Source: Halarcobacter sp. (GTDB lineage Bacteria; Campylobacterota; Campylobacteria; Campylobacterales; Arcobacteraceae). From it: a stretch of DNA of 64,000 bases. The position numbers were made by a program, and so were the translations under genes. The stretch lies in NCBI GenBank assembly GCA_050296315.1, contig JBNKRE010000006.1, forward strand, positions 89,760 through 153,759, written 5' to 3'. Of this stretch, positions 1-64,000 are shown piece by piece. Within the stretch, counting starts at the first letter, position 1. The number at the start of each line of letters is the position of its first letter. Under the pieces are notes generated by a model. That model was not told the origin of the DNA, did not search any database, and saw only the letters and a list, made by a program, of their open reading frames with translations.

Positions 1-440
1 TGTATTCCCCAAAAGGCAATGCAATTTTTAGTATCTAAAACTGCAACTCCCATTTGTGCTTGGTTTATATTTAGCTTTCCATCTTTTGATACTTTTGTAA
101 TATCTAGTGCATCAGTTGGACAAACTGGTACACATGGAATATCTGGACACATATAACAAGGGATATCTCTAGGGATAAAATATGGTGTCCCTAAAGGTTT
201 GTTATCTCCTGGTTTAGCTAAAACTAATGTATCATAAGGGCATGCTTCTACACACATTCCACATTTAATGCAAGTTTTTAAAAAATCCTCTTCCTCTAAA
301 GCTCCGGGTGGTCTTAAAAGAAGTGAAGATGCTGTCATTTCATCAACATATGCACTCCATACAAGTCCACCAAGGGCTGCAAGACCTGTTGCTCTTGCTA
401 TTGTTAAAAAGAATTTTCTTCTATCGTTTATCTCTTGCAT
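1..440 (-). CDS. napG: Ferredoxin-type quinol dehydrogenase subunit NapG (5' part; runs off window start)
   Basis: Not in ORF track. Minus-strand ATG at 440 reads MQEINDRRKFFLTIARATGLAALGGLVWSAYVDE...LRPPGALEEEDFLKTCIKCGMCVEACPYDTL...CYMCPDIPCVPVCPT; Tat-like RR plus multiple Fe-S Cys motifs; directly downstream of napA. Confidence 0.93.
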   Translation of the reverse strand, partial: MQEINDRRKFFLTIARATGLAALGGLVWSAYVDEMTASSLLLRPPGALEEEDFLKTCIKCGMCVEACPYDTLVLAKPGDNKPLGTPYFIPRDIPCYMCPDIPCVPVCPTDALDITKVSKDGKLNINQAQMGVAVLDTKNCIAFWGI

Positions 441-460
441 TTTTTACTCTTTATTTAAAC

Positions 461-3280
461 CTATGCTTTATAAATTTTTACAGCACATTTTTTAAAGTCT
501 GTTTGTTTTGACATAGGACAAGTCGCATCTAAACAAACTTTGTTGATGAAAACACTTTCATCGAACCATGGAACAAATACTAAACCTTTTGATGGTCTAT
601 TTCTTCCTCTAGTTTCAATTCTAGCTTTTACTTTTCCTCTTCTACTCTCTACCCAAGCTAATTCACCCTGTTTTACACCATATTTTTTAGCATCTTCTGG
701 GTGGATATAACATAATGCTTCTGGAACTGCTCTATATAATTCTGGAACTCTCATTGTCATAGTTCCACTATGCCAGTGTTCTAAAACTCTTCCTGTACAC
801 AACCAAACCGGATATTCAGTATCTGGCATTTCTGGTGGATCCATATATGGTCTTGCAAAGATTTTTGCTTTGTTTTTTAATGCTTTTTTAGTTTTATCTT
901 TTACTCCATTTAAGTCACCACTTGGCAATGCTTTTGCTAATGTTCCATAGAAAGCATGAGTATTATTTGTCCCTGCTTCTTTTACAGCTTTAGCTGCATA
1001 TGGGTCATATTTAACATTAAATCTCCATTGAGTTTCTTTACCGTCAACAACAGGCCATTTAAGTCCTCTAACTTTGTGATATACATCAAATGGAGCTAAG
1101 TCATGACCATGCCCTCTTGTAAATGCCGCATACTCTTCAAATAGATATTTTTGGATAAAGAAACCATAACCTTCAAAAACTTTTCCGTCACTTCCAACTA
1201 CATTTCTGCTATCACCCATAGCCTCAGAGTTATCATATCCAGCTTGAATAGGATCTTCAGGGTCAAGTTTATAAGATTTTGCAACATCATTAGCAAAAAG
1301 AATATCAAATAGAGTAGTATCTTCTTTATATCCCATAGCTTTTGCTTTTTCAATTACACTAGGAAGAGCCTCTTTTCTAGGTCCAGATGGAGCATATTCT
1401 CCCCAAACATCTTTTACTGTAAATCTTTTTGATAATTCAACCCATTGCCAAGTATCTGACATAGACTCACCTACAGGTAAAACTTGTTGTCTCCAGTGTT
1501 GAGTTCTTCTTTCTGCATTTCCATAAGCTCCCCATTTTTCATAAATCATCGCTGATGGTAAAATAAGGTCTGAAACTTTTGCTGAAATTCCTGGGTAACC
1601 ATCAGATGTAACAATAAAGTTATCCATTTCACGTGCAGCTTTAATCCAATGTGTAGCACTTGCAGAATCTTGGTAAGGGTTACATACATTTACCCACGCA
1701 AATTTAACAAGTCCATCTTCTATTCCTCTGTGGATTGCCATAATATGTTGTTTACCGACACCATTTAAAGTTCCTTGTGGAACCATCCATTTTTTCTCTG
1801 CAATACTTCTGTGTTTTGGATTTGCTACCATCATATCAGCAGGTAGTCTGTGTGTAAAAGTACCAACTTCTCTTGCAGTACCACATGCACTTGGTTGTCC
1901 TGTTAAAGAAAAGGCACCAGAACCAGGAAGTGCTTGTTTGTTTAATAAAAAGTGAACATTGTATGATAAAGTGTTTACCCATGTTCCTCTTGTATGTTGG
2001 TTCATACCCATTGTCCAGAAAGATACTATTTTTCTTCCTTTTTCAATATATAAAGAAGCTAATGTTTTAAGCTTTTTCTTAAACTCTTCAATATTTTCAT
2101 CAGGATTACCTTTAGAGATTTTAGCAACATAATCAAGAGTATATGGTTCTAAAGATTTTTTATAATCTTCAAATGAAATTTCCCAGTGTTTTAATGTTCC
2201 AGCTGTATGTTTCATTACATCCCCAGCTTTATATCCATAAGGAGCTAATGCAGGAGCTTCATTTTCAGAAACAATAGTTGTCATCTCTTTTGAGATTATC
2301 TCCATCTCTTTATCTGTGTATTTACCAGATTTTAAAGATTTTTCACCATCTCTTCTTAATCCATAACCAATATTAACTGGACCTGCTGCAAATATCATAT
2401 TTTTCTTAACAAAATCCCAATCAATTGCTTCTGGATGATTAAATACTATTTCATGAGCAATATAGTTCCAAATAGCTAAGTCTGTATTTGGAGTAAAAAT
2501 AATCTCAATATCAGCCAAATCAGAAGTTCTATGTCTATATGTAGACATATTGATTACTTTTACTCTATCAGGAGCAGATAGTTTTCTATCAGTTACTCTT
2601 GACCACAAAATAGGGTGCATCTCAGCCATATTTGAACCCCATGTAACAACAGTATCTGTAATCTCAATATCATCATAACACCCACTTGGTTCATCTACAC
2701 CAAATGTTTGATAAAACCCTACAACTGCCGATGCCATACAGTGTCTTGCATTTGGATCAATTGCATTTGATCTAAATCCAGCTTTCATCAATTTTTGTGC
2801 AGCATATCCTTCCATAATAGTATATTGTCCAGAAGCAAAGATACCAACACCTTCAGGTCCACTTGCCTTTAAAGCTTTTTTGATATGAATCTCCATCTCA
2901 TCAAAAGCTCTTTTCCAAGAAACCGGGGCAAATTTTCCATTTTTGTCAAATTCACCTTTTGAATTAACTCTTAATAAAGGTTGTTTCAATCTATCCGCAC
3001 CATACATGATTTTAGCGTTAAAATAACCTTTAATACAGTTAAGTCCTCTATTTACTGGTGCAGCTGGGTCACCTTTTACAGCAACTATTCTTCCATTTTT
3101 AGTTGCTAACATGATACCACAACCTGTACCACAGAACCTACAAGCTGCTTTATCCCATCTCCATCCACTTTCTGCTTGTTCAGCATTTGCTTTTAGCTGT
3201 GCAGGTACACCCATTCCAACTGCTGCTGCTGCACTTGCAGCTGCTGAACTTTTAAGAAAGTCTCTTCTTGAAAGTGACAT
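461..3280 (-). CDS. napA: Periplasmic nitrate reductase catalytic subunit
   Basis: Tat signal [15 protein letters not shown] [4Fe-4S] motif, NARHCMASA Mo-ligand region, [13 protein letters not shown]; 939 aa. Confidence 0.98.
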
Positions 3281-3342
3281 TATTCTCTCCTTTTATAAAT
3301 TTATTTACAATGAAAGTCTAACACTTAAGAGACTATATTTAT

Positions 3343-3356
3343 TTGACTTAGGTCAA
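3343..3356 (-). promoter_or_regulatory. Nss/FNR-type box upstream of napA
   Basis: TTGACTTAGGTCAA; minus-strand extended -10 (TGT)TAGACT at 3315-3320, 22 nt away. Confidence 0.8.
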
Positions 3357-3490
3357 GTTACTATTAATTTATATTTATAAGTTTTATATTAGGTCGAAAT
3401 TATTTAATATAATTAATTATTTAGTTGCTTTTAAATTTAATTTATTTAAGTTAATATATATAAAATTTTTATTTTTAGGAGGATTGGAAG

Positions 3491-5860
3491 ATGTTAAAGA
3501 AACTATCTATAAAGCAAAAACTAGTTTTAATTATGATGATACCGCTAACTGTTGTTATATTTTTATCAGCAAAACTGGCCTATGACTCATATATAAAAAA
3601 TATAAACTTAGATAGGATTCAGAAAATTGTTATTTTATCTACTAAAATAAGTGCCTTAGTTCATGAAACACAAAAAGAAAGAGGTATGACAGCTGGTTTT
3701 CTTGGTAGTAAAGGGGTAAAGTTTTCTGATGCACTTCCAAAACAAAGAGAAAATACAAATCAGAAAAAAGAGGCTTTGTTATCTTTTTTAGAAAGTTTTA
3801 ATATAAAAGATTATGATGAAGAGTTTCAATTAGTAATTAACAATGCCCTAGAGCAGTTAAAAGAAATAAATAGTATCAGAGATAAAGTCTCTTCTCAAAA
3901 CATAGTTACATCTGATGCAATAGCTTATTATACAAAAATGAATGGACTTTTTATAAATGCTATTGGGGCTTCAATACATTTATCTCAAAGTGCAAGTTTA
4001 TCTCAAAAACTTACAGCATATACAAACTTTTTATTATCAAAAGAGAGAGCAGGAATTGAAAGAGCAGTTGGCTCTAATACTTTTGCTAGAGATAATTTTG
4101 CAGAAGGGATGAAGTTAAAGTTTATAGACCTTGTTTCAAAACAAGATGGTTATATTGATTCTTTTATGAAAGTTGCAACACATGAAGCAAAAGTTTTTTT
4201 CAAAGATACCTTAAAGGGTGAAGGAGTTGATGAAGTAAATAGAATGAGAAAACTCCTTTTTACAAAAGATTCTGATTTTGGTATAGACTCAAAATATTGG
4301 TTTGACACAATTACCAAAAAAATCAATTTATTAAAAAAGGTTGAAGATTATTTAGCTGATGAAATATTAAAATCAGCAAATGAAGAACAAAGTAAAACTT
4401 TTATAGAAACGTTGATTTTTGCAATTATGACCACTATAGGTATAGCACTTACTTTAATATTGGCAAGAACAATTGCTTTTACTATCTTAATTGATGTTAA
4501 TGATGTAAAAAAAGGTTTAGATGATTTCTTTGCCTTTATAAATTTTGAAAAAGATGATTTATCATTGATAAATATAGAATCAGAAGATGAATTTGGACAA
4601 ATGTCACGTATAATAAATAAAAATATTGAAAATACAAAGGTAAATATCCAAACAGATAAAGATTTAATCAAAGAAACAATTCAAGTTGCAGATAAGATTA
4701 GTAAAGGACATTTAAGTTCTAGAATACAAAAACATTCAAACAATCCGCAATTGAATGAATTAAAAAATATTATTAATGAGATGTTAAATACTATGCAAGG
4801 GAATATTGAAAGAATAATTGATGTATTAACAGCTTATTCAAAACTAGATTATAGACAAAAAGTTGAGAAAGGAAACCTTGAAGGTACTTTATCAAAACTA
4901 TGTGATGATGTAAATATACTTAGAGATGCTATCACTAAAACTTTAATTAATAACAAAAAAAATGGTATGATTTTAAGTCAAAACTCTCGGACACTTACTA
5001 TGAATTTAAGTGAGTTATCAAATGCTGCAAATACACAAGCAGCTTCATTGGAAGAAACTGCTGCTTCACTTGAAGAGATAACATCAACACTAAAAATAAA
5101 TACTGAATCAACTTCTCAAATGGCAAAATATGGTGAAAGAGTTAAAGATTCTGTAAAAATTGGACATGATTTAGCTAATGAAACAGTAAAATCTATGGAA
5201 GAGATTAATAAACAAACTACAGCAATAACAGAAGCGATCACAGTAATTGACCAAATTGCTTTTCAAACAAATATTTTATCTTTAAATGCTGCTGTTGAAG
5301 CTGCAACTGCTGGTGAAGCAGGAAAAGGTTTTGCAGTTGTTGCACAAGAGGTTAGAAACTTAGCAAGTAGATCAGCCGAAGCTGCAAAAGAGATAAAATC
5401 TATTGTAGAAAATGCTCAATTAAAAACAAATGATGGGAAAATAATAGCATCAAATATGATTAAAGGTTATGATGAATTAAATGACAATATTACTAAAACC
5501 CTTCAATTTATTGATGATGTGGCAAATTCAAGTAGAGAACAAGAAAGAGGTATTCTTCAAATAAATGATGCAGTTAATCAATTAGATGAACTTACTCAAA
5601 GAAATGCTCAAAATACTGTAAATGCTGATGCAATCGCTAAAAAGACAGAGGTTATTTCAAATATTATTGTGGATGATGCAAATTCAAAAGAGTTTGATGG
5701 TAAAGATAGTATTGATATGAGAGATAAAGCAGTTAATGAGAATTTTACAGGAGTAGAAAGAAGAAGTGTGGAAAGAGAGATAAAACAAAATAAAGAAGTG
5801 TATACAAAAGTTAAAAAGACTCCTAAAAAAACTGAAGCAGATGAATGGGATAGTTTTTAA
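3491..5860 (+). CDS. Methyl-accepting chemotaxis protein with NIT (nitrate/nitrite-sensing) domain
   Basis: Two TM segments, periplasmic HETQKERG and KERAGIERA NIT-type motifs, MCP hairpin IAFQTNILSLNAAVEAATAGEAGKGFAVVA, C-terminal EWDSF. Confidence 0.9.
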   Translation: MLKKLSIKQKLVLIMMIPLTVVIFLSAKLAYDSYIKNINLDRIQKIVILSTKISALVHETQKERGMTAGFLGSKGVKFSDALPKQRENTNQKKEALLSFLESFNIKDYDEEFQLVINNALEQLKEINSIRDKVSSQNIVTSDAIAYYTKMNGLFINAIGASIHLSQSASLSQKLTAYTNFLLSKERAGIERAVGSNTFARDNFAEGMKLKFIDLVSKQDGYIDSFMKVATHEAKVFFKDTLKGEGVDEVNRMRKLLFTKDSDFGIDSKYWFDTITKKINLLKKVEDYLADEILKSANEEQSKTFIETLIFAIMTTIGIALTLILARTIAFTILIDVNDVKKGLDDFFAFINFEKDDLSLINIESEDEFGQMSRIINKNIENTKVNIQTDKDLIKETIQVADKISKGHLSSRIQKHSNNPQLNELKNIINEMLNTMQGNIERIIDVLTAYSKLDYRQKVEKGNLEGTLSKLCDDVNILRDAITKTLINNKKNGMILSQNSRTLTMNLSELSNAANTQAASLEETAASLEEITSTLKINTESTSQMAKYGERVKDSVKIGHDLANETVKSMEEINKQTTAITEAITVIDQIAFQTNILSLNAAVEAATAGEAGKGFAVVAQEVRNLASRSAEAAKEIKSIVENAQLKTNDGKIIASNMIKGYDELNDNITKTLQFIDDVANSSREQERGILQINDAVNQLDELTQRNAQNTVNADAIAKKTEVISNIIVDDANSKEFDGKDSIDMRDKAVNENFTGVERRSVEREIKQNKEVYTKVKKTPKKTEADEWDSF

Positions 5861-5870
5861 AAAAGATAAA

Positions 5871-5905
5871 AATATGGTTTAAAATTTAAATTTTTAAACC
5901 ATATT
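5871..5905. terminator. Bidirectional hairpin between convergent MCP and nnrS
   Basis: AATATGGTTTAAAA / TTTTAAACCATATT 14-bp inverted repeat. Confidence 0.6.
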
Positions 5906-7073
5906 AATTTTTTATTCTAAGTAAAGTTCTTGTATATCTAAAACTCCAAATTAAAAATAACACTATCCATAACATTGAACTTAGATGTAAAAATCCCATA
6001 AAAATATTTGAATCACTTAAAAATAAAAAAGAAGCAGTTATTCTAGATATAACAACTATTTGTGTTAATACAAATATAAATATTGTTAGTTTATCAGCTA
6101 CAATTTTTTGTGCAGGTATTGCATGACCCATTACAACTCTACTTCCAAAACCTATTAGTAAAGTTGTTATAAACCCCAAAGCAAAAATATGAAGGGCAAG
6201 TTTTAGAGAATAAAGATTAAAAATAGATTCTATAAATAAAACTATAAAACCAATTTCAAACCATATAAATGATAAGACAAGAATAGATATTATTGCAGGA
6301 GTTTTTTTATAAATATTTAATTTAAAAACAATATATCCAAAAAATATCATTGCAAAAAAAGTAACTATTTTAACTATTTGAAGTTCAAACTCTAAAGATA
6401 AACCTAAAATAAAAAAAATAGTTATAGAGATTTCTCTTATATATCTTGGTTTTTCCCATTGAGCTATTTGCATATATGCACTATAAAATGCAGGAACCAT
6501 TCTTAAAGCTACTAAAAATACTAAGCAGATTAGATAAGCAAAAAATATCAATAAAGATAAATTTGTTTGAAAAATCACTTCTAAAAGTAAAAATATAGCT
6601 CCAAACAAAAACACAAGATTTATAAAGATGCTATCTTTTTTATTTGGAATTTTCCCTTTTTTTATTATTTCATAAAAAGTTTTTACAAAATAAAGCATTG
6701 TAAAAGAGACTATAATTTTTCCTAAAATAGAAAAACCAATTAAAGATAAAATTACTCCAATTTGATAAGTAAACCAAGGGATAAGATAGCTGTTTTTACT
6801 TATAACTTCTGATGCATTGTATTTTGGTATTACAGTTATCAAAAATCCTAAAAAAGCATTTGTTAAAACTGCATAGTTTAAACCAAAACCATGAATCAAA
6901 GAGAATTCTAAAGGTATTTTTCCTAAAAATGAGATAAAAGTTAAAACCATTATTGTAATAGCAAAAAATATCGCACTTGTAAAATAAAGCTGATGGGCTT
7001 GAGAGCTAAATCTATCCCACCATTTTTCTTCAATAGGAACAAAAAAGTTGTTTGGATTTGTAGAGAAATTCAT
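5904..7073 (-). CDS. nnrS: NnrS family membrane protein (NO/nitrosative stress)
   Basis: Polytopic hydrophobic protein; HGFG..Y...LGFLITVIPKY, RMVPAF, LHIFALGF...GSRVVMGH patterns; context. Confidence 0.8.
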   Translation of the reverse strand: MNFSTNPNNFFVPIEEKWWDRFSSQAHQLYFTSAIFFAITIMVLTFISFLGKIPLEFSLIHGFGLNYAVLTNAFLGFLITVIPKYNASEVISKNSYLIPWFTYQIGVILSLIGFSILGKIIVSFTMLYFVKTFYEIIKKGKIPNKKDSIFINLVFLFGAIFLLLEVIFQTNLSLLIFFAYLICLVFLVALRMVPAFYSAYMQIAQWEKPRYIREISITIFFILGLSLEFELQIVKIVTFFAMIFFGYIVFKLNIYKKTPAIISILVLSFIWFEIGFIVLFIESIFNLYSLKLALHIFALGFITTLLIGFGSRVVMGHAIPAQKIVADKLTIFIFVLTQIVVISRITASFLFLSDSNIFMGFLHLSSMLWIVLFLIWSFRYTRTLLRIKN

Positions 7074-7115
7074 AATTTTTCCTTAAATAATATATTAAAA
7101 GCAATATAGCTATTT

Positions 7116-7130
7116 TAATAATCACTATCA
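7116..7130. promoter_or_regulatory. Fur/PerR-like 7-1-7 box in nnrS promoter
   Basis: TAATAAT-C-ACTATCA, 2 mismatches to TGATAATnATTATCA; abuts the Nss box. Confidence 0.4.
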
Positions 7131-7144
7131 TTGATATAAGTCAA
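7131..7144 (-). promoter_or_regulatory. Nss/FNR-type box upstream of nnrS
   Basis: TTGATATAAGTCAA; -10 TATATT at 7103-7108 (minus), 22 nt away. Confidence 0.8.
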
Positions 7145-7158
7145 TAAATTTAAAAATA

Positions 7159-7737
7159 TTAATCCTCTTTGGAGTCTTTTTTTGGATTGAGTATGAATTT
7201 ATTAAATTTTATTCCATCAGGGTAGTGTCTATGTTTTGAAATATTATTTACAACTAAAGCAATTACTAATAATATCACAGCACCAGTAGTGACAGGATAT
7301 AAAACATAGATAAAACCTAAATTATGAATATCATCACTTCCTAAAACTGCTATTAATGCAGTTGCTCCTCCTGGAGGATGTAAGGTTAATGTTAGTTGCA
7401 TTACAAAAATAGAAGTTGCAACTGCAAAAGCAGAACAAAAAAGTAAATTTCCAAAAAAAAGTTTATATGAAACAACACCAATTATAGCAGATAGTATATG
7501 TCCACCAAGAAGATTTCTAGGTTGTGCCAAAGGGGAATGAATAGCTCCATAAACTAAAACAGCACTTGCTCCAAATGAACCTATAACTAATCCTAAGTCT
7601 TCATCTCCTAAAATACCTCTATGAAAAAGTGTTATAAATAATATTCCAAGAAAAGAACCTATCCAAGACCAGATAATATTTGATCTTTCAAGAGGTTCAG
7701 TATTTATTTTTTTAAATTGTTTAAAAAATTTTTTCAT
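7159..7737 (-). CDS. HPP family membrane protein (possible nitrite transporter)
   Basis: SFGASAVL, SPLAQPRNLLGGH and LHPPGGATAL motifs; ATG at 7737 preferred, in-frame TTG at 7758 is an alternative. Confidence 0.9.
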   Translation of the reverse strand: MKKFFKQFKKINTEPLERSNIIWSWIGSFLGILFITLFHRGILGDEDLGLVIGSFGASAVLVYGAIHSPLAQPRNLLGGHILSAIIGVVSYKLFFGNLLFCSAFAVATSIFVMQLTLTLHPPGGATALIAVLGSDDIHNLGFIYVLYPVTTGAVILLVIALVVNNISKHRHYPDGIKFNKFILNPKKDSKED

Positions 7738-7756
7738 ATGCCTCTTTTTTATATTC

Positions 7757-7783
7757 AAAAAAAGCCCTCAAAAAAGAGGGCTT
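7757..7783 (-). terminator. Intrinsic terminator inside the HPP 5' leader
   Basis: Minus strand AAGCCCTC-TTTTTT-GAGGGCTT followed by TTTTT. Confidence 0.7.
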
Positions 7784-7892
7784 AATGATTTAATTTTAAT
7801 TAATTTTTATATTGTTAAATCTAAAAGATCACCATATATTGATTCTACTTTATGTAGTTTTTTTAGTATATATAAAAATAAAAAGAAAAAAT

Positions 7893-7906
7893 TAGACTTA
7901 GGTCAA
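7893..7906 (-). promoter_or_regulatory. Nss/FNR-type box (1 mismatch) upstream of HPP leader
   Basis: TAGACTTAGGTCAA; -10 TATACT at 7865-7870 (minus), 22 nt away. Confidence 0.7.
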
Positions 7907-7927
7907 GAAATAGAGTTTTATAGCTAT

Positions 7928-7941
7928 TTGATTTGAATCAA
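7928..7941 (+). promoter_or_regulatory. Perfect FNR-consensus box upstream of Cys-rich microprotein
   Basis: TTGATTTGAATCAA; TATAAT at 7964-7969, 22 nt away. Confidence 0.85.
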
Positions 7942-7994
7942 TATAAAAGTAGTAATTTTTAAGTATAATCAATTTATAAACTTAGGGGTAGATT

Positions 7995-8183
7995 ATGTTT
8001 TTTAATCTTTTTAAAAAAAAGAAGTATATTAAGATGAAACTTCCAAAATATGTATGTAAACATTGTAAATATACTTGCAAAAATTGTGATATGCTTTTTT
8101 GTTATTCTTGTCATATGAATGAAGCTAACCCTTGTCCTAAATGTGGAAAAAGAAATATTGACTATCAAAAAAATGATTCTTAG
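7995..8183 (+). CDS. 62-aa Cys-rich putative metal-binding microprotein (4 CxxC)
   Basis: CKHC-x3-CKNC-x4-CYSC-x7-CPKC; AGGGG RBS; dedicated promoter. Confidence 0.75.
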   Translation: MFFNLFKKKKYIKMKLPKYVCKHCKYTCKNCDMLFCYSCHMNEANPCPKCGKRNIDYQKNDS

Positions 8184-8881
8184 TAATCAAAATTTCTATA
8201 CTTGATTTTAAAACTATACTTATTGTCAAATTCTCTAAAAAACTCTTTAGTTATAGAATTTTTAGGAATATTTGATAAAGTAGGAACAGAATTTAAACAT
8301 TTTTGAATATAGTAAGTTTTCGTGTATTTATATTTTTGTAAAACTTCTAAAATCTCATTTATATCATTTTTTGAAAAAAGTGAATTATGGTATGTAGTTC
8401 TTACTTCAAAATCCAAATTTGAATCTATTAATAGTTTTAAACTCTCAACAACTTTTTCATACTCTTTGTTTTTTGTAATTTTAAAAAAGTTTGTTTTAGA
8501 GGTTTTAAAATCCAATGCAATAAAATCTAATAAATTGTTTTTTATAAGCTTTTCTAAAACTTGTGGTTTGAGACCATTTGTATCAAGTTTTATTTTAAAA
8601 TCCATTGATTTTATATATTTACAAATATCATATATCTCTTTATTTAAAGTTGGCTCTCCACCTGATAAAACTACACCTTTTAGAAGATTTTCTCTTTGTT
8701 TCAAAAAAGGGATTAGTTGTTCAAAACTATATTTGCCTTTTTTTAAAACAATATCAGGATTATGGCAATAATCACACCTCATATTACAACCGTTAAACCA
8801 GATAATACAAGATGGATATTGCTCAAAATCCAGAAGAGTAAAAGGGGCTAAACTATCAATTATCTTTTTTTTGCTCCACAA
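8180..8881 (-). CDS. nrdG: Anaerobic ribonucleotide reductase activating radical-SAM enzyme
   Basis: GCNMRCDYCHN CxxxCxxC, GVVLSGGEPT, KLDTNG; downstream of nrdD; TTG start uncertain. Confidence 0.92.
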   Translation of the reverse strand: MWSKKKIIDSLAPFTLLDFEQYPSCIIWFNGCNMRCDYCHNPDIVLKKGKYSFEQLIPFLKQRENLLKGVVLSGGEPTLNKEIYDICKYIKSMDFKIKLDTNGLKPQVLEKLIKNNLLDFIALDFKTSKTNFFKITKNKEYEKVVESLKLLIDSNLDFEVRTTYHNSLFSKNDINEILEVLQKYKYTKTYYIQKCLNSVPTLSNIPKNSITKEFFREFDNKYSFKIKYRNFDY

Positions 8882-8996
8882 AATATACCCTTTGTTTATG
8901 TTCAGCTTTTTTTCCTATATTAAAACTCTCAACTGGTCTATGATAACCCATAACTCTAGTATAAACAATACATTTTGTTCTCTTTTTTTCTTCCAT
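8856..8996 (-). CDS. 46-aa stand-alone NrdD C-terminal glycyl-radical domain
   Basis: MEEKKRTKCIVYTRVMGYHRPVESFNIGKKAEHKQRVYF...; RVxGY glycyl-radical motif; own RBS (TAAGGAG, 6 nt before ATG) overlapping the nrdD stop. Confidence 0.88.
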   Translation of the reverse strand: MEEKKRTKCIVYTRVMGYHRPVESFNIGKKAEHKQRVYFVEQKKDN

Positions 8997-9006
8997 CTTA
9001 TTCTCC

Positions 9007-11103
9007 TTAGGCAGATTTTGTATTGTGTTGAATCTCTTCATCACATTTTGGGCAATATTCATGCTCCCCATTTAAATAACCATGAACTGGACAAATTGAA
9101 AATAAAGGTGTCAAAGTTATATATGGTAATTTAAAATTTTCAAGAACTGTTTTTAAAAATAGTTTTGTAGATTCTGTTGAACTTAGTTTTTCACTCATAT
9201 ATAGATGCAGTACCGTTCCACCTGTATATTTAGTTTGTAAAATATCTTGTTTTTGTAAGGCTTCAAATGGATCATCTGTAAAATCAACTGGTAGTTGAGA
9301 AGAGTTTGTATAGTAGATTTCATTATCAAATCCAGCTTGAAGAATATCTGGATATCTTTTTTTATCCTCTTTTGCAAATCTATATGTCGTACCTTCTGCT
9401 GGTGTTGCTTCAAGGTTATACAAATTTCCACTTTTTTCTTGAAAAGATGTGATTTTTTCTCTTATGAAATCTAAAATTTCAGAAGAGAACTCTATGCCAT
9501 AATCACTTGTAATATCTTCTTGGTCATTGGTAAAATTTCTTATCATCTCATTTATACCATTTACACCAATAGTTGAGAAGTGGTTATTAAAACTTTTTAA
9601 ATATCGTTTTGTATATGGATATAAGCCTTGTTCAAATAGTTTGTTTATAATAACTCTTTTTTTCTCCAAGGTATTAAATGAAAGCTCTAAAAGTTTATTT
9701 AATTCATCATATAGTTTTTGTTTATTGTTTTTATATAAGTATCCAAGTCGTGCCATATTTATAGTAACCACTCCAATACTTCCTGTCATCTCAGCACTTC
9801 CAAATAAACCATTTCCTCTTTTTAACAATTCTCTTAAATCTAGTTGTAATCTACAACACATACTTCGTACAGCTCCTGGCTTATATGCATTTGGATTTTC
9901 TACTTTTTCTCCTTGTTCATTTGTCATATATTGACTTCCTACAAAGTTTTGAAAATAGCTTGAACCAATTTTTGCACTATTTTCTAAAAGAATATCTACA
10001 TTTTCTCCATCCCAATCAAAATCTTCAGTTATATTTACTGTGGGAATAGGGAAGGTAAAGGGTTGTCCATTTTTGTCCCCGTGGGTCATAATCTCATAAA
10101 AGGCTTTGTTTATTAGATTCATCTCTTTTTGAAAATGTTTAAAAGTCAATTCAGTTAATTTATTTACCCCTTTGTCTTTTAGTTTTTCTTTTATGTTTTC
10201 ATTCTCTTCAAATTGTTCAAATAGATGTTTATCGTTGTATGTTGGAAACTGCTCTTTTAAATCTGATGGTACATTCCAATCAAGTGTGATATTTGTAAAT
10301 GGACTTTGTCCCCATCTTGATGGAACATTTAGATTATAAATAAAACTAGTAAGTGCTTTTTTAACCTCTTTATATGATAAATCATCCATAAAAACATAAG
10401 GTGCCAAATAGGTATCAAAAGAGCTAAAAGCTTGTGCTCCAGCCCATTCGCTTTGTAAAATACCTAAAAAATTTGCCATTTGACTAAGAGCTTGTCTAAA
10501 ATGTTTTGCAGCTTTGCTTTCTACTCTTCCTCTTACTCCGTTAAACCCTTCATTTAATAATTGTCTTAAACTCCAACCTGCACAATATCCAGTAAGACAA
10601 TCTAAATCATGAATATGGATATCTCCATTTCTATGGGCAACTCCTTCTTTAACATCATAAACTTTATCAAGCCAATAGTTTGCGATAACTTTTCCTGCAA
10701 GATTGTTTACAAGTCCAGAGTTTGAGTAACCAGTGTTTGCATTTGCATTTATTCTCCAGTCATTTTTATTTATATACTCTTCTACACTTTTAGTTGAATC
10801 AACAAAAGTTGTATCTTGGTTGAGTCCTAGTATATGTTCCCTTTGCATCTTATGCAAAAATCTATATGTAATAAATGATTTCATTACACTAAAATATCTA
10901 TACTCAAACAATGATTTTTCAATATAATCTTGAATATCTTCCACATTATGATTTTTATTTTCATGTAAGTTTTGTATTACTGAAACAAAGATTATTTTAT
11001 TGTAAGTAATCTCTACACTTCTAAATGCTTTTTTTATAGCATCCTCTATTTTATAAGCTTTAAATGGTTCTTTTGAACCATCTCTTTTTATTACAAAATC
11101 CAT
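9007..11103 (-). CDS. nrdD: Class III (anaerobic) ribonucleoside-triphosphate reductase, lacking the C-terminal glycyl-radical loop
   Basis: N-terminal ATP cone (VIKRDG), IHIHDLD, GYCAGWS, SMCCRL finger loop, YNLEATPAEG, C-terminal CPVHGY..YCPKC; no RxxGY. Confidence 0.95.
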   Translation of the reverse strand: MDFVIKRDGSKEPFKAYKIEDAIKKAFRSVEITYNKIIFVSVIQNLHENKNHNVEDIQDYIEKSLFEYRYFSVMKSFITYRFLHKMQREHILGLNQDTTFVDSTKSVEEYINKNDWRINANANTGYSNSGLVNNLAGKVIANYWLDKVYDVKEGVAHRNGDIHIHDLDCLTGYCAGWSLRQLLNEGFNGVRGRVESKAAKHFRQALSQMANFLGILQSEWAGAQAFSSFDTYLAPYVFMDDLSYKEVKKALTSFIYNLNVPSRWGQSPFTNITLDWNVPSDLKEQFPTYNDKHLFEQFEENENIKEKLKDKGVNKLTELTFKHFQKEMNLINKAFYEIMTHGDKNGQPFTFPIPTVNITEDFDWDGENVDILLENSAKIGSSYFQNFVGSQYMTNEQGEKVENPNAYKPGAVRSMCCRLQLDLRELLKRGNGLFGSAEMTGSIGVVTINMARLGYLYKNNKQKLYDELNKLLELSFNTLEKKRVIINKLFEQGLYPYTKRYLKSFNNHFSTIGVNGINEMIRNFTNDQEDITSDYGIEFSSEILDFIREKITSFQEKSGNLYNLEATPAEGTTYRFAKEDKKRYPDILQAGFDNEIYYTNSSQLPVDFTDDPFEALQKQDILQTKYTGGTVLHLYMSEKLSSTESTKLFLKTVLENFKLPYITLTPLFSICPVHGYLNGEHEYCPKCDEEIQHNTKSA

Positions 11104-11160
11104 AAATAGAACCTTTTAAATCTGTTTTGACAATTGTATTAAAGATTTTTTTTTAAAGGT

Positions 11161-11174
11161 ATGACTAGGGTCAA
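11161..11174 (-). promoter_or_regulatory. Nss/FNR-type box (1 mismatch) upstream of nrdD
   Basis: ATGACTAGGGTCAA; -10 TACAAT at 11133-11138 (minus), 22 nt away. Confidence 0.75.
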
Positions 11175-11202
11175 AATTGATTGTAAATATAAAAATTTAT
11201 AC

Positions 11203-11216
11203 TTGATGTATGTCAA
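11203..11216 (+). promoter_or_regulatory. Nss/FNR-type box upstream of moaA
   Basis: TTGATGTATGTCAA; TAAAAT at 11239-11244, 22 nt away. Confidence 0.8.
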
Positions 11217-11261
11217 GACAAAAATTTTTAGTTTGTAATAAAATTTCATTAGGAGATTAAG

Positions 11262-12242
11262 ATGTTAATAGATAATTACAATAGAAAAATAGATTATTTA
11301 AGGGTCTCAGTAACTCAAAGATGTAATTTTAGATGTCAATATTGTATGCCAGAAAAACCTTTTGAGTGGATACCAAAAGAGGATTTACTTTCATATGAGC
11401 ACATGTTCAAATTTATAAAAGTAGCTATATCAAATGGAATAAAGAAGATTAGAATCACAGGTGGAGAACCATTAGTCAGAGATGATTTAGATAAATTTAT
11501 ATCTATGATAAATGAATATGACCCAACAATAGATTTAGGTCTTACTACAAATGGATATCTACTAAAAACACAAGCAAAAAAATTAAAAGAAGCAGGCTTA
11601 AAAAGAATCAATATCTCTTTAGATTCTTTAGAAAGAGAAACTTTTTGGTACTTAACCAAAAAAGATGTTTTGTCAAAAGTTTTAGAAGGGATAGATGAAG
11701 CTATAAAGGTGGGTATCAAAGTTAAAATAAATAGCGTAGTTTTAAAAAAGATAAATGAAAATGAGATCTTATCTTTATATGAGTTTGCAAAACAAAGAGA
11801 TATTCAAATTAGATTTATAGAGTATATGGAAAATGAGATGGCTTATAATCAGTTAAAAACTCTAACAAGTCAAGAGATTTTAAATATCATCTCTACAAAA
11901 TATAGTTTTGAAACAGTTCAAAACTGTGTAAATTCTGCTGCAAAACTTTATGAAGATAATCAAGGTTATGTTTTTGGAATAATTGAGCCATATGATGATT
12001 CTTTTTGTTCAACATGTAATAGAATTAGATTATCAGCAGAAGGGGATTTAATTCCATGTTTATATTATGAAGATTCTATTAATATAAAAGAATCAATCTT
12101 AAGTAAAAAAGATTTGGAAAATGTTTTGTATAAAGTAGTTCAAAATAGACCTGAAAAAAACAAATGGACTAAAAACAATCTACAATTAGAATCTTCAAAA
12201 GAAAATATCTCTTCAAGAGCTTTTTATTATACAGGTGGATGA
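11262..12242 (+). CDS. moaA: GTP 3',8-cyclase (molybdenum cofactor biosynthesis)
   Basis: YLRVSVTQRCNFRCQYC, RITGGEP, CSTCNRIRL...PCL, C-terminal GG. Confidence 0.96.
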   Translation: MLIDNYNRKIDYLRVSVTQRCNFRCQYCMPEKPFEWIPKEDLLSYEHMFKFIKVAISNGIKKIRITGGEPLVRDDLDKFISMINEYDPTIDLGLTTNGYLLKTQAKKLKEAGLKRINISLDSLERETFWYLTKKDVLSKVLEGIDEAIKVGIKVKINSVVLKKINENEILSLYEFAKQRDIQIRFIEYMENEMAYNQLKTLTSQEILNIISTKYSFETVQNCVNSAAKLYEDNQGYVFGIIEPYDDSFCSTCNRIRLSAEGDLIPCLYYEDSINIKESILSKKDLENVLYKVVQNRPEKNKWTKNNLQLESSKENISSRAFYYTGG

Positions 12243-12249
12243 TAAGTCA

Positions 12250-12263
12250 TTGACCTGTATCAA
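12250..12263 (+). promoter_or_regulatory. Nss/FNR-type box upstream of hcp
   Basis: TTGACCTGTATCAA; TACCAT at 12286-12291, 22 nt away. Confidence 0.8.
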
Positions 12264-12323
12264 TGTTTCAAGTATTTGATTTTTATACCATTACACCTTA
12301 ATTTTATTTTTAAGGATTTTTAA

Positions 12324-13649
12324 ATGAGTATGTTTTGCTATCAATGTGAAATGAGTACACCAAATGGTTGTGGTTCTACAGGAGCTAGTGTTGGAACTTG
12401 TGGTAAAGATGAAAATCTTGCAAGATTACAAGATACTATGATTTTTGGATTAAAAGGTTTAAGTGCGTATAGAGAACATTTAAATGAGATAAACCCAAGT
12501 GCTACAAAAAATGTAGATGATGTTATGAGTGAAACCTTATATTTCACACTTACAAATGTAAACTTTAATTTTGATGATCATATAAAACAACTTATGAAAG
12601 TTGGAAGTGCAGGTGTTGAGGTGATGGATAAACTTTCAAATGCACATACAGGAAAGTTTGGTATTCCAACACCTGTAAAAGTTAGTCAAAATAAGGTTGA
12701 AGGAAAAGCTATTCTTGTAAGTGGACACAATTTAGAGATGTTAGAAAAACTTTTAATAGCAACAGAAAATAAAGGGATAAATATCTATACTCACTCAGAG
12801 ATGTTACCAGCTCATGGGTATCCAGAATTGAAAAAATATTCTCATTTAAAAGGAAATATTGGAAAAGCATGGTTTGACCAAGCTGAATTGATGAAAAGAT
12901 TTAAAGGTACTTTTGTAGTAAATACAAACTGTATTGTGCCACCAAAGAAAAATGCAACTTATGTTGATAGAGTTTTTACGTATAAGATTGTTGGAATTGA
13001 AGGTGGTACACAAATAGTTGACGATAACTTTGATGAACTAATTGAAAAAACTTTACAATGTGAAGATACAAACTTTGATGATAATCTGTTTTTAACTACA
13101 GGACACCACTATAAAACAATATTAACATTAGCTCCTCAAATTTTAGAAGCAATTAAAGAGGGAAAAATTAGACAGTTTTTTGTAATAGCAGGTTGTGATG
13201 CACCAGGGAAAGCTGGAAACTATTATAGACAGATAGCTGAAAACTTACCAGAAGATTGTGTTATTATCACTTCAAGTTGTGGAAAATTTAGATTCAATGA
13301 TATTGACTTTGGTGAGATTGAAGGAACGGGTATTCCTAGATATTTAGACCTTGGACAATGTAATGATAGTAACGGTGCTGTTGAAATAGCAAAAGCAGTG
13401 AGTGAAGCTTTAAATACACCAATCAACGATTTACCAATATCAATAGTTCTTTCTTGGATGGAACAAAAAGCTGTAATTATCTTATTGGCACTATTTAGTT
13501 TGGGTGTAAAAAATATCTATCTTGGACCTAAGCCACCACAGTTTGTAAATGAAGATATATTTAATTTTTTAGCTCAGAATTTTAATTTACATCTAACAGG
13601 AGATGCTTTAGAGGATTTAAAAAATTTATTACTTCCAAAAGTAGCATAA
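12324..13649 (+). CDS. hcp: Hybrid cluster protein (hydroxylamine/NO reductase), short form
   Basis: MFCYQC, ILVSGHNL, YTHSEMLPAH, NCIVPP, GCD, SCGK, GQCNDS, LSWMEQKA. Confidence 0.95.
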   Translation: MSMFCYQCEMSTPNGCGSTGASVGTCGKDENLARLQDTMIFGLKGLSAYREHLNEINPSATKNVDDVMSETLYFTLTNVNFNFDDHIKQLMKVGSAGVEVMDKLSNAHTGKFGIPTPVKVSQNKVEGKAILVSGHNLEMLEKLLIATENKGINIYTHSEMLPAHGYPELKKYSHLKGNIGKAWFDQAELMKRFKGTFVVNTNCIVPPKKNATYVDRVFTYKIVGIEGGTQIVDDNFDELIEKTLQCEDTNFDDNLFLTTGHHYKTILTLAPQILEAIKEGKIRQFFVIAGCDAPGKAGNYYRQIAENLPEDCVIITSSCGKFRFNDIDFGEIEGTGIPRYLDLGQCNDSNGAVEIAKAVSEALNTPINDLPISIVLSWMEQKAVIILLALFSLGVKNIYLGPKPPQFVNEDIFNFLAQNFNLHLTGDALEDLKNLLLPKVA

Positions 13650-13675
13650 ATAAAAGGGTTGATTCCCTTTTATTT
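13648..13675. terminator. Bidirectional terminator between hcp and cytochrome c
   Basis: AAATAAAAGGG-TTGATT-CCCTTTTATTT. Confidence 0.7.
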
Positions 13676-13957
13676 ACCAATTTTTTGTGCGATTGCTTCA
13701 ATATCAGCATCAGATAAAGCTGCTACTTGACCTTTCATCAAACCTTTCATAACTCCACCATATGAACCATCTTTATAACCTTTCATAGCACTTACAATTT
13801 CAGCTTTAGTCATATCTTTGATGATTTTAGATTTCCCCATCGCTGCTTTTTCACCAGTTGCACCGTGACATGCAACACATCTAGCATACACATCTGCTGA
13901 TGCATTAACTGCCAATAATCCTAATAATATAACTGATGTAGTTAAAATTTTTTTCAT
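13670..13957 (-). CDS. Monoheme cytochrome c (c553-like)
   Basis: Signal peptide ending ASA, CVACH heme motif, distal Met (GVMKGLM). Confidence 0.92.
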   Translation of the reverse strand: MKKILTTSVILLGLLAVNASADVYARCVACHGATGEKAAMGKSKIIKDMTKAEIVSAMKGYKDGSYGGVMKGLMKGQVAALSDADIEAIAQKIGK

Positions 13958-14008
13958 GTTAATCCTTTTTGTTTTTTGAAAGTTTAATTAAAAAATGTTA
14001 TATTGTCT

Positions 14009-14022
14009 TTGATTTAAGTCAA
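14009..14022 (-). promoter_or_regulatory. Nss/FNR-type box upstream of cytochrome c
   Basis: TTGATTTAAGTCAA; -10 TAAACT at 13981-13986 (minus), 22 nt away. Confidence 0.78.
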
Positions 14023-14032
14023 ATTTATTTAA

Positions 14033-14046
14033 TTGATTTAAATCAA
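14033..14046 (+). promoter_or_regulatory. Perfect FNR-consensus box upstream of Crp/Fnr gene (autoregulation)
   Basis: TTGATTTAAATCAA; TATAAT at 14069-14074, 22 nt away. Confidence 0.85.
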
Positions 14047-14109
14047 TTAAATAATGAAGCAATTTGAGTATAATTTTTAAAATAACTTTAAAAGTAAGTA
14101 AAGATAAGT

Positions 14110-14772
14110 ATGAATAATATCAAAGATATAATAAAATCGATACCACTATTTACAGCTTTGCCAGATGATGAAATTGATTTGTTGTCTACAATGTCTCACG
14201 TATCAAAGTACAATGCAAACACAGTACTTTTTTATGAGTCAGAAACAACAGATGAATTACTTTTTTTGGTTGAAGGCTTACTAAAAGTATATAAAATAGA
14301 TAAGTATGATAATGAGATATTTTTATATTATGTCTACCCAAACTCTATGATATCAGAATTATCAAATCTAAATGACAATAAAATCAACTGTTTTTCAAAT
14401 AGTGAGTTTTTAAGAGATAGTGTGATGCTTTGTGTGAATTTTAAAAAATTTAAAGAAGAGTTCTTAAGTCAAAATGATTTGGTACAAAAGTTTATCAATG
14501 AACTTATTTATAAAAATCAACAACTTCAATGTATTGTAAATAGAGAATTGGTTTTTGATGCAACTTCAAAAGTTGCTTTTATGCTTACAAATGATTTGGA
14601 TATGTTTAATCACCTAAAAAGAAATGAAGTATCATTGTTGCTACATATACAGCCAGAAACTTTATCAAGGGTATTAAAAAGATTGGTTAGAAATGGTACA
14701 ATATCGATTGATAAAGGGATTGTATCTATTGAAAATGGTGATGAATTAAAAAGTATCTATTTAGGATTATAA
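14110..14772 (+). CDS. Crp/Fnr family regulator, NssR/DNR-like (no FNR Cys cluster)
   Basis: cNMP-type sensing domain, HTH with ETLSR recognition helix; 220 aa. Confidence 0.92.
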   Translation: MNNIKDIIKSIPLFTALPDDEIDLLSTMSHVSKYNANTVLFYESETTDELLFLVEGLLKVYKIDKYDNEIFLYYVYPNSMISELSNLNDNKINCFSNSEFLRDSVMLCVNFKKFKEEFLSQNDLVQKFINELIYKNQQLQCIVNRELVFDATSKVAFMLTNDLDMFNHLKRNEVSLLLHIQPETLSRVLKRLVRNGTISIDKGIVSIENGDELKSIYLGL

Positions 14773-14773
14773 G

Positions 14774-15763
14774 ATGAAAAAAGAGATTAGTGTTAGTGGG
14801 AAAATAAAGATTTTAGGGGCATTACTAATATCTACAGTATTTTTTGTAATTTGTGTATCTTTATATTTAAATTTAAAAAATTCAAAAGATGCAACTATTA
14901 TAAATATTGCTGGTAAACAAAGGATGCTTACACAAAAAATTACTAAAAATATCTTTTATTTATACCAAACAAAATCAAATAATTTTACACAAATTGATAA
15001 TGCAATAGAAGAGTTTAATTATGGATTAACAACTCTAAAAGATGGAAATGAGTTATTAAATATATCTGCTGCTCCAACAGATATAATAAGTAATCAAATA
15101 TCAAAAGTTATAGTTTTATGGAATACTTTTGAAAAAAATACAAAAGAGTTTAAAGAAGCTATTTTAAAAGATGATATTCAAAAACAAAACTCTATATTAA
15201 AATATATGTATGAAACAAATACTATACTTTTAGAAGAAGTTGATAAAGTTGTAAGTTTATATACAAGATATATTGAAGAAAAAACTGCATTTATAAAAAA
15301 CTTCCAATATACTTCCTTTGCATTAATGTTTATGTTGACAATTTATTCTTTGGTGCAATTAAAACAAATTGAGTCTCATGCAAAAGAGTTTATGTCAAAA
15401 TATAATCAATTAAATTCGGGTGAGATAACTAATTTAGAACCTATACACGTAGAGAGTGAAAAAGAGTTTGTAGAGATGGCAAACAATATGAATAATTTTA
15501 TAAATAAAGTAAATTCTGCTATGAATTATTCAGAATCAGCTCTTGAACAATCAAAATTAGCATCAGAAAAATTGTTAGATTTAACAGATGAGTTTGAAAA
15601 TATTATTGATGAGTTAGGAAATAAATCAGAAATAGTAAAAGAGATAAATAGAAGTGAAGATATCGCTATCGAGTCATCAGAAAATCTACTTAAGACTACT
15701 AAAAAACTAAATGATTTAAAAACACAACTAGATTTACTATTAAAAAACTGTCAAAATAAATAA
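14774..15763 (+). CDS. Membrane protein with NarX/PilJ-type nitrate-sensing domain, no kinase or MCP output domain
   Basis: TM1, P-box-like INIAGKQRMLTQKI, TM2, then about 130 aa helical tail without H-box or MCP hairpin. Confidence 0.8.
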   Translation: MKKEISVSGKIKILGALLISTVFFVICVSLYLNLKNSKDATIINIAGKQRMLTQKITKNIFYLYQTKSNNFTQIDNAIEEFNYGLTTLKDGNELLNISAAPTDIISNQISKVIVLWNTFEKNTKEFKEAILKDDIQKQNSILKYMYETNTILLEEVDKVVSLYTRYIEEKTAFIKNFQYTSFALMFMLTIYSLVQLKQIESHAKEFMSKYNQLNSGEITNLEPIHVESEKEFVEMANNMNNFINKVNSAMNYSESALEQSKLASEKLLDLTDEFENIIDELGNKSEIVKEINRSEDIAIESSENLLKTTKKLNDLKTQLDLLLKNCQNK

Positions 15764-15840
15764 GCCAAGAAGGAAGATAAAAAAAATATTAGTTTAGGAA
15801 TTGTTTTTTAATTATAGGAGGAGAACCTTCTTGGTTATTT
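15752..15840 (-). ncRNA. Candidate Nss-controlled small RNA with anti-Shine-Dalgarno loop
   Basis: Box 15875-15888 plus TAAAAT 15847-15852; CCAAGAAGG/CCTTCTTGG closing stem; loop contains UUCUCCUCCU; boundaries inferred. Confidence 0.35.
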
Positions 15841-15874
15841 GATAAAATTTTAACTGAAATTTTTAGTAAATAGT

Positions 15875-15888
15875 TTGACTAAAATCAA
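15875..15888. promoter_or_regulatory. Nss/FNR-type box in a convergent intergenic region
   Basis: TTGACTAAAATCAA; -10-like hexamers 22 nt away on both sides (TAAAAT minus, TATATT plus). Confidence 0.65.
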
Positions 15889-15914
15889 ATATCTAAACTT
15901 TTTCAAATATTATA

Positions 15915-16928
15915 TTATTTCCATTTAACTTTTTTAAATACTTCTACAGCTTTATGATTATAGTATCCAAGGTATTCCATATTTATTTTATCTTCTTTAA
16001 AATTCCCCCATGATTTTAATAATTCTAAGGGTTCAACTGCTTCATTGATTGGGTATTCATAAGAAGCTTCTGCATAGATTTTCTGAGCTTTAGGACTTAC
16101 CATAAACTCCATGAATTTGATTGCATTTTCTTTATTTTTGCTATATTTTACAACACCCATTCCTGAAATATTTATATGACTACCTCTTTCGTTTTTTCCT
16201 TGGTCAGGAAAAAATATACCAATATCATCAGTAAGTTCAACTTCATGAGGTTTTTTTGAATTTATCAATTTAGCAAGATAATAAGTATTTATAATTGCAA
16301 CATCACCTCTATTATATGATATAGATTTTATTTGGTTAGTATCACCTTCTAATGGGCTTCTAGCTAGGTTTTTTATAATACCTTTTGCCCATTTTGTTGT
16401 CTCTTTTTCACCTTCGTATGCTATAAGTGCTGCTAACAATGACATATTATACATTTCGGTTGATTTTCCTACAACAATCTTTTTTTTCCATTTTGGTGTT
16501 GCTAAATCTTTATATGTTGATAATTGGGATGGAGAAACTTTCTTTTTATTATATGCTATAACTCTAGCTCTTTTCGTAAGAGCATACCAATAACCCTTTT
16601 TTTGTCTTAAATGACTTGGTACAATCTTCTCTAGTTTTTCTGATCTTATTGGTTGTAATAAATCATTATATTGTGCATAAACAAGCCTTCCTGCATCAAC
16701 TGTGATTAATACATCAGCATCTGTATCTTTTCCATCTGATTGAATCTCTGTAAGCACTTCTGATGAGTCCAATTTAGTTACATTTATTTTTATACCAGTT
16801 TCTTTTTCAAACATTTCAAATAATTGTTTATCTGCAAAATAGTATCTGTGAGAATAGACATTTAATACATTTGATGCATTTAATGATGAAAATAATATTA
16901 ATGCACCTATAATTAATTTTAAAATCAT
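15915..16928 (-). CDS. Fe(III) ABC transporter substrate-binding protein (FutA/FbpA-like)
   Basis: Signal peptide, LNVYSHRY, DVLITVDAGRL, WYALTKRARV, INTYY, HINISG; Fur-like box upstream. Confidence 0.88.
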   Translation of the reverse strand: MILKLIIGALILFSSLNASNVLNVYSHRYYFADKQLFEMFEKETGIKINVTKLDSSEVLTEIQSDGKDTDADVLITVDAGRLVYAQYNDLLQPIRSEKLEKIVPSHLRQKKGYWYALTKRARVIAYNKKKVSPSQLSTYKDLATPKWKKKIVVGKSTEMYNMSLLAALIAYEGEKETTKWAKGIIKNLARSPLEGDTNQIKSISYNRGDVAIINTYYLAKLINSKKPHEVELTDDIGIFFPDQGKNERGSHINISGMGVVKYSKNKENAIKFMEFMVSPKAQKIYAEASYEYPINEAVEPLELLKSWGNFKEDKINMEYLGYYNHKAVEVFKKVKWK

Positions 16929-16989
16929 TCTTATCCTTCATAAAAAAATTTTAGAACTATACAAATTTAATCTTAAATAATTATTAAAA

Positions 16990-17004
16990 TGATAATCACT
17001 ATTA
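16990..17004. promoter_or_regulatory. Fur-like box
   Basis: TGATAAT-C-ACTATTA upstream of the Fe-binding protein gene. Confidence 0.6.
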
Positions 17005-17072
17005 AATATCTATTTTACAATTTCATATTATTTAGTAATAAAAGGAACGTAAATTGCATTATATAAAAGAAA

Positions 17073-17087
17073 TGATAACTATTATCG
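17073..17087. promoter_or_regulatory. Fur-like box
   Basis: TGATAAC-T-ATTATCG upstream of exbB. Confidence 0.65.
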
Positions 17088-17178
17088 ATATTAATATTAA
17101 ATTAAGTAAACTTCTTTTAATATTTCAATTAAAATATCATTTTTTAAATTTTGGTGTAAAATTATATAAAGGACAATA

Positions 17179-18069
17179 ATGAAAACCATAGCTGAGAAAA
17201 CTTTAAATGCAGAAAAAATAGATTCTGTAAACAGCAATCCTACTACATCACAAATACTAGCATTAGATTCTAAACCAACAAATACAAATACAGATACAAC
17301 TACTATCGATGGAACAAGTATTAATGCTATGAGCTCTAATACTATAGATACACAGACACCAGCTATAGAATCAGGAAATGTTGATTTATCAAATCCTGAA
17401 GTTTTAGAAATGAATACACTAACAAGCAATATGTTAGAAGCTTCAAAAGAAGTAAATACAATCTTAGATATTGGAGGACCAGTTGTTTGGATTTTAGGAA
17501 TTTTTTCTATTTTTGCTCTTGCAATTGTATTTTTAAAGTTATGGCAATTTGCTACTTTACGTCCAGAAAAAGTTAAAAAAGTTAATAAAAGTTTAGAATT
17601 ATGGAAATCAAAAGATTATGATAGTGCCATAAAACTTTTAAACAAAAAGCATTCAACTGCTGAAATAGTTCATGATGCAATGGATGGTTTAATCAACAAT
17701 ATCAATCCAGATTTACTTCAAAAAAAGTTAGAAAAAAAAGCAAATAAGTTGATAAATCAATTGAATTCATATCTAAGACCTTTAGAGGTAATAGCTAATA
17801 TTAGTCCATTGTTAGGACTGATGGGGACAGTTCTTGGGATGATTTTAGCTTTTAAACAAATGGAGTTAGCAGGTAGTGAAGTAGATCCTTCTGTATTGTC
17901 AGGAGGTATTTGGCAAGCACTTTTAACAACAGCCGTTGGTCTTGCAGTTGCAATTCCAGTCTCAATGGCACATAGTTGGCTAGAAAGAAAAATAGAAAGA
18001 ATCTCTTATACTATAAATGAAGTGGTTTCTGAAGTATTTACATATCAACCAGAACAAAGTACAAAGTAA
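17179..18069 (+). CDS. exbB: MotA/TolQ/ExbB proton channel protein with long polar N-terminal extension
   Basis: GGPVVWIL, SPLLGLMGTVLGMI, GGIWQALLTTAVGL. Confidence 0.9.
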   Translation: MKTIAEKTLNAEKIDSVNSNPTTSQILALDSKPTNTNTDTTTIDGTSINAMSSNTIDTQTPAIESGNVDLSNPEVLEMNTLTSNMLEASKEVNTILDIGGPVVWILGIFSIFALAIVFLKLWQFATLRPEKVKKVNKSLELWKSKDYDSAIKLLNKKHSTAEIVHDAMDGLINNINPDLLQKKLEKKANKLINQLNSYLRPLEVIANISPLLGLMGTVLGMILAFKQMELAGSEVDPSVLSGGIWQALLTTAVGLAVAIPVSMAHSWLERKIERISYTINEVVSEVFTYQPEQSTK

Positions 18070-18083
18070 GGTATTAGTTAAAG

Positions 18084-18491
18084 ATGCTTCTTAATATTTC
18101 AGCAAAAAAAGATTCATCAATTAGTATTACTCCACTAATTGATGTTGTTTTCATTTTACTTTTATTTTTTATGTTATCTTCAACATTTCAAAGACAAAAA
18201 CAAATAGAGATGAAAACTTCTTCTATAAGTTCAGAACTTTCATCAAAACAAGATGATAAATCTCATAAACTTTTATTAGATATTGATGAGATAATTTATA
18301 TTGATGGAATAAAATATCAATTAAATAGTCATGAATTTAATACCAATTTAAACAACTTTGTAAAAAATAATGAGCAAGTAATACTTGCAGCTAATCCAAA
18401 AGTGAAAACTCAAAAGTTTATTGAGCTTCTTGATAGTTTACGAACTAGTGGAGTTATAAAATTAAATATCTCTAAATCGGAATTACCATGA
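18084..18491 (+). CDS. exbD: Biopolymer transport protein ExbD
   Basis: ITPLIDVVFILLLFFML. Confidence 0.92.
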   Translation: MLLNISAKKDSSISITPLIDVVFILLLFFMLSSTFQRQKQIEMKTSSISSELSSKQDDKSHKLLLDIDEIIYIDGIKYQLNSHEFNTNLNNFVKNNEQVILAANPKVKTQKFIELLDSLRTSGVIKLNISKSELP

Positions 18492-18892
18492 AATTAATAA
18501 ATATAAATCAAAATAAAAAAAGTATGAAAAAACTTGATGATAGTATGATTCCTGCTATTAATATAGTTTTTCTACTTTTGATCTTTTTTATGATTGCAGG
18601 GAAAATTGAAAGTAGAAACACACAATTATTAGTTCCAAAATCAACAAGTGATGAAAAGTTTTTAAAACAAGAAATAAATATAAATATTATGCCAAATGGT
18701 GATTACTCTATTAATAATACAAAAGTTGAAGACTCTTTAATGAAGCAGTTTGAAGTATTAGCTTTAAATGAAAATTCTGTTATCACTTGTCATATTCATA
18801 ATGAACTTCCAATATCGAAGTTAGATGAAGTTTTAGAAGCCGTACAAGCTTTTGGTATAAAACAAATAAATATAGCGACACATAGGTATTAA
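18488..18892 (+). CDS. exbD: Biopolymer transport protein ExbD (second copy)
   Basis: IPAINIVFLLLIFFMIAG. Confidence 0.88.
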   Translation: MKLININQNKKSMKKLDDSMIPAINIVFLLLIFFMIAGKIESRNTQLLVPKSTSDEKFLKQEININIMPNGDYSINNTKVEDSLMKQFEVLALNENSVITCHIHNELPISKLDEVLEAVQAFGIKQINIATHRY

Positions 18893-18893
18893 T

Positions 18894-19715
18894 ATGGGAT
18901 TTAAATTATTTGTTAGTATATTTATAGCAATTTTGGTACATGTTTCTTTTGCCTTTGCTTATTTTTATAATGAATCTAAGGATGAGGGTGCAATAGATAA
19001 AGGGAAAGATGGGATTGTAGTTGGTGTAGGAATCACAGGAAGTTTTGCAGATAGTGAAAAAACAGGTGAAAATGAAAATGAAACTAAAGAGAAGAAAAAG
19101 CCTATAGAAAAGTCAAAGCCAGAATTAGAACCAAAGCCAAAGCCAAAACCAAAGCCAGAACCAAAATCTGAGCCAAAACCAAAGCCAGAATCAAAACCAA
19201 AATCTGAGCCGAAACCAAAGTTAGAACCAATAACTAAATCAGAACCAATTGTAGAGCAAGCGTTAACAAAAGACTTTATATCAGAACCAGAATCAAAAGT
19301 AGAATCTACTAAATCTAATTCTGATGTTAATCTATCTGATAAAACACAATTAGCAAGAAGGGCAACGGGAACTGGTGAACAGGTTCAAACTGGTGGCAAT
19401 CCAGCTGCACAGCAAGGATATTTAAGTATTGTAAAAACTAGAATCTCACGTGCTAAAAAATATCCAAGAAGTGCAAGAAAAGAGGGTGTTGTTGGAACTG
19501 CAATAGTTAGATTTGTTATTAAGCTAAATGGAAAAGTAGAAGATATTCAACTAATAAAAAGTTCAGGTGATGAAAGATTAGATGAAGAGGCGATGAAAAT
19601 GTTAAAAAAAGCAAGTCCATTTCCAGCTATTCCAAAAGACGTAAGTCTTGAACCTTTGGATTTAACTTTACCAATTGAGTTTAAATTAAAAACTATTAAA
19701 AATAAATTTTATTAA
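18894..19715 (+). CDS. tonB: Energy transducer TonB
   Basis: N-terminal TM with His, (EP/KP)n linker, YPRSARKEGVVG, SSGDERLDEEA. Confidence 0.92.
   Translation: MGFKLFVSIFIAILVHVSFAFAYFYNESKDEGAIDKGKDGIVVGVGITGSFADSEKTGENENETKEKKKPIEKSKPELEPKPKPKPKPEPKSEPKPKPESKPKSEPKPKLEPITKSEPIVEQALTKDFISEPESKVESTKSNSDVNLSDKTQLARRATGTGEQVQTGGNPAAQQGYLSIVKTRISRAKKYPRSARKEGVVGTAIVRFVIKLNGKVEDIQLIKSSGDERLDEEAMKMLKKASPFPAIPKDVSLEPLDLTLPIEFKLKTIKNKFY
19128..19230 (+). repeat. Imperfect tandem coding repeat (PKPKPEPKSE) in tonB linker
   Basis: Repeated CCAAAG/CCAAAA/CCAGAA hexamers and CCAAAATCTGAGCC units; bounds approximate. Confidence 0.8.
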
Positions 19716-19899
19716 ATAAAAGGAGGTTAAATAAAAGCACACACTAAGGAGAAACTAAATAAAGAGGAAATAAAAATGTTCTCGTTATAACCCTTTATCT
19801 AGTTTCATTGGAAGAAGTTAGTTGCGAGTTAACTTCTCCCATAATTATACATAGAATAGATAAATAAAAAGTAAACTAAATAACAATTATGGAGAAATA

Positions 19900-22230
19900 A
19901 TGACAAATAAAAATATAGAAATAAAGACAACAACTAAAAACCCCCAGCAGATGTCAACATTGGCTTTTGCACTTTGTGCAAGTTTATTGGCAACACAAGT
20001 AAATGCCAAAGAAGAAAAAGCAAAAAGTACAACTTTAGAAAAAGTTAGCGTTGAAGAGTCGGTATCAAGAGAGACAAATCCTTATGCAGTACCAGGGTCA
20101 CCTTATTTAGCAGAGAGATTATCTGATCCAAGAAGAACTAGAAAACTTGCTGAGACACCACAAACTATTACTGTATTAACTGCTGAAGCTATTAAAGAAT
20201 CAGGTAGAACTGATTTAAAAGAGATACTAGATGGGCAACCAGGGATTACTTTAGGTACTGGAGAAAATGGAAATGCTTTTGGTGATAGATATGTTATTCG
20301 TGGTCATGAAGCAAGATCTGATATGTTTGTTGACGGATTAAGAGATCCTGGTATGACTATGAGAGAAAGCTTTGCAGTAGACCAAATTGAAATTAGTAAG
20401 GGACCTAGCTCAAGTTTTGCTGGACGTGGTACAACTGGGGGTGCTGTTAATTCAAGTACAAAAAGAGCTAGTACAGAATCTGATTTTGGAGAAATCACTA
20501 CTGCTATTGGAACAGATAATCATCATAGAATAACATTAGATTATAATAAGGTTATAAATGATGATACTGCAATTAGAGCTAATATTTTACATGCTAAAGA
20601 AGATGTTCCCGATAGAGATCCAGCTGATAGAGAAAGAAAAGGTCTTGCCTTATCTTTAACTCACCAAGCAACTGATAATTTAGAGTTTACTGTAGACTAT
20701 TATCATTTTGAAGGTGATGACAACCCTGATTTAGGTACTTATTTAACAGATTCGGATGGTGATGGATATACAAATAATCCTGCAAAAAATGTGCCTGCAT
20801 ATTTACAGGATGAAGATTTTTTAAGTACACAAGTTGATACTATAACTTTAAGAACAGGATTAGAAATAGATGATAGTTCAAGAATAGTAAACCTTACAAG
20901 ATTTGGTAAGACTGATAATGGATATTTTGTATCAGGTGCAAGAGGTACAACAGGATATGCAACTGAGGCTGATGCACTAGCTGGAACTAATGGCTTTGAT
21001 ACTTTTACAATAAGTAATCATCAAGGGTGGCAAGAGGTTGAATATTTTGCAAATCAACTTAACTATATGAAAGAGTTAGAGATTGCACAGATGAAACATG
21101 AGTTTGTTCTTGGTGCTGAATATCAAAGACAAACAGTTTTAAATGGAGTTTATAGTGCAACTTCAAATGGTGCAACTAATTGTTATGCCTCAGGTAGAGG
21201 AGGTGTAGCTAGTTCATATTGTGGAAGAGATTCAAGTGGAAATATTGTTTCAAACCTAAATAGTTTATTACAAAGAGATATTACAAAAAGTGATTGGGAT
21301 TCAGATTGGAGTTTAAATACTATCTCTTTATATCTAATGGATACTGTTGATTTAACTGATGATTGGACAGCCTTTGGTGGTGTTAGATATGAACATTATG
21401 ATTATAATCTAAAAACTCAAGGTAGATCAGATGCCGAATATGATTATAATAAAGGTGATTGGAATGGACATGTAGGAGTTAGTTATAAGATTAATCCCTC
21501 AGCAAATGTTTATGCAAGTTTTTCTACGGCAACAAACTTAAATGGTGGAGAGTCTGATGTTGGTACTAGTGGTGGATATGGAGGTTATGTTGATACTGGT
21601 GATACAGCTTCAGCTGAGCCAGAGACAACAAATAGTTATGAGCTGGGTACTAAGTGGAGATTCAACAACGATAAACTTCTAGCAACTGCAGCAGTATTTA
21701 GAATAGACAAAACTGATGTTATGGAAACTGTTAGTGGTGGTGATTATAGTGCTACTGGTACAGCTAATACTGGAGGAAATAGAGTTGATGGTATTGAGTT
21801 TGGTTTATCTGGTTATCTTACAGATAAATTAAGTGTTCAAGGTGGTATTACATTTATGAAATCAAAAATAACTAAATCTAGTAATTCAGACAATGTAGGA
21901 AAAAAACTTGCTAACTTTGCAAATAATTCAATAAATGTACAAGCTAGATATCACTTAACTCCAGCATTTACTCTAGGTGGTGCAGTAAATTATGAAAGTA
22001 AAAAATATACAGGACAACCAGATTCTGCAGCTAGTGAAACTATGTATGTTCCAGCTTACACAACTGTAGATGCTTTTGCTACTTATAAAATAAACTCTAA
22101 AGCATCATTAAGATTAAATGTTAATAATCTATTTAATAAAGATTATTATTTAGCAGCATATAGATCGGGTTCATTTACTTATATTGGTGATAAAAGAAAT
22201 GCTCAACTTACATTAAATTATAAGTTTTAA
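19900..22230 (+). CDS. TonB-dependent receptor, Fiu/PiuA-like siderophore receptor
   Basis: Signal peptide, TonB-box-like LEKVSVE, ETPQTITV, IRG, FVDGLRD, C-terminal LNYKF. Confidence 0.9.
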   Translation: MTNKNIEIKTTTKNPQQMSTLAFALCASLLATQVNAKEEKAKSTTLEKVSVEESVSRETNPYAVPGSPYLAERLSDPRRTRKLAETPQTITVLTAEAIKESGRTDLKEILDGQPGITLGTGENGNAFGDRYVIRGHEARSDMFVDGLRDPGMTMRESFAVDQIEISKGPSSSFAGRGTTGGAVNSSTKRASTESDFGEITTAIGTDNHHRITLDYNKVINDDTAIRANILHAKEDVPDRDPADRERKGLALSLTHQATDNLEFTVDYYHFEGDDNPDLGTYLTDSDGDGYTNNPAKNVPAYLQDEDFLSTQVDTITLRTGLEIDDSSRIVNLTRFGKTDNGYFVSGARGTTGYATEADALAGTNGFDTFTISNHQGWQEVEYFANQLNYMKELEIAQMKHEFVLGAEYQRQTVLNGVYSATSNGATNCYASGRGGVASSYCGRDSSGNIVSNLNSLLQRDITKSDWDSDWSLNTISLYLMDTVDLTDDWTAFGGVRYEHYDYNLKTQGRSDAEYDYNKGDWNGHVGVSYKINPSANVYASFSTATNLNGGESDVGTSGGYGGYVDTGDTASAEPETTNSYELGTKWRFNNDKLLATAAVFRIDKTDVMETVSGGDYSATGTANTGGNRVDGIEFGLSGYLTDKLSVQGGITFMKSKITKSSNSDNVGKKLANFANNSINVQARYHLTPAFTLGGAVNYESKKYTGQPDSAASETMYVPAYTTVDAFATYKINSKASLRLNVNNLFNKDYYLAAYRSGSFTYIGDKRNAQLTLNYKF

Positions 22231-22232
22231 TA

Positions 22233-23345
22233 TTGATGGCTAAATATAAAACATTAAACCATATTCCTTTAGAAATATTAAATGCCAGTGATTATGAATC
22301 ACTGGCACCAAGTTTTATTTCAAATGAAAATTTTGGATATATTTCAGGTGGTAGTGGTTTTGATAAAACTTTACATCAAAACCGTATTTCCTTTTCACAA
22401 TACAATATCATACCTAGTGTTTTTAGTGATGTTAGTAATGCTTCAACTAAACTTGAATTACTTGGACAAACTTTAGAACATCCATTTCTTTTAGCACCAT
22501 TAGCATATCAAACCTTGGCACACAAAGATGGTGAAATAGCAACAGCACAAGCTTGTGAAGCTACAGATACTCTTATGGTTGCAAGTACACTTTCTTCATA
22601 TACTATGGAAGATATTTCTAAAAATGCAGGATCTCATACTCATAAATGGTTTCAGTTATATCTACAAGATAATTTCAACGATACTTTAAAATTAATTAGA
22701 AGAGCTGAATATAGTGGATATAAAGCAATAGTTCTAACTGTAGATGCAAGTGTACAATTACCAAGTAGAACAGCTATAAATGCAGGTTTTAAGATGCCAA
22801 ATGATTTATATCCAGCTAATCTTATAGATTTAACTCCTAGTATAACTGAAACGATTGATGAACAAAAAAATGAAGTATTTAGAATTTTTGCCAAAAATGT
22901 TATCAATAAAGAGATTATAAAAAAAATAAAAGAGTTTACAAACTTACCTTTACTAATTAAAGGTGTACTAAATCCTAATGATGCATTAGCTTTAAAAGAG
23001 TTAGGTGTTGAGGGGCTTATAGTTTCAAATCATGGAGGAAGAACTCTTGATGGAGTTCCTGCAAGTTTAACAATGTTAGCTCAAATTCGTCAAGCAGTTG
23101 CAGATGATTTTTGTTTACTTTTTGATAGCGGTATTCGTTCAGGAGATGATGCTTTTAAAGCAATTGCTTTAGGTGCAAATGCAGTCTTAGTAGGGCGTCT
23201 TCAAGTTTATGCACTCTCAGTCGCAGGAGCTTTAGGGGTTGCTCATATGATAAAACTTTTAAGGCAAGAGTTTGAATTAAGTATGGCTTTAACAGGAGCC
23301 AATAGTATTGAAGATATAAAAGAAAGTTTATTACAAAAAGGATAA
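22233..23345 (+). CDS. FMN-dependent alpha-hydroxy acid oxidase/dehydrogenase
   Basis: [43 protein letters not shown]. Confidence 0.93.
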
Positions 23346-23349
23346 AAAT

Positions 23350-24033
23350 ATGTTAATTACTATACCAAATATTTTAAGTGAAGAAGAAGTAAAACAATTT
23401 AGAGAATATTTAGATGAAGCACAATGGGAAGATGGAAGTAACACGGCTGGAAGTATAGCTTTAAATGTAAAAAGAAATCAACAATTAGATGATACAAAAG
23501 AGCCTGCCCTTAGTTTAGGAAGTCACATATTAAAAGTACTTTCTCAAAACCCAACTTTTATATCTGCTGCCCTTCCACATAAAATCTACCCTCCAAAGTT
23601 TAATAAATATGGTGTCAATGAAACCTATGGCGCTCATATTGATGGTTCCTTGATGCAAATACCAGGGACTAGTGAAACTATGAGAACTGACTTATCTGCA
23701 ACTATTTTTTTAGAAGAACCAGAAAATTATGAAGGTGGTGAACTTTCAATAGAAACAAAATATGGTATTCAAACTGTGAAATTAGCTGCTGGTGATATGG
23801 TACTTTATCCTTCAACTAGTTTACATCATGTATCAAAAGTTACAAAAGGAGCTAGAGTAGCTTCATTTTTTTGGATACAAAGTATGGTAAAAGATATAGC
23901 ACAAAGGGAAACATTATTTAACTTAGATCAGTCAGTACAAAAATTAACTTTAGAACTTGGTTCAAGTCATCAAGAAGTAGTAAATCTTAGTGGGATTTAT
24001 CACAATTTGATTCGTCAATGGGCAAATACTTAA
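23350..24033 (+). CDS. piuC: PKHD-type Fe(II)/2-oxoglutarate hydroxylase (PiuC/YbiX)
   Basis: [49 protein letters not shown]. Confidence 0.92.
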
Positions 24034-24124
24034 GTAAAAAATAAGTAAAACTTTTTTAATTTATTAAAATTGAACAATATAGGTTCAGTTTGGAACAATG
24101 AAGTTTTGATACTTTCTGTACATC

Positions 24125-26233
24125 TTATTGGGTGAGTTCTTTTATTGGAAGTCTTATGTTAAACTGGGCACCAAAATATTTTTCTGAATCTATTTCAAAT
24201 TCACTATTTTCTACACTAATCTCACCATTGAAATGTTTTTCAATGATTTGTTCACTCATATAAAGACCAATACCTGTACCTTGACTCTTATGTTTTGTAG
24301 TAAAATATGGTTCAAAAACTTTATCTATAATATTGTCATCAATTCCATTTGCATTGTCTTGAATGGTAACTACAAGATAGTTACCATCATTTTTTATTTT
24401 GATAATTATATATTTGTTTTCTATATCACTTTGCAAAAATGCATCCATACTATTGTTTAAAATATTTAAAAACACCTGTATAAGTTCATTTTTATAACCT
24501 TGTAGTTGGTATTCAGTTCTATTATAGATTTGTATATGAATATCATTTGAATAAAGTTTTAATTTTAAAATATTTAAAGCATCTTGTATTATAGTTTCAA
24601 CTTTAAAGGTTTCAATATCTTCACTATGTTTAAAAAAGTTTCTAAAATCTTCAATTGTTTGAGATAAAAAATTTGATGATTTCAAAATAATTTCTAAAGA
24701 CTCTTCTAAATAATCATCATCTAAACTATTAAACTCTTTTTTTAGTTTTATACCTGTTGATGCAGTAGTAATTGTTGATAATGGTTGTCTCCATTGATGA
24801 GCAATATTTTCTAGCATCTCACCCATTGATGCCATTTTAGCTTGTTGATAAAATAGTTTTTGTTTCTCTTCATAATCTTTTTTTATTTTTAAATCTTCTG
24901 TAACATCTCGAATAATCGAATAAATTAACTTTTTGTCATCAATTTCTACGCAAGAGGAATAAACTTCAACATCTCTTATCTCTCCTGAGGCTAATTTATG
25001 TTTAAAAATAAAGTAGTTTTTGTCTTTATTTAGTATCTGATCAAACACTTCACTTTTACGATACAAATCAATATTTATATCATATGATTTTAGTCTTTTT
25101 ATCTCTTCTTTTGTATATCCGTAAAACTTTAATGCAGCAGTATTCGCATCAATTATCTGTTTTGTTTGAGGATCAACTATTAATTTGATTGCCATAGATT
25201 CTTCAAATAATTGTTCATATCTTTTTTTTGTTATGTTTAATTCTTTTGTTCGTCGTTTTACTTCATTTTCTAATTCTTTAGTATATTTAGATTTATTGAA
25301 AAAATAGTATAAAGCAAAAAGAATAAGCATAAGAAAGGCAATTAATAAGGTAATAATTATAATAAACTGTTCAAAATTTTTTATCTCTTCTAAATAGATG
25401 TTATTATAATCTGAAAAAATACAAATATAAGCCATAGGTTTATTGTTGAAATCATTTAAAGTTAAAGTAGTAGTAAAATATTTATTTTCTACAATATCAA
25501 AGTTTTCTAAGGATATAAAATTTTTTATATCCTTTTGAATAGTTTTCATAATATCTGGTTTAGCATTTATATTTGCTACATAATAATCATCAATAAAAAG
25601 TTTTGAAAAAGGTTTAGTTATTTGATTTTTATATTTTTTATCAACTAATACTACTAAGTTCATTCCCTCTTTTTCCAATTTTTCTGAAATAGAATTAAAT
25701 TTGGTGATAACCTCTATTAATCCTAAAAATTTTTTATCTTCATAAATAGGAACAATACTTTTAAAGGTTAAATCAAATATACCTACACTAATAACTGAGG
25801 TGATTTTTGGAGTTTTTAATAAAGAAGGTAACTCTTTTCTGACATTTAAAAGATAATCATCTTTTTTTGGTGACCAACTTCTATATCGGCTTATACCTTT
25901 TGTATCAATTAGATGTATCCAAACATTTTTAAAATTACTATGTTCTCTAGTTTTTAATGAGATTTTTTGAAGATTTATTTTTTGGTTTTTATCATTCAAC
26001 AAAAATTGTTTGTATGAATCATTTTCAGATAGTGCTATTGCTATATTTAAAGTGGCATATGCTTTATCATCAACAAGTTGTTGTATTAAATTTTTGTAAT
26101 TTTGTGCTATTGTCTGATATTTGTCTTTTTTTAATGTATCAATTTTTATATCTAATAAATACTCTACTGGTAAAAATATAAAGAAAAATAGAATTACAAT
26201 TATAAAATATTTAAAATTATTTTTTATATTCAT
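24125..26233 (-). CDS. Sensor histidine kinase (Cache-like periplasmic domain plus PAS), no adjacent response regulator
   Basis: Two TMs, PAS (IIDANTAALKFYGY), H-box ENIAHQWRQPL, DNANGI, GTGIGLY. Confidence 0.9.
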   Translation of the reverse strand: MNIKNNFKYFIIVILFFFIFLPVEYLLDIKIDTLKKDKYQTIAQNYKNLIQQLVDDKAYATLNIAIALSENDSYKQFLLNDKNQKINLQKISLKTREHSNFKNVWIHLIDTKGISRYRSWSPKKDDYLLNVRKELPSLLKTPKITSVISVGIFDLTFKSIVPIYEDKKFLGLIEVITKFNSISEKLEKEGMNLVVLVDKKYKNQITKPFSKLFIDDYYVANINAKPDIMKTIQKDIKNFISLENFDIVENKYFTTTLTLNDFNNKPMAYICIFSDYNNIYLEEIKNFEQFIIIITLLIAFLMLILFALYYFFNKSKYTKELENEVKRRTKELNITKKRYEQLFEESMAIKLIVDPQTKQIIDANTAALKFYGYTKEEIKRLKSYDINIDLYRKSEVFDQILNKDKNYFIFKHKLASGEIRDVEVYSSCVEIDDKKLIYSIIRDVTEDLKIKKDYEEKQKLFYQQAKMASMGEMLENIAHQWRQPLSTITTASTGIKLKKEFNSLDDDYLEESLEIILKSSNFLSQTIEDFRNFFKHSEDIETFKVETIIQDALNILKLKLYSNDIHIQIYNRTEYQLQGYKNELIQVFLNILNNSMDAFLQSDIENKYIIIKIKNDGNYLVVTIQDNANGIDDNIIDKVFEPYFTTKHKSQGTGIGLYMSEQIIEKHFNGEISVENSEFEIDSEKYFGAQFNIRLPIKELTQ

Positions 26234-26310
26234 AATCTAATTTTATCTAAAAAAGGATTAATCTTAGTATGGAAGTTAGCCTTTTCTAGATAACAGGATT
26301 ATTAATTTTT

Positions 26311-26622
26311 TTATTCAAATAAAATGTATATAATATTATTTTCTACTTTAGTATCAAATGCTTTTGTACAGCCACCATTTTCTTCCAAAGCTTGTCCATT
26401 GTCTAGGTTTAAATCTAGGTTATGTAATGGGCAAGTTATTTTATGTTCATGAACTAAACCTTCACTTAGTTTTCCATTTTTATGAGGACAAGAGTTTTTC
26501 AAAGCAAAGATTGAACCATCTTTTGTTTTAAATATGGCAATTTCAGTTTCATTAACTTCAACTTTTCTAGCTCCCATTGAAGGGATATTTTCAACTTCAG
26601 TTATTTTAATCCAAGTTGCCAT
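26311..26622 (-). CDS. nirD: Nitrite reductase small (Rieske) subunit
   Basis: MATWIKI start at 26622 after GAGGAG RBS; CPHKNG and CPLHN Rieske motifs. Confidence 0.93.
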   Translation of the reverse strand: MATWIKITEVENIPSMGARKVEVNETEIAIFKTKDGSIFALKNSCPHKNGKLSEGLVHEHKITCPLHNLDLNLDNGQALEENGGCTKAFDTKVENNIIYILFE

Positions 26623-26623
26623 T

Positions 26624-29086
26624 TTATTTCTCCTCTTTTGGTTCATAGTTTGGTAAGTTATTTGTATCAATTACAATAGGGTCAAACTCTTTTGCAAATC
26701 CATCTTCAATCGCTTTTGCCCAAGGGTCAACTTGTGCTGATTTTTGAGATTCTTCAAAACGAGCTGCATAAAATACCCTTTTTTCTTTATCTAAGATGAT
26801 GTTTTTAACATACTCTAAACCAACTCTTTCTACCCAGTGAGCAGTTCTTTCTAAGTAGTATGCATCTTCTCTATAAAACTGCATAAAGGCTTTTGTGTAT
26901 TCAATTAACTCTTCGTCAGTTTCTACTTTACAAAGTAAATCTGTTACTCTAACTTTGATACCACCATTTCCTGCAATATGTATCTCCCATCCAGAATCAA
27001 CACCAACTACCCCAAAGTCTTTGATAGTAGCTTCTGCACAGTTTCTAGGACATCCTGAAACAGCCAGCTTATACTTATGTGGTGTCCAACTCCCCCATGT
27101 AAGTTTTTCAAGTTGTACACCCATATTCATTGAATCTTGTGTACCAAACCTACAATAAGTGTTTCCTACACAAGTTTTAACTGTACGTAAACCTTTTGCA
27201 TAAGCTTGTCCAGATACAAAGCCACAATCATTTAAATCTTTCCACATAGGAGCTAATTGCTCTTTTTTTATTCCAAGCATATCTAGTCTTTGCCCACCAG
27301 TAAACTTAACTGTTGGTACATCATATTTAACAGCAATATCAGCTATATCCTTAAGTTCTTGAGGTGAAGTTAATCCTCCCCAGATTCTTGGAACTACAGA
27401 GTATGTACCATCTTTTTGTATGTTGGCAAACATTCTATCATTTACTAAGGCACTTCTTTTATCATTTTTATATTTATCATCGTTGTATTTAACAAGTAGA
27501 TAATAGTTTACTGCTGGTCTACATTTTGCACATCCATCTTGTGTTTTCCAAGATAATTTATTAAATACATCGTAAACAGTTTCAAACTCACCCTCATCAA
27601 TAGCTTTTTTAATCTCTCCATGACCAAGGTCTGTACATCCACAAATACCTTCAGGGGTACTATTATATTCATCTCCTAAAGTGTTTACTAAAATTTGTTC
27701 AACTAAGCCACTACAAGAACCACATGATGCACCTGCTTTTGTACATGATTTTACATCTGAAAGTGATTTTAAATCTTTTTCTTTTATAGCTTTTACAATA
27801 TCACCTTTGCAAACCCCATTACAACCACAAACCTCTTCATCATCACTCATGGCATTTACATCATTCCCACCATGACCACTGTCACCTAATGCTGATTTTC
27901 CAAATAATATTTTTGTTCTTAAATCACTTATATCAGTCTGTTCTTTTAAAAGTTTTAAATACCATGAAGCATCGGCTGTATCTCCATATAAAACTATTCC
28001 TATGATTTTATTATTATAGATTACTAACTTTTTATAGATACCTATTTTTTCATCTAATAAAATCAATTCTTCTGTTGTTTCATCACCTAAATAATCACCT
28101 GCTGAAAATAGGTCAATACCTGAGATTTTAAGTCTAGTTGATAAAGTCGAGCCATTATAACTATCTGTATTTTTATTTGCCAAAACTTTTGATAAAACTT
28201 TTGCTTGTTCATAAAGTGGAGCAACTAAACCATAAGTATTGCCTTTGTGTTCAACACATTCACCAACTGCATATATTGAATCATCAGAAGTTTTTAGAAA
28301 ATCATCAACTAAAATACCTTTTTTACACTCTAAATTAGCCTCTTTTGCTAACGCTGTATTTGGAATAATCCCCGTAGCAAAAACTACGATATTTGATTTT
28401 ACAACTGAACCATCACTAAACTTTACAGTTTCAACTTCACTAGTTCCACCTATAGTTTCAATAGTTGTATTTAGTTTAAACTCTATTCCATATGTTTCAA
28501 GGTTTTTTTGTAAAAGTTTCCCACCTGTAGTATCTAATTGTTGTGAAAGAATTGAACCACTTCTATGAACTAAAATTGTCTTAACCCCATGCATAGCAAT
28601 ACCATATGCTGCTTCAAGACCAAGAAGTCCCCCACCAACTACAACAGCAGTTTTATTTTTATCAATAGTGTCAATAATAGTATCCACATCAGCTTTTGTT
28701 CTAAATGCTATAACATTTCTAAGATCACTTCCAGAAGTTTGTGGAATAAAAGCATTTGAACCAGTAGCTATTAGAAGCTTGTCATAAGATACTACTTTTC
28801 CACTCTGGCTTGTAATAGTTTTTTCATCTTTATTGATAGAGATAACTTTGTCCCCTTTGTATAAAGTGATATTGTTTTGTTCATACCAAGTTTGATGGTT
28901 TATAATAGTATCTTCAAAACTTTTTTCCTTTGAAAGGATATATGAAAGCATGATTCTATTATAGTTTACATGTGGTTCTTCACCAAAAACTGTAATATCA
29001 TACCTTGTATTATCAAGTTCTAATAAGTCTTCAATGAGTCGAAGACCACTCATACCATTTCCAATTACTACTAATTTCTCTTTCAC
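26624..29086 (-). CDS. nirB: NAD(P)H-dependent assimilatory nitrite reductase large subunit
   Basis: VIGNGMSG, VVGGGLLGLEAA, two BFD-like Cys clusters, KTCVGNTYCRFG and SGCPRNCAE siroheme/[4Fe-4S] motifs. Confidence 0.96.
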   Translation of the reverse strand: MKEKLVVIGNGMSGLRLIEDLLELDNTRYDITVFGEEPHVNYNRIMLSYILSKEKSFEDTIINHQTWYEQNNITLYKGDKVISINKDEKTITSQSGKVVSYDKLLIATGSNAFIPQTSGSDLRNVIAFRTKADVDTIIDTIDKNKTAVVVGGGLLGLEAAYGIAMHGVKTILVHRSGSILSQQLDTTGGKLLQKNLETYGIEFKLNTTIETIGGTSEVETVKFSDGSVVKSNIVVFATGIIPNTALAKEANLECKKGILVDDFLKTSDDSIYAVGECVEHKGNTYGLVAPLYEQAKVLSKVLANKNTDSYNGSTLSTRLKISGIDLFSAGDYLGDETTEELILLDEKIGIYKKLVIYNNKIIGIVLYGDTADASWYLKLLKEQTDISDLRTKILFGKSALGDSGHGGNDVNAMSDDEEVCGCNGVCKGDIVKAIKEKDLKSLSDVKSCTKAGASCGSCSGLVEQILVNTLGDEYNSTPEGICGCTDLGHGEIKKAIDEGEFETVYDVFNKLSWKTQDGCAKCRPAVNYYLLVKYNDDKYKNDKRSALVNDRMFANIQKDGTYSVVPRIWGGLTSPQELKDIADIAVKYDVPTVKFTGGQRLDMLGIKKEQLAPMWKDLNDCGFVSGQAYAKGLRTVKTCVGNTYCRFGTQDSMNMGVQLEKLTWGSWTPHKYKLAVSGCPRNCAEATIKDFGVVGVDSGWEIHIAGNGGIKVRVTDLLCKVETDEELIEYTKAFMQFYREDAYYLERTAHWVERVGLEYVKNIILDKEKRVFYAARFEESQKSAQVDPWAKAIEDGFAKEFDPIVIDTNNLPNYEPKEEK

Positions 29087-29150
29087 AATTTTTCCTTTTC
29101 TTTCTATTTTGTAATTATTCCATAGTTTTCAAATTAAATACCCAGCAAAA

Positions 29151-29167
29151 TGTATATTTAATAAACA
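29151..29167. promoter_or_regulatory. 17-bp operator-like motif upstream of nirB
   Basis: TGTATATTTAATAAACA; near-identical copies at 31916 and 44843. Confidence 0.65.
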
Positions 29168-29175
29168 TATAAAAC

Positions 29176-30903
29176 TTAGTCTAACATTAAAATTAATATT
29201 ATCGATAATTCAATCAATGTTAATGTTTGCCAAAAGACTAATGGATTTCTTTTCATTAGTGGGGGTCGATTTCTTTTTAGAAAGTCTTCATTTGGATTGA
29301 ATAAGTCATATATAAATTCGGAGAGTTCACCATATCTGTTTATTGGGTCAATCTCTAAAGCTTTTTTCAAAGCTTCATCAACCCAAAGTGGAACTAAAGA
29401 ATCATCTTTATCAAAATAAAGTGGATTGTATTTTAGTTTTTTCATATCAGATTTAGTACTACATCTAGCAATTTTAGTATCGTATGGAAATTTTCCAGAT
29501 ATCATCTGATATGTTATAACTGCAAGTGAAAATATATCTGAACGGTTTGAGCCTCTATCTCCCCAAAAATATTCTGGAGCAGAATATAAAGCTGTACCTT
29601 GAAGCTCTTCTTGAACTAGATGAGTATTTATATCTTGAATCCCTTCCACTTTTGAAGAACCAAAATCTATTATTTTTATAGAGTCTGTTTCATCTATTAG
29701 AATATTTTGAGGACGGAGGTCTTGATGAATCATTTCTAATCTATGAAAAGTATATAGACCCTTTGCAATTTGTTCTACTATATCTCTTACTTTTTGTAGT
29801 TTTGGCTTTGGATTATCAACTATCCATTGGCTTAAGGTTTGACCTTTTATATATTCTGTTACATTATATAAGTAGTTTTGTCTTCTATTTTGGTGGTAAG
29901 ATTTTACTACATAGGCATTATTGATTTTTTTTGCAATCCAATCTTCAAGCATAAATCTTTCTAAATATGCTTTATCATCTTTTAATTCTGTTGAAGGAAT
30001 TTTTATAATAACTTCTTTTTGAGTTTCATCATCAATGGCTAAATAAACATGGCTTCTAGGACTTGAACTGATATTTCTAATTATTGTATATTCATCAAAT
30101 TTTTCTCTAGCTTCTAATATAGGGGGAAGAGGTTTTAATTCAAGCTGTGAGTTTATATCTTTGATCTCTTTATTTGGAAGATTTATTACTTTTATGATTT
30201 GGATAGTTAAGTTGTCTTTACTTCCATTTTCTATAGATTTTTCAACTATATCTTTACATAAACCATCATAATCATCTTTATAACTATCAAGTAGTTTTAT
30301 AATCTCTTCTAAATTTATATGTTCATAAACACCATCTGTTGCTAAGACAAAAATATCCTCTTTTTCTAAATCAGTACAATCATAATCTACACTTAAAATT
30401 GAGTCTAGACCCATTGCCCGACTTAGATAATTTTCCTCTTTTGATATATATAATCTGTGGTCAGATGTTAGTTGTTGTATATTATTATCTCTTATTTTAT
30501 AAACTCTACTATCCCCTATATGAAATATATGTGCCTTAGTTGATTTGAGTATTATTGAACTAAATGTACAAACATACCCTTTATCTTTATTGTATCTATG
30601 AATAGATTGTTTTGTTTGAGAATATAACCAAGAGTTGGTAGCAGTTAAAACTCTATGGGCTGATTTTTTAACTGACCAAGTCTGAGAGGTACAATAGTAA
30701 TCTTCTATGAAAGAATTTATGGAAATTTTGCTGGCAATATCACTTACATCACTACTACTTATACCATCAGCAAGAGCAACAGCAATACCTTTATACTTTA
30801 ATAAATAATCGTTTGGTGTACTAATGGCATGGAAGTCTTGATTTACTTCTTTGACACCTTTTGATGAATATTGTCCTGAAATAATTTGTAATTGATTTTT
30901 CAT
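29176..30903 (-). CDS. Bifunctional PP2C phosphatase / Ser-Thr protein kinase with C-terminal TM
   Basis: LADG, HIGDSRVY, ATDG, KDN (PP2C); IIK, HQDLRPQN, IIDFG, YSAPE (kinase). Confidence 0.92.
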   Translation of the reverse strand: MKNQLQIISGQYSSKGVKEVNQDFHAISTPNDYLLKYKGIAVALADGISSSDVSDIASKISINSFIEDYYCTSQTWSVKKSAHRVLTATNSWLYSQTKQSIHRYNKDKGYVCTFSSIILKSTKAHIFHIGDSRVYKIRDNNIQQLTSDHRLYISKEENYLSRAMGLDSILSVDYDCTDLEKEDIFVLATDGVYEHINLEEIIKLLDSYKDDYDGLCKDIVEKSIENGSKDNLTIQIIKVINLPNKEIKDINSQLELKPLPPILEAREKFDEYTIIRNISSSPRSHVYLAIDDETQKEVIIKIPSTELKDDKAYLERFMLEDWIAKKINNAYVVKSYHQNRRQNYLYNVTEYIKGQTLSQWIVDNPKPKLQKVRDIVEQIAKGLYTFHRLEMIHQDLRPQNILIDETDSIKIIDFGSSKVEGIQDINTHLVQEELQGTALYSAPEYFWGDRGSNRSDIFSLAVITYQMISGKFPYDTKIARCSTKSDMKKLKYNPLYFDKDDSLVPLWVDEALKKALEIDPINRYGELSEFIYDLFNPNEDFLKRNRPPLMKRNPLVFWQTLTLIELSIILILMLD

Positions 30904-30958
30904 ACTATCGACCTTAATGAAAACAAAAGTTTAAATATTTGTCTTCATTAAAATAGAT

Positions 30959-30988
30959 AAAACTTATAGGCCTTAGCCTATAAGTTTT
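30959..30988 (-). terminator. Hairpin after FNT gene
   Basis: AAAACTTATAGG / CCTATAAGTTTT 12-bp inverted repeat overlapping the stop. Confidence 0.6.
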
Positions 30989-31829
30989 ATGCAGCTCTCT
31001 TTGAGCTTGAGTTTGAAATTGATAAATCTCTTTTTGCACCAGTTTTAACATGTGTTGCATAGATCATAAGACCAACAAATAGTAATCCTCCAACCATATT
31101 TCCAAGAGCTACAGGAAGCTCATTCCATAATAAGTAATCAGAAATTGTAAAGTTACCACCCATGATTAATGAAAAAGGGAATAAAAACATATTTACAATT
31201 GAGTGCTCAAATCCCATAAAGAAGAAAAGCATAATTGGCATCCACATTGCAAGCCATTTACCAGAAACTGATGTTGAAATCATTGCTCCAACAACACCCA
31301 TAGAAACCATCCAGTTACATAACATACCTCTAATAAATACAGTAATCCAACCATCTAATCCATATGCAGAGTAGCCAAGTGTTCTAGCTTCACCAATTTT
31401 TGCAACTTTAGCTGCAATTGCTCCACCATCAGTGTTAAATCCATAAGTAAAAATGAAAGCCATCATTGCAGCAACAGTAAAAGCACCAGCAAAATTACCT
31501 AATGCAACTAATCCCCAGTTTCTAAGAATTTGTCCAATTGTAACACCTGGTCTTTTATCAATCCAAGCTAATGGAACCAATGTAAATACACCAGTTAAAA
31601 GGTCAAATTTCATTAAATACAACATAATAAATCCAACAGGGAATAAACAAGCTCCTAAAATAGGAGAACCCGATTTCATTGCAACTGTTATTGCAAAAAC
31701 AGCAGCTAAAGCTAAAATTGCTCCTGCCATATACGCTCTAATTAACGTGTCCCTTGTAGACATAAAAACTTTTTGTTCACCAGCATCAACCATTTTGGTT
31801 GCAAACTCAGATGGTTCTATGTAAGCCAT
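30987..31829 (-). CDS. nirC: Formate/nitrite transporter (NirC-like)
   Basis: FPVGF, DLLTG, GNFAG, GMLCNWMV, GFEHSIVNM, GNMVGG. Confidence 0.85.
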   Translation of the reverse strand: MAYIEPSEFATKMVDAGEQKVFMSTRDTLIRAYMAGAILALAAVFAITVAMKSGSPILGACLFPVGFIMLYLMKFDLLTGVFTLVPLAWIDKRPGVTIGQILRNWGLVALGNFAGAFTVAAMMAFIFTYGFNTDGGAIAAKVAKIGEARTLGYSAYGLDGWITVFIRGMLCNWMVSMGVVGAMISTSVSGKWLAMWMPIMLFFFMGFEHSIVNMFLFPFSLIMGGNFTISDYLLWNELPVALGNMVGGLLFVGLMIYATHVKTGAKRDLSISNSSSKRAA

Positions 31830-31915
31830 AAATGCTCCTTTTTCTTTTTTAATTTTGATATGTTGAAATTAAACAAATAAAAGTGAGGAAAAAAATAGGA
31901 TAAATAAAGTATGAG

Positions 31916-31932
31916 TGTATATAAAATAAACA
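31916..31932. promoter_or_regulatory. 17-bp operator-like motif between FNT and histidine kinase genes
   Basis: TGTATATAAAATAAACA, identical to 44843-44859. Confidence 0.6.
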
Positions 31933-31933
31933 A

Positions 31934-33532
31934 GTGAAGAAAATTTTTGAAAATTTATTGTTTTATAATAAAAAAAACAAAGGAAATAGTATTAAAAAGT
32001 ATATAACTTTTATTTTTTTATTCTTTTTATTATCTTTATTTGTAATTATTGGTTTTACAGTTAGAGAGTCCTATAAAGTGCAAGAGAAGTTATTAGAAGA
32101 TAGTTTAGAAAAAAAAGCTCTTGCTATATTTAATCTTATAGTTGATATGAGACATTGGAATGCACAATTTGATGGGGTATATGTAAAAACAGAAGAGCTA
32201 AAACCTAATCCCTATTTAAACCCAGGATTTATAAAATCTGAAAATAAAGATACCTTAGTATGGATAAATCCTGCATTTATGACAAGACAAATTTCAAATA
32301 TTGCAAATCAAAGGGATGGGTTTAGACTAAAAATCACAAGTAATAAACTGATAAATAAAAACAATGCTCCAGATGCGTATGAAAAAAAGATACTTGACTA
32401 TTTTGATGAAAACCCTGAAGTTCCATATTATTGGAAAATAGAAGATAATACTTTTAAATTTATGGGTGCACTTAAAACAGAGCAAGATTGTTTGAAGTGT
32501 CATGCAAAACAAGGTTACCATGTAGGGGATGTTAGAGGTGGTATTAGTGTATTCTTTGATGCAAAACAAGAATATACACAACTAGAAGAGATAAATAAAG
32601 ATAAAACCCAAACAATAATCTATCTAATAATTGCAGCAATTGGAACACTTATAACTTTTGTAATCTATCAAAGTATAAAAATAAGAGATGAAAAAAAGAT
32701 TTCTTTATTAAATAGAAGTTTAGAGAAAAAAATAGATGAATTAGATGAGTTCAATAAAACCCTACACAACAAAGTAAACATAGAGGTTAAAAAACAAAGG
32801 GAAAAAGAAAACTTACTTATCCAACAATCAAAACTTGCAGCTCTTGGAGAGATGATTGGAAATATTGCCCATCAATGGAGACAACCAATTAGTGCAGTTA
32901 GTGCAATAATGATGAATATAAAATGGACAGCAATTTCACAAGGTGTAGACAAAAATTTTTTAGATGAGAGAATGAAAGAAGCAAATGAACAACTTAAATA
33001 TATGTCTCAAACCATAGATGATTTTAGAAGTTTTTTTAAACCAGATAAAGAGAAGGAGTATTTTAATCTAAAAATAAAAGCAAAAAATGCATATAAAATT
33101 GTAAAAGATACATTACAAAACAATAATATAAACCTTCAAATAATTTGTAAAAAAGATGATATTACGGCATATGGTTATCCTAATGAATTCTCTCAAGTTA
33201 TATTAAATCTAATCTCAAATGCAAAAGATGTATTAATTGATAGGCAGATAAAACAGCCCAAAATTGTAATAGATATATATGAAGAGGAAAATAAACTTTT
33301 TTGTGCAGTAAAGGATAATGCTGGGGGAATAGAAAAAAAATATATAGATAGAATATTTGAACCATATTTTACGACAAAAGAGACAGAGGGTACAGGAATA
33401 GGGCTTTATATTTCAAAAGAGATTATAGAAAAACATATGTCGGGTTCTTTAATAGTTAAAAATAGTAATGAGGGAGCAGTATTTATAATAAATCTTCCTA
33501 AAATTGAGGTAAAAGATGATGAAAGAGCTTGA
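31934..33532 (+). CDS. Sensor histidine kinase with periplasmic c-type heme (DUF3365-like) domain
   Basis: WINPAFMTRQIS, TSNKLINKNNAPDAYE, CLKCH, GDVRGGISV; H-box GNIAHQWRQP; GTG start uncertain. Confidence 0.88.
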   Translation: MKKIFENLLFYNKKNKGNSIKKYITFIFLFFLLSLFVIIGFTVRESYKVQEKLLEDSLEKKALAIFNLIVDMRHWNAQFDGVYVKTEELKPNPYLNPGFIKSENKDTLVWINPAFMTRQISNIANQRDGFRLKITSNKLINKNNAPDAYEKKILDYFDENPEVPYYWKIEDNTFKFMGALKTEQDCLKCHAKQGYHVGDVRGGISVFFDAKQEYTQLEEINKDKTQTIIYLIIAAIGTLITFVIYQSIKIRDEKKISLLNRSLEKKIDELDEFNKTLHNKVNIEVKKQREKENLLIQQSKLAALGEMIGNIAHQWRQPISAVSAIMMNIKWTAISQGVDKNFLDERMKEANEQLKYMSQTIDDFRSFFKPDKEKEYFNLKIKAKNAYKIVKDTLQNNNINLQIICKKDDITAYGYPNEFSQVILNLISNAKDVLIDRQIKQPKIVIDIYEEENKLFCAVKDNAGGIEKKYIDRIFEPYFTTKETEGTGIGLYISKEIIEKHMSGSLIVKNSNEGAVFIINLPKIEVKDDERA

Positions 33533-34199
33533 AAGACTAAAAAATAAAACTATTTTATTAGTAGAAGATGAAGATATCATAAGAGATAATATCAGCTCAA
33601 TGTTAAAATTCTTTTTCAAAGAGGTTTACACAGCAGTTGATGGATATGATGGTTTAGATATGTATGAAAAACATCTACCAGATATTGTAATGACAGATTT
33701 AAAAATGCCAAATATGAATGGTTTCGAACTTTTACAAGAGTTAAAAAACAGAGCCTGTAGTGCTTACACAATAATAGTATCAGCTCATACAGATACGCAG
33801 TTTTTAATAAATGCAATCCACAATGGTGTAGATAGATACATAATAAAACCAGTAACAGAAGAGGAACTTTTTGAAGGCTTTAAAGCATATTTTGAAAAGA
33901 TAGATAAAATCTTACCACAAATTGTTGAGGTAACAAATGAGGTAAAAATAGATTTTGATAATAATCTTATCATTAACAAAGAGGAAAAATTTCACACAAA
34001 TAAAAAAGAAACACTTCTTTTAAAACTTCTATGCTCAGATATAAATAAAACTTTTTCTTATGAAGAGATAGAGCTACAAGTTTGGGGAAGTGAATCTATG
34101 AGTTTATCTGCTATAAGAAGTGTTGTAAGGGATTTACGAAAGAAGATTGGTAGTGAGTTTGTAGTTAATGTTTCTGGGATGGGGTATAGGCTAAAATAA
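33516..34199 (+). CDS. OmpR-family response regulator
   Basis: LLVEDE, TDLKMP, KP; winged-helix C-terminus (RDLRKKI, GMGYRL). Confidence 0.92.
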   Translation: MMKELERLKNKTILLVEDEDIIRDNISSMLKFFFKEVYTAVDGYDGLDMYEKHLPDIVMTDLKMPNMNGFELLQELKNRACSAYTIIVSAHTDTQFLINAIHNGVDRYIIKPVTEEELFEGFKAYFEKIDKILPQIVEVTNEVKIDFDNNLIINKEEKFHTNKKETLLLKLLCSDINKTFSYEEIELQVWGSESMSLSAIRSVVRDLRKKIGSEFVVNVSGMGYRLK

Positions 34200-34207
34200 T
34201 TTTTTGA

Positions 34208-34233
34208 AATTCCTATGTTTTAATATAGGAATT
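34208..34233 (+). terminator. Hairpin after response regulator
   Basis: AATTCCTAT / ATAGGAATT. Confidence 0.5.
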
Positions 34234-34513
34234 CATAAAGAAGATAATTCTTAGATTTTGAGACTGATCAGAATTTTGTGCTAGTACCCGATAGTTATTA
34301 AAATTATATCACCGTGTAGCTTTTGCTACTTATATAGAGAAAACTCCAGAACCTACAGGTTGTTGAACTTATGTTTTTATAGCTCATTTTTGTGTCCTAT
34401 AAAGTGTTGACATTCCACATATCCAACATTAATTATTGTTAAGTCATTTTTTCTTTGTTGACATGAGTAATCACTAAAACTTCTTACATTTCTAACATCT
34501 AATATATTTTTTG

Positions 34514-34534
34514 AAAAAGGAGTATCTCCTTTTT
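34514..34534. terminator. Terminator-like hairpin upstream of hsdM
   Basis: AAAAAGGAG-TAT-CTCCTTTTT. Confidence 0.5.
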
Positions 34535-34714
34535 AAATTTGATAAAAAGAATAGTTACTATTACTTTATTTAAAATTAAACATAAATGCTTTAGTCTTTT
34601 ATGTATCTTGTATTAAATTAATAATAAATTTAATAGAAGATACAAGAAATAATCATTATAAAACTTATAATAAAGTATAATTCATGACTTACTTGATAGA
34701 TATATAGGAAATTA

Positions 34715-37264
34715 ATGAAACGTAAACTTACCCTTTCTTGGCTTGAAACTTTTTTGATGGATGCTTGTGATATTCTTAGAGGAAATATGGATGCATCAGA
34801 GTTCAAAGAATATATTTTTGGAATGCTTTTTTTAAAAAGATTAAATGATAAATTTGAAAACGATAAAATAAAAAAAGAGTTTGAACTTAGAAAGAAATAC
34901 ACAGATGAAGCTAAGATAAAAAAAGCTCTTGAGAAAAGAAGTTCTTATCAGTACTATGTACCAGAGTCTGCTTTATGGAAGCATATCAAAAAAGATAAAG
35001 ATGGCAATACTATAAATGATGGTATCTTACATGTTAAACATGATGTTGGGAACAGACTAAACAAAGCCCTCTCAGAACTAGAAGATGAAAACCCAGACAA
35101 ATTGAGTGGTGTACTTACAAACATAAACTTCAACAGAACCATAGGAAAAAGTAAAAATGCACTCAATGATGAAAAACTTATTGAGTTCATAAAACACTTC
35201 AACTCTGTAGAACTTATAGATGATAATTTTGAGTTTCCTGATATCCTTGGGACTGCTTATGAATATCTTATAAAATATTTTGCAGATAGTGCAGGGAAAA
35301 AAGGTGGAGAGTTTTATACACCAAATGAGGTGGTAAAACTTTTAGTGACTATCCTCGAGCCATCGGAGACTACAACTATTTATGATCCTACTTGTGGATC
35401 AGGTGGTATGCTTATAGAGGCTAAAAACTATGTTCAAGCTAGATATGGAAGTAGTGACAAGCTTAGTTTTTATGGGCAAGAGCTAAGTGGTACTACATGG
35501 TCACTTTGTAAGATGAATATGCTTTTTCATGATATCTTCGATGCAAATATTTATCAAGGTGATACTCTTACAGAACCACAGCATATAGAAAAAGGGGAGC
35601 TTCAACGCTTCGATATGGTTATGGCAAATCCACCGTTTTCAGCTAACTATTCAGATATTAAAAGCTTTAAAGATAGATTTCACTACTGGATGCCAAAGAA
35701 GAAAAAAGCTGATTTTATGTTTGTGCAACACATGGTAAGTGTACTAAAAGATGATGGGCGTATGGGTGTAGTGATGCCCCACGGGATATTATTTCGTGGG
35801 TCTGAAGAAAAAAGTATGAGAGAGTGGCTAGTGAATAGAGGCTATCTTGAGACTGTGATAGGACTTCCATCTGGACTTTTTTATGGTACTGGTATCCCTG
35901 CATCTCTTCTTATCATAAATAAAAAGGGTGCTTCAAAAAGAGATAAAGTACAGTTTATAAATGCAGATAGAGAGTACAAAGAGGGTAAAAACCAAAATAA
36001 ACTTAGACCTGAGGATATAGCAAAGATAAGTTATGTATATAAAGAAAAACTAGAACTTAAAGGATACGCCACTTCAATACATAAAGATAAACTAGAAGAG
36101 TACAACTTTAACATAAGAAGATATGTGGACAACTCACCACCTCCAACACCCCATGATGTACATGCTCACCTTTATGGTGGAGTACCAGTTGAGGAAGTAG
36201 AGTCTTTTAAAAACTACTGGGTAAATTATCCTACCCTAAAAGATGAGCTATTTGAAAGCTTAAAAGATGGATATATGAGTTTTAGACTATCATCAAAAGA
36301 TGAGATAAAAGAGCTTTTAAATTCACATAAAGATATAAAATCAAAGCAAATAGAGTATATAGATGCTATTACAAAATGGTGGAGTGTAAACTTACCAAAG
36401 CTTGAAGAACTACCAAGTAAAAAGAATGTATTTGCCCTATATCGTGACTTTTCAGAGTCTATCGCTAACGATTTTTCAGCTTTAGGAATACTAGATATCC
36501 ATAAAAGTCGTGGTGCCTTTGCAAGCTACTGGAATAAGCTTGAAGTAGATTTAAAATCTGTAAGTGCAAGTGGCTGGAACAGTGAGTTAATACCAGATGA
36601 TGAAATACTAGCCTCACAGTTCCCTGAAGTACTACAAGAGCTAAACCATAACCAATCAAGGGTAAATGAGCTAGAAAACCTTTTTAAAGAGGTAAATGAA
36701 GTAGAAGAAGATGAGTATAATGAAGAGGACTATGAAGTCTTTCCTAAAGCTATACTAAAAGAGTATAGAGATACTCTAAAGTCTGTAAATAGTGATATAA
36801 AAACTCTAAAAAAAGATATAAAAGCTCTAGAAGTGAGGATAAAAGCAAATGACCAAACAAAAGAGCTAAAAGAACAAAAGCTTCAAAAAGAGGAAAAACT
36901 AGCCCAAGCAGAGTCTCAAAAAACCACTATAGATACAAAGCTAGAAAATCATAAAGCCCTAGAAGATGAGCTAAAATCTTGCAAAGCCACCATAAAAGAG
37001 ATAAAAGATAAAAAAGAGATTTTAGTAGAAGAATCAAAAGGTAAAATCTCTACAGAGGAAGCAAAAGAGCTTATACTAAAAAGATGGAATGACACCCTTT
37101 ACTCTACAGTGATGGAGTATGTAAGTAGATATGAAAGGGAGCTGATAGTAAAACTTGAAGAGCTTTTTGTAAAGTATGAGCATACTTTAGTATCTATACT
37201 TGATAGTAGAAATAAAGCACAAGATGAATTGGATAGTTTTTTAGTGGAATTAGGTTATGAGTAA
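34715..37264 (+). CDS. hsdM: Type I R-M methyltransferase subunit (m6A), long form
   Basis: [22 protein letters not shown] (motif I), NPPF (motif IV), PHGILFRG. Confidence 0.96.
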
Positions 37265-38516
37265 TAATTGGCAAACTAGAGCAATTTTTGAGTTTGCAGA
37301 TGTAATATCAGGGGGAACACCATCTACAACAGTTAAAAATTATTGGGATGGAGATATAGTCTGGGTAACACCTGCTGATTTAAGTAAAATAGATAAAGCT
37401 TTTTTATATACAAGCAATAAAAAAATTACAAAAGATGGATTATTAAACTCTTCTGCAAATATAATTCCTAAAAATAGTATTGTTATGTCATCCAGAGCAC
37501 CTATTGGCTATTTTGCAGTTTCACAAGTTGATTTTTCTACAAATCAAGGCTGTAAAAGTATTTATTTGAAAAAAGGACATTCATCTTTATTTCATTATTA
37601 TAATTTTAAATTCAATGTTAATAAATTTAAAAGTAAAGGAGAAGGGACAACATTTGCTGAAATCTCTAAAAAAGAGATTGAAAAATTAGAATTTTCTTTT
37701 CCTCAATTGTTAGAACAAAAAAAAATAGCAAAAATACTTTCCACTTGTGATAGTGTGATAGAAAAAACAAAAGAAGCTATAAAAAAATACCAAGCTATAA
37801 AAGCTGGGATGACGGATGACCTTTTTACCAGAGGAATAGACCCAGTGAGTAAAAAACTTCGTCCGAGCTATAAAGATGCCCCAGAGCTTTATAAAAAAAG
37901 TGAATTAGGGATGATTCCTAAAGATTGGGATGTGGATTGTTTAGATAATATTACTATAAAAATAGGAGATGGAATTCACACTACTCCAAAATATACAGAA
38001 GGAACAGAATACTTTTTTATAAATGGTAATAATTTGAAAAATGGAAAGATTATTTTCTCAAAATCAACTAACAATGTTAGTCAAGATGAATATAAAAGGT
38101 TTTATAAAGACTTATCTTTGAATACTATTTTATATTCAATTAATGGTACTATTGGAAATATTGCATTTTATAATGGCGAGTTTGTGATACTAGGAAAAAG
38201 TACAGCATATATAAGCTTTAAAAATTTGGATTTAATGAATTATATTTATTATTTAATACAAACTCATTATATTAATAAATTCTATTCATTAGAATTAACA
38301 GGTTCAACAATCAAAAATCTATCTTTAGCAGTAATAAGAAAAACACCAATTATATTACCCAAAAAAGAGGAATATATAGAAATAACAAATAAATTAAATA
38401 CAATATACAAAAAAATCCAAACAGAACAAAACACCCTAAAAAAATATGAGCAGATAAAAAAAGGTCTGATGGATGACCTACTTACAGGTAAAAAAGAGGT
38501 AAAAGTAAAGGAGTAA
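37257..38516 (+). CDS. hsdS: Type I R-M specificity subunit
   Basis: Two TRDs separated by EQKKIAKIL...[10 protein letters not shown]; C-terminal [11 protein letters not shown]. Confidence 0.95.
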
Positions 38517-38520
38517 AGCT

Positions 38521-41500
38521 ATGGCAGAGTATTTAAATGTAGAGAAGCCTTTTTTAGATAGATTAGAGCAGATTGGTTGGAGTGTGATAAACCATGGAGC
38601 AAGTGGTATTCCAAGTGACCCAGCTATCTCAAAACGCTCTAACTTTAAAGAGGTGACTCTAAAACAAAACTTTATGGATGCCATATATCATATAAACCAA
38701 GTAGATGGAAAGTCTTGGCTTACTCCTAAACAACTTGAACATATCTACGATGAGCTTATCTCAGTAGAGCGTTCAAACCAAGCACTACTTGAAGCAAACA
38801 AAGAAATTTTTGAAAGACTTATAGGAGCTATAAAAACCACAGTAGATAAAAATAAACTCACAGGTGAAGATGAGCCTACTGTAAAGCTTATAGATTTTGA
38901 AGAGTTTTCAAACAATGACTTCACAGCCATAAATCAGTTTCGTGTAGATACTCCCCATGGAGCAAGGAAATCTATCATTCCAGATATTGTACTTTTTGTA
39001 AATGGTTTGCCTTTTTGTGTGATAGAGTGTAAAGATGTAGATGTTAGTGACCCACTCTCAGAGGGTATAAATCAAATACAAAGATATGCAAATACTAGAG
39101 AAGATGACTTTGGTATAAAAGAGGGTGAAGAGAGACTATTTTACTACAATCTTTTTAGTATAGCAACCCATGGACAAGAGGCTAGGTTTGGTACTATTAC
39201 TGGAGATTTTGAGTACTACTTAAACTGGAAAGATATCTTTCCTCTTATCTATAAAACCTTTGATATTACAAACTATAGTGATGAAGAGAGAAAAAGATAT
39301 AGTATCAATGATTTACATGTAAATGAACCAAAAGTAAGACAAGAGGTGACTATACATGGAATGTTAAATCATGAGATACTTATAGATGTACTAAAACACT
39401 TCACACTATTTAAAACTTTTGACAATGGTGGTACGGCAAAGATAGTTTGTAGGTATCAGCAGTATAGAGCAGTAGGCAAGATAATAGAGCGTATAAGAAA
39501 CGGTGAAGATAGCAAAACAAAAAGTGGAGTAGTATGGCACACTCAAGGGAGTGGTAAGTCGCTTACTATGATATTTTTTGTAAGAAAACTAAGAAGCCAA
39601 AAAGATTTAAAAGATTATAAAGTTATCATAAGTGTAGATAGGACAGATTTAGAAGACCAGCTTAGTGATGATGCAAAGCTTACAGGTGAGTTTAAAGAGA
39701 AAAATGTAGTAAATAGTAGAAAAGAGCTTTATACTAAGCTAGACAATGACTCGTCTGATTTAAATATGGTGATGATTCACAAGTTTGTACAAGAGGAGCT
39801 AAAGCACTCAAAAACTTTGATGAAACTCTATGAAGAAAAAGGGGAAGTACCTGAGTTTAAAAAGTTTGAGAAAGTAAACGATTCTGATAGGATAGTGATA
39901 CTTATAGATGAAGCCCACAGAACTCAAGGTGGAGAGATGGGTGATAATATGTTTAGTGCTTTTCCTCAAGCTTCAAGAATAGCTTTTACAGGTACACCAC
40001 TTCTTACAAAAAGACACAAGCAAAAGACCCATGAGAGATTTGGGGATAATAAAGAGTTTATTGATACTTATAAGATAAAAGAGGCAGTAAGAGATAGAGC
40101 AACGCTTGATATAATCTATCAAGGGAAAACAAGCGATGATAATATCAAATCAAAAGAGGCTTTTGACAGGGAGTTTGAAGATGTATTTAAACAAAGATCA
40201 AAAGATGAAAAAGAGGAGATAAAAAAACGCTACGGTACTATGATAGCTTATCTTGAAAATATGGATAGGCTTAGAAAGATTGCTCGTGATATGGCAAACC
40301 ACTACATAGATGAGATACTACCAAATGGATATAAAGCTATGGTAGTAGCTAGCTCTATTGTAGCAGCTGCTAGATATGAGTATTTACTTTTAGAAGCTAT
40401 AAAAGAAAGACTTGAACTAGAAAAAAGTAAAGATGAAAAAGATGAAGAACTTATAAAACAAATAGAGTTTCTAGATGCTTGTACAGTTGTAACAAAACAA
40501 GATAATAACGAAGAGGGCTATATAAGTGTAGCTAGAACAAAAGCCAAAGATAAAAAAGCTGTGGATAACTTTAAAAAAGATTTTGACTATGCTAAGCCTG
40601 AGACAGGCGTAGCATTTTTATGTGTATGTGATAGACTTCTTACAGGATTTGATGCGCCTATTGCACAAGTGATGTATCTAGATAAAAATATAAGAGAACA
40701 TGACTTGCTTCAAGCAATAGCTAGGGTAAACAGAACAAAAGGTATAAAAGAGCACGGTATCTTGGTGGATTATTTTGGAGTATCAAATAATCTAAAAGAG
40801 GCTTTAAATATATGGGGTGCAGAGGATGAAGATGATATCAAAGAGTTGCTTGAATACTTTAAAGATATAAATAAAGAGATACCAGTACTACAAGCAAGAT
40901 ATAACAGACTTCTTCAACTTTTTGAAGACAAAGGGATAAAAGAGTTTAAAAATTTTGTGGAGCAAAATATTGAAGATAAAGATAAAGAGTTTAAGGTAGC
41001 TGAATCGTGTATCGAATTGGCACAAAGTGTGCCTTTTAGAGCTGAATTTGATACATATTTAAAAGCATTTTTTGATTCACTTGATTTACTTTTTAACTCA
41101 GATGTAGCAAAAGAGTATTATATACCTGCAAAAAGATTTGGCTATCTTTTAATGAGAATAAGAAACAGATACAAAGATCAAACTATGGATTTAAAGTGGG
41201 CTAAAGCAAAGGTGAGAAAACTTATAGATAAATACCTAGAGAGTTTGGGTATAGATAGTAAAGTAGCTCCTATTAGCTTGCTTAGTGATGAGTTTTTAGG
41301 TGAGAGTAAAAAGCATAGTCATACTCCAAAAGCTCAAGCCTCAGAGATGGAACACGCTATTAGAAGACATATAAAAGTAAATATGGAAAAAGACCCAGGA
41401 TTATATAAAAGATTTTTAAATAGGATGGAAGATATCCTAAAAAGATATAAAGAGAACTGGGAAACTATAATCTCAGAATTTATAAAACTAAGAGATGATT

Positions 41501-41850
41501 TATCAAAAGGTAGAGAAAATGAAAATGAAGAGAAAGGATTAGATACACAAGAGTTGCCATTTTTTGATTTGATAATAGATGAGATTTACCAAGATAAAAG
41601 TATAGATGAAGATGAAAAAGAAGCAGTGAAGTCTTTAACTATTGAGATAGTAGAACTTTTACAAGATGCTATAAATAAACCAAACTTTTGGAAAGAGAAA
41701 GAATCTCAAAGAAAAGAGCTTCAAGGTAAGCTAGACGATATACTTTTATTTACAGAGATAGAAGCAATAAGTGATAAATATGAAAAACTTAGCGTGGAGA
41801 TTATGGCACTTGCAAAGATAAGACATCAAGAACTTACAGGTGAGATATGA
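38521..41850 (+). CDS. hsdR: Type I R-M restriction subunit
   Basis: PDIVLFVNGLPFCVIECK nuclease, HTQGSGKS Walker A, DEAHR, FTGTP, LLTGFDAP, QAIARVNR. Confidence 0.96.
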   Translation: MAEYLNVEKPFLDRLEQIGWSVINHGASGIPSDPAISKRSNFKEVTLKQNFMDAIYHINQVDGKSWLTPKQLEHIYDELISVERSNQALLEANKEIFERLIGAIKTTVDKNKLTGEDEPTVKLIDFEEFSNNDFTAINQFRVDTPHGARKSIIPDIVLFVNGLPFCVIECKDVDVSDPLSEGINQIQRYANTREDDFGIKEGEERLFYYNLFSIATHGQEARFGTITGDFEYYLNWKDIFPLIYKTFDITNYSDEERKRYSINDLHVNEPKVRQEVTIHGMLNHEILIDVLKHFTLFKTFDNGGTAKIVCRYQQYRAVGKIIERIRNGEDSKTKSGVVWHTQGSGKSLTMIFFVRKLRSQKDLKDYKVIISVDRTDLEDQLSDDAKLTGEFKEKNVVNSRKELYTKLDNDSSDLNMVMIHKFVQEELKHSKTLMKLYEEKGEVPEFKKFEKVNDSDRIVILIDEAHRTQGGEMGDNMFSAFPQASRIAFTGTPLLTKRHKQKTHERFGDNKEFIDTYKIKEAVRDRATLDIIYQGKTSDDNIKSKEAFDREFEDVFKQRSKDEKEEIKKRYGTMIAYLENMDRLRKIARDMANHYIDEILPNGYKAMVVASSIVAAARYEYLLLEAIKERLELEKSKDEKDEELIKQIEFLDACTVVTKQDNNEEGYISVARTKAKDKKAVDNFKKDFDYAKPETGVAFLCVCDRLLTGFDAPIAQVMYLDKNIREHDLLQAIARVNRTKGIKEHGILVDYFGVSNNLKEALNIWGAEDEDDIKELLEYFKDINKEIPVLQARYNRLLQLFEDKGIKEFKNFVEQNIEDKDKEFKVAESCIELAQSVPFRAEFDTYLKAFFDSLDLLFNSDVAKEYYIPAKRFGYLLMRIRNRYKDQTMDLKWAKAKVRKLIDKYLESLGIDSKVAPISLLSDEFLGESKKHSHTPKAQASEMEHAIRRHIKVNMEKDPGLYKRFLNRMEDILKRYKENWETIISEFIKLRDDLSKGRENENEEKGLDTQELPFFDLIIDEIYQDKSIDEDEKEAVKSLTIEIVELLQDAINKPNFWKEKESQRKELQGKLDDILLFTEIEAISDKYEKLSVEIMALAKIRHQELTGEI

Positions 41851-42527
41851 GAATACATAACTTAGATATTGATATAAAAAGAAGTAGTAGAAAAACTGTT
41901 AGTATTTTTATAGAACGAGATGGTAGTGTATCTGCTCGTATACCAAAAGATTTAAATGATGAACAACTAAGTGAAGTGATAAAAGCAAAAGAGTATCAGA
42001 TACATAAAAATCTAGCCCAATGGAAACAGCTTAATGAGACTAAAATAGAGCGTGAATATGTAAATGGGCAATCTTTTTTATATCTAGGAAGAAACTATCG
42101 TTTAAAACTTGAGAATGAAAACTATAAGGGTATAAAACTAAAAAATGGATACTTTTTACTCTCAAAAGATAATAAACAAAAAGCAAAAGAGTATTTTATA
42201 GAGTTTTACAAAGCAAAACTACAAGAAAAAATCTTACCCTTAGTAGAACAGTATAAAAATCAACTAGGTGTAAAACCAAATGATATAAAAGTGATGGAGC
42301 TTCAACATCGTTGGGCATCATGTAGTGAAAAAGGAAATCTAAATTTTCACTGGAAGTGTGCTATGGCTCCAATAGATACTTTAAAATATATAGTAATCCA
42401 TGAACTTGTACATTTAATCCATCCAAATCATACTACAGCTTTTTGGAATGATGTGGATAAATTGGTACCTGATTATGAAAGACAGGTTAAGTGGCTTGAA
42501 CTTAATGGTGCAGGGATGGATTTATAA
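41847..42527 (+). CDS. YgjP/DUF45-like (M48/SprT-type) zinc metallohydrolase
   Basis: RWASCS, LNFHW, YIVIHELVHLIHPNHTTAFW; overlaps hsdR stop (ATGA). Confidence 0.88.
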   Translation: MRIHNLDIDIKRSSRKTVSIFIERDGSVSARIPKDLNDEQLSEVIKAKEYQIHKNLAQWKQLNETKIEREYVNGQSFLYLGRNYRLKLENENYKGIKLKNGYFLLSKDNKQKAKEYFIEFYKAKLQEKILPLVEQYKNQLGVKPNDIKVMELQHRWASCSEKGNLNFHWKCAMAPIDTLKYIVIHELVHLIHPNHTTAFWNDVDKLVPDYERQVKWLELNGAGMDL

Positions 42528-42735
42528 ATTTATTAAAAAATAAGACTTAATGGCAACTTTTAAATAACTTTTTCCACAACCTCTTATATTTGGAACACAA
42601 AATACTAAAATAAGTTTTGGGTGTTCCACAAAGTGTTCAAAAAATAAAAACTACAAAGCTCCACAAACTTTAAGGGATTATGGAATAAATAATAAGTTTA
42701 AAGCTTCAACCAATCCTCCTTATTTCTAACACTGC

Positions 42736-44724
42736 CTAGATTTTATATACTCTAACAGCACTATGATTATAATCTGGTTCAAAAGATTCTGGATCTAATA
42801 AATCATTTGTTAGATAATTTATATCCCTATTACTAACAGGGACAAAAATAGTATTTTCTTTTATATCTGGTGTGATGAGTGCTTTTGAAAAAATCTCTCC
42901 TCTTATTGATGAGATTTTTATTTCATCCCCATCTAAGATACCAAGTTCTAAAGCATTTACTGGATTTATCTCACAAAAGTTTAACTCTTTGTATTTTAGT
43001 AAAGTTTTTGGAAGATTTGTTTTTGTTCCTGTGTGCCATTGGTCTCTTGTTCGTCCTGTTAATAGGATAAATGGATACTCTTTTGAGGTTTTTTCACTTA
43101 AGTTTTTATTTTCTACAAAAAATAAATTTGCTTTTTTGTTTTCTGTTAGGAATTCACCCTTTTCGTAGATATCTTCACCCCAAATATATGGGTTTTCTTT
43201 TATTTGTTCATATGAGGTTTTATGTATATCCATATGATTATTTAGTTTTGTCATTTGTTGAAACTCTTCAAAAATTTGTTTAGGGTTTTCATAATTGAAG
43301 GCAAATTTATAACCTAACTCTTGGGCTAATAATTGGAAAATCTCCCAATCTGCTTTACAATCTATTGATGTTCTTGTTAGTTTCTCTTGTTTTGTAATTG
43401 TTCTATCAAGGTTTGTTTGAGTTCCCTCTTTTTCTCCCCAAGGAGCAGCTGGTAGTCTTATATGTGCAAATGGTGCTGTTTCTGAGTTTTCGTAGGCATT
43501 TATCTCAACTACCATTGGTATTTTTTTAAGAAGTTCTTCTGTTTTATTTCTATTTGGAAGATGATAAACTGGGTCTGTATGACATATTATAAGAACATCA
43601 AGGTTAGCTTCTAACATTTGTGTTGCTGTAAGTCCTGGTTTATTATCTATTTTATTTGTATTCCAAAATTTTGAAACCTTTTCAATCGATTTTTTATCAA
43701 AACCTAGATGCACTGCCAGCATTGTTGAAAGTCCACCAACCTCTCTTCCTCCCATTGCATTTGGTTGTCCTGTTAGGGAAAATGGTCCATTTCCTCTTTT
43801 AAAGATTTTCCCTGTTAGAAGGTGTATATTTATTAGTGATAAGTTTTTATCAACTCCTTGAACCGATTGGTTTAATCCCATAGTCCAAGCTGTTATAATA
43901 TTTGGTGAGTTTTTAAATAGTTGCCAAAACTCTTCAAACTGTTCTTTTGAAAAACCTGTTCTTTTTAACATTTTAGTTACAGGTACTCTTTTTAATTTAT
44001 TTTTCAACAATTCAAAGTTATTTACATGGTTTTGTACAAAATCATGGTTTACTAAATCCTCATCTATAATTCTTTTTGCTAAAAGATTAAAAAAGTCTAT
44101 ATCTGCTCCTGGTTTTATAGGAAGATGCAAATCAGCCGCTTTTGCAGTATCTGTAAATCTTGGATCAATTACTACTATTTTCAAACCATTTTTTTTTGCT
44201 CTTTTTATTTTATTGTGAAATACAACATGTGCTTCTGCTGTATTTGCCCCAACTAATATAAGTAAATCAGAGTGATTAATATCATCCATTCTTACAGGTA
44301 CATAATCCGCTCCAAAAGCTTTTTTATGAGCCACAACTGCACTTGACATACACGTTCTACTATTTGTATCTACATTATTAGTTCCTAAAAAACCTTTCCC
44401 AAGTTTATTAGCAATATAATAATCTTCTGTTAATAATTGTCCTGATAGATAAAATCCAATTTTATCACTTGGGGTCTGTTTTAATCTATTTGCAATAGTT
44501 TCTATAGCTTTTTGCCAATCAGTTATTTTATATTCATTATTTATATTATTTCTAATATGTGGTCGTAGAAGTCTAGATGGAGTTTGAATACTTATTAGTT
44601 CAGAAACCCCTTTTGAACAAACCTTACCTTCATTTATAGGATAAGCAACATCACCAAGAAGTTTTTCCTTATCAAACTCTAAACCACATCCGACACCACA
44701 GTATCCACAAACAGACTTTATCAT
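42736..44724 (-). CDS. nasA: Assimilatory nitrate reductase catalytic subunit
   Basis: CGYCGVGC, CSKG, DTNSRTCMSSA, GQPNAMGGREVG, TGRTRDQWHTGT; no Tat signal. Confidence 0.92.
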   Translation of the reverse strand: MIKSVCGYCGVGCGLEFDKEKLLGDVAYPINEGKVCSKGVSELISIQTPSRLLRPHIRNNINNEYKITDWQKAIETIANRLKQTPSDKIGFYLSGQLLTEDYYIANKLGKGFLGTNNVDTNSRTCMSSAVVAHKKAFGADYVPVRMDDINHSDLLILVGANTAEAHVVFHNKIKRAKKNGLKIVVIDPRFTDTAKAADLHLPIKPGADIDFFNLLAKRIIDEDLVNHDFVQNHVNNFELLKNKLKRVPVTKMLKRTGFSKEQFEEFWQLFKNSPNIITAWTMGLNQSVQGVDKNLSLINIHLLTGKIFKRGNGPFSLTGQPNAMGGREVGGLSTMLAVHLGFDKKSIEKVSKFWNTNKIDNKPGLTATQMLEANLDVLIICHTDPVYHLPNRNKTEELLKKIPMVVEINAYENSETAPFAHIRLPAAPWGEKEGTQTNLDRTITKQEKLTRTSIDCKADWEIFQLLAQELGYKFAFNYENPKQIFEEFQQMTKLNNHMDIHKTSYEQIKENPYIWGEDIYEKGEFLTENKKANLFFVENKNLSEKTSKEYPFILLTGRTRDQWHTGTKTNLPKTLLKYKELNFCEINPVNALELGILDGDEIKISSIRGEIFSKALITPDIKENTIFVPVSNRDINYLTNDLLDPESFEPDYNHSAVRVYKI

Positions 44725-44842
44725 CTATTAATCCTTACTTTTTCCCACTTTTTTTATTTACAATTATAAAGTTTGGAATTATATCATTTATATTTTATAT
44801 ACTGTATTATAGAATATAATTTATGTAAAATTAAGATTATAA

Positions 44843-44859
44843 TGTATATAAAATAAACA
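44843..44859. promoter_or_regulatory. 17-bp operator centred between divergent nasA and nrtA promoters
   Basis: TGTATATAAAATAAACA; TATAAT (minus, 44806-44811) and TACAAT (plus, 44891-44896) each 31 nt away. Confidence 0.72.
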
Positions 44860-44938
44860 ATAAGTTGAATAATTTATATTTTTTTCATGTTACAATGCTA
44901 ATATCAACAAAACTTAAAGGTGAAATTAAGGAGAATAA

Positions 44939-46321
44939 ATGTTAAAACAGGTTTTAAAAATTGGTTTAGGTGTATCAGTTGTAGCTTCTACATTATTAGC
45001 AGCTCCAGAAAAAACGAAATTAAAAATAGGTTTCATTGCATTAACAGACTGTGCCCCATTGGTTATTGCAAAAGAGAAAGGTTTTTTTAAAGCTGAAGGT
45101 TTAGATGTTCATGTTGCAAAAGAGGGTGGTGGTTGGCCAGGGATTCAACAAAAAGTTATTTCTGGTGAATATGATTTCTCTCATGCTCTTGCAGGTATGC
45201 CAATTGCAGCAACTTTAGGGATAAATGGTGATGCACATTTACAAGCACTTTTATCATTAGATTTTAATGGTAATGCTATCACTTATGGTAATTATATTAT
45301 AGGTGAAATGGAAAAATATGGATTAGATAAAACAAAAAGACCTGTTAGTGCAGATAGTTTAAAAAAATATATAGATGCAAAACATAAAGCAGAAGGAAAC
45401 AATTATCAACCTCTTAATTTTGGTATGGTTCACCCCGTTTCAACTCACAACTATGAGTTAAGATATTGGATGGCAGGTTCTGGTATTCAACCAGATGAGG
45501 ATACGACTATCAAACCTTTCCCTCCACCAACAATGCCACAAAACTTAATTGCTGGAAATATTGAAGGTTACTGTGTTGGTGAACCTTGGAATTCAAGAAT
45601 TGTACTTAAAGGTGCTGGAAGTGCCCTTGTAACAAATTATGATATTTGGAATAACAATCCTGAAAAAGTTTTACAAGCAAGAGCAGATTTTGTAAAAAAA
45701 TATCCTGAAACAACAAAAGCTGTTATGAGAGCAGTTATAAAAGCTCAAATGTGGTTAGATGAATCTTGGGAAAATAGAGAAGAAGCAATTAAATACTTAG
45801 CAAAAAGAAATTATGTAAACGCTCCTGTAAATGTTTTAAGAAAATCTATGTCGGGAACTTTCCTTTATAATAAAGGTGTAGATTCTGAAAATCCTATGTT
45901 TAATGTGTTCGCAAACTATTATGCTTCGTATCCATTTTATTCTCATGGTATGTGGTTTATAACTCAAATGTATAGATGGGGACAATTGACACAACCAGTT
46001 GATATGAAAGCAACTATTGAAAAAGTTTATAGACCTGATTTATTTAGTGAAGTTGCAAAAGAGGTTGGATATGAACTTCCACCAAGTGCTTGGAAAATTG
46101 ATGGTATAGATAAATACAATAAATTTATTGATGGAAAAGTATGGGATCCAAACAAAGCAGTTGAGTATATCTATGATACATTTAATGTTACACACCCCGT
46201 AGTAAAAAAAGAGGATTTATCAAAAGTAAACACTTGGAAAGTTGAAACAAAACAACCTTCTTATGTATGTCCATATGGACCAGCAGGTTGTGCAGACGAA
46301 AAGTTTGTAACAAAAAAATAA
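44939..46321 (+). CDS. nrtA: Nitrate ABC transporter substrate-binding protein (NrtA/CmpA family)
   Basis: [43 protein letters not shown]. Confidence 0.93.
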
Positions 46322-46342
46322 AAAGATAAAAGCCTAAGGGCT

Positions 46343-46422
46343 TTGTCTTTTAATATGCTTAGTTTGAAGTTTTATCTTCTTTCTTCTTTGTGTATCTATC
46401 AACTAAGCATATTAAAGGACAA
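46343..46422 (+). other. Long intergenic stem-loop (22-bp stem, 36-nt pyrimidine-rich loop)
   Basis: TTGTCTTTTAATATGCTTAGTT / AACTAAGCATATTAAAGGACAA (one G-U). Confidence 0.75.
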
Positions 46423-46448
46423 GTCTTAATTAGTAAAAAAGGAAAGTA

Positions 46449-47258
46449 ATGAATAAAGAAACATTAAAGAAAATAGTTTTGCCTTTTATCGTATTAGCTA
46501 TTTTGATTCAAGTTTGGTCAACTATTGCCTTATATATTCCAGGTTTTCCAACACCTGCTGATACTTATGTGCATGCTTTTGGCGGTATTACAAGTGATGG
46601 AGATGAATTGACAGGTGTCTTAAGTGACCCATTTTATGTAGAGAATCAAGATGATAAAGGTCTTTTTTGGCAATTGTTAGAATCTTTAAAAAGAGTTTTT
46701 GCAGGATTTATATTAGCAGCAATTGTAGGTATCCCTTTAGGTTTAGCAATAGGTATGAGTAAATCAATTCAATATGCTTTTGATCCATTTATACAAATTT
46801 TTAAACCAGTGTCTCCACTAGCTTGGTTACCACTTTTACTTTTTGCTTTTAAAGATATTGATAATACTGCAATGTCAACAATCTTTGTAACGTCAATCTG
46901 GCCTATTATTATTAATACATCATTAGGTGTTAAAAATGTAAGTGAAGATTATATGAATGTTGCAAAGGTATTACGATTTACGCCAATAGAAAAAATAACA
47001 AAAATTATTTTGCCTGTAGCAGTTCCTTATATATTTACTGGGATGAGATTATCTTTAGGAATAGCTTGGCTTGTGATTGTAGCAGCTGAGATGCTTACAG
47101 GAGGTATTGGTATTGGATTTTGGATTTGGGATGAGTATAACAATCTTGCTTACCATAACATTATTATCGGTATTATTATTGTTGGTGTGGTTGGATTTAT
47201 CCTTGATATCTTAATGGGTAAATTAGCAGATTTCTTTGATTATAGAAAAAAAATGTAA
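46449..47258 (+). CDS. nrtB: Nitrate ABC transporter permease
   Basis: SLKRVFAGF, PVSPLAWLP, GMRLSLGIAWLVIVAAEM. Confidence 0.94.
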   Translation: MNKETLKKIVLPFIVLAILIQVWSTIALYIPGFPTPADTYVHAFGGITSDGDELTGVLSDPFYVENQDDKGLFWQLLESLKRVFAGFILAAIVGIPLGLAIGMSKSIQYAFDPFIQIFKPVSPLAWLPLLLFAFKDIDNTAMSTIFVTSIWPIIINTSLGVKNVSEDYMNVAKVLRFTPIEKITKIILPVAVPYIFTGMRLSLGIAWLVIVAAEMLTGGIGIGFWIWDEYNNLAYHNIIIGIIIVGVVGFILDILMGKLADFFDYRKKM

Positions 47259-47268
47259 AGGCTGAAAT

Positions 47269-48069
47269 ATGAGCACAAATGAAAAATTTTTACAATTAGA
47301 AAATATAGATAAAACTTTTCCTCTTCCAGGTGGAAAAGTGTATAAAGCTGTTGTTGATGTAAATATTGATATTAAAAAAAATGAAATAATTTCTATTATT
47401 GGACATAGTGGATGTGGTAAAAGTACTTTACTAAATATGATAGCAGGACTTGATGAACAGACAGAGGGAAATATAATATTGAAGAATAAAGAGATTACAG
47501 GCCCAGGTCCCGAACGTGCAGTAGTATTTCAAAACCATTCGCTACTTCCTTGGTTAACTGTATATCAAAATATTGAGATGGCTGTGAAAAAAGTGATGCC
47601 TCAACTTTCTAGAACTGAATTGAAAGAAAGAGTTGAGTATTTTGTTTCAATGGTAAATTTAGATCATGCAAAAGAAAAATATCCTGGAGAGATTTCAGGT
47701 GGTATGAAACAAAGAGTTGGTATTGCAAGAGCATTATCAATAAAACCAGATGTTCTACTTATGGATGAACCTTTTGGTGCACTTGATTCTTTAACAAGAG
47801 CAAATCTTCAAGAGCACCTTATGAGAATACAACAAAGCGTAGAAAATACAGTTATTGTAATCACTCATGATGTAGATGAAGCAGTACTGTTAAGTGATAG
47901 AGTTATTATGATGACAAATGGTCCAGAAGCCACTATTGGAGAGATTTTAGAGGTAAATTTAGAAAGACCAAGAGATAGAGTAGCCTTACAAACAGACAAA
48001 GAGTATATTAGATGTAGAGAAGCTATATTAGACTTTTTATATAAAAAGTTTGCAAAAGATGATGAGTGA
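47269..48069 (+). CDS. nrtD: Nitrate ABC transporter ATP-binding protein
   Basis: GHSGCGKST, ISGGMKQR, LLMDEPFGALD, ITHD. Confidence 0.92.
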   Translation: MSTNEKFLQLENIDKTFPLPGGKVYKAVVDVNIDIKKNEIISIIGHSGCGKSTLLNMIAGLDEQTEGNIILKNKEITGPGPERAVVFQNHSLLPWLTVYQNIEMAVKKVMPQLSRTELKERVEYFVSMVNLDHAKEKYPGEISGGMKQRVGIARALSIKPDVLLMDEPFGALDSLTRANLQEHLMRIQQSVENTVIVITHDVDEAVLLSDRVIMMTNGPEATIGEILEVNLERPRDRVALQTDKEYIRCREAILDFLYKKFAKDDE

Positions 48070-48167
48070 AAATCATGAAATATTTTATAAAATTGAACTT
48101 ATATTTTTAAAAGATATTTATTGAAATTTTAAGAGTTTGAAGAAAAAAAGTTATGATAGTAGTTTTG

Positions 48168-48201
48168 GATGAATATATTATTTTAAAATAATATATTCAT
48201 C
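48168..48201. repeat. Perfect 34-bp palindrome across the lipoprotein stop codon
   Basis: GATGAATATATTATTTTAAAATAATATATTCATC equals its own reverse complement. Confidence 0.9.
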
Positions 48202-49152
48202 ATCATAATAGATTGTATCTCCAAGAGCAATTACTTTTTGTTCATTGTCAAAATCAAAATCATAGATTGTATCTTTTGAAAAGTCTTCAGGGATATTGAT
48301 TAGATAACCTTGCGATTCTAAAGCATATAATGAAGTACCATATGCAAGAGAATAGATTTTTGCATATTTATATTTTTTCTTAGCTAATTCGTTTAACGCA
48401 ATATCTAATTTCATAATTTGACCATCAATAGTAGCTATATAGATTGTAGCATCATGTACAATAATATCTCTTAGATCATAATCTTTGATATGTAAAGAAT
48501 TATTTCCTACAGAGATTATTTTGTTTGGTGTTGCAGCTATCAATGTATCATTTACAACATCCAAGAAAATGATATTGTTAAATTGTCCATCTGCATCAAC
48601 TACTATATTTTTTATAACTTTGTTATTACCTTGAGATACAATGACAATTTTCCCATCCAAAGTAGGGAATAGAATCAAGTTACTCATAAAATATGGATTA
48701 GCAATTCTTGTATCATTTACAAATGAGTGAGCAAAATATTCTCTTAGTAAAATTTTTTTTGTATCAGTATTTAATAATTGTATTGAGTTATCTGAAAACA
48801 AAAGTGCTAATAGATTTTTTTGTAAGGTAGCTGCTACTACAACCCCACCAACTTCATATGTTTGATTTTCAATCATTACTTTATCTTTATAGTTAGAAGT
48901 GATCACTTTATCATCACTAATATTTAAAAAGTTGTACCCTTCTTTTATTTTAAACTTTGATACACCCCTTTTTGTGATGATTTCACCACTATCTAGTGTT
49001 GCACCATCTTTATTCATAGAGATAATATCACCATTTAATGATGCAGTTGTATTATTATAATCCCCTACAGTGTTCTCTGGTTCATAAAACTCTTTTCCAG
49101 AACATCCTGCAAAAATAAATATAGTTAAAATTAATGTTAATAAATATCTCAT
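48178..49152 (-). CDS. Lipoprotein, beta-rich (possible beta-propeller)
   Basis: Lipobox FAGC (Cys17); repeated xxxT(L/I)DGxIxxx blade-like motifs. Confidence 0.8.
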   Translation of the reverse strand: MRYLLTLILTIFIFAGCSGKEFYEPENTVGDYNNTTASLNGDIISMNKDGATLDSGEIITKRGVSKFKIKEGYNFLNISDDKVITSNYKDKVMIENQTYEVGGVVVAATLQKNLLALLFSDNSIQLLNTDTKKILLREYFAHSFVNDTRIANPYFMSNLILFPTLDGKIVIVSQGNNKVIKNIVVDADGQFNNIIFLDVVNDTLIAATPNKIISVGNNSLHIKDYDLRDIIVHDATIYIATIDGQIMKLDIALNELAKKKYKYAKIYSLAYGTSLYALESQGYLINIPEDFSKDTIYDFDFDNEQKVIALGDTIYYDDEYIILK

Positions 49153-49164
49153 ATAAAATCCTTA

Positions 49165-49734
49165 CTATTTTGTAACTAAATAGTGTTTTAGTATATTTGC
49201 TAAATTACTTACTTGCGAGTTTTCAGGGATTAGTTTTAAAGCAACTTTAGCATCTTCATATTTCCCTTGTTTTGTTAAAAGAAGTGCTTTATTAAATATT
49301 GCAAACTCTTTTAATAAAAAATCATTTTGCATAGACAAAGAGTTTAGCTTTGCAATATTATTATTATCTAATGCTTTTTCATATTCTGATATTTCTTTTA
49401 AATATTTTACTTGAATATTATAATCTTTATCTTCCATAAATTTAGCAACTTGAAATAGTTGTTCATTTTTTTCTTTTAGGGTGTTTAAAGCATTAGTATC
49501 TTTAGGATTTTCTAAAACTTTTGAAAAAGCAATGTTAGCATCAAGTTTATTACTTGATTGGATATATTTAGTAACATATAATCCAATTATAACACCAAGA
49601 GCAATTATAATTGCTAAAACAATAATCATTTTATTTTTTTTATAAAATCTTTCTACTTTTACAAAACTTTCTAAAAACTTTTCTTCACTACTTATTTCAC
49701 CTTTAACATAATCAACATTATCTTTAAGACTCAT
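49165..49734 (-). CDS. Single-TM TPR-like protein, YfgM-like
   Basis: Acidic N-terminus, one TM, helical repeats ending KALLLTKQGKYEDAKVAL. Confidence 0.7.
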   Translation of the reverse strand: MSLKDNVDYVKGEISSEEKFLESFVKVERFYKKNKMIIVLAIIIALGVIIGLYVTKYIQSSNKLDANIAFSKVLENPKDTNALNTLKEKNEQLFQVAKFMEDKDYNIQVKYLKEISEYEKALDNNNIAKLNSLSMQNDFLLKEFAIFNKALLLTKQGKYEDAKVALKLIPENSQVSNLANILKHYLVTK

Positions 49735-49846
49735 ACAAAACCTTCTTTAAAAATTAGGCTTAAATGATACAAAAAAAATGATAAAATCTTACTTTTATAT
49801 AAAATTTTATATAATACCACCTCTTATAATATAAGAAAGGTAGATA

Positions 49847-51151
49847 ATGAATAAATTTTTATTGATAACGTCATTAGTTCTATTTTTATCTCAATCACTT
49901 ACTGCAAATGAGAGTGTAAATGAGACTGAAAAAGATAAAAACTTGAGTAGATTTGAGTCTTTGTCAAAACTAACACAAGTTATTGGAACTGTTGAAAAAT
50001 ATTATGTTGATGATATAGAACTAGAACAAATAGTAGAAAAAGCTCTAAAAGGTTTAATGCAAGAACTTGATGCACATTCATCATATCTTGATAAAAAATC
50101 AACAAAAGAGATGAGTATTCAAACGCAAGGTGAGTTTGGAGGTTTAGGTATAACTGTTGGTATGAGAGATGGAGCTATTAGTGTTATTTCTCCAATTGAT
50201 GATACTCCTGCGTATAAAGCAGGGATGAAAGCAGGTGATATAATTTTAAAGATTGATGATGCATCGACGTTGAATATGACTCTTGACGAAGCTGTATCTT
50301 TAATGAGAGGGAAACCTAAAACACCAATTGAACTTACAGTTGTAAGAAAAGGTGAAAATAAACCTCTTAAAATTGATATTGTCAGAGATATTATAAAAAT
50401 ACAATCAGTTTTTGCTAAAACTATTGAAAAAGAAGATTTACTATATTTAAGAGTTTCTAGTTTTGATAGAAAAGTAACAAGAGATTTGCGAAAAGCTATA
50501 AAAGATAATCCAAAAGTAAAAGGGATAATTTTAGATTTAAGGAATAATCCTGGGGGATTATTAACCCAAGCAATTGGTGCTGTTGATTTATTTGTTGATA
50601 GTGGAGTAATAGTATCTCAAAAAGGTAGAGAAGCTACTGATGAGGAAAAATTTAGTGCAAAACCTTCAAATACAGTTACTAAAGTGCCTTTAGTAGTATT
50701 AGTAAATAGTGGTTCTGCATCTGCTTCTGAGATTGTAAGTGGTGCTTTGCAAGATCATAAAAGAGCAGTAATTGTTGGTGAAAAGACATTTGGAAAAGGT
50801 TCTGTTCAAGCGGTATTACCGATTACGCAAGATAGAAGCGAAAATATAAAATTAACAATTGCAAAATATTATTTACCAAGTGGTAGAACTATTCAAGCAA
50901 AAGGAATTACACCTGATGTATTTGCCTATCCAGGTGAGAGTGTAACAGCTGACGATAATGATTTCAAAATTAAAGAAGCAGATTTAAAGAAACATTTAGA
51001 AGTTGAACTTGAAAAAGATAATGGTGTAAAAAATAAAAAAATTGAAGTAAAAGATAATAAAATTATTTTGCAAGAGGATGTAGCAAAAGATAATCAGTTA
51101 TCTATTGCAATAGGTATTTTAAAATCATTAATAATCATTAATAAAAATTAG
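49847..51151 (+). CDS. ctpA: Carboxy-terminal processing protease (S41) with PDZ domain
   Basis: LDAHSSY, GEFGGLG, ILDLRNNPGGLL, SASASEIVSG, KTFGKGSVQ. Confidence 0.95.
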   Translation: MNKFLLITSLVLFLSQSLTANESVNETEKDKNLSRFESLSKLTQVIGTVEKYYVDDIELEQIVEKALKGLMQELDAHSSYLDKKSTKEMSIQTQGEFGGLGITVGMRDGAISVISPIDDTPAYKAGMKAGDIILKIDDASTLNMTLDEAVSLMRGKPKTPIELTVVRKGENKPLKIDIVRDIIKIQSVFAKTIEKEDLLYLRVSSFDRKVTRDLRKAIKDNPKVKGIILDLRNNPGGLLTQAIGAVDLFVDSGVIVSQKGREATDEEKFSAKPSNTVTKVPLVVLVNSGSASASEIVSGALQDHKRAVIVGEKTFGKGSVQAVLPITQDRSENIKLTIAKYYLPSGRTIQAKGITPDVFAYPGESVTADDNDFKIKEADLKKHLEVELEKDNGVKNKKIEVKDNKIILQEDVAKDNQLSIAIGILKSLIIINKN

Positions 51152-51159
51152 GAGATTAG

Positions 51160-52113
51160 ATGAAAATAAGTGATATTGTAGCACTTGGTCTTTGGCCAGA
51201 GTCAAAGAAAACTACAACACAAAAAGGTATATCAGAGCTTGAAGATCTAGGATATAACTTATTTTATATTGGAAAAAATGCAGATCTTTATACATGTCCA
51301 GGGGATGAAGCAAAAGTTTTATTAGTTAGAAGTGATAGATGTTCTGTATTTGATATTCCTTTAAATCTTGAAATTGAAGGCAAAGGTGTTTCTCAAACAG
51401 CTATTTCAAATAATGGTGCTAAATTTGCAAAAGAAGCAGGTATTAGAACAGCAATTTTAGATGAGAGTATTAACCCATCTTTAAATGTTGCTCCAAGATG
51501 TCAGTTTATGGAGTTATGTAAACCTCTTGAAGCTGAGATTGATGGTGATATTGTACAATTTGAGTTTATTTTTAGAAACTATTTAACTGGTTCTCTTTAT
51601 GATGCTTGTCAAAATGGAAAAGATCCTTATGGCTTAGAATTAACTAGTGATTTACCACAATGGCATAAATTTGAAACACCTATTTTTACACCAACAACAA
51701 AAGGGATTAAAGATGAGCCTTTAAATTCTCAAATTGTTAGAGAAAAATTCCCTGAGATTATCTCTAGTATGGAAAAAATATTTAAAGATTTTACAAAGTT
51801 TGCAGAAGATAATGGGATCATTATTGTTGATACAAAATTTGAAATTTTTATTAATTCAAAAGGTGAATGGGTTTTAGGTGATGAAGTTTTAACTCCTGAA
51901 AGTTCAAGATTTATTTCAAAAGAGGATTTTAATGCAGGTAATTATATCTCTATGGATAAACAAATTTTAAGAGACTTTGGAAAAGAACAAAACTGGAAAG
52001 AGCAAGCAAAAAGTTTAAAACCAGGGGAAAAATTGGAAGTAAATGTTCCTCAAGAAATAAAAGATAAAATTTTAAATGGGTATACAACGATACTTGAAAG
52101 GTTAAGCAAATAA
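51160..52113 (+). CDS. purC: SAICAR synthetase, long (Ade1-like) form
   Basis: SDRCSVFD, RNYLTGS, PIFTPTTK, DTKFE, DEVLTPESSRF, DKQILRD. Confidence 0.92.
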   Translation: MKISDIVALGLWPESKKTTTQKGISELEDLGYNLFYIGKNADLYTCPGDEAKVLLVRSDRCSVFDIPLNLEIEGKGVSQTAISNNGAKFAKEAGIRTAILDESINPSLNVAPRCQFMELCKPLEAEIDGDIVQFEFIFRNYLTGSLYDACQNGKDPYGLELTSDLPQWHKFETPIFTPTTKGIKDEPLNSQIVREKFPEIISSMEKIFKDFTKFAEDNGIIIVDTKFEIFINSKGEWVLGDEVLTPESSRFISKEDFNAGNYISMDKQILRDFGKEQNWKEQAKSLKPGEKLEVNVPQEIKDKILNGYTTILERLSK

Positions 52114-52171
52114 GCTTAACCGCTAAGCTAGTTTTAGATATAATCGCAAAAAAATTAATTGAAGGTAATAA

Positions 52172-52417
52172 ATGAAAGCAATTGTAAATGTAGCATTAAA
52201 ACAAGGTGTATTAGATGATCAAGGTAAAGCAACGCACCACGCTTTAGATACATTGGGTTTTAAAAATATCATAAAAGATGTAAGAATTGGTAAACAAATT
52301 ATTTTGGAACTAAATGCAGTAAATGAAGAAGAGGCAAAAGCTGAAGTTACTAAAATGTGTGAAAAACTTCTTGCTAATACAGTAATTGAAGATTACAATA
52401 TTGAAATTATAGGTTAG
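52172..52417 (+). CDS. purS: FGAM synthase subunit PurS
   Basis: LKQGVLDDQGKA, VRIGK, LLANTVIEDY. Confidence 0.95.
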   Translation: MKAIVNVALKQGVLDDQGKATHHALDTLGFKNIIKDVRIGKQIILELNAVNEEEAKAEVTKMCEKLLANTVIEDYNIEIIG

Positions 52418-52421
52418 TAAT

Positions 52422-53093
52422 ATGAATGTAGCTGTATTACAATTTCCTGGAACAAATTGTGAATATGATACTAAGTATGCTTTTGAGATGCTTGGCTGTG
52501 ATGTTACAATTGTTTGGCATAAAGATACGAAACTTCCAGAAAATATTGATTTATTAGTTATCCCTGGTGGATTTTCGTATGGAGACTATTTAAGAAGTGG
52601 AGCAATTGCAAGATTTGCGAATATTATGAACTCTGTTCAAGCGTATGCTGCAAATGGTGGAAAAGTTTTAGGTATTTGTAATGGTTTTCAAATTTTACTT
52701 GAAGCTGGGCTTTTACCTGGTGCTATGAAAAGAAATGATTCTTTACATTTTATTTCAAAATTTAACCATCTAAAAGTGGTAAATAACGATAATATCTTTT
52801 TATCAAAACTTAAAAAAGATGATGTTGTAAATATCCCTGTTGCGCACCATGATGGAAACTATTATATTGATGAAGCAGGATTAAAAGAACTTGAACAAAA
52901 TGGTCAAATATTATTAAAATATTGTGATGAAGCAGGTAAAACAATTAATCTAAATGGTTCAGTTTCAAATATTGCAGGAATTTGCAATAAAGAGAAAAAT
53001 GTATTTGGACTTATGCCTCATCCAGAACGAGCAATGGAAGAAGTTCTAGGTTGTTCAGATGGAATGGCTATGTTAAAAGGGTTCTTAAAATAG
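52422..53093 (+). CDS. purQ: FGAM synthase glutaminase subunit PurQ
   Basis: FPGTNC, GGFSYGDYLR, GICNGFQIL, MPHPER. Confidence 0.97.
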   Translation: MNVAVLQFPGTNCEYDTKYAFEMLGCDVTIVWHKDTKLPENIDLLVIPGGFSYGDYLRSGAIARFANIMNSVQAYAANGGKVLGICNGFQILLEAGLLPGAMKRNDSLHFISKFNHLKVVNNDNIFLSKLKKDDVVNIPVAHHDGNYYIDEAGLKELEQNGQILLKYCDEAGKTINLNGSVSNIAGICNKEKNVFGLMPHPERAMEEVLGCSDGMAMLKGFLK

Positions 53094-54253
53094 TGAAAAA
53101 ACTATTATTACTATTTTGTATTTTATTAAACATTTTATTTGCTAATAATGATTTTATTAGTGATGAGAGTTCAGTATTTGATCAAAATAGTAATAGTAAT
53201 GGACAGGTTATAGAATCTCAAGATTATGCAGACTCAAAAAACCTTTATCTATCTTATATAAATTATCCCAAAAATGTATACAAAAATCAAAGATATGAAA
53301 TAAAAGTAAAAGCTTTAATAACTAGAGATAATTTCACTAAAATAGTTGCTACTTTTGTAAATAGTTTAAATATAGAGCCTTTAAATCCTGAGCAAGAATG
53401 GTTAGCTATAGAGAATCAAAATAATAGTTTTGAAAATACATTTTATTTTAAATCTTATGACAAAAATTTTAGATTACCAGATATTATGGTTAGTTTGTAC
53501 AATAATGAACAATTAGTTGAACAAAGAGTATTACCTTCACCCGAAATTACCTTTTTAGATATTGCAAAAGGGGATAAGAAATTTTCAAATATTATTGCTA
53601 GTAAATTAACAATAATTGATTCAAAAAGTAAACAATATACAAATAAAGAAGCTTTAACTGTTATAGATATTCAAGGATTAAATTCAAACTTGGAAGACTT
53701 TAAAATTGCAGGTTTTAAAGAACAAGGAATTACTTTAATAGAAGATGAATATCCAAAACAACATATGATATATTATGTTGTGATTCCAATTCATACAAAA
53801 TCGATAGTTTTCAACTATTTTAATACTTTGACAAATAGATTAGAAAAAGTTACACTTAATATAAAATTTGATGAAGAGTTAGTAAGTACACAAACAGATT
53901 TAAACCCTAATAATTCAAATTTTGAGTTTTATAAAAAAATCATTGTGGCTATTATTGCTTTAGTTTTTTTGATTCTTTTTATTTGGAAAAGAAATTATAT
54001 ATATATTATATTGTTTTTAATCTCTTTGATCTTTTTTATAATTTTTATGATGCCAAATAAAACTATAGGCTTAAAGCCAAATAGTGTAATCTATATTTTA
54101 CCTACAAAAAATTCTACAATATTTCAAAAAACAACAGAAGCTATAAATGTAGAAGATATGAAAAGAAAAAATGGCTTTGTAAAAGTTATGTTTAGAAGTG
54201 GTGAAAACAAATATATAGGATGGGTAAAAGAGCAAGATGTTAGCAAGAATTAG
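53093..54253 (+). CDS. Exported protein with C-terminal TM and SH3-like tail (hypothetical)
   Basis: GTG start at 53093 gives signal peptide MKKLLLLFCILLNILFA; TM near C-terminus; ends YIGWVKE. Confidence 0.8.
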   Translation: MKKLLLLFCILLNILFANNDFISDESSVFDQNSNSNGQVIESQDYADSKNLYLSYINYPKNVYKNQRYEIKVKALITRDNFTKIVATFVNSLNIEPLNPEQEWLAIENQNNSFENTFYFKSYDKNFRLPDIMVSLYNNEQLVEQRVLPSPEITFLDIAKGDKKFSNIIASKLTIIDSKSKQYTNKEALTVIDIQGLNSNLEDFKIAGFKEQGITLIEDEYPKQHMIYYVVIPIHTKSIVFNYFNTLTNRLEKVTLNIKFDEELVSTQTDLNPNNSNFEFYKKIIVAIIALVFLILFIWKRNYIYIILFLISLIFFIIFMMPNKTIGLKPNSVIYILPTKNSTIFQKTTEAINVEDMKRKNGFVKVMFRSGENKYIGWVKEQDVSKN

Positions 54254-54920
54254 AGGTTTTATTGTATTAATACAATTTTCTATTACAGTTGGAATTGTAA
54301 TTGTATTTATGTATGCTTTTAGAAATCATACTCATAAAGTAATCAAAACTTGGATGAAAATACAAATGTATCTTTTAGGTATAAAACTAGAAGAACATGG
54401 AAAACTAGATCCTTCATGCGATATGGTTGTTTTAAATCATCAAAGTATATTAGATATTATAGTAATGGAATATATTCATCCTAGAGATTTGGCTTGGATT
54501 GCAAAAAAAGAGATTACAAATTTAATCTTTTTTGGTCATATTATTAAAGCTCCAAGAATGATATCTGTTGATAGAGAAGATAAAGCTGGAATTATATCTT
54601 TATTGAAAGAGTGTAAAGATAGACTTTCAAAAGGTAGACCAATAGCCTTATTCCCTGAAGGAACTAGAAGTAGTGGTAAAAAAATGTTACCATTCAAACC
54701 AGGTGCTAAAATGATTGCAAATAAATTTAATCTAAAAATCCAGCCAGCAATTATATTAAACACAAGACATATACTAGATTCAAAAAGTTTAAAACAAACA
54801 CCTGGTATTGTAAAAGTAATCTATCTAGAACCTGTACAAGCTGATAAAAAAACAGATTGGTTTGAAAAGCTTGAAGAGGATATGAATAGAGTATTTGAAG
54901 AAGAGATAGAAAAACTATGA
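54237..54920 (+). CDS. plsC: 1-acyl-sn-glycerol-3-phosphate acyltransferase
   Basis: NHQSILD, AKKE, FPEGTRS, PFKPGA. Confidence 0.94.
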   Translation: MLARIRGFIVLIQFSITVGIVIVFMYAFRNHTHKVIKTWMKIQMYLLGIKLEEHGKLDPSCDMVVLNHQSILDIIVMEYIHPRDLAWIAKKEITNLIFFGHIIKAPRMISVDREDKAGIISLLKECKDRLSKGRPIALFPEGTRSSGKKMLPFKPGAKMIANKFNLKIQPAIILNTRHILDSKSLKQTPGIVKVIYLEPVQADKKTDWFEKLEEDMNRVFEEEIEKL

Positions 54921-55303
54921 CATTATCTTGGCAAACTCTATTAGCTGTAGGACTTGGAGGCTTTTTAGGTGCAATTGCCAGAGCATATACTGTACATATT
55001 GTAAATAGACTTTATCCATATGAATTCCCTGTGGGGATACTTTTAGTAAATGTTATAGGTAGTTTTATTATAGGTGTGATGTTTGCTATTTTTTTACATT
55101 ATAATTTACCTGATAATCTTAAATCATTTATAACTACTGGCTTTTTAGGAGCTTTAACTACATATTCAACTTTTGCCATTGAGAGTTTCTTTTTACTTCA
55201 AACTTCAATTGTATTGGGATTGACAAATATGGCATTAAATCTATTCGGTACCATTTTAGCCGCTGCTAGTGGTTATAAACTTATACACTTTTTTATAAAA
55301 TAG
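54917..55303 (+). CDS. crcB: Fluoride efflux channel
   Basis: GGFLGAIAR, PVGILLVNVIGSF, TGFLGALTTYSTF. Confidence 0.95.
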   Translation: MTLSWQTLLAVGLGGFLGAIARAYTVHIVNRLYPYEFPVGILLVNVIGSFIIGVMFAIFLHYNLPDNLKSFITTGFLGALTTYSTFAIESFFLLQTSIVLGLTNMALNLFGTILAAASGYKLIHFFIK

Positions 55304-55397
55304 CCTAATTATAGATTTGGCAAATTAAAATCAAGAAATTTTATTTAAGCTTCAAAAAGATATAATAATTCCTAAAATTCAAGAATAAGGATTTCAT

Positions 55398-55628
55398 ATG
55401 AGTATGCCTGGTGGTATGGAATGGGTATTAATAGCTTTGGTTGTATTATTGCTTTTTGGTGGGAAGAAAATTCCAGAGTTAGCAAAAGGTTTAGGTAGTG
55501 GTATCAAAAACTTCAAAAAAGCTGTAAAAGATGATGAAGAAGAAGTGGCTTCAACTGATAAAAATGAAGAGATAGAAAAAAAAGCTGAAACAAAAACAGA
55601 AGAAAAAAACGAAAATAAGACTGTATAG
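55398..55628 (+). CDS. tatA: Twin-arginine translocase subunit TatA
   Basis: [25 protein letters not shown]. Confidence 0.95.
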
Positions 55629-55639
55629 GGATTTATATA

Positions 55640-57229
55640 TTGCAGAAACAAGTAAAAGATTTTATTGAAAAAGTTCTACAGACACAAATAGTTTTAGAAA
55701 AACCCAAAGATATTGCACTTGGGCATTTTGCAACGCCAGTTGCATTCTCTTTAGCAAAGGAGTTAAGAAAATCTCCTATGGTAATTGCAGAAGAGTTAGT
55801 ATCTAAATTTGAAGATTGTGAAATGTTTGAGAAAGTTGAAGCTATAAAGGGTTTTATAAACTTTAAGCTTTCAAAAACTTATTTACAAAACTTATCAAAA
55901 GAAGCATTAAATGCAAATGATAGTTTTGCAAAAAGCGATGAGAAAAAAGAGAAAATTCTCTTAGAATATGTAAGTGCAAATCCAACTGGACCTTTACATA
56001 TTGGACATGCAAGAGGTGCAATCTTAGGAGATACCCTTGCTAGAGTTGGACGACATATTGGTTATGATATTACAACAGAATATTATGTAAATGATGCTGG
56101 TGCACAGATGGATATGTTAGGTTTATCGGTATCATTAGCTGGAAGAGATTTTATACTAAAAGAGGATGTAGAATATCCTGAAAAATATTATAGAGGTGAA
56201 TATCTAGTTGATATAGCACAAAAAATCTATGATACTCATGGAGCAGAAATATTCCATGATGAATCAAGATTTAGAGAGATGGCTGATTTTGCAAAAGAGA
56301 TAGTTATGAAGATTATCATAGCTGACTTAAAAGATTTAGGTATAGAGTTTGATAACTTTATTTCAGAAGCTTCTTTATATGATGCGTGGCTTGAAACAAA
56401 AGCTTTATTACTAGAAAATGGTTCTTTATATACAAAAGAGGATAAACTTTTTTTAAAATCAACACTACATGGGGATGACTCAGATAGAGTAGTTGTTCGA
56501 GAAAATGGAATTCCAACATATCTAGCTGGAGATATCATCTATCATAAAAATAAATTTGACAGAGGTTATGATCATTATATAAATATTTGGGGAGCTGATC
56601 ACCATGGATATATAAAAAGAGTACATGCTGCAATAGAATTTTTAGGTAATAGTTCTGATAAATTGGAAGTTTTATTATCTCAAATGGTTCAATTACTAAA
56701 AGGTGGTGAACCTTATAAAATGAGTAAAAGAGCAGGTAATGTAATCCTAATGTCAGATGTGGTTGAAGAGATTGGACCTGATGCTTTAAGATTTGTGTTT
56801 TTAACTAAAAAAAGTGATACTCACTTGGAGTTTGATATTGATAAATTAAAAAATCAAGATAGCTCAAATCCAATATTTTATATAAATTACGCATATGCAA
56901 GAATAAATCAAGTATTTAAAAAAGCTGAAAAATCTTTTGCTGATGTGATAGATATATCATATGAAAAGTTAAATGACGATGCTTTAAATTTAGTATATGA
57001 ATCTTTATTATTACCATCAATATTAGATGAAGCATTTCTAAAAAGAGATATGCAAAAAATAACAGATTATTTATACTTTTTAGCATCTTCAATTCATAAG
57101 TTTTATAATGAATATAAAATTGTTGGTTCAGATCAAGAATTAGAGTATTTAAAGGTTTTAAGTTTAAGTGCATTAAGTATCAAAGTAGGATTAAACTTAT
57201 TAGGAATAAAGGTAAAGGAGTCTATGTAA
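55640..57229 (+). CDS. argS: Arginine--tRNA ligase
   Basis: EYVSANPTGPLHIGH, GADHHGY, KMSKRAG, YINYAYAR. Confidence 0.98.
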   Translation: MQKQVKDFIEKVLQTQIVLEKPKDIALGHFATPVAFSLAKELRKSPMVIAEELVSKFEDCEMFEKVEAIKGFINFKLSKTYLQNLSKEALNANDSFAKSDEKKEKILLEYVSANPTGPLHIGHARGAILGDTLARVGRHIGYDITTEYYVNDAGAQMDMLGLSVSLAGRDFILKEDVEYPEKYYRGEYLVDIAQKIYDTHGAEIFHDESRFREMADFAKEIVMKIIIADLKDLGIEFDNFISEASLYDAWLETKALLLENGSLYTKEDKLFLKSTLHGDDSDRVVVRENGIPTYLAGDIIYHKNKFDRGYDHYINIWGADHHGYIKRVHAAIEFLGNSSDKLEVLLSQMVQLLKGGEPYKMSKRAGNVILMSDVVEEIGPDALRFVFLTKKSDTHLEFDIDKLKNQDSSNPIFYINYAYARINQVFKKAEKSFADVIDISYEKLNDDALNLVYESLLLPSILDEAFLKRDMQKITDYLYFLASSIHKFYNEYKIVGSDQELEYLKVLSLSALSIKVGLNLLGIKVKESM

Positions 57230-57363
57230 TGAAGTGGTTTATAATTATTTTTGTAATCGTTATAGGTATTGCAATATCAACTGGATATATGGGTGGAGCA
57301 AAAGATGCAGCTAGTAATTATAATAAACTTTTAACAGGGAAACCAGCTTCTGGAGAGAAGTAG
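57229..57363 (+). CDS. 44-aa single-TM microprotein (not in ORF track)
   Basis: MKWFIIIFVIVIGIAISTGYMGGAKDAASNYNKLLTGKPASGEK; AAGGAG 8 nt upstream; TAATG overlap with argS. Confidence 0.7.
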   Translation: MKWFIIIFVIVIGIAISTGYMGGAKDAASNYNKLLTGKPASGEK

Positions 57364-57388
57364 TAAAAAGTAGTATTACTTTTTACTA
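57361..57388. terminator. Bidirectional hairpin between microprotein and rsfS
   Basis: TAGTAAAAAGTA-GTAT-TACTTTTTACTA. Confidence 0.65.
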
Positions 57389-57699
57389 TCTAACTCACTT
57401 AAGAACTCTTCAATAGTGTATTTTTCTCTATATTTTTCACTCATTAAGTGAATGAAAATATCACCTAAATCTATAATAGTCCAATTATCATCTTCATCAA
57501 CTCTTAAAAACTCTTCACCAAGTGGTTTTAATGCAGTTTTTAAGTGATTTAAAAGAGAAAAACCATGTTTAGAGTTAAGTGTAGTTGCTATAACTACATA
57601 ATCAACAATATATTCTTTTGAAGTTAAATCAATAACCTCAATATTTTCCGCTTTTTTCTCATCTAAGATTGATACAATTTTTTCTAATCTTTTATCCAA
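57376..57699 (-). CDS. rsfS: Ribosome silencing factor
   Basis: LDEKKAENIEVIDL, DYVVIAT, WTIIDLGDIFIHLM, YTIEEF. Confidence 0.93.
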   Translation of the reverse strand: MDKRLEKIVSILDEKKAENIEVIDLTSKEYIVDYVVIATTLNSKHGFSLLNHLKTALKPLGEEFLRVDEDDNWTIIDLGDIFIHLMSEKYREKYTIEEFLSELDSKK

Positions 57700-58243
57700 T
57701 TTTTCCTCTACCTTCCCAAATTTTTTTTATATCTTTTCTAATTTTTTTTGGTATGAATTTTAAGTTAAAAGTATTTCTAAGTTGCGTTGAACTTATTTTT
57801 ATATCGACTTTTAATCTTTTTATACCATCAGTTTCATGTTTATAACCATCCCTTGAAACAACAACAAGCTCAACTAAACTTTTAATCTTTTCATGTTCAT
57901 TCCAAAGATCAAAATTTTTGTAATTATCAGCACCTATAACCAAATACAACTTAGTAGGTTTATATTTTTTAATTATATATTCGATTGTTTCAATAGAATA
58001 TACAGGTCTTTCCTGTTTTATTTCATATTTAGAAACTTTTATCAAACTTTGATTTTTAAAAAGTTTTTTTAAAAGTTTAAATCTAGTTTTTGCATCTAGA
58101 AAAGACTTAACCTTTAAAGGGTTTAAATATGCAGGCACAACAATCAACAAATCCACATCAAGTTTTTTGAGTATTTTTTTTGCAATTGTTTGGTGACCTA
58201 TATGGGGTGGGTCAAAACTACCCCCAAAAATAGCAATTTGCAC
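57692..58243 (-). CDS. nadD: Nicotinate-nucleotide adenylyltransferase
   Basis: IFGGSFDPPHIGH, NPLK, VIGADN, ISSTQLR. Confidence 0.95.
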   Translation of the reverse strand: MQIAIFGGSFDPPHIGHQTIAKKILKKLDVDLLIVVPAYLNPLKVKSFLDAKTRFKLLKKLFKNQSLIKVSKYEIKQERPVYSIETIEYIIKKYKPTKLYLVIGADNYKNFDLWNEHEKIKSLVELVVVSRDGYKHETDGIKRLKVDIKISSTQLRNTFNLKFIPKKIRKDIKKIWEGRGKIG

Positions 58244-58334
58244 CTATTAATTTCCTTTAAAGATATGATTAACTTATATTATAGCAATTTTTGGATAAAA
58301 TATCCCCCAAATTATTATATACAAAAGGGTAAAA

Positions 58335-59333
58335 ATGGCTGTTAAAGTTGCAATTAATGGGTTTGGACGAATAGGTAGATGTGTTGCAAGAATAATTGAA
58401 CAAAGAGAAGATATTGAGTTAGTAGCGATAAACGATACGGCAAGCCCAGAAATGTTGGAATATATTACAAAATATGATACAGTACATGGAACATTTGATG
58501 GGGATGTAAAAGTAGAAAATGGTTTTTTAAAAATGGGAAAAATTAATGCAAAACTATATTCTACAAGAGATGCAGGTGAGTTAACTTTTACTAAAGAGTA
58601 CGGAGCAGAGGTTATTTTAGAGTGTACAGGAGCTTATTTAACACAAGAAAAATGTCAAATTCATATTGATAATGGTGCAAAAAAAGTTGTTATGTCTGCA
58701 CCAGCAAAAGATGATACACCAACTTTTGTAATGGGAGTAAATGAAAAAGATTATGCAGGACAAGCAATTATATCAAATGCTTCTTGTACTACAAACTGCT
58801 TAGGTCCAGTTGCAAAGATAATTGATGATGCTTTTGGGATTCAAAAAGGTCTTATGACTACAATTCACTCATATACAAATGACCAAAATATTTTAGATGT
58901 AAAACATAATAAAGACAAAAGAAGAGCAAGAGCAGGGGCACAAAATATGATCCCTACAACAACAGGAGCTGCAAAGGCTATGAGATTGATCATGCCTCAA
59001 CTTGATGGAAAATTACATGGGCAAAGTGTAAGAGTTCCAACTCCAAATGTTTCTATGGTCGATGTAAACTTTGTAGTTAATGGTAAAACCTCAAAAGAGG
59101 AAGTTAATGCTTTATTTGAAGCAAAAGCGAAAGAATTAGCAGGAATAGTAGCTGTTGATAATGATATGATGGTATCATCTGATTTAATAGGAAATACAAA
59201 CTCAACGATTATTGCAAGTGATTTAACACAAGTAATTGGTGAAGATATGATAAAAGTAATGACATGGTATGACAACGAATGGGGATACTCTTCAAGACTT
59301 GTTGATATGGCAGTTTATGTGTCGAATAAATAA
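58335..59333 (+). CDS. gap: Type I glyceraldehyde-3-phosphate dehydrogenase
   Basis: INGFGRIGR, SNASCTTNCL, WYDNEWGY. Confidence 0.98.
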   Translation: MAVKVAINGFGRIGRCVARIIEQREDIELVAINDTASPEMLEYITKYDTVHGTFDGDVKVENGFLKMGKINAKLYSTRDAGELTFTKEYGAEVILECTGAYLTQEKCQIHIDNGAKKVVMSAPAKDDTPTFVMGVNEKDYAGQAIISNASCTTNCLGPVAKIIDDAFGIQKGLMTTIHSYTNDQNILDVKHNKDKRRARAGAQNMIPTTTGAAKAMRLIMPQLDGKLHGQSVRVPTPNVSMVDVNFVVNGKTSKEEVNALFEAKAKELAGIVAVDNDMMVSSDLIGNTNSTIIASDLTQVIGEDMIKVMTWYDNEWGYSSRLVDMAVYVSNK

Positions 59334-59346
59334 GGATTGATAGCTT

Positions 59347-60543
59347 ATGAGATTACAAGAGATAAAAAATATTGATATAGATGGAAAAAAAGTATTTATA
59401 AGATGTGACTTTAATGTTCCTATGGATGAATATAATAATATAAGTGATGATAGAAGAATCAGAAGTGCTTTAAATACTATAAGATATTGTATTGATAGAG
59501 ATTGTTCTATTATTTTAGCTTCACACTTTGGTAGACCAACTGAAGCTGCTGAGGAAAAATATTCTTTAAAACCAATTGCTAAAAGATTACATACTCTTTT
59601 AAAACAAGAGATTAAAATGGCTAAAAATGTTGTTCAAGATGACACTTTAGAATTAGCAAAGAATCTACAGCCAGGTGAAATTTTACTTTTAGAGAACCTA
59701 AGATATAACGTTGGTGAAACTAAAAATGATGAAGAGTTTGCTAAAAAACTTGCATCAATGGCTGAGATATATGTAAATGACGCTTTTGGAGTATCTCATA
59801 GAGCTCATGCCTCAGTTGAAGCTATTACAAAATATTTTGATATAAATCATAAAGCAGCAGGTTTTTTACTTGCAAAAGAGATTAAGTTTTTTCATCATAT
59901 AGTAGAATCTCCAAAAAGACCTTTTGTATCAATTGTTGGGGGATCAAAAGTATCAGGAAAACTTGAAGTTTTACATAATCTAATAACAAAAGTAGATAAA
60001 ATCTTAATTGGTGGAGGGATGGCATTTACATTCTTAAAAGCTTTAGGATTAGAGGTTGGAAAATCTTTGGTTGAAGATGATTTAATTCCAGAAGCAATTA
60101 AGATTATGGATGAAGCTAAACAATTAGGTGTAAAACTTTATCTTCCTGTAGATGTGGTTGCAGCTGAAGCTTTTGATGCAGAAGCAATAGCAAAACTTGT
60201 AACCGTTCAAGAGATTCCAAAAAACTGGATGGGACTGGATATAGGACCTGCAACTGCACAAATGTTTAGATTAGCACTTTCAGATGCAAATACTATTTTA
60301 TGGAATGGCCCAATGGGTGTTTATGAAATGGAAAAATTTGCAAAAGGTAGTACAAGAATAGCTAATACAGTTGCCCAATCTTTCGCAACAACAGTTGTTG
60401 GTGGTGGAGATACGGCTGATTTAGTTAGAGTAACTGGTGATGAAGATGATATGACATTTATCTCTACTGGTGGAGGAGCTTCATTAGAATTAATAGAGGG
60501 TAAAATACTACCAGGTGTAAAAGCACTAGTTATTGAGGAGTAA
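59347..60543 (+). CDS. pgk: Phosphoglycerate kinase
   Basis: [45 protein letters not shown]. Confidence 0.98.
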
Positions 60544-60545
60544 AA

Positions 60546-62224
<1,679 letters not shown>

Positions 62225-62297
62225 TTTATAAAATAGGAGATTTTGATTTAAAATTTGGTGAAATTTTAAATTAAGATTTTATAAGTATAGGAAAAAA

Positions 62298-63506
62298 ATG
62301 AGTTTAAATTTTAAAGAATTAGCAAATAAATATGGTACACCACTTTATGTATATGATTTTAATCATATTACAAATCAATACAACGAATTAAAAACAGCTT
62401 TTAGAGCTAGAAAATCTTTAGTGGCTTATGCTGTAAAAGCAAATTCTAATTTAAGTGTTATTAAACATCTAGCTAATCTTGGAGCAGGTGCTGATTGTGT
62501 ATCTATTGGTGAAGTTAAAAGAGCTATTAAAGTAGGAATAGCTCCTTATAAGATTATCTTTTCTGGTGTTGGAAAAATTGATGAAGAGATTAGAACAGCT
62601 TTAGAGTTGGATATTTTGATGATAAATGTAGAATCTGATGCTGAGTTACAAAGAGTTGAGTTAATTGCACGTGAGTTGGGTAAAACTGCTAGAATTTCTA
62701 TCAGAGTTAATCCAAATATTGATCCTCAAACTCATCCTTATATCTCAACTGGTTTACATGAAAATAAATTTGGAGTGGATATTGATACAGCAAAAAGGAT
62801 GTATATTCAGTGTAAAAACTCTGAGCATCTAGATCCTGTTGGTATTCATTGTCATATTGGTTCTCAACTTACTCAATTAGATCCAATCAAAGAATCAGTT
62901 AAAATAGTTGCAGATTTAGTAAGAAATCTAAAAGCTATTAATATAGAGCTTTCTTTTATGGATATTGGTGGTGGATTAGGTATTGTATATGATGATGAAA
63001 AACTTATTGATACAAATGAGTATGCTCAATCAGTTTTAGAGTGTATGTTTGGTCTTGATATTACAATTGTTTGCGAACCAGGAAGATTTTTAGTTGGAAA
63101 TTGTGGTACTTTTTTGACTAAAGTATTATATGAAAAAATAAATGGTGAAAAAAGATTTGTGATAGTTGATGGGGCAATGAACGATTTGATTAGACCAAGT
63201 TTGTATAATGCTTATCATAAAATAGAAGTTTTAAATGATAATAAAGAGTTTAGCTCTTGCAATCTTGTTGGTCCAGTTTGTGAAAGTGGAGATTTCTTTG
63301 GTAAAAATATAGAGCTTCCTAAAACACAACACAATGATTTAGTTGCAATATATTCAGCTGGAGCTTATTGTTTTACAATGGCTAGTAACTATAATACTAG
63401 AGGAAAAGTAGCAGAAGTTGCAATTGAAGATGGTCAAGATAGACTTATTAGAAAAAGAGAAGTTTTTGAAGATATAATTGCATTAGAAGAGGAGTTTATA
63501 AAATAG
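62298..63506 (+). CDS. lysA: Diaminopimelate decarboxylase
   Basis: YAVKANSN, HCHIGSQ, DIGGG, EPGRF, GPVCESGD, GAYCFTMASNYN. Confidence 0.97.
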   Translation: MSLNFKELANKYGTPLYVYDFNHITNQYNELKTAFRARKSLVAYAVKANSNLSVIKHLANLGAGADCVSIGEVKRAIKVGIAPYKIIFSGVGKIDEEIRTALELDILMINVESDAELQRVELIARELGKTARISIRVNPNIDPQTHPYISTGLHENKFGVDIDTAKRMYIQCKNSEHLDPVGIHCHIGSQLTQLDPIKESVKIVADLVRNLKAINIELSFMDIGGGLGIVYDDEKLIDTNEYAQSVLECMFGLDITIVCEPGRFLVGNCGTFLTKVLYEKINGEKRFVIVDGAMNDLIRPSLYNAYHKIEVLNDNKEFSSCNLVGPVCESGDFFGKNIELPKTQHNDLVAIYSAGAYCFTMASNYNTRGKVAEVAIEDGQDRLIRKREVFEDIIALEEEFIK

Positions 63507-63509
63507 TCT

Positions 63510-64000
63510 ATGAAAAAGGCTTTTTTTATAGATGTACAAGGTACATTGATAGATGATATTGAAAAGCTACCAATAAAAGGTGCTTGTGAATTTATAGATT
63601 ATTTAAATGATAATGATATTCCATATGTTGTCATAACAAATAATACTAAACATGATAGTGAACTATTTTTAAAAGATTTAAGAACTAAAGGGCTTAATAT
63701 AAAAAATTATATTGATCCTTTTTATATCTTAAAAGATATTTTAAAAGTGAAAAAAATTGCAGCGTTCGGGCAAGAATCATTTTTGGAATTGATAGAAAAT
63801 ATGGGATATAAAATAGATTTTGAAGAAGCAGAAGCTTTAGTTGTATCAGTGAAAAAAGAGTATACAAATGAAGATTATGCAAATATGATTGAAGTTGCTT
63901 TAAAATGTAACACATTAATTGGTATGCATAATACATCAACATATAATAAAGATGGGAAAAGATATCCTGGTGTTGGTGCAATTATGAATATGGTAAAATA
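63510..64000 (+). CDS. HAD-IIA family hydrolase (NagD-like), partial
   Basis: Not in ORF track; MKKAFFIDVQGTLID motif I, ITNNT motif II; runs off window end. Confidence 0.85.
   Translation, partial: MKKAFFIDVQGTLIDDIEKLPIKGACEFIDYLNDNDIPYVVITNNTKHDSELFLKDLRTKGLNIKNYIDPFYILKDILKVKKIAAFGQESFLELIENMGYKIDFEEAEALVVSVKKEYTNEDYANMIEVALKCNTLIGMHNTSTYNKDGKRYPGVGAIMNMVK

Follow-up and report, generated by a model that had tools for sequence, protein, structure and literature searches.

Predicted promoters of a probable FNR/Nss-type nitrate and NO regulon with a 22-nt box-to-hexamer spacing in Halarcobacter sp.

Based on their sequence, ten sites in a 12.5-kb gene cluster of Halarcobacter sp., together with at least seven elsewhere in the genome, form an ordinary FNR/Nss-type nitrate/NO regulon that is not confined to the cluster. 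The ten sites are likely to be class II activator-dependent sigma-70 promoters under one or more Nss/Dnr-type Crp/Fnr regulators. We propose the following scheme, in which binding, activation, the signals sensed and the matching of paralogues to boxes are inferred: A dimeric Nss/Dnr-type Crp/Fnr regulator, with an E--SR helix and no iron-sulfur Cys cluster, would bind the palindrome TTGAY-N4-RTCAA; the bound box would stand in for the -35 element, and the regulator would bring in RNA polymerase at a -10 hexamer, TAnAAT, that lies exactly 22 nt further downstream. The genes switched on would be nap (periplasmic nitrate reduction) and nrfH (nitrite ammonification), moaA and moaDE (molybdenum cofactor synthesis), hcp, nnrS, hemerythrin and YgbA-like genes (NO and nitrosative stress), and those for an HPP putative nitrite transporter and the anaerobic ribonucleotide reductase. 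The gene of the local regulator would share a transcript with that of a NarX-like membrane protein that lacks a kinase.

The box, the hexamer and the 22-nt spacing

The window (the whole stretch of 64,000 nt that was analysed) holds 12 exact TTGA-N6-TCAA matches, compared with 3.96 +/- 2.03 in shuffled sequence; none of 100 shuffles reached 12, and nine of the 12 matches fall inside positions 3343-15888. The original prediction placed ten boxes in this interval, each at an invariant 22 nt from a TAnnnT hexamer. All ten are present, eight as exact matches and two with one mismatch (TAGACTTAGGTCAA at 7893 and ATGACTAGGGTCAA at 11161), and the predicted hexamers stand at exactly 22 nt in 10/10 boxes, the chance rate of TAnnnT at that distance being about 4% per oriented box in a genome of 28% GC. 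The count of ten is partly curated: a hexamer stands at 22 nt from two further one-mismatch boxes of the same region (8813 and 10930) as well; both are intragenic, and their number is roughly what chance predicts. Because the four remaining exact matches (11908, 26744, 43258 and 63424), which are intragenic and lack a hexamer, read TTGAA/G...TTCAA, we write the consensus as TTGAY-N4-RTCAA. The match at 11908 was missing from the earlier list of ten. The proposed class II FNR geometry fits as well: with a transcription start site (TSS) presumed 7 nt past the hexamer, the box would start at -48 and be centred at -41.5. Nine of the ten promoters are directed at a downstream gene, and the gene assignments at the ten boxes agree with Pfam and NCBIfam; in 8/10, a predicted 5'UTR of 11-29 nt leads to a start codon with a ribosome-binding site.

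The 22-nt rule extends to the whole genome. Among 55 TTGAY-N4-RTCAA boxes (110 oriented), 8 of which sit in the cluster, 16 oriented boxes carry TAnnnT at 22 nt, against about 4.5 per other spacing over the range of 10 to 35 nt. With a position weight matrix (PWM) trained on relatives only, all ten sites lie within the top 22 matches of the 3.9-Mb genome; 9 matches reach at least 20 bits, compared with 0 in the shuffled null, and 16 compared with 3 reach at least 16 bits. The two one-mismatch boxes at 7893 and 11161 have lower PWM scores. Since one-mismatch boxes counted genome-wide by spacing only show no excess at 22 nt (93 against a background of about 90), they need further backing, be it an intergenic position, the PWM score or orthologues. 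The local regulon had been called complete; at least seven more promoters of the same design on other contigs argue otherwise, including those of nrfH (box at C23:4613), moaDE, a YgbA_NO gene, hemerythrin, a cupin and a CopD-like gene. We did not count as a member C1:23091, an exact box with a hexamer at 22 nt, where the next ORF, for an FrdC-like cytochrome b, is over 320 nt away. C176:353, C12:78626 and C3:201237 were set aside as chance-like because of a short contig, a position inside a gene or the lack of a proper hexamer.

The design is conserved across the family. In 81 Arcobacteraceae genomes, the exact box stands at 22 nt in 62 of 72 napA promoters and at 23 nt in 5; one genome that has a regulator (G080, 78% complete) shows no napA box. 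Among the oriented exact boxes of 29 related loci (455 kb), 72 of 162 are followed by TAnnnT at exactly 22 nt, compared with about 8.6 per other spacing. The hexamer logo of these loci reads TAnAAT, and T/G is enriched at -15/-14 in roughly half of the sites, which is the pattern expected of genuine -10 elements.

Promoters of the cluster

The napA promoter (3315..3356, minus strand) consists of the box TTGACCTAAGTCAA (3343-3356), the 22-nt spacer and TAGACT (3315-3320), with a predicted TSS at about 3308 and the ATG at 3280; its box has the top PWM score of the whole genome, 28.4 bits. Box, spacing and hexamer recur at 14 of 16 napA orthologues in the related loci, and the other two are boxed, one with its hexamer at 23 nt. 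The nnrS promoter (7103..7144, minus; TTGACTTATATCAA, 22 nt, TATATT; predicted TSS about 7096, ATG 7073) keeps the arrangement in 3/3 related loci, as do the hemerythrin orthologues (3/3). The promoter of the HPP (nitrite-transporter family) gene (7865..7906, minus) has the one-mismatch box TTGACCTAAGTCTA of 19.7 bits, 22 nt before TATACT, and a predicted TSS at about 7858; its leader of about 100-120 nt carries a hairpin (GCCCTC/GAGGGC) with a T run after it. On the plus strand, TTGATTTGAATCAA and TATAAT, again 22 nt apart (7928..7969), precede a 62-aa microprotein gene (7995-8183) with four CxxC motifs, which is found in 26/80 other family genomes and has box and 22-nt spacing in 4/11 orthologous loci.

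The nrdD (class III RNR) promoter (11133..11174, minus; predicted TSS about 11126, ATG 11103) pairs the one-mismatch box TTGACCCTAGTCAT with TACAAT at 22 nt, and its 15.6 bits is the lowest score among the ten. In the closest relative (L007), nrdD has an exact box, TTGACCTATGTCAA, at the corresponding position and TAAAAT 23 nt away from it; in L023, nrdD has no box. The earlier assignment of nrdD to the regulon is plausible. The moaA promoter (11203..11244, plus; TTGATGTATGTCAA, 22 nt, TAAAAT; ATG 11262) is kept in 5/7 related loci, and the hcp (hybrid cluster protein) promoter (12250..12291, plus; TTGACCTGTATCAA, 22 nt, TACCAT; ATG 12324) in 2/2, one with an identical TACCAT. The promoter of a 95-aa cytochrome c (13981..14022, minus; TTGACTTAAATCAA, 22 nt, TAAACT; ATG 13957) has counterparts with box and spacing immediately upstream of the orthologue in three related loci (L007, L008 and L010). 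The Crp/Fnr regulator operon has its own promoter (14033..14074, plus; TTGATTTAAATCAA, 22 nt, TATAAT; ATG 14110).

The tenth box, TTGACTAAAATCAA (15875-15888), lies between convergent genes in an element (15847..15916) and is flanked at 22 nt by two hexamers, a minus-side TAAAAT (15847-15852) and a plus-side TATATT (15911-15916); it scores 22.2 bits. The intergenic stretch 15764-15914 has no counterpart of similar sequence, either in relatives or in the rest of the genome, making this box genome-specific, and Rfam over 3000-17000 returned nothing relevant. The predicted minus-strand RNA folds into one long hairpin (z -3.3), which doubles as a terminator-like stem for the upstream gene. The idea that the regulon includes unannotated products is plausible for the conserved microprotein, but the box at 15875 has no assignable product.

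Regulators of the boxes

The local regulator (14110..14772, plus; 220 aa) has cNMP-binding and HTH_Crp_2 domains (PF00027 and PF13545) and the predicted ETLSR helix, within a PETLSR recognition helix. Its orthologues (42-78% identity) occur in 63/80 other family genomes; among the best 120 homologues, the only name is the generic "Crp/Fnr family transcriptional regulator", and the closest solved structures are remote CRP-type proteins (E about 1e-7). Translationally coupled to it is the gene of a 329-aa two-TM protein (14774..15763, plus) with a PilJ/NarX-like periplasmic domain (PF13675, E 5.4e-18) and no kinase. An orthologue of this protein follows the regulator gene in 26/29 related loci and has its own promoter in none; it is a candidate for the nitrate input. 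Autoregulation, also proposed earlier, is weakly supported: a box does stand ahead of the regulator gene, but it is kept in only 11/29 orthologous loci.

The genome encodes five Crp/Fnr paralogues, four of them with the E--SR helix. Paralogue 2 (C6:283672-284298) is a cysteine-free protein with a PETLSR helix identical to that of the local regulator. From the Crp/Fnr domains of the local protein, the helix of both and the boxes at nap and nrf, these two regulators appear to be Nss-type. Across the family, the napA box is tied to the presence of these regulators. Where a local-type regulator is the only one, napA is boxed in 6/6 napA-bearing genomes; where a paralogue-2-related regulator is the only Nss type, the box stands at 22 nt in 6/7 genomes and at 23 nt in 1/7; and napA-bearing genomes with both types have the box. 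In the genus with neither type the box occurs in 0/4 genomes, an absence that, within a single genus, represents one evolutionary event. Two regulator paralogues or more probably control the regulon: the local regulator is a probable reader of the boxes, and paralogue 2 very probably reads them too, by analogy with NssA/NssB/NssC in Wolinella.

Tentatively, we consider it possible that the cluster holds a nitrate-signalling pair, with a second paralogue feeding in NO and box positions 5 and 10 tuning which one acts, an arrangement that would be uncharacterised until now. The kinase-less NarX-type membrane sensor, which bears a P-box, would control the coupled Crp/Fnr activator by direct protein contact, while the second paralogue would bring NO information to the same boxes. 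If true, this would explain nitrate sensing by Nss regulators, described as unknown in PMC8139620.

A related but doubtful reading is a division of labour or cascade, in which the local type favours TTGAC-N4-GTCAA and paralogue 2 favours TTGAT-N4-ATCAA, so that the T/A-type box before the local regulator would be read mainly by paralogue 2 and would not be autoregulatory. C5/G10 occurs in 43/65 napA boxes and 0/12 regulator-orthologue boxes (Fisher p 1.5e-5, phylogeny not corrected for). The napA boxes of local-type-only genomes have C5 in 5/6 and G10 in 6/6, and those of the five genomes with only a close paralogue 2 orthologue have T5 in 4/5 and A10 in 4/5. However, these are small samples from genomes that are not phylogenetically independent, the recognition helices of the two proteins do not differ, and the boxes of the window are mostly mixed (C/A or T/G).

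It is unlikely that, as the original claim of a complete local regulon would have it, the local Crp/Fnr protein alone autoregulates and drives exactly these ten promoters. The clustering of 8/55 boxes around its gene, its own boxed promoter, the lack of boxes within 5 kb of the other four paralogues and the boxed napA of the six relatives with only the local type would all suit such a closed regulon. Against it stand the promoters of the same design on other contigs, the low conservation of the autoregulatory box and paralogue 2, which shares the PETLSR helix and whose orthologues represent the sole Nss-type regulator of G004, G011, G015, G026 and G035, all of which have a boxed napA.

Oxygen sensing is a far weaker explanation. 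The box is the E. coli FNR consensus, and the genes here (nap, nrf, hcp, nrdD, moa) resemble in content the regulon of that protein, as would be expected if a true [4Fe-4S] FNR read the boxes in answer to anoxia and not to nitrogen oxides. Yet the N-terminal Cys-x2-Cys-x5-Cys cluster motif is found in 0/5 paralogues, one of them cysteine-free, and the nearest solved structures are the remote CRP-type ones, making this reading very improbable. Finally, chance palindromes in an AT-rich genome where TAnnnT is common, or a dispersed repeat without promoter function, are effectively refuted by 10/10 boxes at one spacing (probability about 1e-11 even with either orientation allowed), the shuffles, the genes downstream, the family-wide conservation and box flanks that share no sequence with one another.

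Related systems and meaning

Nss-type regulation, our preferred reading, has its nearest parallel in Wolinella. TTGA-N6-TCAA, put forward in the original prediction as the Nss site, is indeed the consensus used in PMC11539149, which credits it to Kern & Simon 2016. In W. succinogenes, NssA, NssB and NssC together upregulate nap, nrf and nos (PMC6682613, PMC8139620). According to Kern & Simon 2016, as cited in PMC6682613, PMC8139620 and PMC11539149, they too are Campylobacterota Crp/Fnr paralogues without the FNR cluster that use TTGA-N6-TCAA, target nap and nrf and converge on the same promoters, their signals being nitrate, NO and N2O. The predicted regulon here is wider in membership (nrdDG, moaA/moaDE, HPP, nnrS, hcp and the microprotein); coupled to its local regulator is a NarX-like membrane protein, of which these papers make no mention for Wolinella. 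In Nitrosophilus labii HRV44, exact TTGA-N6-TCAA boxes at napA, norE and nosB start 48-49 nt upstream of RNA-seq-inferred TSSs, matching the geometry predicted here, and a regulator gene likewise adjoins nap (PMC11539149). This thermophilic denitrifier has two regulators and few sites (PMC11539149), whereas we find about 17-20 sites, five paralogues and an ammonifier-type gene set (nrfH).

Unlike the proteins here, E. coli FNR senses O2 via an N-terminal [4Fe-4S] cluster. Its targets overlap with the present set at nrf, hcp, nrdDG, moa and nap, and E. coli nap has a class I FNR site. Its class II promoters (for example dmsA and narG) share TTGAT-N4-ATCAA, the E--SR helix and the -41.5 centre overlapping the -35 element (Lamberg & Kiley 2000, cited in PMC8139620). 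Dnr/NNR/NnrR of denitrifiers share an FNR-like box, nnrS and NO-detoxification targets and the lack of a Cys cluster, but are proteobacterial, control nir/nor and are only remotely similar in sequence. For Campylobacter jejuni NssR, a different half-site is reported. NssR is likewise an NO-responsive Crp/Fnr activator of the same phylum (Elvers et al. 2005), but has a small globin regulon, and in C. jejuni neither nap nor nrf was found to have NssR sites upstream (PMC8139620).

Activator sites of the class II FNR type are a textbook mechanism, and the value of our findings therefore lies in annotation and in the pointer to a regulator-sensor pair, not in a new principle. For the family Arcobacteraceae as a whole, they offer a concrete model of the regulon behind nitrate, nitrite and NO metabolism, and the strict 22-nt spacing can serve in practice as a key for annotating promoters, small genes (such as the one encoding the 62-aa CxxC protein) and possible sRNAs of these AT-rich genomes. 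A review describes A. butzleri as being without FNR/CRP homologues and, beyond the regulators it covers, the functions of Arcobacter regulators as unreported (PMC6682613); in our set, an FNR/CRP homologue is encoded in 65/81 family genomes.

Box, hexamer and a fixed 22-nt gap

The ten-box observation at 3343-15888 holds up: its statistical support is overwhelming, and its conservation runs deep. In the window, the palindrome TTGA-N6-TCAA occurs 12 times exactly against 3.96 expected, a count reached by 0 of 100 shuffles, and nine of these 12 lie inside 3343-15888. The original prediction counted ten boxes; eight are exact, and those at 7893 (HPP) and 11161 (nrdD) carry one mismatch each. The spacing and hexamers it described hold throughout: the -10-like TAnnnT stands exactly 22 nt from all ten boxes, and on both sides of the box at 15875. 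The chance of ten out of ten is about 1e-11, at about 4% per oriented box and with either orientation allowed. Since the exact matches that have no hexamer (11908, 26744, 43258 and 63424; all intragenic) read TTGAA/G...TTCAA, we use TTGAY-N4-RTCAA as the working consensus, which corrects the motif as first written.

Across the whole genome, TTGAY-N4-RTCAA yields 55 boxes (110 oriented), and TAnnnT lies at 22 nt in 16 oriented boxes versus a mean of about 4.5 for each other gap from 10 to 35 nt. When the genome was searched with a PWM trained on sites of relatives only, all ten sites fell within the 22 best matches. Scores of at least 20 bits were reached by 9 matches versus 0 in the null, and scores of at least 16 bits by 16 versus 3. 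One-mismatch boxes as a class showed no excess at 22 nt genome-wide, so the boxes at 7893 and 11161 depend on their intergenic position, right orientation and PWM score (19.7 and 15.6 bits, respectively). For nrdD, the closest relative carries an exact box at the equivalent place.

We compared 29 loci (455 kb) around orthologues of the local Crp/Fnr regulator (41-78% identity) from Arcobacteraceae, Halarcobacter, Sulfurimonas and others. They hold 162 oriented exact boxes, 72 of which have TAnnnT at exactly 22 nt versus about 8.6 at other spacings. The full arrangement precedes napA in 14 of 16 loci, moaA in 5 of 7, nnrS and hemerythrin in 3 of 3 each, hcp in 2 of 2, and cytochrome c in 3. The other two napA loci (L015 and L022) are also boxed, one with a napA-facing hexamer at 23 nt. 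Among 72 napA upstream regions, from 81 Arcobacteraceae genomes, an exact box stands at 22 nt in 62 and at 23 nt in five; the remaining five are without a box.

If the hexamer is counted as -12 to -7, the box runs from -48 to -35 with its centre at -41.5, in agreement with the class II geometry proposed earlier. This geometry predicts TSSs at 3308, 7096, 7858, 7976, 11126, 11251, 12298, 13974, 14081, and 15840 and/or 15923; in eight of the ten transcripts, the predicted 5'UTR would be 11-29 nt long and end with a ribosome-binding site. The predicted HPP transcript has a leader of about 100-120 nt (7737-7870, minus strand), in which a GCCCTC-TTTTTT-GAGGGC hairpin and a T run come directly before the ribosome-binding site AAAAAAGAGG and the ATG at 7737, making attenuation possible. 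The 71 non-redundant sites collected from relatives give a TAnAAT logo for the hexamer, with A at position 5 in 58 and C in 13. There is also enrichment of T at -15 and of G at -14, each in about half of the sites, a signature of genuine -10 elements. The probable mechanism is the familiar class II Crp/Fnr type, and we place the regulon with the Nss kind. TTGA-N6-TCAA has been used as the Nss consensus, with Kern & Simon 2016 cited for it (PMC11539149). In Nitrosophilus labii, exact boxes of napA, norE and nosB have their first base 48-49 nt upstream of RNA-seq-inferred TSSs (PMC11539149), the same geometry as we infer here.

Extent and content of the regulon

The window corresponds to C6:89760-153759 in an assembly of 3.9 Mb in 221 contigs (28% GC), and its regulator locus matches that of the MAG "Arcobacter sp. 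isolate SZUA-449" (L006) at 100% identity. The regulon had been taken to be complete locally, which does not hold: beyond the window, the genome has at least seven more promoters built alike, making the regulon roughly half local. They precede nrfH (C23:4613), a divergent gene for a 234-aa periplasmic protein (C23:4348), moaD-moaE (C4:367736), a YgbA_NO-family protein (C2:416090), a hemerythrin-domain protein (C13:43621), a cupin (C14:19761) and a CopD-like membrane protein (C1:39131). The content as a whole covers nitrate and nitrite respiration, Moco supply, NO/nitrosative-stress defence and anaerobic RNR, which fits a nitrate/NO-responsive Nss-type system. It parallels the E. coli FNR regulon.

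Regulators that may read the boxes

The genome encodes five Crp/Fnr paralogues, and the FNR Cys cluster was found in none of the five. The local regulator (14110-14772, plus strand) and paralogue 2 (C6:283672-284298) are 31% identical and have the helix PETLSR in common; two further paralogues have RESASR and RETISR. All the Nss-family features that we examined were found, and the feature of FNR proper was absent, so we class the local regulator as one that probably works like an Nss/Dnr-type activator.

Control of all ten boxes by the local protein, as originally proposed, does not follow from the distribution of regulators. Its orthologues occur in 63 of 80 other family genomes, and relatives of paralogue 2, often adjoining nap, in 66 of 80. 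Among napA-bearing genomes, the napA box stands at 22 nt in all six that have the local type only (G005, G014, G019, G028, G050 and G055). Where the only regulator is related to paralogue 2 (37-57% identity to it; G004, G011, G015, G026, G035, G057 and G059), the box is at 22 nt in six of seven and at 23 nt in one. Since each class occurs alone in genomes with boxed promoters, the assignment of all ten to the local protein is unproven, and two or more paralogues are candidates for reading the boxes. By analogy with Wolinella NssA/B/C, for which joint control is described, joint control by paralogues would be more likely here than control by the local protein alone. Autoregulation is likewise unproven; the regulator's own gene has the box, gap and hexamer in 11 of the 29 loci.

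Four genomes of one genus (G008, G029, G047 and G063; 1.3-1.5 Mb) keep napA and have neither Nss-type regulator class, and the napA box is absent from all four. The box is thus linked to Nss-type regulators in general, the absence case being one lineage; this suggests that the genus lost the regulator and its site jointly as its genome shrank. C5/G10 (TTGAC...GTCAA) occurs in 43 of 65 napA boxes versus 0 of 12 boxes before regulator genes (Fisher p 1.5e-5, not corrected for phylogeny), and boxes lean to T5/A10 in genomes with only a close paralogue-2 orthologue. Such variation by target hints at paralogue specialisation; either affinity tuning or paralogue discrimination may lie behind it.

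Paralogue 2, which has no cysteine, comes after a siroheme-synthase-like gene. A moaA copy lies 2.6 kb from it (C6:286870-287838); the genome therefore has two moaA genes, and only the window copy is boxed.

The partner gene starts 1 nt past the regulator stop codon (329 aa; 14774-15763, plus strand). Its product has two TM segments; the periplasmic domain is PilJ/NarX-like (PF13675, E 5e-18; segment INIAGKQRMLTQKI), and neither a kinase nor an MCP module was found. Of the 29 related loci, 26 have an orthologue of it after the local-type regulator gene, so the protein deserves attention on its own. This kinase-less protein is a candidate nitrate input to the Crp/Fnr activator, and bears on the gap, noted in PMC8139620, in how Nss regulators sense nitrate.

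The orphan box and the gene content of the locus

The box at 15875 sits between the 3' ends of two genes, and a product for it is unproven. On its minus side, TAAAAT at 22 nt predicts an RNA start near 15840; the predicted RNA would fold almost entirely into a single long hairpin (CCAAGAAGG...CCTTCTTGG, z -3.3), with a U-rich tract after it. On its plus side, TATATT at 22 nt predicts an antisense RNA to the binding-protein gene. No box was found at this position in the closest relatives, and the intergenic sequence of this genome is unique. More distant relatives do carry a box at the equivalent place, behind the regulator and sensor genes, where it forms the promoter of napA or moaA; in two Halarcobacter loci, this box also has a minus-strand TATAAT at 22 nt, then the bidirectional terminator. 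The box at 15875 may be left over from an ancestral regulator-sensor-[box]-napA order, or it may drive a small RNA.

By domain and family profile matches, region 461-16928 encodes NapA (minus strand), a divergent NIT-domain (nitrate/nitrite-sensing) methyl-accepting chemotaxis protein (3491-5860, plus), NnrS, the HPP-family membrane protein (minus), a Cys-rich 62-aa ORF with four CxxC motifs (7995-8183, plus), an NrdG-like radical-SAM activase, NrdD, MoaA, a 441-aa hybrid cluster protein (12324-13649, plus), a 95-aa cytochrome c, the 220-aa Crp/Fnr regulator, its partner with the PilJ/NarX-like domain N-terminal, and a convergent ABC substrate-binding protein. The chemoreceptor is probably not a class II target, because its side of the box common with napA lacks a hexamer at 22 nt. 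The hybrid cluster protein is of a short form: against the 522-position TIGR01703 model, it aligns in two stretches, beginning near position 121. NrdD looks split: its 698-aa ORF (9007-11103, minus) covers the NRDD profile only up to position 534 of 562, and an overlapping 71-aa ORF (8856-9071) matches the C-terminal glycyl-radical end of NrdD models. This could be a frameshift, or the radical domain could be encoded separately. The 62-aa CxxC protein has homologues, 48-68% identical, in 26 of the 80 other family genomes, spanning 10 genera; judging from this conservation, the ORF is a real conserved gene.

Follow-up and report, generated by a model that had tools for sequence, protein, structure and literature searches.

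Enterobacterial small RNAs derived from the 3'UTRs of protein-coding genes include NarS, which comes from the narK mRNA, as well as CpxQ, SroC and DapZ. The general concept of pseudogene-derived sRNAs covers small RNAs and transcripts that arise from decayed protein-coding genes. A further point of reference is FnrS (RF01796), the FNR-activated small RNA of E. coli and Salmonella. We compared these systems with a short promoter–terminator unit on the minus strand of a 64,000-nt stretch of Halarcobacter sp. DNA (hereafter the window), located directly before an intact gene for a 192-aa HPP-family membrane protein (7159..7737, minus strand; PF04982, E 2e-58; ATG at 7737). Like FnrS, this unit has a predicted class II Crp/Fnr promoter with the box at -41.5, a length of ~100 nt and an intrinsic terminator; judged by sequence, the FnrS-like layout of a Crp/Fnr box near -41.5 and a short, terminator-ended unit without an ORF is present. 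Unlike FnrS, its RNA would be Hfq-independent and would originate from a protein-coding gene remnant, and no anti-Shine-Dalgarno seed was recognised in it. FnrS itself was absent from an Rfam search of the window even at E<=10.

The unit resembles NarS and other 3'UTR-derived small RNAs in three ways: the predicted RNA corresponds to an mRNA 3' end, with the terminator in common; its parent is a gene of an anaerobic/nitrogen-oxide regulon; and the 3'UTR is conserved above expectation. It departs from them in that the parent coding sequence has been deleted and transcription of the RNA would begin at the gene's own promoter, with no processing or internal promoter involved. Unlike NarS, CpxQ, SroC and DapZ, it resides in a genome without Hfq and has no similarity to any Rfam family. 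As with pseudogene-derived sRNAs, the gene flanks are kept, the coding part is lost and intact homologues exist in relatives, but in three lineages conservation in parts of the window unit exceeds the synonymous rate, and coding-less units recur with different junctions. A terminator hairpin between a promoter and a coding gene is also the layout of attenuators and riboswitch expression platforms. In contrast to these, the unit has no antiterminator to compete with the hairpin, its alternative pairing is located 3' of the U-tract, and no aptamer-like conserved leader precedes HPP in any orthologue inspected. The distinctive feature of the unit is its origin from a gene with a deleted coding part, and it is a member of neither the FnrS nor the NarS type; we regard it as a candidate gene-remnant or 3'UTR-type small RNA.

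The unit opens with a Crp/Fnr-type box, TTGACCTAAGTCTA (7906-7893, minus strand), followed after 22 nt by the -10 hexamer TATACT (7870-7865, minus strand), so that transcription is predicted to begin near 7858, at a distance of 41.5 nt from the centre of the box. The box is identical at 14/14 positions in the MAG Arcobacter sp. SZUA-449 (G010), in the metagenome contig NPID01000318 and in the genomes G020 and G002, in the last two upstream of an intact cytochrome c gene. Hexamer and spacing are the same in all five of five homologues, and the rule of box plus 22-nt spacing also holds at the promoters of nnrS, of a microprotein gene and of HPP orthologues, and at a further box in G010 (box3). 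The stretch transcribed before the terminator is about 100 nt long and A/U-rich, and the unit contains no ORF of at least 20 aa on the minus strand. A 5' hairpin, CUAC-AUAAA-GUAG (7845..7857, minus strand), was found by folding at the junction that the missing coding sequence has left, with counterparts at the same place in NPID01000318 (CUACUUAAA/UUUAAGUAG) and in G010 (a 14-bp stem). The small 3'UTR hairpin GAUCU-UUU-AGAUU (7818..7830, minus strand) corresponds to GGUCU-UUU-AGAUC in the G020/G002 cytochrome c 3'UTR and to GAUUC-UUAG-GAAUC in G010, and is missing from NPID01000318 through a 15-nt deletion. It is followed by TAATTAAAATTAAATCATTAAGCC (7779..7802, minus strand), the single-stranded, invariant 24-nt core, present in 16 copies in the genus, of a 3'UTR module.

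The unit closes with an intrinsic terminator (7757..7783, minus strand) whose 8-bp stem, with five G-C pairs, is formed by AAGCCCUC (7783-7776) and GAGGGCUU (7769-7762) around a U6 loop (UUUUUU, 7775-7770), and whose U-run (U5-U7) extends to 7757. This hairpin has a predicted energy of -14.2 kcal/mol and dominates the ensemble with a pair probability of 0.997. No other terminator-like site was found within 4 kb, but shuffled sequences give 0.9 +/- 1.0 sites each in the loose consensus scan, so the pattern by itself is not beyond chance; that the terminator is real follows from its energy and pair probability, together with its conservation and covariation in homologues. A G+C-rich stem-loop with an immediate U-tract and a conserved structure thus stands at the 3' end of a transcription unit. 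A preliminary description of this DNA had listed an Nss-driven promoter with a start near 7858, the hairpin, U-tract, ribosome-binding site and start codons, all of which are present on the minus strand. Its outline was upheld as regards a promoter with a Crp/Fnr box (its 'Nss' box), a transcribed stretch of ~100 nt and, ahead of HPP, a strong intrinsic terminator. Just upstream of the box, ~15 nt of the window are left over from the 3' end and stop of a sensor histidine kinase gene: AGCTATAAAACTCTATTTC (7907..7925, minus strand) aligns with ...AAACTATAAAGTTTTATTTTC at the kinase stop in G010 and NPID01000318, in both of which a sensor histidine kinase gene precedes the coding-less unit. Outside the unit, the plus-strand box TTGATTTGAATCAA (7927..7940), 22 nt from a TATAAT, serves a divergent Cys-rich gene of 62 aa (7995-8183, plus strand) whose protein is 62/63 identical in G010.

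The origin of the unit was revealed by comparison with relatives. In blastn searches of 184 genomes of the family, the leader matched G010 (E 1.8e-20) and cytochrome c 3'UTRs in G020 and G002, and its terminator-proximal 70-80 nt matched places in G020, G002 and G022. The G020 and G002 matches flank a gene for a 91-aa monoheme cytochrome c with a signal peptide, a CVACH motif and a PF00034 domain. Upstream of this gene lie the box TTGACCTAAGTCTA, a 22-nt spacer and TATACT; downstream lie GGTGGTCTTTTAGATCTAACAA...TAATTAAAATTAAATCACTAAGCC and then the hairpin and T6. The terminator closes the cytochrome c gene in G020, G002, G015, G016 and G017. In a four-way alignment the promoter and the 3'UTR align and the ~330 nt spanning the ribosome-binding site and coding region form a single gap in the window and G010, which identifies the window segment as the cytochrome c unit minus its coding part. 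A tblastn search with the cytochrome c protein gave no match in the window, G010 and G008 units, and only the C-terminal half in contig C119 of G016. As in a gene remnant, both flanks are homologous to those of the intact gene in relatives and the coding part is absent. At the level of alignment, 7906-7757 is homologous end to end to the monoheme cytochrome c transcription unit of sister species. An origin as a repeat or mobile element was rejected, the leader and hairpin being unique within their own genome.

Coding-less units homologous to that of the window occur in two other lineages, G010 and NPID01000318, the latter with a terminator stem identical to the window's. All three share a CTAC...TAA...AGTAG junction, which points to a single loss of the coding sequence, in an ancestor of these lineages. 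In both G010 and NPID01000318 the unit lies between the kinase gene and a separate box promoter (box3); there the retained promoter has no coding gene to serve, since a box of its own precedes the next gene. The window genome has five other cytochrome c paralogues, all with unrelated 3'UTRs.

The HPP gene itself has orthologues in 19/25 genus genomes. We inspected the leaders at 17 readable loci from the genus search and at 12/17 loci from the collection search, the two sets partly overlapping, and none carried the window-type leader before HPP. Elsewhere HPP is either preceded by a box, 22 nt and TAnnnT, with a start roughly 20-25 nt before the ATG, or lies in an operon after a DUF59 gene; in the window genome it is without a promoter of its own. 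The homologous coding-less units of the two other lineages are 2-5 kb away from HPP, which there has its own promoter; in NPID01000318, HPP lies 2 kb beyond the unit and behind its own box. Among the loci inspected, the adjacency of terminator and HPP is thus specific to the window genome. A Logan contig, representing an independent assembly, is 100% identical, confirming the arrangement and adding no variation.

The neighbourhood points to how this adjacency may have arisen. In the window, HPP is followed by nnrS (PF05940) with its own box; upstream are a split nrdD and then nrdG, with the divergent Cys-rich gene between. G010 shares the nrdD-nrdG and Cys-rich-gene neighbourhood, and its order on the HPP strand begins with box1, an FmdE-like gene, a histidine kinase gene, the coding-less unit and box3. 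It continues with a DUF2249-like gene, a 411-aa membrane protein gene, a DUF59 gene and, on the opposite strand, an Rrf2 regulator gene, and ends with qNor, a box, HPP, a 139-aa gene and NnrS. Missing between nrdG and nnrS in the window are the FmdE-like gene, the PAS histidine kinase, the DUF2249-like gene, the 410-aa membrane protein, the DUF59 gene, the Rrf2 regulator gene, qNor and the DUF2269-like 139-aa gene; qNor and the FmdE-like gene were absent throughout the window-genome assembly. The simplest history of the locus is a set of deletions, one of which, we infer, probably ran between the T-run of the terminator and the T-run at the HPP start, removing HPP's box and hexamer. The whole NO/anaerobic island of the window (5904-8183) is a reduced version of the arrangement at the corresponding G010 (L050) and NPID01000318 (L123) loci. 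Low synteny and promoter rewiring are typical of this bacterial group (PMC3847290), and HPP proteins have been discussed as putative nitrite transporters (PMC7438415).

The preliminary description had interpreted the leader as a two-state switch of the attenuator or riboswitch kind, in which the terminator and a fold pairing with the HPP ribosome-binding site would alternate on a signal and control HPP. The features on which this drew are real: CCUCUUUUUU (7779-7770) is a perfect complement of AAAAAAGAGG (7741..7750, minus strand), the HPP Shine-Dalgarno sequence with its A-run and the 3' partner of the proposed pairing, GAGGG is present 6 nt before a TTG at 7758, and in the long leader's minimum-free-energy fold the Shine-Dalgarno sequence is buried too, together with the start codon. 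Any terminator arm containing CCUC complements a GAGG Shine-Dalgarno sequence, and A6 precedes 18/1162 (1.5%) of the GAGG-N3-8-ATG sites in the window genome; the 10-nt complementarity is a modest and moderately rare coincidence. Energetically, the alternative pairing (-8.2 kcal/mol) is 6 kcal/mol weaker than the terminator and has an equilibrium probability of 0.0004. Its partner at 7750-7741 is transcribed past the U-tract, after the termination decision, and so cannot act as an antiterminator, and the leader at 7858-7784, nearly without G and C, contains no GAGGG-like competitor. Since the adjacency of terminator and HPP is itself unique, the pairing cannot be conserved, and comparison across HPP leaders, the check proposed in the preliminary description, found it unconserved. 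The TTG at 7758, put forward as an alternative start, is not conserved either, the orthologues starting MKKFF at the ATG.

Searches with the window, the sister units and the stand-alone copies gave no Rfam match at gathering score, the best chance hits reaching <=25 bits, in agreement with the earlier view that the element belongs to no Rfam family. An antiterminator before the terminator, a leader conserved in HPP orthologues and a match to a curated RNA family were thus all looked for at this locus and not found. Comparison already largely refutes the two-state leader, which we consider highly improbable; the 10-nt pairing with the HPP ribosome-binding site would instead be a by-product of the deletion. 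The other earlier suggestion, of an independent FnrS-like sRNA, fared better: an independent small RNA gained comparative support and is plausible but unproven; neither FnrS homology nor an Hfq gene was found. Two related candidates were set aside. The only ORF that could encode a leader peptide, ATG GTG ATC TTT TAG (MVIF, 4 codons), has no Shine-Dalgarno sequence and is not conserved. Hairpins that would sequester the Shine-Dalgarno sequence in HPP orthologue leaders (e.g. ATAGTTATACTTC-T7-GAAGGTAACTAT) use the -10 hexamer itself as their 5' arm; with transcription starting within the T-run, as the rule of box, 22 nt and TAnnnT implies, such a hairpin lies outside the RNA.

Conservation was then used to weigh a functional RNA against a relic. 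At 4-fold degenerate sites the window and G010 are 0.76 identical (279/367). Across the unit, the promoter matches at 41/46 positions (14/14 in the box and 6/6 in the hexamer), the 3'UTR at 52/58 (24/24 in the core) and the junction region at 24/55. The central part of the unit shows little conservation and many indels. Three lineages share the box, hexamer and core without any change. By a rough calculation that assumes one ancestral coding loss and independent sites, the chance of 20 unchanged promoter positions is 0.76^20, ~0.004, and that of an unchanged core 0.76^24, ~0.001. The predicted RNAs also fold better than shuffles (z -3.2 for the window and -4.85 for G010), and the match is to an mRNA 3' end conserved beyond neutral expectation. 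Because conservation of the box, hexamer and core exceeds that of synonymous sites, a still-functional small RNA is our leading reading. That the segment is the coding-less descendant of a small cytochrome c transcription unit still yielding a functional, regulon-controlled ~100-nt RNA is a proposition on which we place about even confidence; an RNA of about this length, functional or not, is probably still made.

The main competitor to a functional RNA, doubtful in our judgement though it deserves serious weight, is a neutral relic of a dead cytochrome c gene, whose promoter and terminator would simply not have decayed yet: any short RNA would be functionless, and HPP would be expressed weakly by read-through or be in the course of being lost. 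Such a history suits a locus that is a stripped-down version of the sister arrangement, internal deletions naturally leave flanks intact, the junction has only 24/55 identity to G010, and the NPID01000318 unit has lost the small hairpin. The five cytochrome c paralogues with unrelated 3'UTRs further indicate that cytochrome c genes as such do not need the module. It accounts poorly, however, for a box (14/14), hexamer (6/6) and core (24/24) kept in three lineages against 0.76 at 4-fold sites, for a terminator with compensatory changes, for a promoter retained in G010 and NPID01000318 where it serves no coding gene, and for several kinds of coding-less promoter–module unit across the genus.

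The 3'UTR module proved to be specific to the genus. With <=2 mismatches, the core TAATTAAAATTAAATCAYTAAGCC occurs in 16 copies in 9/25 genus genomes and in none of 21 other genera, and a reversed-control core gave no match; a covariance model extended the module to 19/25 genus genomes. All 16 copies fold alike, into a small hairpin, an unpaired A/U-rich stretch with the core and a strong terminator. Across them the terminator helix is paired in 99% of cells and shows compensatory double changes at 3/7 pairs; its covariation of 0.36 compares with 0.16 in shuffles (0/500 as high) and with <=0.165 when the helix is slid. The core after the cytochrome c paralogues keeps 22-24/24 nt, whereas the proteins are ~65% identical. 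Explanations of the core as a -10 box and as a palindromic protein site were rejected, there being no box at the right distance and most copies not being palindromic.

Seven copies of the module directly follow cytochrome c paralogues, often beside a kinase gene, and two follow a cytochrome c-porin pair. One copy each follows a half-deleted cytochrome c gene and an 11-codon stub, and three end a ~190-nt non-coding intergenic RNA candidate. Several others consist of promoter and module without any coding remnant (window/G010/NPID01000318, G008 and G019/G021/G005). Counting contig C23 of G016, the coding-less promoter–module units are of four kinds (window/G010/NPID01000318; G008; G016:C23; G019/G021/G005), and as their junctions differ, the coding part was lost more than once. 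Decay intermediates that keep promoter and module were seen at three loci, as an 11-codon stub (L064, G016:C23), as the C-terminal half only (L067, G016:C119) and as a fully coding-less unit (L078, G008:C2).

Two further sets of loci carry the module in longer units. Stand-alone units of a promoter, ~150 nt and the module are conserved in three species (L082 in G019, L081 in G021 and L080 in G005); their upstream hairpin has a compensatory change (AUCUAAAGG...CCUUUAGAU vs UUCUAAAG...CUUUAGAA), and we consider them candidate small-RNA genes of the module family. A ~190-nt intergenic unit follows a phosphofructokinase-like gene at L051 (G002:C11), L053 (G020) and L052 (G022). It has a promoter-like TTTATTTACTACAAT and a long hairpin with a C/U-rich, anti-Shine-Dalgarno-like loop, UCUCCCUCCCUU, and its 3' part comprises a GAUC-GAAA-GGUC hairpin, the invariant core and the terminator. 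This unit is probably non-coding, since one species lacks an ATG that another has, and it had no Rfam match.

We propose that, when the local Crp/Fnr-type regulon is active (anaerobiosis, nitrate or NO), RNA polymerase would start near 7858, transcribe about 100 nt and mostly halt at the terminator at 7783-7757, which would be an ordinary, constitutive one. The released non-coding RNA would consist of the 5' hairpin and the cytochrome c 3'UTR module, with its small hairpin, A/U-rich core and terminator. Most likely this RNA would be under selection still, as an Hfq-independent 3'UTR-type regulator now expressed alone. No Hfq gene (PF17209) was detected in the window genome, with control genomes positive; tblastn with the E. 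coli CsrA and Hfq proteins likewise gave no match, the query being uninformative for a divergent CsrA. The core is of low complexity, and its 16-mer occurs with <=2 mismatches at well over 100 places in the A/T-rich window genome, too many for a specific target search. A broader version of the proposal is more tentative and, taken whole, rather unlikely: the module, with its invariant AAUUAAAAUUAAAUCAYUAAG, would be the working domain of a genus-wide, Hfq-independent Arcobacter RNA family, cytochrome c genes would have been converted repeatedly to stand-alone sRNA genes, and the window unit would be one of these, wired to NO and anaerobiosis and gating HPP after a later deletion.

For HPP, the deletion would have fused the 5'UTR to the terminator T-run with loss of the box and -10, leaving expression possible only from polymerases that read through. 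A strong predicted terminator directly before an intact HPP gene is awkward for this account, implying either substantial read-through or a nearly silent HPP. Alternatively, HPP would be transcribed from a weak promoter at or just past the terminator T-run, the candidate being TGAATATAAA at ~7757-7748 with TATAAA as its -10, which would give a very short leader independent of the upstream unit. TATAAA (7753-7748) fits TAnnnT/TATAAT at 5/6 positions, a T-run precedes it as before other -10 boxes in this group, and HPP orthologues are predicted to start in a T-run 20-25 nt before the ATG. A start 7 nt past this hexamer would, however, fall in the GAGG, only ~4 nt from the ATG, and the transcript would lack a Shine-Dalgarno sequence; no Crp/Fnr box stands at the required 22-nt distance, and a simple sigma-70 scan lists nothing there. 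We consider such a promoter improbable, and read-through from the coding-less unit would predict an HPP that is under-expressed or read-through-dependent in the window strain.

These comparisons remove a false riboswitch/attenuator lead and indicate how a look-alike switch can originate, when a deletion places a foreign terminator next to the 5'UTR of a gene. The ~100-nt RNA, if functional, would be a documented case of a regulatory RNA that arose from the untranslated parts at the two ends of a protein-coding gene, with intact, half-decayed and fully converted stages coexisting in a single genus. Its source would moreover be a bacterial group without Hfq and with almost no described small RNAs.

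Several other observations were made in the course of this analysis. The window contains another orphan box promoter (15700-15960), 88% identical over all 261 nt in G010; no relative was found with a coding gene at this place, so this promoter is seemingly not a remnant of the same kind. An intact cytochrome c paralogue in the window (13673-13957, minus strand), 69% identical to the G020 protein, has tandem boxes TTGATTTAAATCAA and TTGACTTAAATCAA upstream and a short unrelated terminator without the module. In Arcobacter sp. YIC-310 (L101), the gene for the Cys-rich microprotein and HPP are transcribed divergently, with nothing but one box, TTGATATATATCAA, serving as the centre, which is a third arrangement of this neighbourhood. 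Cytochrome c genes lie directly downstream of sensor kinase genes repeatedly, at L056, L069 and L065 (G015, G016 and G017) and at L050. The kinases before the small cytochrome c genes are proteins of 346 aa or 620 aa ending in ...ACFTIKIP, which suggests a conserved kinase-cytochrome c pair.

Follow-up and report, generated by a model that had tools for sequence, protein, structure and literature searches.

A predicted metal-binding Cys8 microprotein family of the Arcobacteraceae and its probable place in a Crp/Fnr-type regulon of Halarcobacter sp.

Comparison of the short gene at positions 7995-8183 (+) of the window (the whole 64,000-nucleotide stretch of Halarcobacter sp. DNA that was analysed) with its homologues suggests that it encodes a very basic protein with two predicted metal sites built from eight cysteines. 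By its sequence it founds an undescribed and unnamed family within the known kind of small CxxC metal-finger microproteins. The reading that we adopt, with moderate confidence, is that of a new two-metal Cys8 family whose representative in this genome is expressed as part of a nitrate/NO/low-oxygen regulon.

Direct reading of the sequence bears out the ORF that an earlier note on this DNA had described. It opens with an ATG, ends at a TAG (8181-8183) and specifies a 62-aa product, MFFNLFKKKKYIKMKLPKYVCKHCKYTCKNCDMLFCYSCHMNEANPCPKCGKRNIDYQKNDS, in which the cysteines C21/C24, C28/C31, C36/C39 and C47/C50 are arranged as CxxC-x3-CxxC-x4-CxxC-x7-CxxC. The Cys8 core, comprising residues 21-50 (8055-8144, +), shows the consensus CKHCK-x-[TS]-C-x2-C-x3-[FY]-C-[YFW]-[STA]-C-x5-NPCPxC in alignments and is the predicted two-metal site. 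It is preceded by a basic-aromatic N-terminal tail, residues 1-18 (7995-8048, +), of the form MF-x-[WLF]-[FLI]-F-K-K-K. The protein is strongly basic, with a pI of 9.4 and 14 lysines and arginines against four acidic residues, and its homologues, which are likewise about 60 residues long, have pI values of 8.8-9.8, typically near 9.3. A ribosome-binding site, AGGGG, lies 6 nt 5' of the ATG (7984-7988, +). The gene for the activase of the class III ribonucleotide reductase, nrdG (8180-8881, -), is convergent to the microprotein gene and its ORF ends at 8180; this gives a 4-nt overlap (8180-8183), also reported in the earlier note and found here to be incidental rather than conserved.

Among 185,579 species genomes, a pattern scan recovered 49 intact copies. 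Their hosts belong to Arcobacter, Halarcobacter, Aliarcobacter, Malaciobacter, Poseidonibacter, Marinarcus and unclassified Arcobacteraceae bins, the only labels outside the family being one MAG named 'Candidatus Paceibacteria' and one entry named just 'bacterium'. Among 24 genomes of the same genus, six-frame searches detected the gene in single copy in 17, and they also found it in several other genera of the family; a profile search over 401 genomes across the class placed the microprotein in 15 of 24 Arcobacteraceae versus 0 of 377 other Campylobacteria. Six-frame and profile searches of Campylobacteraceae likewise found no homologue. On this sequence evidence the family appears to be restricted to Arcobacteraceae.

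Examination of the aligned copies reveals that all eight cysteines are kept in each of the 49 distinct intact codon sequences, with synonymous TGT/TGC variation, and that they are invariant in 37/37 aligned protein sequences. V20, K22, H23, K25, P48, K52 and N54 are also invariant in the 49 codon sequences although their codons vary (four different codons are used for the valine), and N45 and P46 are invariant or nearly so. For the core, pairwise dN/dS has a median of 0.18 (721 pairs), and conservation of the MF-x-[WLF]-[FLI]-F-K-K-K terminus fixes the start codon. Together these observations make it very probable that the gene encodes a real Cys8 protein under strong amino-acid-level purifying selection across about 50 species, as the earlier note had supposed when it called the ORF very likely a real gene; the conservation of the Cys pattern in homologues, on which that view depended, holds in 49/49 intact copies. 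The alignments further show that in three distant homologues from metagenomes the tail and all eight cysteines are retained but His23 is not, and two of the three adjoin a gene for a nitroreductase or a flavodoxin-like quinone reductase. One copy, in genome G015 (L018 / L037), has CPRY in place of CPRC, with loss of the last cysteine, and lacks the MF start while retaining an FNR-type box; it is probably decaying. In another (L047) the reading frame is broken within the poly-A run formed by the N-terminal lysine codons.

The selection observed at the amino-acid level also bears on the notion that the ORF is not a functional protein at all, being instead a chance ORF, a regulatory uORF or leader peptide, or a RiPP precursor. 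The small size of the product, the radical-SAM genes nrdG and moaA nearby in the window and a weak match of 1 of 17 members to the Cys-rich peptide model TIGR04165 (E 0.024) could be cited in its favor. Set against these are the purifying selection itself, the convergent gene that follows the microprotein and leaves it nothing to lead, the absence of a conserved maturase, protease or exporter from the differing neighborhoods of the individual clades, and the nature of NrdG and MoaA as ordinary housekeeping radical-SAM enzymes. We therefore consider a non-protein or RiPP interpretation extremely improbable.

The earlier note had been unable to assign the protein to a family, and systematic searches lead to the same outcome. 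No significant match was obtained in Pfam, where the best scores were 12.7-15.7 bits against gathering cut-offs of 25.5-27 (Zn_ribbon_3, Zn_ribbon_ISL3 and others), nor in NCBIfam, PHROGs or PADLOC. A search of the region against Rfam gave nothing significant. A profile compared with all PDB sequences retrieved RING fingers as its best, non-significant matches (E 0.019-0.15). Every public named copy is annotated 'hypothetical protein', and a literature search returned nothing on this microprotein. HMMER over 1.84 billion representative proteins yielded only 11 matches, yet six-frame searching finds the microprotein in most genomes of the family, a disparity that illustrates the under-annotation of small proteins.

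AlphaFold2 models improved from a mean pLDDT of 69.5 with 17 sequences to 77.2 with 37. In the latter, 10-residue blocks over the Cys8 core average 75-87, with two short hairpins predicted, one around the first CxxC and one around the last, and short helices that begin at C28 and C36. The structure model is thus only moderately confident. Foldseek comparisons of two AlphaFold2 models against the PDB gave no match below E = 2, the top non-significant matches being rubredoxin (E 2.3-7, TM 0.33-0.43), the IBR domain and the zinc finger of thioredoxin 2. Several known families were considered and rejected: 1) the RING finger, given the PDB profile E-values above, Foldseek E-values of at least 2.3 and the lack of a histidine where ligand position 4 of the C3HC4 cross-brace aligns; 2) rubredoxin, given the lack of a significant fold match and separations between the Cys pairs of 3, 4 and 7 residues, where rubredoxin has two CxxCG knuckles some 25-30 residues from each other, set around an aromatic core; 3) the 2[4Fe-4S] ferredoxins, since CxxCxxCxxxCP motifs and a match to Pfam Fer4 are both absent; 4) YgbA_NO (PF11756), since the microprotein has no Pfam match and a true member elsewhere in the genome scores 52 bits.

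The 5' region of the microprotein gene contains a Crp/Fnr-type palindrome, TTGATTTGAATCAA (7928-7941, +), that matches TTGAT-N4-ATCAA with 0 mismatches, followed exactly 22 nt past the box by the -10 hexamer TATAAT (7964-7969, +); hence the box, -10 element and ribosome-binding site named in the earlier note are all present within 7928-7988. Relative to a predicted transcription start near 7976, the center of the box lies near -41.5, which is the class II arrangement. A simple sigma-70 scan omits this promoter and there is no -35 hexamer, as expected for an activator-dependent class II promoter. The bare box is only mildly enriched in the window, with 16 sites (<=1 mismatch) versus 10.4 +/- 3 expected, and 3 of 100 shuffles of the window reach 16. 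A genome-wide search was also made with a composite promoter, defined as TTGA[TC]-N4-[AG]TCAA + 22 nt + TAnnnT. The 22-nt spacer gives 16 sites versus 1-9 for eleven other spacers, and 9 of the 16 fall inside the window. These precede napA, nnrS, the microprotein, moaA, hcp, a cytochrome c gene and a Crp/Fnr gene, with one further site, read on both strands, that has no gene. Elsewhere in the same genome a box, 22 nt and TAnnnT stand in front of genes for a Cys-rich YgbA_NO protein (C2:416103), a hemerythrin (C13:43634), a NapC/NrfH-type tetrahaem cytochrome (C23:4613), a CopD-like membrane protein (C1:39131) and a cupin (C14:19774). The promoter type common to napA, nnrS, hcp, YgbA_NO and hemerythrin, together with the recurrence of the box in 24 of 50 microprotein loci, upholds the proposed tie to an anaerobic or NO-type regulon, and the microprotein gene probably belongs to this Crp/Fnr-type regulon in the present genome.

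The apparent co-regulation, in this genome, of the microprotein gene with hcp, moaA and nrdDG invites comparison with a rubredoxin-like iron electron carrier, with one or two centers, that would feed Hcp or the radical-SAM activases of the regulon. The CxxC and CPxCG knuckles, the position of rubredoxins at the head of the non-significant Foldseek matches and the lack of a reductase gene adjoining hcp in this genome are compatible with such a carrier. Nevertheless, the Foldseek E-values exceed 2 at TM <= 0.35, the Cys pairs lie far closer together than those of rubredoxin, linkage to hcp or redox enzymes is not conserved in Arcobacteraceae, and the microprotein is very basic where electron carriers are typically acidic. 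An electron-carrier role is accordingly rather improbable.

A candidate activator is encoded in the window itself. The Crp/Fnr-family regulator gene at 14110-14772 (+) codes for the Pfam domains cNMP_binding and HTH_Crp_2 and is preceded by a perfect box, TTGATTTAAATCAA, at 14033. Its recognition helix keeps the E-x2-SR type of motif (ETLSR). True FNR senses oxygen by means of a [4Fe-4S] cluster held by three cysteines near residues 20-29 and one central cysteine. The N-terminal part of this cluster is absent from the regulator, which has no cysteine in its first 90 residues and only three overall, scattered in the contexts INCFS, MLCVN and LQCIV. The lack of the N-terminal Cys cluster points to an NssR/Dnr-like protein, not an oxygen-sensing FNR, and together with the domain composition it is the basis on which we class the regulator as an NssR/Dnr-like member of the Crp/Fnr family. 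The term 'FNR box' used in the earlier note thus fits the DNA, in that the box is FNR-type with 0 mismatches, but not its predicted reader. This regulator is likely to be the trans-activator of the microprotein promoter.

We next to these data set those from the 50 microprotein loci, in which a class II FNR-type promoter was scored as a box with <=1 mismatch, a 21-23 nt spacer and TAnnnT. Such a promoter lies 5' of the microprotein in 24 of the 50 loci, as against 18 of 402 control neighboring ORFs (4.5%), and is the commonest regulatory context among them; the distance from box to ATG is 64-77 nt, apart from single cases of 47 and 113. In a few further loci the box has two mismatches and the -10 lies just 5 nt ahead of the ATG, as would suit a leaderless mRNA. 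Within the clade in which the gene lies between mqo and ileS, ten loci (L051, L062, L068, L074, L078-L080, L083, L084 and L088) have the -10 element 5-6 nt before the ATG and no Shine-Dalgarno sequence; such proximity suggests that the microprotein mRNA is probably leaderless there. In the nhaD-guaA clade, about nine loci (L053, L055, L060, L061, L065, L069, L070, L072 and L073) have a good ribosome site and no recognizable promoter before the microprotein; an intrinsic terminator hairpin is located about 15-20 nt before the ATG in this clade.

About nine loci bear an operator, TGTACA-N5-TGTACA, instead of the FNR-type box. This element has an 11-bp period, is often paired 140-180 bp apart and was seen at L092-L109 (genomes G002, G006, G008, G021, G022 and G027). 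In about nine species it overlaps the -35 region of the microprotein/ileS promoter, and it also marks ackA-pta, actP, acnB with a divergent acyl-CoA ligase gene, sdh/frd, mqo and prpB. The idea that it is a variant of the NO regulon was rejected, since it marks carbon/TCA genes in those genomes, and by its targets it is classed as the operator of an ArcA-like TCA/acetate regulon.

The gene neighborhoods are equally varied, with at least six different settings and no conserved synteny among the 50 loci, which rules out a single conserved operon partner. The most frequent settings are: 1) between a divergent mqo-like gene and ileS-nfu (15 loci); 2) between nadB-nhaD and guaA, directly past a terminator (10 loci); 3) convergent with a hemerythrin-PAS_10 gene (at least 8 loci). 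At other loci it is divergent from nnrS or HPP. In one species (L063) it lies directly upstream of a Crp/Fnr + NarX-like pair, with the Crp/Fnr gene on the same strand. Genes related to NO or O2 (nnrS, HPP, truncated globin, hemerythrin-PAS_10 or the Crp/Fnr gene) occur within three genes of the microprotein in 15 of the 50 loci. Five genomes (G024, G004, G007, G010 and G019; L022-L025 and L028) encode a same-strand string of the microprotein, DUF7897 and a truncated globin, with one FNR-type box in front. The DUF7897 protein of this string has 624 aa and a HEYGH motif, and may be a further nitrosative-stress gene product.

Half of the loci (25 of 50) lie in the housekeeping contexts mqo|ileS-nfu and nadB-nhaD|guaA. 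The family members there are without this box, about nine having the TGTACA-N5-TGTACA operator and about nine no recognizable promoter, so an NO-specific role would not be universal, and our functional claim is kept weak: that the thiolates of the microprotein serve an NO- or redox-linked function is a tentative suggestion. The same distribution is the natural starting point for a different account, in which the microprotein is a small basic zinc finger that binds nucleic acid, the ribosome or RNA polymerase as a general regulator or accessory factor, and nitrate/NO control in some species is one of several expression regimes. The location beside ileS in 15 loci and guaA in 10, pI values of 8.8-9.8 across the family and the lysine-rich N-terminal tail are in line with this account, as is a weak, non-significant profile likeness to ribosomal protein L37a, transcription factor E and the zinc ribbons of RNA polymerase; archaeal C(P)XCG microproteins, moreover, show pleiotropic regulatory phenotypes (PMC11241148). 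On the other side, significant homology to any nucleic-acid-binding finger is lacking, no translation or transcription operon is conserved save for the position before ileS in one clade, and the FNR-type promoter remains the most frequent regulatory context. We regard such a general factor as unlikely.

The earlier note had also offered the microprotein as a partner of the ribonucleotide reductase activase, and it is this suggestion that the comparative data contradict. The convergent 4-nt overlap with nrdG occurs in the window as well as in G017, a relative with 98% identity, and there is a very weak NCBIfam likeness to the C-terminal zinc site of NrdD (E 0.03-0.1); both could speak for a dedicated partner of NrdG. 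But nrdG adjoins the microprotein only in these 2 of the 50 loci, nrdD lies 0.5-2 Mb from the microprotein gene in the other complete genomes that carry it, and nrdD is found in nearly all same-genus genomes whether or not the microprotein is present. The window nrdD is itself an outlier, with 97% identity to that of G017, about 70% to those of congeners and 73-77% to those of other genera and families, which suggests a recent arrival at this site and a probably recent adjacency to nrdG; horizontal transfer may have replaced the nrdDG cluster. With adjacency so limited, synteny refutes the partnership as a general explanation and the adjacency appears coincidental, leaving a dedicated role with NrdG highly improbable. 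The window nrdD is found in two frames: a 698-aa ORF at 9007-11103 (-) matches Pfam NRDD positions 2-534, and an overlapping 71-aa ORF at 8856-9071 (-) matches NRDD positions 531-562, the glycyl-radical end. On the minus strand between 7762 and 8183 the nrdG stop (8180) and the microprotein gene are not separated by a terminator, and the sole terminator-like hairpin there is at 7783-7762. Transcripts reading through from nrdDG would thus be antisense to the whole microprotein gene and its promoter and, as both appear to be driven by the same regulator, transcriptional interference is possible.

Returning to the two-metal Cys8 protein of a nitrate/NO/low-oxygen regulon, we propose the following model. 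The Cys8 core would most likely fold around two tetrathiolate metal sites, with zinc as the default guess for the metal and iron as another possibility, and with the ligands arranged sequentially or in a cross-braced manner. In this genome the local NssR/Dnr-like regulator would read the FNR-type box near -41.5 and drive class II transcription under nitrate, NO or low oxygen, so that the microprotein would be made together with the periplasmic nitrate reductase, NnrS, Hcp, MoaA, the YgbA_NO protein and hemerythrin. The metal-thiolate centers could be the working part: they might act as a switch or sink, reactive to redox or NO, or give a small adaptor its scaffold. Docking on a partner protein, nucleic acid or membrane might rely on the basic tail together with the invariant residues K22, H23, K25, N45, K52 and N54 at the surface.

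A more specific version of this model can be entertained. NssR-type regulators bind DNA regardless of NO, and their mode of NO sensing is unexplained (PMC4601167), which makes it conceivable that the Cys8 microprotein supplies the signal-sensing part missing from such a circuit. Its metal-thiolate centers would react with NO or oxidants, and the protein, once modified or stripped of metal, would use its basic tail to dock on the Crp/Fnr regulator, or else on RNA polymerase at class II promoters, thereby switching the regulon on. The arrangement at L063, with the microprotein directly upstream of the regulator gene, has a bearing on this proposal. The orthologue of the regulator is more widespread than the microprotein and occurs in many genomes without it; this leads us to reject an obligate pairing of the two, and it also counts against the sensing role, which we deem a long shot.

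The hosts of the family are environmental and food-borne Arcobacteraceae, and the metal content and partner of the microprotein, once defined, would add a component to the nitrosative and anoxic stress biology of Campylobacterota. Its very compact Cys8 architecture would join the catalogue of metal-binding microproteins. Should the sensing role be true, the microprotein would be the first example from bacteria of a compact two-metal finger with this architecture; should it prove to play a minor part as a purely structural zinc finger, the gain would go little beyond a useful annotation.

Among known systems, the closest in general form is the class of archaeal C(P)XCG microproteins. Haloferax volcanii HVO_2753 has 59 aa and four C(P)XCG motifs, with an NMR structure (6YDH), and binds one zinc rather than two, such that predicted four-Cys sites can be empty (PMC11241148). 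Four Cys pairs therefore need not mean two zinc ions. The Arcobacteraceae microprotein has in common with this class a length of about 60 residues, four Cys pairs, two predicted tetrathiolate sites, the lack of an enzymatic domain, a lineage-restricted distribution and a function that is not deducible from sequence. It differs in showing no detectable homology, in having a full CPXCG only in its last pair (C47-P-K-C-G), in the tighter spacing of its pairs (3, 4 and 7 residues), and in being a strongly basic bacterial protein with a conserved N-terminal tail and a Crp/Fnr-type promoter.

With the eukaryotic cross-brace two-zinc modules of the RING, IBR, FYVE and MYND/HIT fingers it shares a plan of four ligand pairs, eight metal ligands in all, that spans 30-50 residues, and in the non-significant profile matches its C-x2-C-x4-C-x2-C middle and C-terminal CPxCG knuckle align with those of RING. 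It departs from RING in lacking both a histidine ligand and a helix as long as that of RING, and just 3 residues separate its first two pairs. The YgbA_NO family (PF11756, 'nitrous oxide-stimulated promoter') offers a parallel of another sort, being likewise small, Cys-rich, annotated without a function and placed in an NO-responsive regulon; in E. coli its member is part of the NsrR regulon. It is nonetheless another family, of about 110 aa and with another Cys pattern.

At the level of regulation, the nearest counterpart is the NssR system. The NssR site is TTAAC-N4-GTTAA, whereas the box here is FNR-type, TTGAT-N4-ATCAA, and the regulator is likened to NssR by features and not by orthology. 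These features are a Crp/Fnr-family regulator without the Fe-S Cys cluster, a small regulon and boxes of the class II type. The likeness extends to the target genes, in that the microprotein of five relatives precedes a truncated-globin gene on the same strand, and globins are the targets of NssR in Campylobacter (PMC4601167).

Follow-up and report, generated by a model that had tools for sequence, protein, structure and literature searches.

Three genes lie on the minus strand of the window, the 64,000-nucleotide stretch of Halarcobacter sp. DNA that was analysed, in the order nrdD, a 46-codon open reading frame (ORF) and nrdG. The first encodes a class III ribonucleotide reductase (RNR) catalytic subunit and the last a radical-SAM activase, while the small ORF between them is predicted to supply the glycyl-radical loop. 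The features, with their positions in the window, are as follows:

8180..8881, minus strand: nrdG, radical-SAM activase of the NrdG2 type (TIGR02495, Radical_SAM, Fer4_12)
8856..8996, minus strand: small ORF of 46 amino acids plus a TGA stop, predicted separately encoded glycyl-radical subunit (Pfam, NF006126, conservation)
8946..8948, minus strand: GGT codon of Gly17 in YTRVMGYHRP, predicted radical site (sequence, alignment)
8997..9009, minus strand: junction, a TAA overlapping the Shine-Dalgarno sequence AAGGAG, then the 6-nt spacer AATAAG (sequence)
9007..11103, minus strand: nrdD body, 698 amino acids, class III RNR catalytic subunit without a glycyl-radical loop (ORF list and profiles)
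9009..9007, minus strand: TAA stop codon of nrdD (sequence)
9043..9093, minus strand: metal site CPVH...CPKC, residues 671–687 (sequence)
9847..9864, minus strand: finger-loop motif SMCCRL, residues 414–419 (HMMER alignment to 8p23)
10849..11097, minus strand: ATP-cone, allosteric activity domain, residues 3–85 (PF03477, E = 5e-18)
11161..11174, no strand assigned: FNR/Crp-like box ATGACTAGGGTCAA, which departs from TTGA-N6-TCAA at one position and lies about 60 nt upstream of nrdD (pattern search)

The NrdD body scores 1066 bits against the family model NF006126 (cut-off 548), covering positions 4–652 of its 684, and matches the NRDD family PF13597 with E = 4e-159; ATP-cone and NRDD are its only Pfam domains. 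It aligns with P. copri NrdD over residues 8–704 of 743 and ends where the Gly loop of that protein starts. In the HMMER alignment to 8p23, the second Cys of SMCC(416)RL falls on the P. copri radical-initiator Cys416, and LTGYC(174)AGW is aligned with the second active-site cysteine, Cys171 (the roles of both P. copri residues are described in PMC11226230). The chain terminates as ...CPVHGYLNGEHEYCPKC-DEEIQHNTKSA*, 11 residues beyond the zinc site, whose C-x2-H...C-x2-C pattern is common to split and fused relatives. The zinc ribbon of NrdD normally stands just before the Gly loop. A motif scan of the whole 698-residue chain found no R-x-x-G-Y, the nearest match being RLGY at residues 452–455, within the barrel. 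The locus thus combines the family match, the radical-initiator and second active-site cysteines and the adjacent NrdG of a class III RNR with a catalytic chain that does not carry the R-V-x-G-Y loop after the zinc site in the same polypeptide. Because the following ORF provides the loop, it is the pair that belongs to class III, the 698-residue chain alone being an incomplete member.

The small ORF lies in the +1 frame relative to nrdD and encodes the protein MEEKKRTKCIVYTRVMGYHRPVESFNIGKKAEHKQRVYFVEQKKDN, which matches positions 649–682 of 684 in NF006126 and 531–562 of 562 in PF13597, the latter with a score above the Pfam cut-off. As this is the profile end that is missing from the NrdD body, the small ORF is exactly its missing piece. 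Gly17 is invariant in an alignment of 16 such small proteins. The two genes meet in GCC TAA GGAG AATAAG ATG, and no promoter-like or terminator-like site was found between them. What an earlier note had described here, namely a NrdD body that stops after its metal site without R-x-x-G-Y, followed by a ribosome-binding site, a 46-residue ORF and nrdG, is all seen in the sequence. The N-terminal helix (E-I-L-x-K) of most relatives' peptides is missing from the window peptide, so that binding of the peptide in this lineage may differ. At 46 residues it is also the shortest of those compared. A phmmer search with the 46-residue peptide against PDB sequences gave no match even at E = 10, the query being too short on its own.

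Directly downstream of the small ORF, nrdG scores 201 bits against TIGR02495 (NrdG2; cut-off 131). Its TTG start at 8881 is uncertain and, if used, would give a 26-nt overlap with the end of the small ORF. The FNR/Crp-like box could conceivably be a low-oxygen control site of nrdD; we give it little weight because the motif is not enriched at one mismatch (89 found in the whole window, 84.7 expected from shuffles), its position being the sole support.

To follow this arrangement beyond the window, related genomes, the phylum and protein databases were surveyed. Split nrdD occurs, as short open frames, in 32 of 41 related genomes, with no fused form among them, and a survey of the phylum found it in 198 of 401 genomes and 39 of 64 genera, again with no fused form; the matches listed in that survey have open frames of 48–115 amino acids, or an in-frame stop between nrdD and the small ORF. 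When the alignment of 16 small proteins served as the query, all of the best 80 loci from named genomes were split (among them Arcobacter, Aliarcobacter, Sulfuricurvum, uncultured Campylobacter, Algoriphagus, Flavobacterium, Pedobacter and Saprospiraceae), and each of their small ORFs has its own ATG or, once, GTG. The split is therefore conserved in two phyla, Bacteroidota included, and in hundreds of genomes, complete ones among them. The relatives place the small ORF in frame 0, +1 or +2, use all three stop codons, and space it from a 38-nt overlap with nrdD to a 155-nt gap; AAGGAG precedes its start in Campylobacterota, and an ATGA overlap is frequent. In the protein database, small proteins of this kind (25–80 amino acids) make up 2382 clusters. 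Chance is far excluded as the origin of the small ORF, because a short open frame recurs both in the 32 relatives and in these clusters. Both the NrdD body and the peptide are evidently under strong purifying selection (dN/dS of the peptide core ~0.05, with synonymous sites near saturation), and independent metagenome contigs span the junction without gaps or indel. The earlier note had called for a search for the same split, with its ribosome-binding site, in other genomes, and had guessed that similar small ORFs might be auto-annotated already; NCBI indeed labels them 'anaerobic ribonucleoside-triphosphate reductase', at 54 residues. The source genome (rated 100% complete, 221 contigs) holds one NRDD body and one peptide gene, and a profile search of the whole genome found no PF01228 domain and no other glycyl-radical loop besides the 46-residue peptide.

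Overall, we consider it likely, with a probability of roughly 85%, that nrdD, the 46-codon ORF and nrdG form an operon that encodes a class III RNR of two obligate subunits, the radical one working in trans. Judged by its sequence, the peptide is orthologous to the C-terminus of ordinary NrdD, and close fused relatives carry a near-identical loop straight after the zinc site (e.g., CPDCEDTKCLVYTRVMGYHRPVESFNIGKKGEH). This orthology, its own start codon and the unlinked genes of some relatives (see below) speak for the earlier proposal that this C-terminus acts in trans. The 46-residue protein would be translated independently from AAGGAG-N6-ATG, a site whose overlap with the nrdD stop would bring about translational coupling. 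The 698-residue body would bring the ATP-cone, the zinc ribbon and a barrel that holds the catalytic cysteines; the small protein would be the regular and sole glycyl-radical subunit. Binding is probably non-covalent, with a beta-hairpin of the peptide placed in the barrel like the fused domain of one-piece NrdD; NrdG, with S-adenosylmethionine, would take a hydrogen from Gly17 while the peptide is either free or bound and flipped out, the radical would move to the finger-loop cysteine, and catalysis would then run as in canonical NrdD. That an activase can place a glycyl radical on a short peptide is known from PFL-AE, which activates a 7-mer (PMC13450708). An AF2 model of an in-frame relative (L029), read through its TAA as a single chain, has a pLDDT of 82.8 from an input alignment that includes fused homologues and hence is biased towards the canonical fold; in it, a beta-hairpin carries the equivalent of the radical Gly at its tip, and the best fold matches are class III RNRs (TM ~0.7 against solved NrdDs).

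A further proposal, which adds a function to the two-subunit reading and does not replace it, is that the peptide serves as an exchangeable 'radical cartridge': NrdG would charge it off the enzyme, and it would be swapped after O2 cleavage at the radical glycine, so that oxygen costs only a 5-kDa piece, fresh peptide restores activity, and extra or phage copies act as spares. The precedent is GrcA, which serves pyruvate formate-lyase as a spare part (PMC13450708), and several genomes offer fitting arrangements. In one (G129) the peptide gene lies directly upstream of nrdG and 95 kb from the single nrdD body, so the two genes can be unlinked and the peptide goes with nrdG, not with the body; some genomes of the same order have 2–3 peptide genes per body; two of these peptide genes are located within prophages, next to tail-fibre and tail-chaperone genes; and on 62 of 64 viral contigs with the peptide there is no nrdD within 3 kb. 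Against this stand the source genome itself, with a single peptide copy tightly coupled to nrdD, and the history of the split. In an NrdD tree, whose sample was picked by C-terminal similarity and is therefore biased, split and fused forms are interleaved, with at least five state changes in a narrow clade, which weakens the earlier note's idea of cheap O2 repair in a microaerophile. Within Bacteroidota, Chitinophaga is fused, its type of enzyme having 728–730 residues, and Algoriphagus and Flavobacterium are split, all three being aerobic genera. Given these state changes and the presence of both states in such genera, the distribution resembles easy, nearly neutral switching more than an adaptation linked to lifestyle. 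On balance we consider the exchangeable peptide to be rather unlikely. The broadest form of the idea appears more doubtful still: that a large share of bacteria use a free, exchangeable 5–7-kDa peptide charged by NrdG and renewed after oxygen damage, with phage and prophage copies keeping up or boosting dNTP synthesis by the reductase body of the host.

Very little speaks for a single polypeptide made by programmed frameshifting or stop read-through, with no translation of the small ORF in its own right. In the window, a +1 shift near the nrdD stop would join the frames, and upstream of its ATG the small frame stays open over 25 codons; among relatives, however, frame (0, +1, +2), stop codon (all three) and spacing (−38 to +155 nt) differ, no slippery site is common to them, a Shine-Dalgarno sequence and ATG are kept before every small ORF in Campylobacterota, and in G129 the two genes lie 95 kb apart. 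An error of sequencing or assembly, or a pseudogene in decay, can draw only on the general frameshift-error rate of draft assemblies, of which the source genome with its 221 contigs is one, and is for practical purposes refuted by the recurrence of the split in hundreds of genomes, complete ones included, by the metagenome contigs without an indel, and by the purifying selection on both pieces, the body keeping its 1066-bit match to the family model. This outcome bears out the earlier note, which had argued from the ribosome-binding site and start codon against a sequencing frameshift: the split is conserved across two phyla, and its frames and gaps vary. Equally negligible is the joining of both pieces after translation by split-intein trans-splicing, for although many NrdD relatives of 1000–1700 residues match in several separate stretches, suggesting insertions that are possibly inteins, and Cys9 stands before the peptide loop, the body tail after the zinc site (11 residues) and the peptide lead before KRTKC (4 residues) are far below the length of intein halves, Pfam finds ATP-cone and NRDD only and no intein or Hint domain, no conserved His-Asn stands before the Cys, and the same Cys occurs in the ordinary linker of fused relatives; the locus has neither intein halves nor a conserved HN-C junction.

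In glycyl radical enzymes the radical glycine is buried in the barrel, yet the activase must reach it, and how the glycyl-radical domain leaves the barrel and re-enters it is a long-standing question. If the two-subunit reading is true, a natural enzyme with a separate 46-residue radical loop would make the access of the activase to the glycine directly testable; the window locus is one clean, minimal example of split NrdD, and Arcobacteraceae include cultivable members. Thousands of ORFs of 45–80 residues labelled 'anaerobic ribonucleoside-triphosphate reductase' would then be real subunits, and the adjoining 700-residue nrdD products would not be truncated. Lone phage copies of the peptide would represent a new kind of auxiliary metabolic gene and, if the peptide were exchangeable as well, it would be the first spare part of a glycyl radical enzyme, or radical carrier acting on one in trans, beyond pyruvate formate-lyase.

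Among known systems, E. coli GrcA/YfiD, a protein of about 127 residues, resembles the window peptide in being a small, free-standing carrier of the glycyl-radical loop alone. The cognate activase acts on it, and it fits in trans into the large glycyl radical enzyme body; a 2026 review knows such glycyl-radical spare parts only for formate lyases (PMC13450708). By family, GrcA is a PFL-type Gly_radical protein (PF01228), whereas the window peptide is of the NrdD type and matches PF13597 only; moreover, GrcA is a reserve for an enzyme already equipped with a loop, whereas the window peptide is the sole loop for a loop-less body. The analogy drawn in the earlier note hence holds for a possible mode of working and fails for identity, the peptide being the only loop in the genome and no spare. 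GrcA-type identity was rejected on these grounds: no PF01228, only an NRDD body without a loop, and one peptide gene.

Split class II NrdJa/NrdJb of Pseudomonas aeruginosa and Thermus phage phiYS40 likewise consists of two consecutive ORFs with a C-terminal module on the second chain (PMC4520616, PMC9669993, PMC3653736). It differs in belonging to class II, with a B12 cofactor, and NrdJb, a folded domain, has zinc-finger and IscU-like parts, carries the reducing cysteines and is no 5-kDa radical carrier. Phage nrdD genes with group I introns or fragments (T4 nrdD; Aeromonas phage phiAS4) are also annotated in several pieces (PMC3653736), but there the intron is spliced out to give one chain, or an unexplained break lies at another position; the window nrdD has no intervening element, one conserved cut site and a dedicated start codon. 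A full-text literature search turned up no publication about a split class III RNR; where the word 'split' occurred in its hits, it meant NrdJa/b of class II, introns in phages or splits in phylogenies.

Another close counterpart is canonical one-piece NrdD with NrdG (phage T4, 1H78/1HK8; T. maritima, 4COI/4U3E; P. copri, 8P23; NF006126, TIGR02487), with which the locus shares the ATP-cone, the ten-stranded barrel with its finger-loop cysteine, the zinc ribbon followed by R-V-x-G-Y, the adjacent nrdG and the family model. In P. copri NrdD a single C-terminal domain, residues 676–739, contains both the zinc site and Gly711 (PMC11226230); in the window, by contrast, the break in the chain falls between zinc ribbon and Gly loop, and the loop is a 46-residue protein with its own start. 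Auto-annotated in databases and undescribed in the literature searched, the two-piece NrdD is a widely recurring variant of a known enzyme.

The class III ribonucleotide reductase of the Halarcobacter sp. window is encoded in two pieces, an NrdD body devoid of the glycyl-radical loop and a small peptide with the predicted radical glycine, Gly17:

11103..9007, minus strand: nrdD body, 698 aa (ORF call; ATP-cone at residues 3-85 plus NRDD domain)
8996..8856, minus strand: small ORF, 46 aa, MEEKKRTKCIVYTRVMGYHRPVESFNIGKKAEHKQRVYFVEQKKDN (ORF call plus profile matches)

The body matches NCBIfam NF006126 with 1066 bits, limited to profile positions 4-652 of 684, and ends in CPVHGYLNGEHEYCPKC-DEEIQHNTKSA-stop; a motif scan of its 698 residues found no R-x-x-G-Y, the sole near match being RLGY (452-455), inside the barrel. 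The small ORF, in frame +1 relative to nrdD, matches positions 649-682 of the same profile and positions 531-562 of 562 of Pfam NRDD, over the Pfam cut-off. Since the two profile spans are complementary, it is exactly the piece missing from nrdD. At the junction (GCC TAA GGAG AATAAG ATG) an AAGGAG Shine-Dalgarno sequence overlaps the nrdD stop and is followed by a 6-nt spacer and the ATG, and nrdG (TIGR02495, 201 bits) comes directly after the small ORF. Re-examination of the ORFs, junction and profile matches found the earlier note's description of the locus right in every detail.

The same split is common elsewhere. A six-frame search located the peptide in 32 of 41 related genomes (including 24 of the 25 of the same genus), every time as an open frame of 49-72 aa, and in an even sample of the phylum it was present in 198 of 401 genomes, over 39 of 64 genera; among the matches listed for this sample, all lay in short frames or were cut off from nrdD by an in-frame stop. 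A one-genome-per-species scan returned at least 571 matching stretches, the best 80 of which were all split and none fused, and these came from Bacteroidota (Algoriphagus, Flavobacterium, Pedobacter, Parapedobacter, Niabella, Saprospiraceae) as well as Arcobacter, Aliarcobacter, Poseidonibacter, Malaciobacter, Sulfuricurvum, uncultured Campylobacter and one Balneolaceae genome. Independently assembled contigs from three wastewater metagenomes showed substitutions only and no gaps at the junction; together with the sharing of the split by many genomes, this bears out the earlier argument against a sequencing frameshift. As that note had also guessed, such ORFs are already auto-annotated: small proteins of this kind (25-80 aa) make up 2382 clusters in the protein database, and several carry the NCBI name 'anaerobic ribonucleoside-triphosphate reductase' at 54 aa.

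Among relatives, the frame of the small ORF relative to nrdD varies by lineage (0, +1 or +2), all three stop codons are represented, and the two ORFs overlap by up to 38 nt or are separated by up to 155 nt; in the closest relative of the window genome both ORFs share one frame with a single TAA between them, the window's spacer being one base longer. A single frameshift or read-through mechanism is incompatible with these varied frames, stops and spacings. Separate initiation of the small ORF accounts for every layout. Every small ORF has its own ATG, save one GTG among the best 80 of the at least 571 loci. In Campylobacterota AAGGAG lies 5-9 nt upstream, often within the end of nrdD and with an ATGA stop/start overlap, a classic mark of translational coupling; it was missing at the Bacteroidota split loci compared, in agreement with the weak use of Shine-Dalgarno sites in that phylum. 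The first in-frame nrdG start in the window is a TTG inside the small ORF, giving an overlap with its final 26 nt (8856-8881, minus strand), and in relatives nrdG also seemingly starts inside or immediately after the peptide gene, so nrdD, the small ORF and nrdG may all three be translationally coupled.

The two pieces can also be far apart. In genome G129, from the same order, the only nrdD body (699 aa) lies amid unrelated genes with no adjoining peptide. A 52-aa peptide gene is located directly upstream of nrdG, 95 kb from the body, and two more lone peptide genes occur in two related prophages, adjoining tail-fibre and tail-assembly-chaperone genes; the companion of the peptide is here the activase gene, not the body. 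For the one body they encode, other genomes of this genus show three or four peptide matches, placed on different contigs or at distances above 100 kb. Among IMG/VR sequences, 64 viral contigs (L109-L172) carry a close relative of the peptide (48-84% identical) as a short stand-alone ORF near position 3001 of each locus, with nrdD within 3 kb in only 2 and nrdG in only 1; neighbours include endolysin/amidase and reverse transcriptase genes. The unlinked, multi-copy and viral layouts are sensible only with action of the peptide in trans. The two-piece, trans-acting reading first put forward is well supported by comparative evidence, namely the split, the separate start, selection and the unlinked copies.

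Selection is evident in the 34-codon peptide core, whose median pairwise dN/dS across 28 loci is ~0.05 with synonymous sites near saturation, and 24 positions are invariant across 16 diverse small proteins, including Y12-T-R-V-M-G17-Y-H-R-P21. The window genome (rated 100% complete) has one NRDD body and one peptide gene, and a genome-wide search found no PFL-type Gly_radical domain. With this inventory the peptide is the only possible radical site for the reductase and the only recognisable NrdG substrate in the genome, indicating that it serves as a regular subunit rather than as a spare.

For a structural view, L029, an Arcobacteraceae MAG with an in-frame split (its body shares 77% and its peptide 83% identity with those of the window), was read through its TAA as glutamine and folded with a 61-row alignment. 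The AF2 model (mean pLDDT 82.8, pTM 0.79; loop region 73-86) places the glycine between strands 721-726 and 729-732, and structurally it comes closest to the class III reductase structures solved for S. thermophilus, P. copri, T. maritima and phage T4. The model is compatible with canonical docking of the loop, but as evidence it is weak, given the artificial joining of the chain and the fused homologues in the alignment.

Close one-piece relatives (728-751 aa) carry a near-identical loop immediately past the zinc site, for example CPDCEDTKCLVYTRVMGYHRPVESFNIGKKGEH (Arcticibacter) and CPVCEDERQKCLVYTRVMGY (Chitinophaga silvisoli). One of them, P0272 (751 aa), has a long linker, CPQCDELILLENENDGQGRQRLLLQEEGKRTKCLVYTRVMGY, resembling a joined-up split junction, and could represent either a re-fusion or an intermediate. 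A FastTree phylogeny of 130 NrdD bodies, truncated at the zinc site to keep the split/fused trait from shaping the tree, needs 8 changes between the states, of which well-supported branches force at least 5, versus 31 with shuffled labels (a quick method applied to a biased sample); within the tight clade containing the window, fused groups are sister to split groups three times. Even so, the picture that emerges is that split and fused forms have interconverted repeatedly and easily at a single linker. In split forms the body gained a short acidic tail (CDEEIL...) and the peptide usually gained an E-I-L-x-K lead, which form short helices (685-697 and 706-712) in the joined L029 model. The window peptide is the shortest version among those seen and is missing this N-terminal helix, which its lineage has lost; compared with L003-L028, just four residues precede KRTKC (8984-8996, minus strand). 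Among the closest NrdD cluster representatives (P0121-P0270), many reach 1000-1750 aa and align with the 698-aa query in 3-5 discontinuous segments, a pattern suggestive of one or more large insertions, possibly inteins, in the clade. Eight relatives without the Gly loop (P0146, P0150, P0155, P0159, P0183, P0187, P0253 and P0255) end, by eye, in a thioredoxin-/glutaredoxin-like segment (...QAPTLVV...); if truly redoxin-like, a reductant domain would be fused at the radical loop's usual place.

Around the locus, a 62-aa ORF with four CxxC motifs (7995-8183, plus strand) converges on nrdG, its end overlapping the nrdG stop by 4 nt. Nine of the window's 12 perfect TTGA-N6-TCAA boxes lie in the first 16 kb (3343-15888), one of them at 11203, between nrdD and the divergent moaA, and a one-mismatch copy at 11161 is closer to nrdD (region 11161-11216). 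This clustering fits putative FNR/Crp-type low-oxygen control of the region.

Under the hypothesis of the earlier note, an oxygen-damaged radical peptide could be cheaply replaced, and the unlinked, multi-copy and phage-borne peptide genes favour this circumstantially; against it stand the repeated fusion and fission and the presence of both split and fused states among aerobic genera.

The two-piece class III reductase is widespread and already auto-annotated, and the window holds a clean, minimal instance; the literature searchable outside subscription yielded no description of a split class III enzyme. Compared with the canonical class III enzyme, that of the window conforms throughout, save that the radical loop is on a chain of its own. 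In its SMCC motif the second Cys aligns with Cys416 of P. copri NrdD, the radical initiator (PMC11226230), and Cys174 with its Cys171. An activase can install a glycyl radical even on a 7-residue peptide (PMC13450708). Like GrcA/YfiD, the peptide is a free glycyl-radical module, but it has neither a PF01228 domain nor an intact partner enzyme, which rules out membership of that family. The nearest precedent for an RNR catalytic subunit made from two genes is the split class II NrdJa/NrdJb.

Follow-up and report, generated by a model that had tools for sequence, protein, structure and literature searches.

An output-less PilJ/NarX-like receptor paired with a Crp/Fnr regulator as a candidate nitrate sensor of Campylobacterota

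Campylobacterota such as Wolinella, Sulfurospirillum, Arcobacter, Sulfurimonas and the enterohepatic Helicobacter respire nitrate and N2O. To our knowledge, these bacteria are without NarXL and NarQP, and we know of no organism in which an N2O sensor protein has been identified. Genetic work on Wolinella succinogenes describes three Crp/Fnr regulators responding to nitrate (NssA), NO (NssB) and N2O (NssC), and a 2021 review called nitrate sensing by the Nss regulators unknown (PMC8139620). The locus described here raises the question of how such a regulator could be informed of nitrate. It lies in a window of 64,000 nucleotides (the whole stretch of DNA analysed) from Halarcobacter sp., and it contains a Crp/Fnr gene (R) followed by a gene for a transmembrane receptor (S). 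In our view, S is the best candidate for the means by which Campylobacterota perceive nitrate and induce its respiration.

The two genes are located on the forward strand at positions 14110-14772 (R, 220 residues) and 14774-15763 (S, 329 residues). The TAA stop codon of R (14770-14772) is followed by a single base (g) and the ATG of S at 14774, leaving a gap of 1 nt, and an AGGA is present 9 nt ahead of this ATG. These coordinates agree with the preliminary description, in which a Crp/Fnr gene was followed after 1 nt by a protein with two transmembrane (TM) helices.

R is an Nss-like Crp/Fnr regulator without a cysteine cluster. Its N-terminal β-barrel matched PF00027 (cNMP_binding) with an E-value of 2.7e-9 (37.3 bits, cut-off 27.5), and its match to PF13545 (HTH_Crp_2) was borderline (26.8 bits, cut-off 27) and was taken to represent a Crp-type helix-turn-helix; CRP structures additionally matched R at an E-value of 3e-7. 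The recognition helix, QPETLSR, is of the E--SR type and was conserved at 93-100% per position across 121 paired homologues. Reading of the sequence revealed no FNR-type N-terminal cysteine cluster in R, the only cysteines being residues 94, 108 and 141, and R is therefore not FNR proper, the oxygen-sensing [4Fe-4S] protein. No receiver domain was found in R by Pfam, so the adjacent gene does not encode a response regulator of the NarL/NarP type. Nss of W. succinogenes and NssR of Campylobacter jejuni are, like R, Crp/Fnr proteins without the cysteine cluster and with a Dnr/FNR-type E--SR helix, and R, as an Nss-like regulator, shares its neighbourhood with nap, hcp and nnrS; its likeness to the Nss proteins is one of class and gene context.

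In the predicted structure of S, TM1 is followed by a four-helix sensor of the PilJ/NarX type, after which come TM2, a HAMP-like segment and a conserved tail of helices. The AlphaFold model (pLDDT 79.8) contained two TM helices. In this model, TM1 covers residues 7-36 (14792-14881, hydrophobic core at approximately residues 10-33), the putative periplasmic four-helix bundle residues 37-176 (14882-15301; PF13675 and a fold match to 6gcv) and TM2 residues 177-198 (15302-15367), with a model helix of residues 135-215 spanning the last sensor helix, TM2 and the first HAMP helix. PF13675 (PilJ) was the sole Pfam match in S, with an E-value of 5.4e-18 over residues 32-134. The following segment (residues 199-250, 15368-15523), assigned from the AlphaFold model and the alignment with the NarQ fragment, contained a helix, a 14-residue connector and a second helix with an E-x-x-E-x-A-x-x-x-N-x-F pattern. 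It aligned with the NarQ sensor-TM-HAMP fragment within an alignment of 251 columns, and Pfam HAMP gave no match in S even at an E-value of 1; we call these first 50 or so cytoplasmic residues HAMP-like because of the fold match to 5iji, not because of Pfam. The helical tail (residues 251-329, 15524-15760) is the proposed output or regulator-contact surface. In the model it formed two helices (230-280 and 287-328) separated by a low-confidence break, and its profile gave only insignificant helical-bundle matches in the PDB (FlgN, E-value 0.0065, and syntaxin).

Upon comparison of the model with the PDB, the NarQ sensor-TM-HAMP fragment 5iji was the best structural match (TM-score of 0.75 over 251 columns), the NarQ structure 6xyn also matched by fold, and the nitrate-binding domain of the chemoreceptor McpN (6gcv) showed a TM-score of 0.79 and an rmsd of 2.1 Å. 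S resembles the E. coli sensors NarX and NarQ (NarQ structures 5iji, 5jef and 6xyn) in its pair of TM helices, in a periplasmic four-helix bundle that places the P-box/N-box arginine at the dimer axis and in a continuous helix running through TM2 into HAMP, or in S into the HAMP-like segment. In contrast to these kinases, S ends approximately 80 residues past the HAMP-like segment and lacks the signalling helix/GAF-like region, the DHp histidine and the ATPase; the protein with which it is paired belongs to the Crp/Fnr type and has no receiver domain, and the sequence similarity of S to NarQ is marginal (E-value 0.048). The sensor sequence was closer to the domains of the PilJ/McpN chemoreceptors (E-values of 2e-13 and 5e-10). 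The earlier label of a NarX-type sensor is a loose one, the nearest output-bearing relatives being PilJ-type chemoreceptors and not kinases.

The cytoplasmic part of S comprises approximately 131 residues (199-329) and was all-helical in the model. No Pfam match to HisKA, HisKA_3 or HATPase_c was found in S, and the MCPsignal score of 11.7 bits was below the cut-off of 34.6 (E-value 0.23). Pfam and AlphaFold thus bear out the earlier view of a helical cytoplasmic part of about 130 residues with no H-box, ATPase or MCP hairpin. McpN (PA2788 of Pseudomonas aeruginosa) and the PilJ-type MCPs share PF13675 with S, McpN also sharing the exact N-box and the fold of its ligand-binding domain (rmsd 2.1 Å); unlike them, S lacks the MCP signalling hairpin, and its coupling is proposed to be to transcription rather than to CheA/CheW.

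The site at which nitrate would bind was recognisable in the sensor. The published N-box pattern of McpN is [IVL]-[ND]-x-A-G-x-Q-R-M-L-[ST]-Q, in which R61 forms the two hydrogen bonds to nitrate. Residues 43-56 of S, INIAGKQRMLTQKI, had been noted previously as a P-box-like segment, and their first 12 residues, INIAGKQRMLTQ (residues 43-54, 14900-14935, forward strand), fitted this pattern exactly, with Arg50 equivalent to McpN Arg61. The N-box was the most conserved stretch of S (94% column conservation). S therefore combines a PilJ ligand-binding domain with an N-box, as in McpN, and places the P-box/N-box arginine in a periplasmic four-helix bundle flanked by two TM helices, as in NarX and NarQ. 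The N-box of S is of the nitrate-binding type, and S itself is predicted to bind nitrate. Since S carries the sole PilJ/NarX-like domain of the source genome, that genome encodes neither NarX nor NarQ.

The gene-neighbourhood survey proposed at the outset revealed that the pairing is nearly invariant. A Crp/Fnr gene was located immediately upstream of S, on the same strand, in 128 of approximately 132 informative Campylobacterota loci, with gaps ranging between -47 and +26 nt, most of them between -8 and +18, and with frequent ATGA overlaps; no third conserved gene accompanied the pair in the loci surveyed. We found three S subtypes, which co-diverged with their regulators and tracked the neighbouring operon. 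In the R tree, sequences grouped by S subtype with 6 changes, compared with 41 when labels were shuffled, and the T3 regulators formed one clade with 99% support. Among the loci of the N-box subtypes, napA was located 60-2400 nt further downstream on the S strand in 49 and was divergent in 5. For the subtype without the N-box, 7 of 8 loci had cNosZ, the cytochrome-c N2O reductase gene, at a distance of 38-126 nt downstream. Across 151 genomes, S and NapA were both present in 116 and both absent from 17, with S only in 3 and NapA only in 15 (Fisher p 4e-11). In two genomes an R orthologue was found next to napA and S was not detectable, so R can exist without S; when the 121 paired R were compared with these two orthologues, both deviated at just one conserved position (Arg194), too small a difference for interpretation.

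The DNA upstream of the pair and of the neighbouring operons carries boxes of the form TTGAY-N4-RTCAA, which in the window are found ahead of nap, nnrS, moaA, hcp, a gene for a cytochrome c and the R-S pair. The R-S promoter contained a perfect FNR/Dnr-type box, TTGATTTAAATCAA (14033-14046, forward strand, 0 mismatches), with a -10 hexamer TATAAT (14070-14075) at a distance of 30 nt from the centre of the box; this spacing is class II geometry and predicts autoregulation of the operon. A box on the reverse strand, TTGACTTAAATCAA (14009-14022), faces the divergent cytochrome c gene (13670-13957), with TAAACT at +30 on that strand. Further boxes on the forward strand lie upstream of hcp (hydroxylamine reductase/Hcp, 12324-13649; box 12250-12263), of moaA (11262-12242; box 11203-11216) and of a 62-residue Cys-rich ORF (7995-8183), the last a perfect box at 7928-7941 with TATAAT at +30, while the reverse-strand nnrS (5904-7073) is preceded by a box at 7131-7144 on its own strand. 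Finally, a symmetric variant, TTGACTTAGGTCAA (3343-3356), is positioned between the divergent napA (461-3280, reverse strand) and the gene for a NIT-domain chemoreceptor (MCP; 3491-5860, forward strand), with a -10 at +30 on the napA side and at +29 on the side of the MCP gene.

Seven intergenic boxes with at most one mismatch were present where 0.8 were expected, a count reached in none of 500 shuffles, and at seven sites, including the R-S promoter, a TAnnnT hexamer was located exactly 30 nt gene-ward of the box centre. The number over the whole window, 16 against 10.4 expected, was not significant; significance arises only on restriction to intergenic DNA and the fixed -10 spacing. Count and spacing bear out the box regulon put forward in the preliminary description. 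A paralogue of R with 31% identity is encoded in this genome and could use the boxes as well.

Taken together, these results lead us to a reading to which we assign a probability of roughly 0.6: R and S constitute a module of two genes, coupled in translation and autoregulated, that replaces a two-component system of the NarX/NarL type and in which S acts on R by contact. The analysis shows the architecture, fold, N-box, synteny, co-divergence, subtype-operon link and box geometry; we infer nitrate binding by S, contact between S and R and the sign of control. S would be a dimeric inner-membrane receptor whose periplasmic four-helix bundle binds nitrate on its dimer axis, with Arg50 of the N-box as the binding site, as in McpN and NarQ. 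The signal would pass via TM2 and the HAMP-like segment to the conserved tail, which would have no enzymatic activity and would act on R by direct protein contact without phosphorylation. In the preferred version, which follows sigma/anti-sigma logic, S would keep R inactive at the membrane when nitrate is absent and would release or activate it when nitrate is present. Free, active R would then bind the TTGAY-N4-RTCAA boxes, centred near -41.5, and turn on nap, hcp, nnrS, moaA, the cytochrome c gene, the small Cys-rich ORF and its own operon.

One natural R-S fusion (P0010) was found, in a single metagenome contig. To judge from its protein junction and the window DNA, it is explicable by a single-base deletion and may be an assembly error. 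AlphaFold on this fusion gave a pTM of 0.38 and no confident interface, as a monomer model from a shallow alignment (33 paired rows of in-frame R-S read-through, with the stop codon read as Gly) and with no contact read-out; the pLDDT of its tail was 49-68, no gain over the 44-65 of S alone.

An alternative, which we consider unlikely, is that S is a genuine nitrate receptor signalling elsewhere, for example within chemoreceptor arrays or through a histidine kinase, and lies behind R only for the control of its expression. The missing AlphaFold interface and the two genomes with R and no S are in keeping with this alternative, as are the nearest output-bearing relatives, which are PilJ-type MCPs whose alignment to S enters the start of the MCP signalling domain, and the weak MCPsignal match (E-value 0.23). 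As regards the preferred reading, tight synteny and co-divergence are also expected from simple co-inheritance. Against the alternative, S lacks the hairpin tip that binds CheA/CheW, and the pairing, in which the stop and start codons often overlap, extends over 128 of approximately 132 loci and three paralogous subtypes. The mirroring of S subtypes by the R tree, the tracking by each subtype of the operon (nap or nos) that the adjacent regulator would control and the absence of a third conserved gene likewise argue for R as the target.

It is equally improbable, in our estimate, that S controls R and senses nitrite, another anion or a redox cue, or that nitrate is only one of the signals, with NO or O2 sensed directly by R in the manner of Dnr/NNR-type proteins. 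NarX and NarQ bind nitrite too at the same site (PMC6381276), the regulon contains the nitrosative-stress genes hcp and nnrS, and the literature describes NssA and NssB with Dnr-type DNA-binding domains; the regulon (hcp, nnrS and the nrdDG neighbourhood) looks as nitrosative or anaerobic as nitrate-specific. Against this, the N-box pattern that S fits exactly was derived from McpN, which is specific for nitrate, the N-box subtypes go with napA, and S almost never occurs without NapA.

The state of S without kinase or output domain is native. Homologues do not normally carry a kinase domain: all full-length relatives had approximately 300-345 or 425-471 residues and no output domain. Among 1.8 billion representatives, full-length matches to S had only 300-345 or 425-465 residues, and longer proteins had just the sensor in common with S. 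The search gave 485 homologues, and the 120 listed had approximately 325-335 residues and PF13675 only, save one fragment and one fusion. Reading frames were intact with few fragmentary or stop-interrupted exceptions. The possibility that S is a truncated or pseudogene copy was ruled out by conserved length and architecture in hundreds of homologues. The tail, with a conservation of 0.58-0.71 compared with 0.66 for the sensor domain, is no less conserved than the sensor and is under selection. Its most conserved stretch in all subtypes was SEDIAIESSENLL (residues 294-306, 15653-15691), a SEDIAIxSxEEL motif was common to all of them, and E295, I299 and L312 were invariant in all three. That S is a degenerate chemoreceptor or kinase remnant that takes no part in signalling, or serves a purely structural purpose in the membrane, fits its missing output domain and is nevertheless very improbable given mostly intact frames, presence in 119 of 151 Arcobacteraceae genomes and at least seven families, conserved length, a nearly invariant N-box and a conserved tail. 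The nearest output-bearing homologues are double-PilJ MCPs, for example of Scalindua; the Scalindua relatives of 637-788 residues, which come from outside the phylum, were ordinary double- or triple-PilJ MCPs with no adjoining Crp gene.

In NasS-NasT, NreA-NreB, ECF sigma/anti-sigma pairs and Mlc-PtsG, a ligand-binding protein regulates a transcription factor or a kinase by attaching to it, which is how the R-S module would work. The sigma/anti-sigma pairs resemble R-S, by analogy only, in co-transcription, translational coupling and positive autoregulation. All of these systems are unrelated to S in sequence and fold, and none has a NarX/PilJ-HAMP receptor or a Crp/Fnr target. The R-S pair is undescribed in the open literature searched, which did not include Kern & Simon 2016, and the open papers citing the W. 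succinogenes Nss work mention no membrane partner of Nss regulators. The conserved partner S gives the question of signal perception by Nss a concrete, testable answer, with variants that track nap and nos. If true, the contact mechanism would represent a new way for a ligand in the periplasm to act on a one-component transcription factor; it would also provide a candidate for N2O sensing and bear on microbial N2O sinks. More tentatively, and at less than even odds in our estimate, Campylobacterota may use an unrecognised signalling class in which output-less PilJ-HAMP receptors are each contact-wired to a dedicated Crp/Fnr (Nss) factor and the module recurs with different ligand sites, the N-box version serving nitrate and nap and the version without the N-box, whose gene lies between that of an Nss-type regulator and cNosZ, acting as a sensor of the N2O route.

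A similar pairing had been suspected in Wolinella, and we found the R-S pair in Wolinella MAGs (L100 and L116); in one paired Wolinella MAG locus, napA was located 975 nt downstream. One Wolinella MAG (G528) contained three paralogues, among which the best match to R was the paired one. The neighbourhood examined in one Wolinella MAG consisted of housekeeping genes.

The regulator R, a Crp/Fnr protein of 220 amino acids (aa), is encoded at 14110-14772 on the forward strand of the AT-rich window (GC ~24-36%), whose nearest named homologues point to a Halarcobacter-like species of the Arcobacteraceae. R matched cNMP_binding with an E-value of 2.7e-9 and HTH_Crp_2 with 26.8 bits, slightly below the 27-bit cut-off. 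Reading of the sequence revealed no N-terminal Cys cluster in R, and its recognition helix, QPETLSR, is of the E--SR type, which in FNR/Dnr reads TTGAT half-sites. The ATG of S, a PilJ/NarX-like membrane receptor of 329 aa (14774-15763, forward strand), lies one base after the R stop codon and has AGGA 9 nt upstream. PilJ (PF13675) was the sole Pfam domain of S (E 5.4e-18); no kinase, ATPase, HAMP or MCP model scored above the Pfam threshold, and NCBIfam gave no name to S. The layout and Pfam results agreed with the preliminary description, which had correctly observed this gene pair and its kinase-less receptor.

The AlphaFold model of S, calculated with 61 homologues in the alignment, showed a mean pLDDT of 79.8. 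In this model, TM1 (helix aa 7-36) is followed by a periplasmic four-helix bundle (helices at aa 39-66, 72-90, 103-131 and from 135 onward), and a continuous helix (aa 135-215) spans the membrane, forming TM2; a 14-residue connector then leads to the last two helices (aa 230-280 and 287-328), between which the model has a break of low confidence. In the PDB, the best matches were the McpN nitrate-binding domain (6gcv; TM 0.79, rmsd 2.1 Å) and the NarQ sensor-TM-HAMP fragment (5iji; TM 0.75 over 251 columns). Upon profile comparison, PilJ (E 2e-13) and McpN (E 5e-10) were nearer to S than NarQ (E 0.048). Martín-Mora et al. defined an N-box pattern around the nitrate site of the chemoreceptor McpN, where nitrate is held at the dimer axis by two hydrogen bonds from Arg61, and NarX uses the same site (PMC6381276). 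We found that residues 43-54 of S, INIAGKQRMLTQ, fit this pattern exactly, with Arg50 as the counterpart of McpN Arg61. Apart from S, the genome to which the window belongs had no PilJ/NarX-type domain.

The preliminary description had suggested a gene-neighbourhood survey, and 60 loci drawn from genomes plus 80 from named contigs were surveyed for homologues of R and S. An R homologue was located right upstream of S on the same strand in 128 of ~132 informative Campylobacterota loci; the loci without it were contig ends or had an interrupted S. The gap between the genes ranged from -47 to +26 nt (mostly -8 to +18), with an ATGA overlap in many loci. Named carriers of the pair include Halarcobacter, Poseidonibacter, Aliarcobacter butzleri, Sulfurimonas, Sulfuricurvum, Sulfurospirillum, Wolinella MAGs and enterohepatic Helicobacter. 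Among 67 genomes of the phylum with a close R orthologue, 65 had S and two did not. In these two, the R orthologues (L147 = G005:C20 and L148 = G160:C19) directly adjoin napA with no S gene or remnant, and one has a 424-nt non-coding gap at the expected position of S. We also observed, at three loci of one genus (L007-L009), a weakly R-like protein of 341 aa (E ~1e-15 to 1e-17) encoded directly 3' of S on the same strand (e.g. L007:406-1431).

A search of 5.8 billion proteins revealed 485 homologues of S; the 120 of these that were listed had 325-335 aa and PF13675 alone, except for one fragment and one fusion. Within the Arcobacteraceae, 119 of 151 genomes had an S-like gene, and across the Campylobacterota the count was 102 of 401; almost all frames were intact. 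Among 1.8 billion cluster representatives, the proteins matching S through to the C-terminus all had 300-345 or 425-465 aa, and longer proteins had the sensor alone in common with S. These longer proteins were MCPs carrying PilJ modules in two or three copies, and S therefore most likely arose from a PilJ-type chemoreceptor through loss of the signalling hairpin. Additionally, the cytoplasmic tail of S was conserved to the same degree as the sensor (mean column conservation of 0.65-0.71 vs 0.66), and its SEDIAIxSxEEL motif was common to all subtypes. Because length, architecture, reading frames and tail were all conserved, we dismiss the alternative raised in the preliminary description, that homologues normally carry a kinase and that this S is truncated.

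S occurred in the following subtypes: T1 (~300-346 aa, mostly ~330), which has one N-box and includes the window's S; T2 (~425-471 aa), with two PilJ modules and an N-box-like motif in each; and T3 (~304-330 aa), in which the N-box has degenerated to I-N-x-Q-K-A-F-T-Q and the arginine is absent. In a tree of 121 regulators, those lying next to an S of one subtype clustered together, with 6 label changes compared with a mean of 41 when labels were shuffled. The regulators paired with T3 formed a single clade (99% support), and in genomes with two modules the regulators were placed by subtype, not by genome, which indicates that R and S were duplicated, and have diverged, together. The gene napA was located 60-2400 nt 3' of S on the same strand in 49 T1/T2 loci and was divergent from R in 5 loci of the window's genus. 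In 7 of 8 T3 loci, S was followed after 38-126 nt by the cytochrome-c nitrous oxide reductase gene (cNosZ) and then nosD. T3 modules, each with its own Crp/Fnr gene before cNosZ, were seen in two families (L042-L044, L047-L049 and L061; e.g. L043:4346-8688). S and NapA tended to occur together in the 151 family genomes (Fisher p 4e-11, uncorrected for phylogeny): 116 genomes had both and 17 had neither, NapA was without S in 15, and S was without NapA in 3, which had S fragments or T3. This strong comparative evidence argues for functional coupling of R and S, and R-S is a real, conserved signalling module, apparently undescribed so far.

The FNR/Dnr-type promoter box TTGAY-N4-RTCAA, searched as TTGATNNNNATCAA with up to one mismatch, had 16 sites in the window, which is unremarkable by count alone. 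Intergenic DNA accounts for 7.5% of the window and held 7 of the 16 sites vs 0.8 expected, a number reached in 0 of 500 shuffles; all seven lay between 7.1 and 15.9 kb. At seven sites, a TAnnnT hexamer started exactly 30 nt from the centre of the box, toward the gene behind it, and the genes in question were napA, nnrS, a 62-aa Cys-rich ORF, moaA, hcp, a cytochrome c gene and R-S. This is the spacing of class II FNR-type activation; as it is found ahead of R-S itself, the operon is predicted to be positively autoregulated, with R and S co-expressed.

In the best-supported scheme, nitrate would bind in the periplasm at the N-box of an S dimer, and a conformational change would pass from TM2 through a HAMP-like segment to the conserved tail. 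The tail would then control R through contact, which we infer, without phosphoryl transfer, and R would activate genes at the boxes. Sequestration of R by S, followed by release, is favoured because R and S are predicted to be co-expressed in stoichiometric amounts, because their operon is predicted to regulate itself, and because R genes lacking S have persisted next to napA; activation of R at the membrane is a conceivable alternative. A single natural R-S fusion of 551 aa (P0010, junction …SIYLGYK-MKKIG…) was found on an ENA metagenome contig. Deletion of a single T in GGATTATAAGATG would account for it, and the fusion is either an assembly error or a genuine ToxR-like regulator tethered to the membrane. 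Its AlphaFold model (monomer, no contact output), with a shallow alignment of 33 loci having R and S in frame with the stop read through, gave a pTM of 0.38, and tail confidence was not raised.

S has the sensor-TM-HAMP module in common with NarX/NarQ and the ligand-binding domain and N-box in common with McpN, but lacks the defining output features of both. The autoregulated, co-expressed operon follows the logic of sigma/anti-sigma operons, and R is similar, within the Crp/Fnr superfamily, to the Nss regulators of W. succinogenes. The parts are already known, and the new element is the wiring of an output-less receptor to a Crp/Fnr regulator. W. succinogenes genetics assigned nitrate to NssA, NO to NssB and N2O/cNos to NssC (PMC8139620, PMC12285233); of these two papers, the former calls for more study of the sensing of Nss signals, and the latter lists signals and targets, nothing more. 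The nap-linked N-box and nos-linked N-box-less modules may mirror the roles of NssA and NssC, and the T3 receptor is a candidate for the protein that feeds into the N2O/cNos route ascribed to NssC. The partner gene S was unmentioned in the open-access literature searched; the primary paper, Kern & Simon 2016, may mention it. The R-S module makes nitrate sensing by Campylobacterota, and perhaps N2O sensing too, directly testable.

A symmetric variant box (TTGAC...GTCAA, TTGACTTAGGTCAA, 3343-3356) lies between the divergent napAG and a NIT-domain methyl-accepting chemotaxis protein gene (3491-5860, forward strand; NIT E 5e-59, MCPsignal E 9e-38) and has a -10 element toward either gene; this protein is possibly a nitrate/nitrite chemoreceptor of the same regulon. 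The unlisted 62-aa ORF (7995-8183, forward strand) has four CxxC pairs (zinc-ribbon or rubredoxin-like), GGGGTAG before its start and a perfect box at 7928 with TATAAT at +30, and is probably a small regulon member easily missed in annotation. The 11 kb from nap to the R-S pair (window 5904-13957) form a compact N-oxide/anaerobic island. Besides nnrS, nrdG, nrdD and moaA, the island has genes for an HPP-family membrane protein, a hybrid-cluster protein of only 441 aa and a monohaem cytochrome c. In related genomes, napA and R-S are immediate neighbours. An orphan box, TTGACTAAAATCAA (15875-15888), is located where S and an iron-type ABC binding-protein gene converge with their 3' ends. It has TAnnnT at +30 on both strands and could be the promoter site of a small or antisense RNA. 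A terminator-like hairpin was observed nearby, at 15816-15831.
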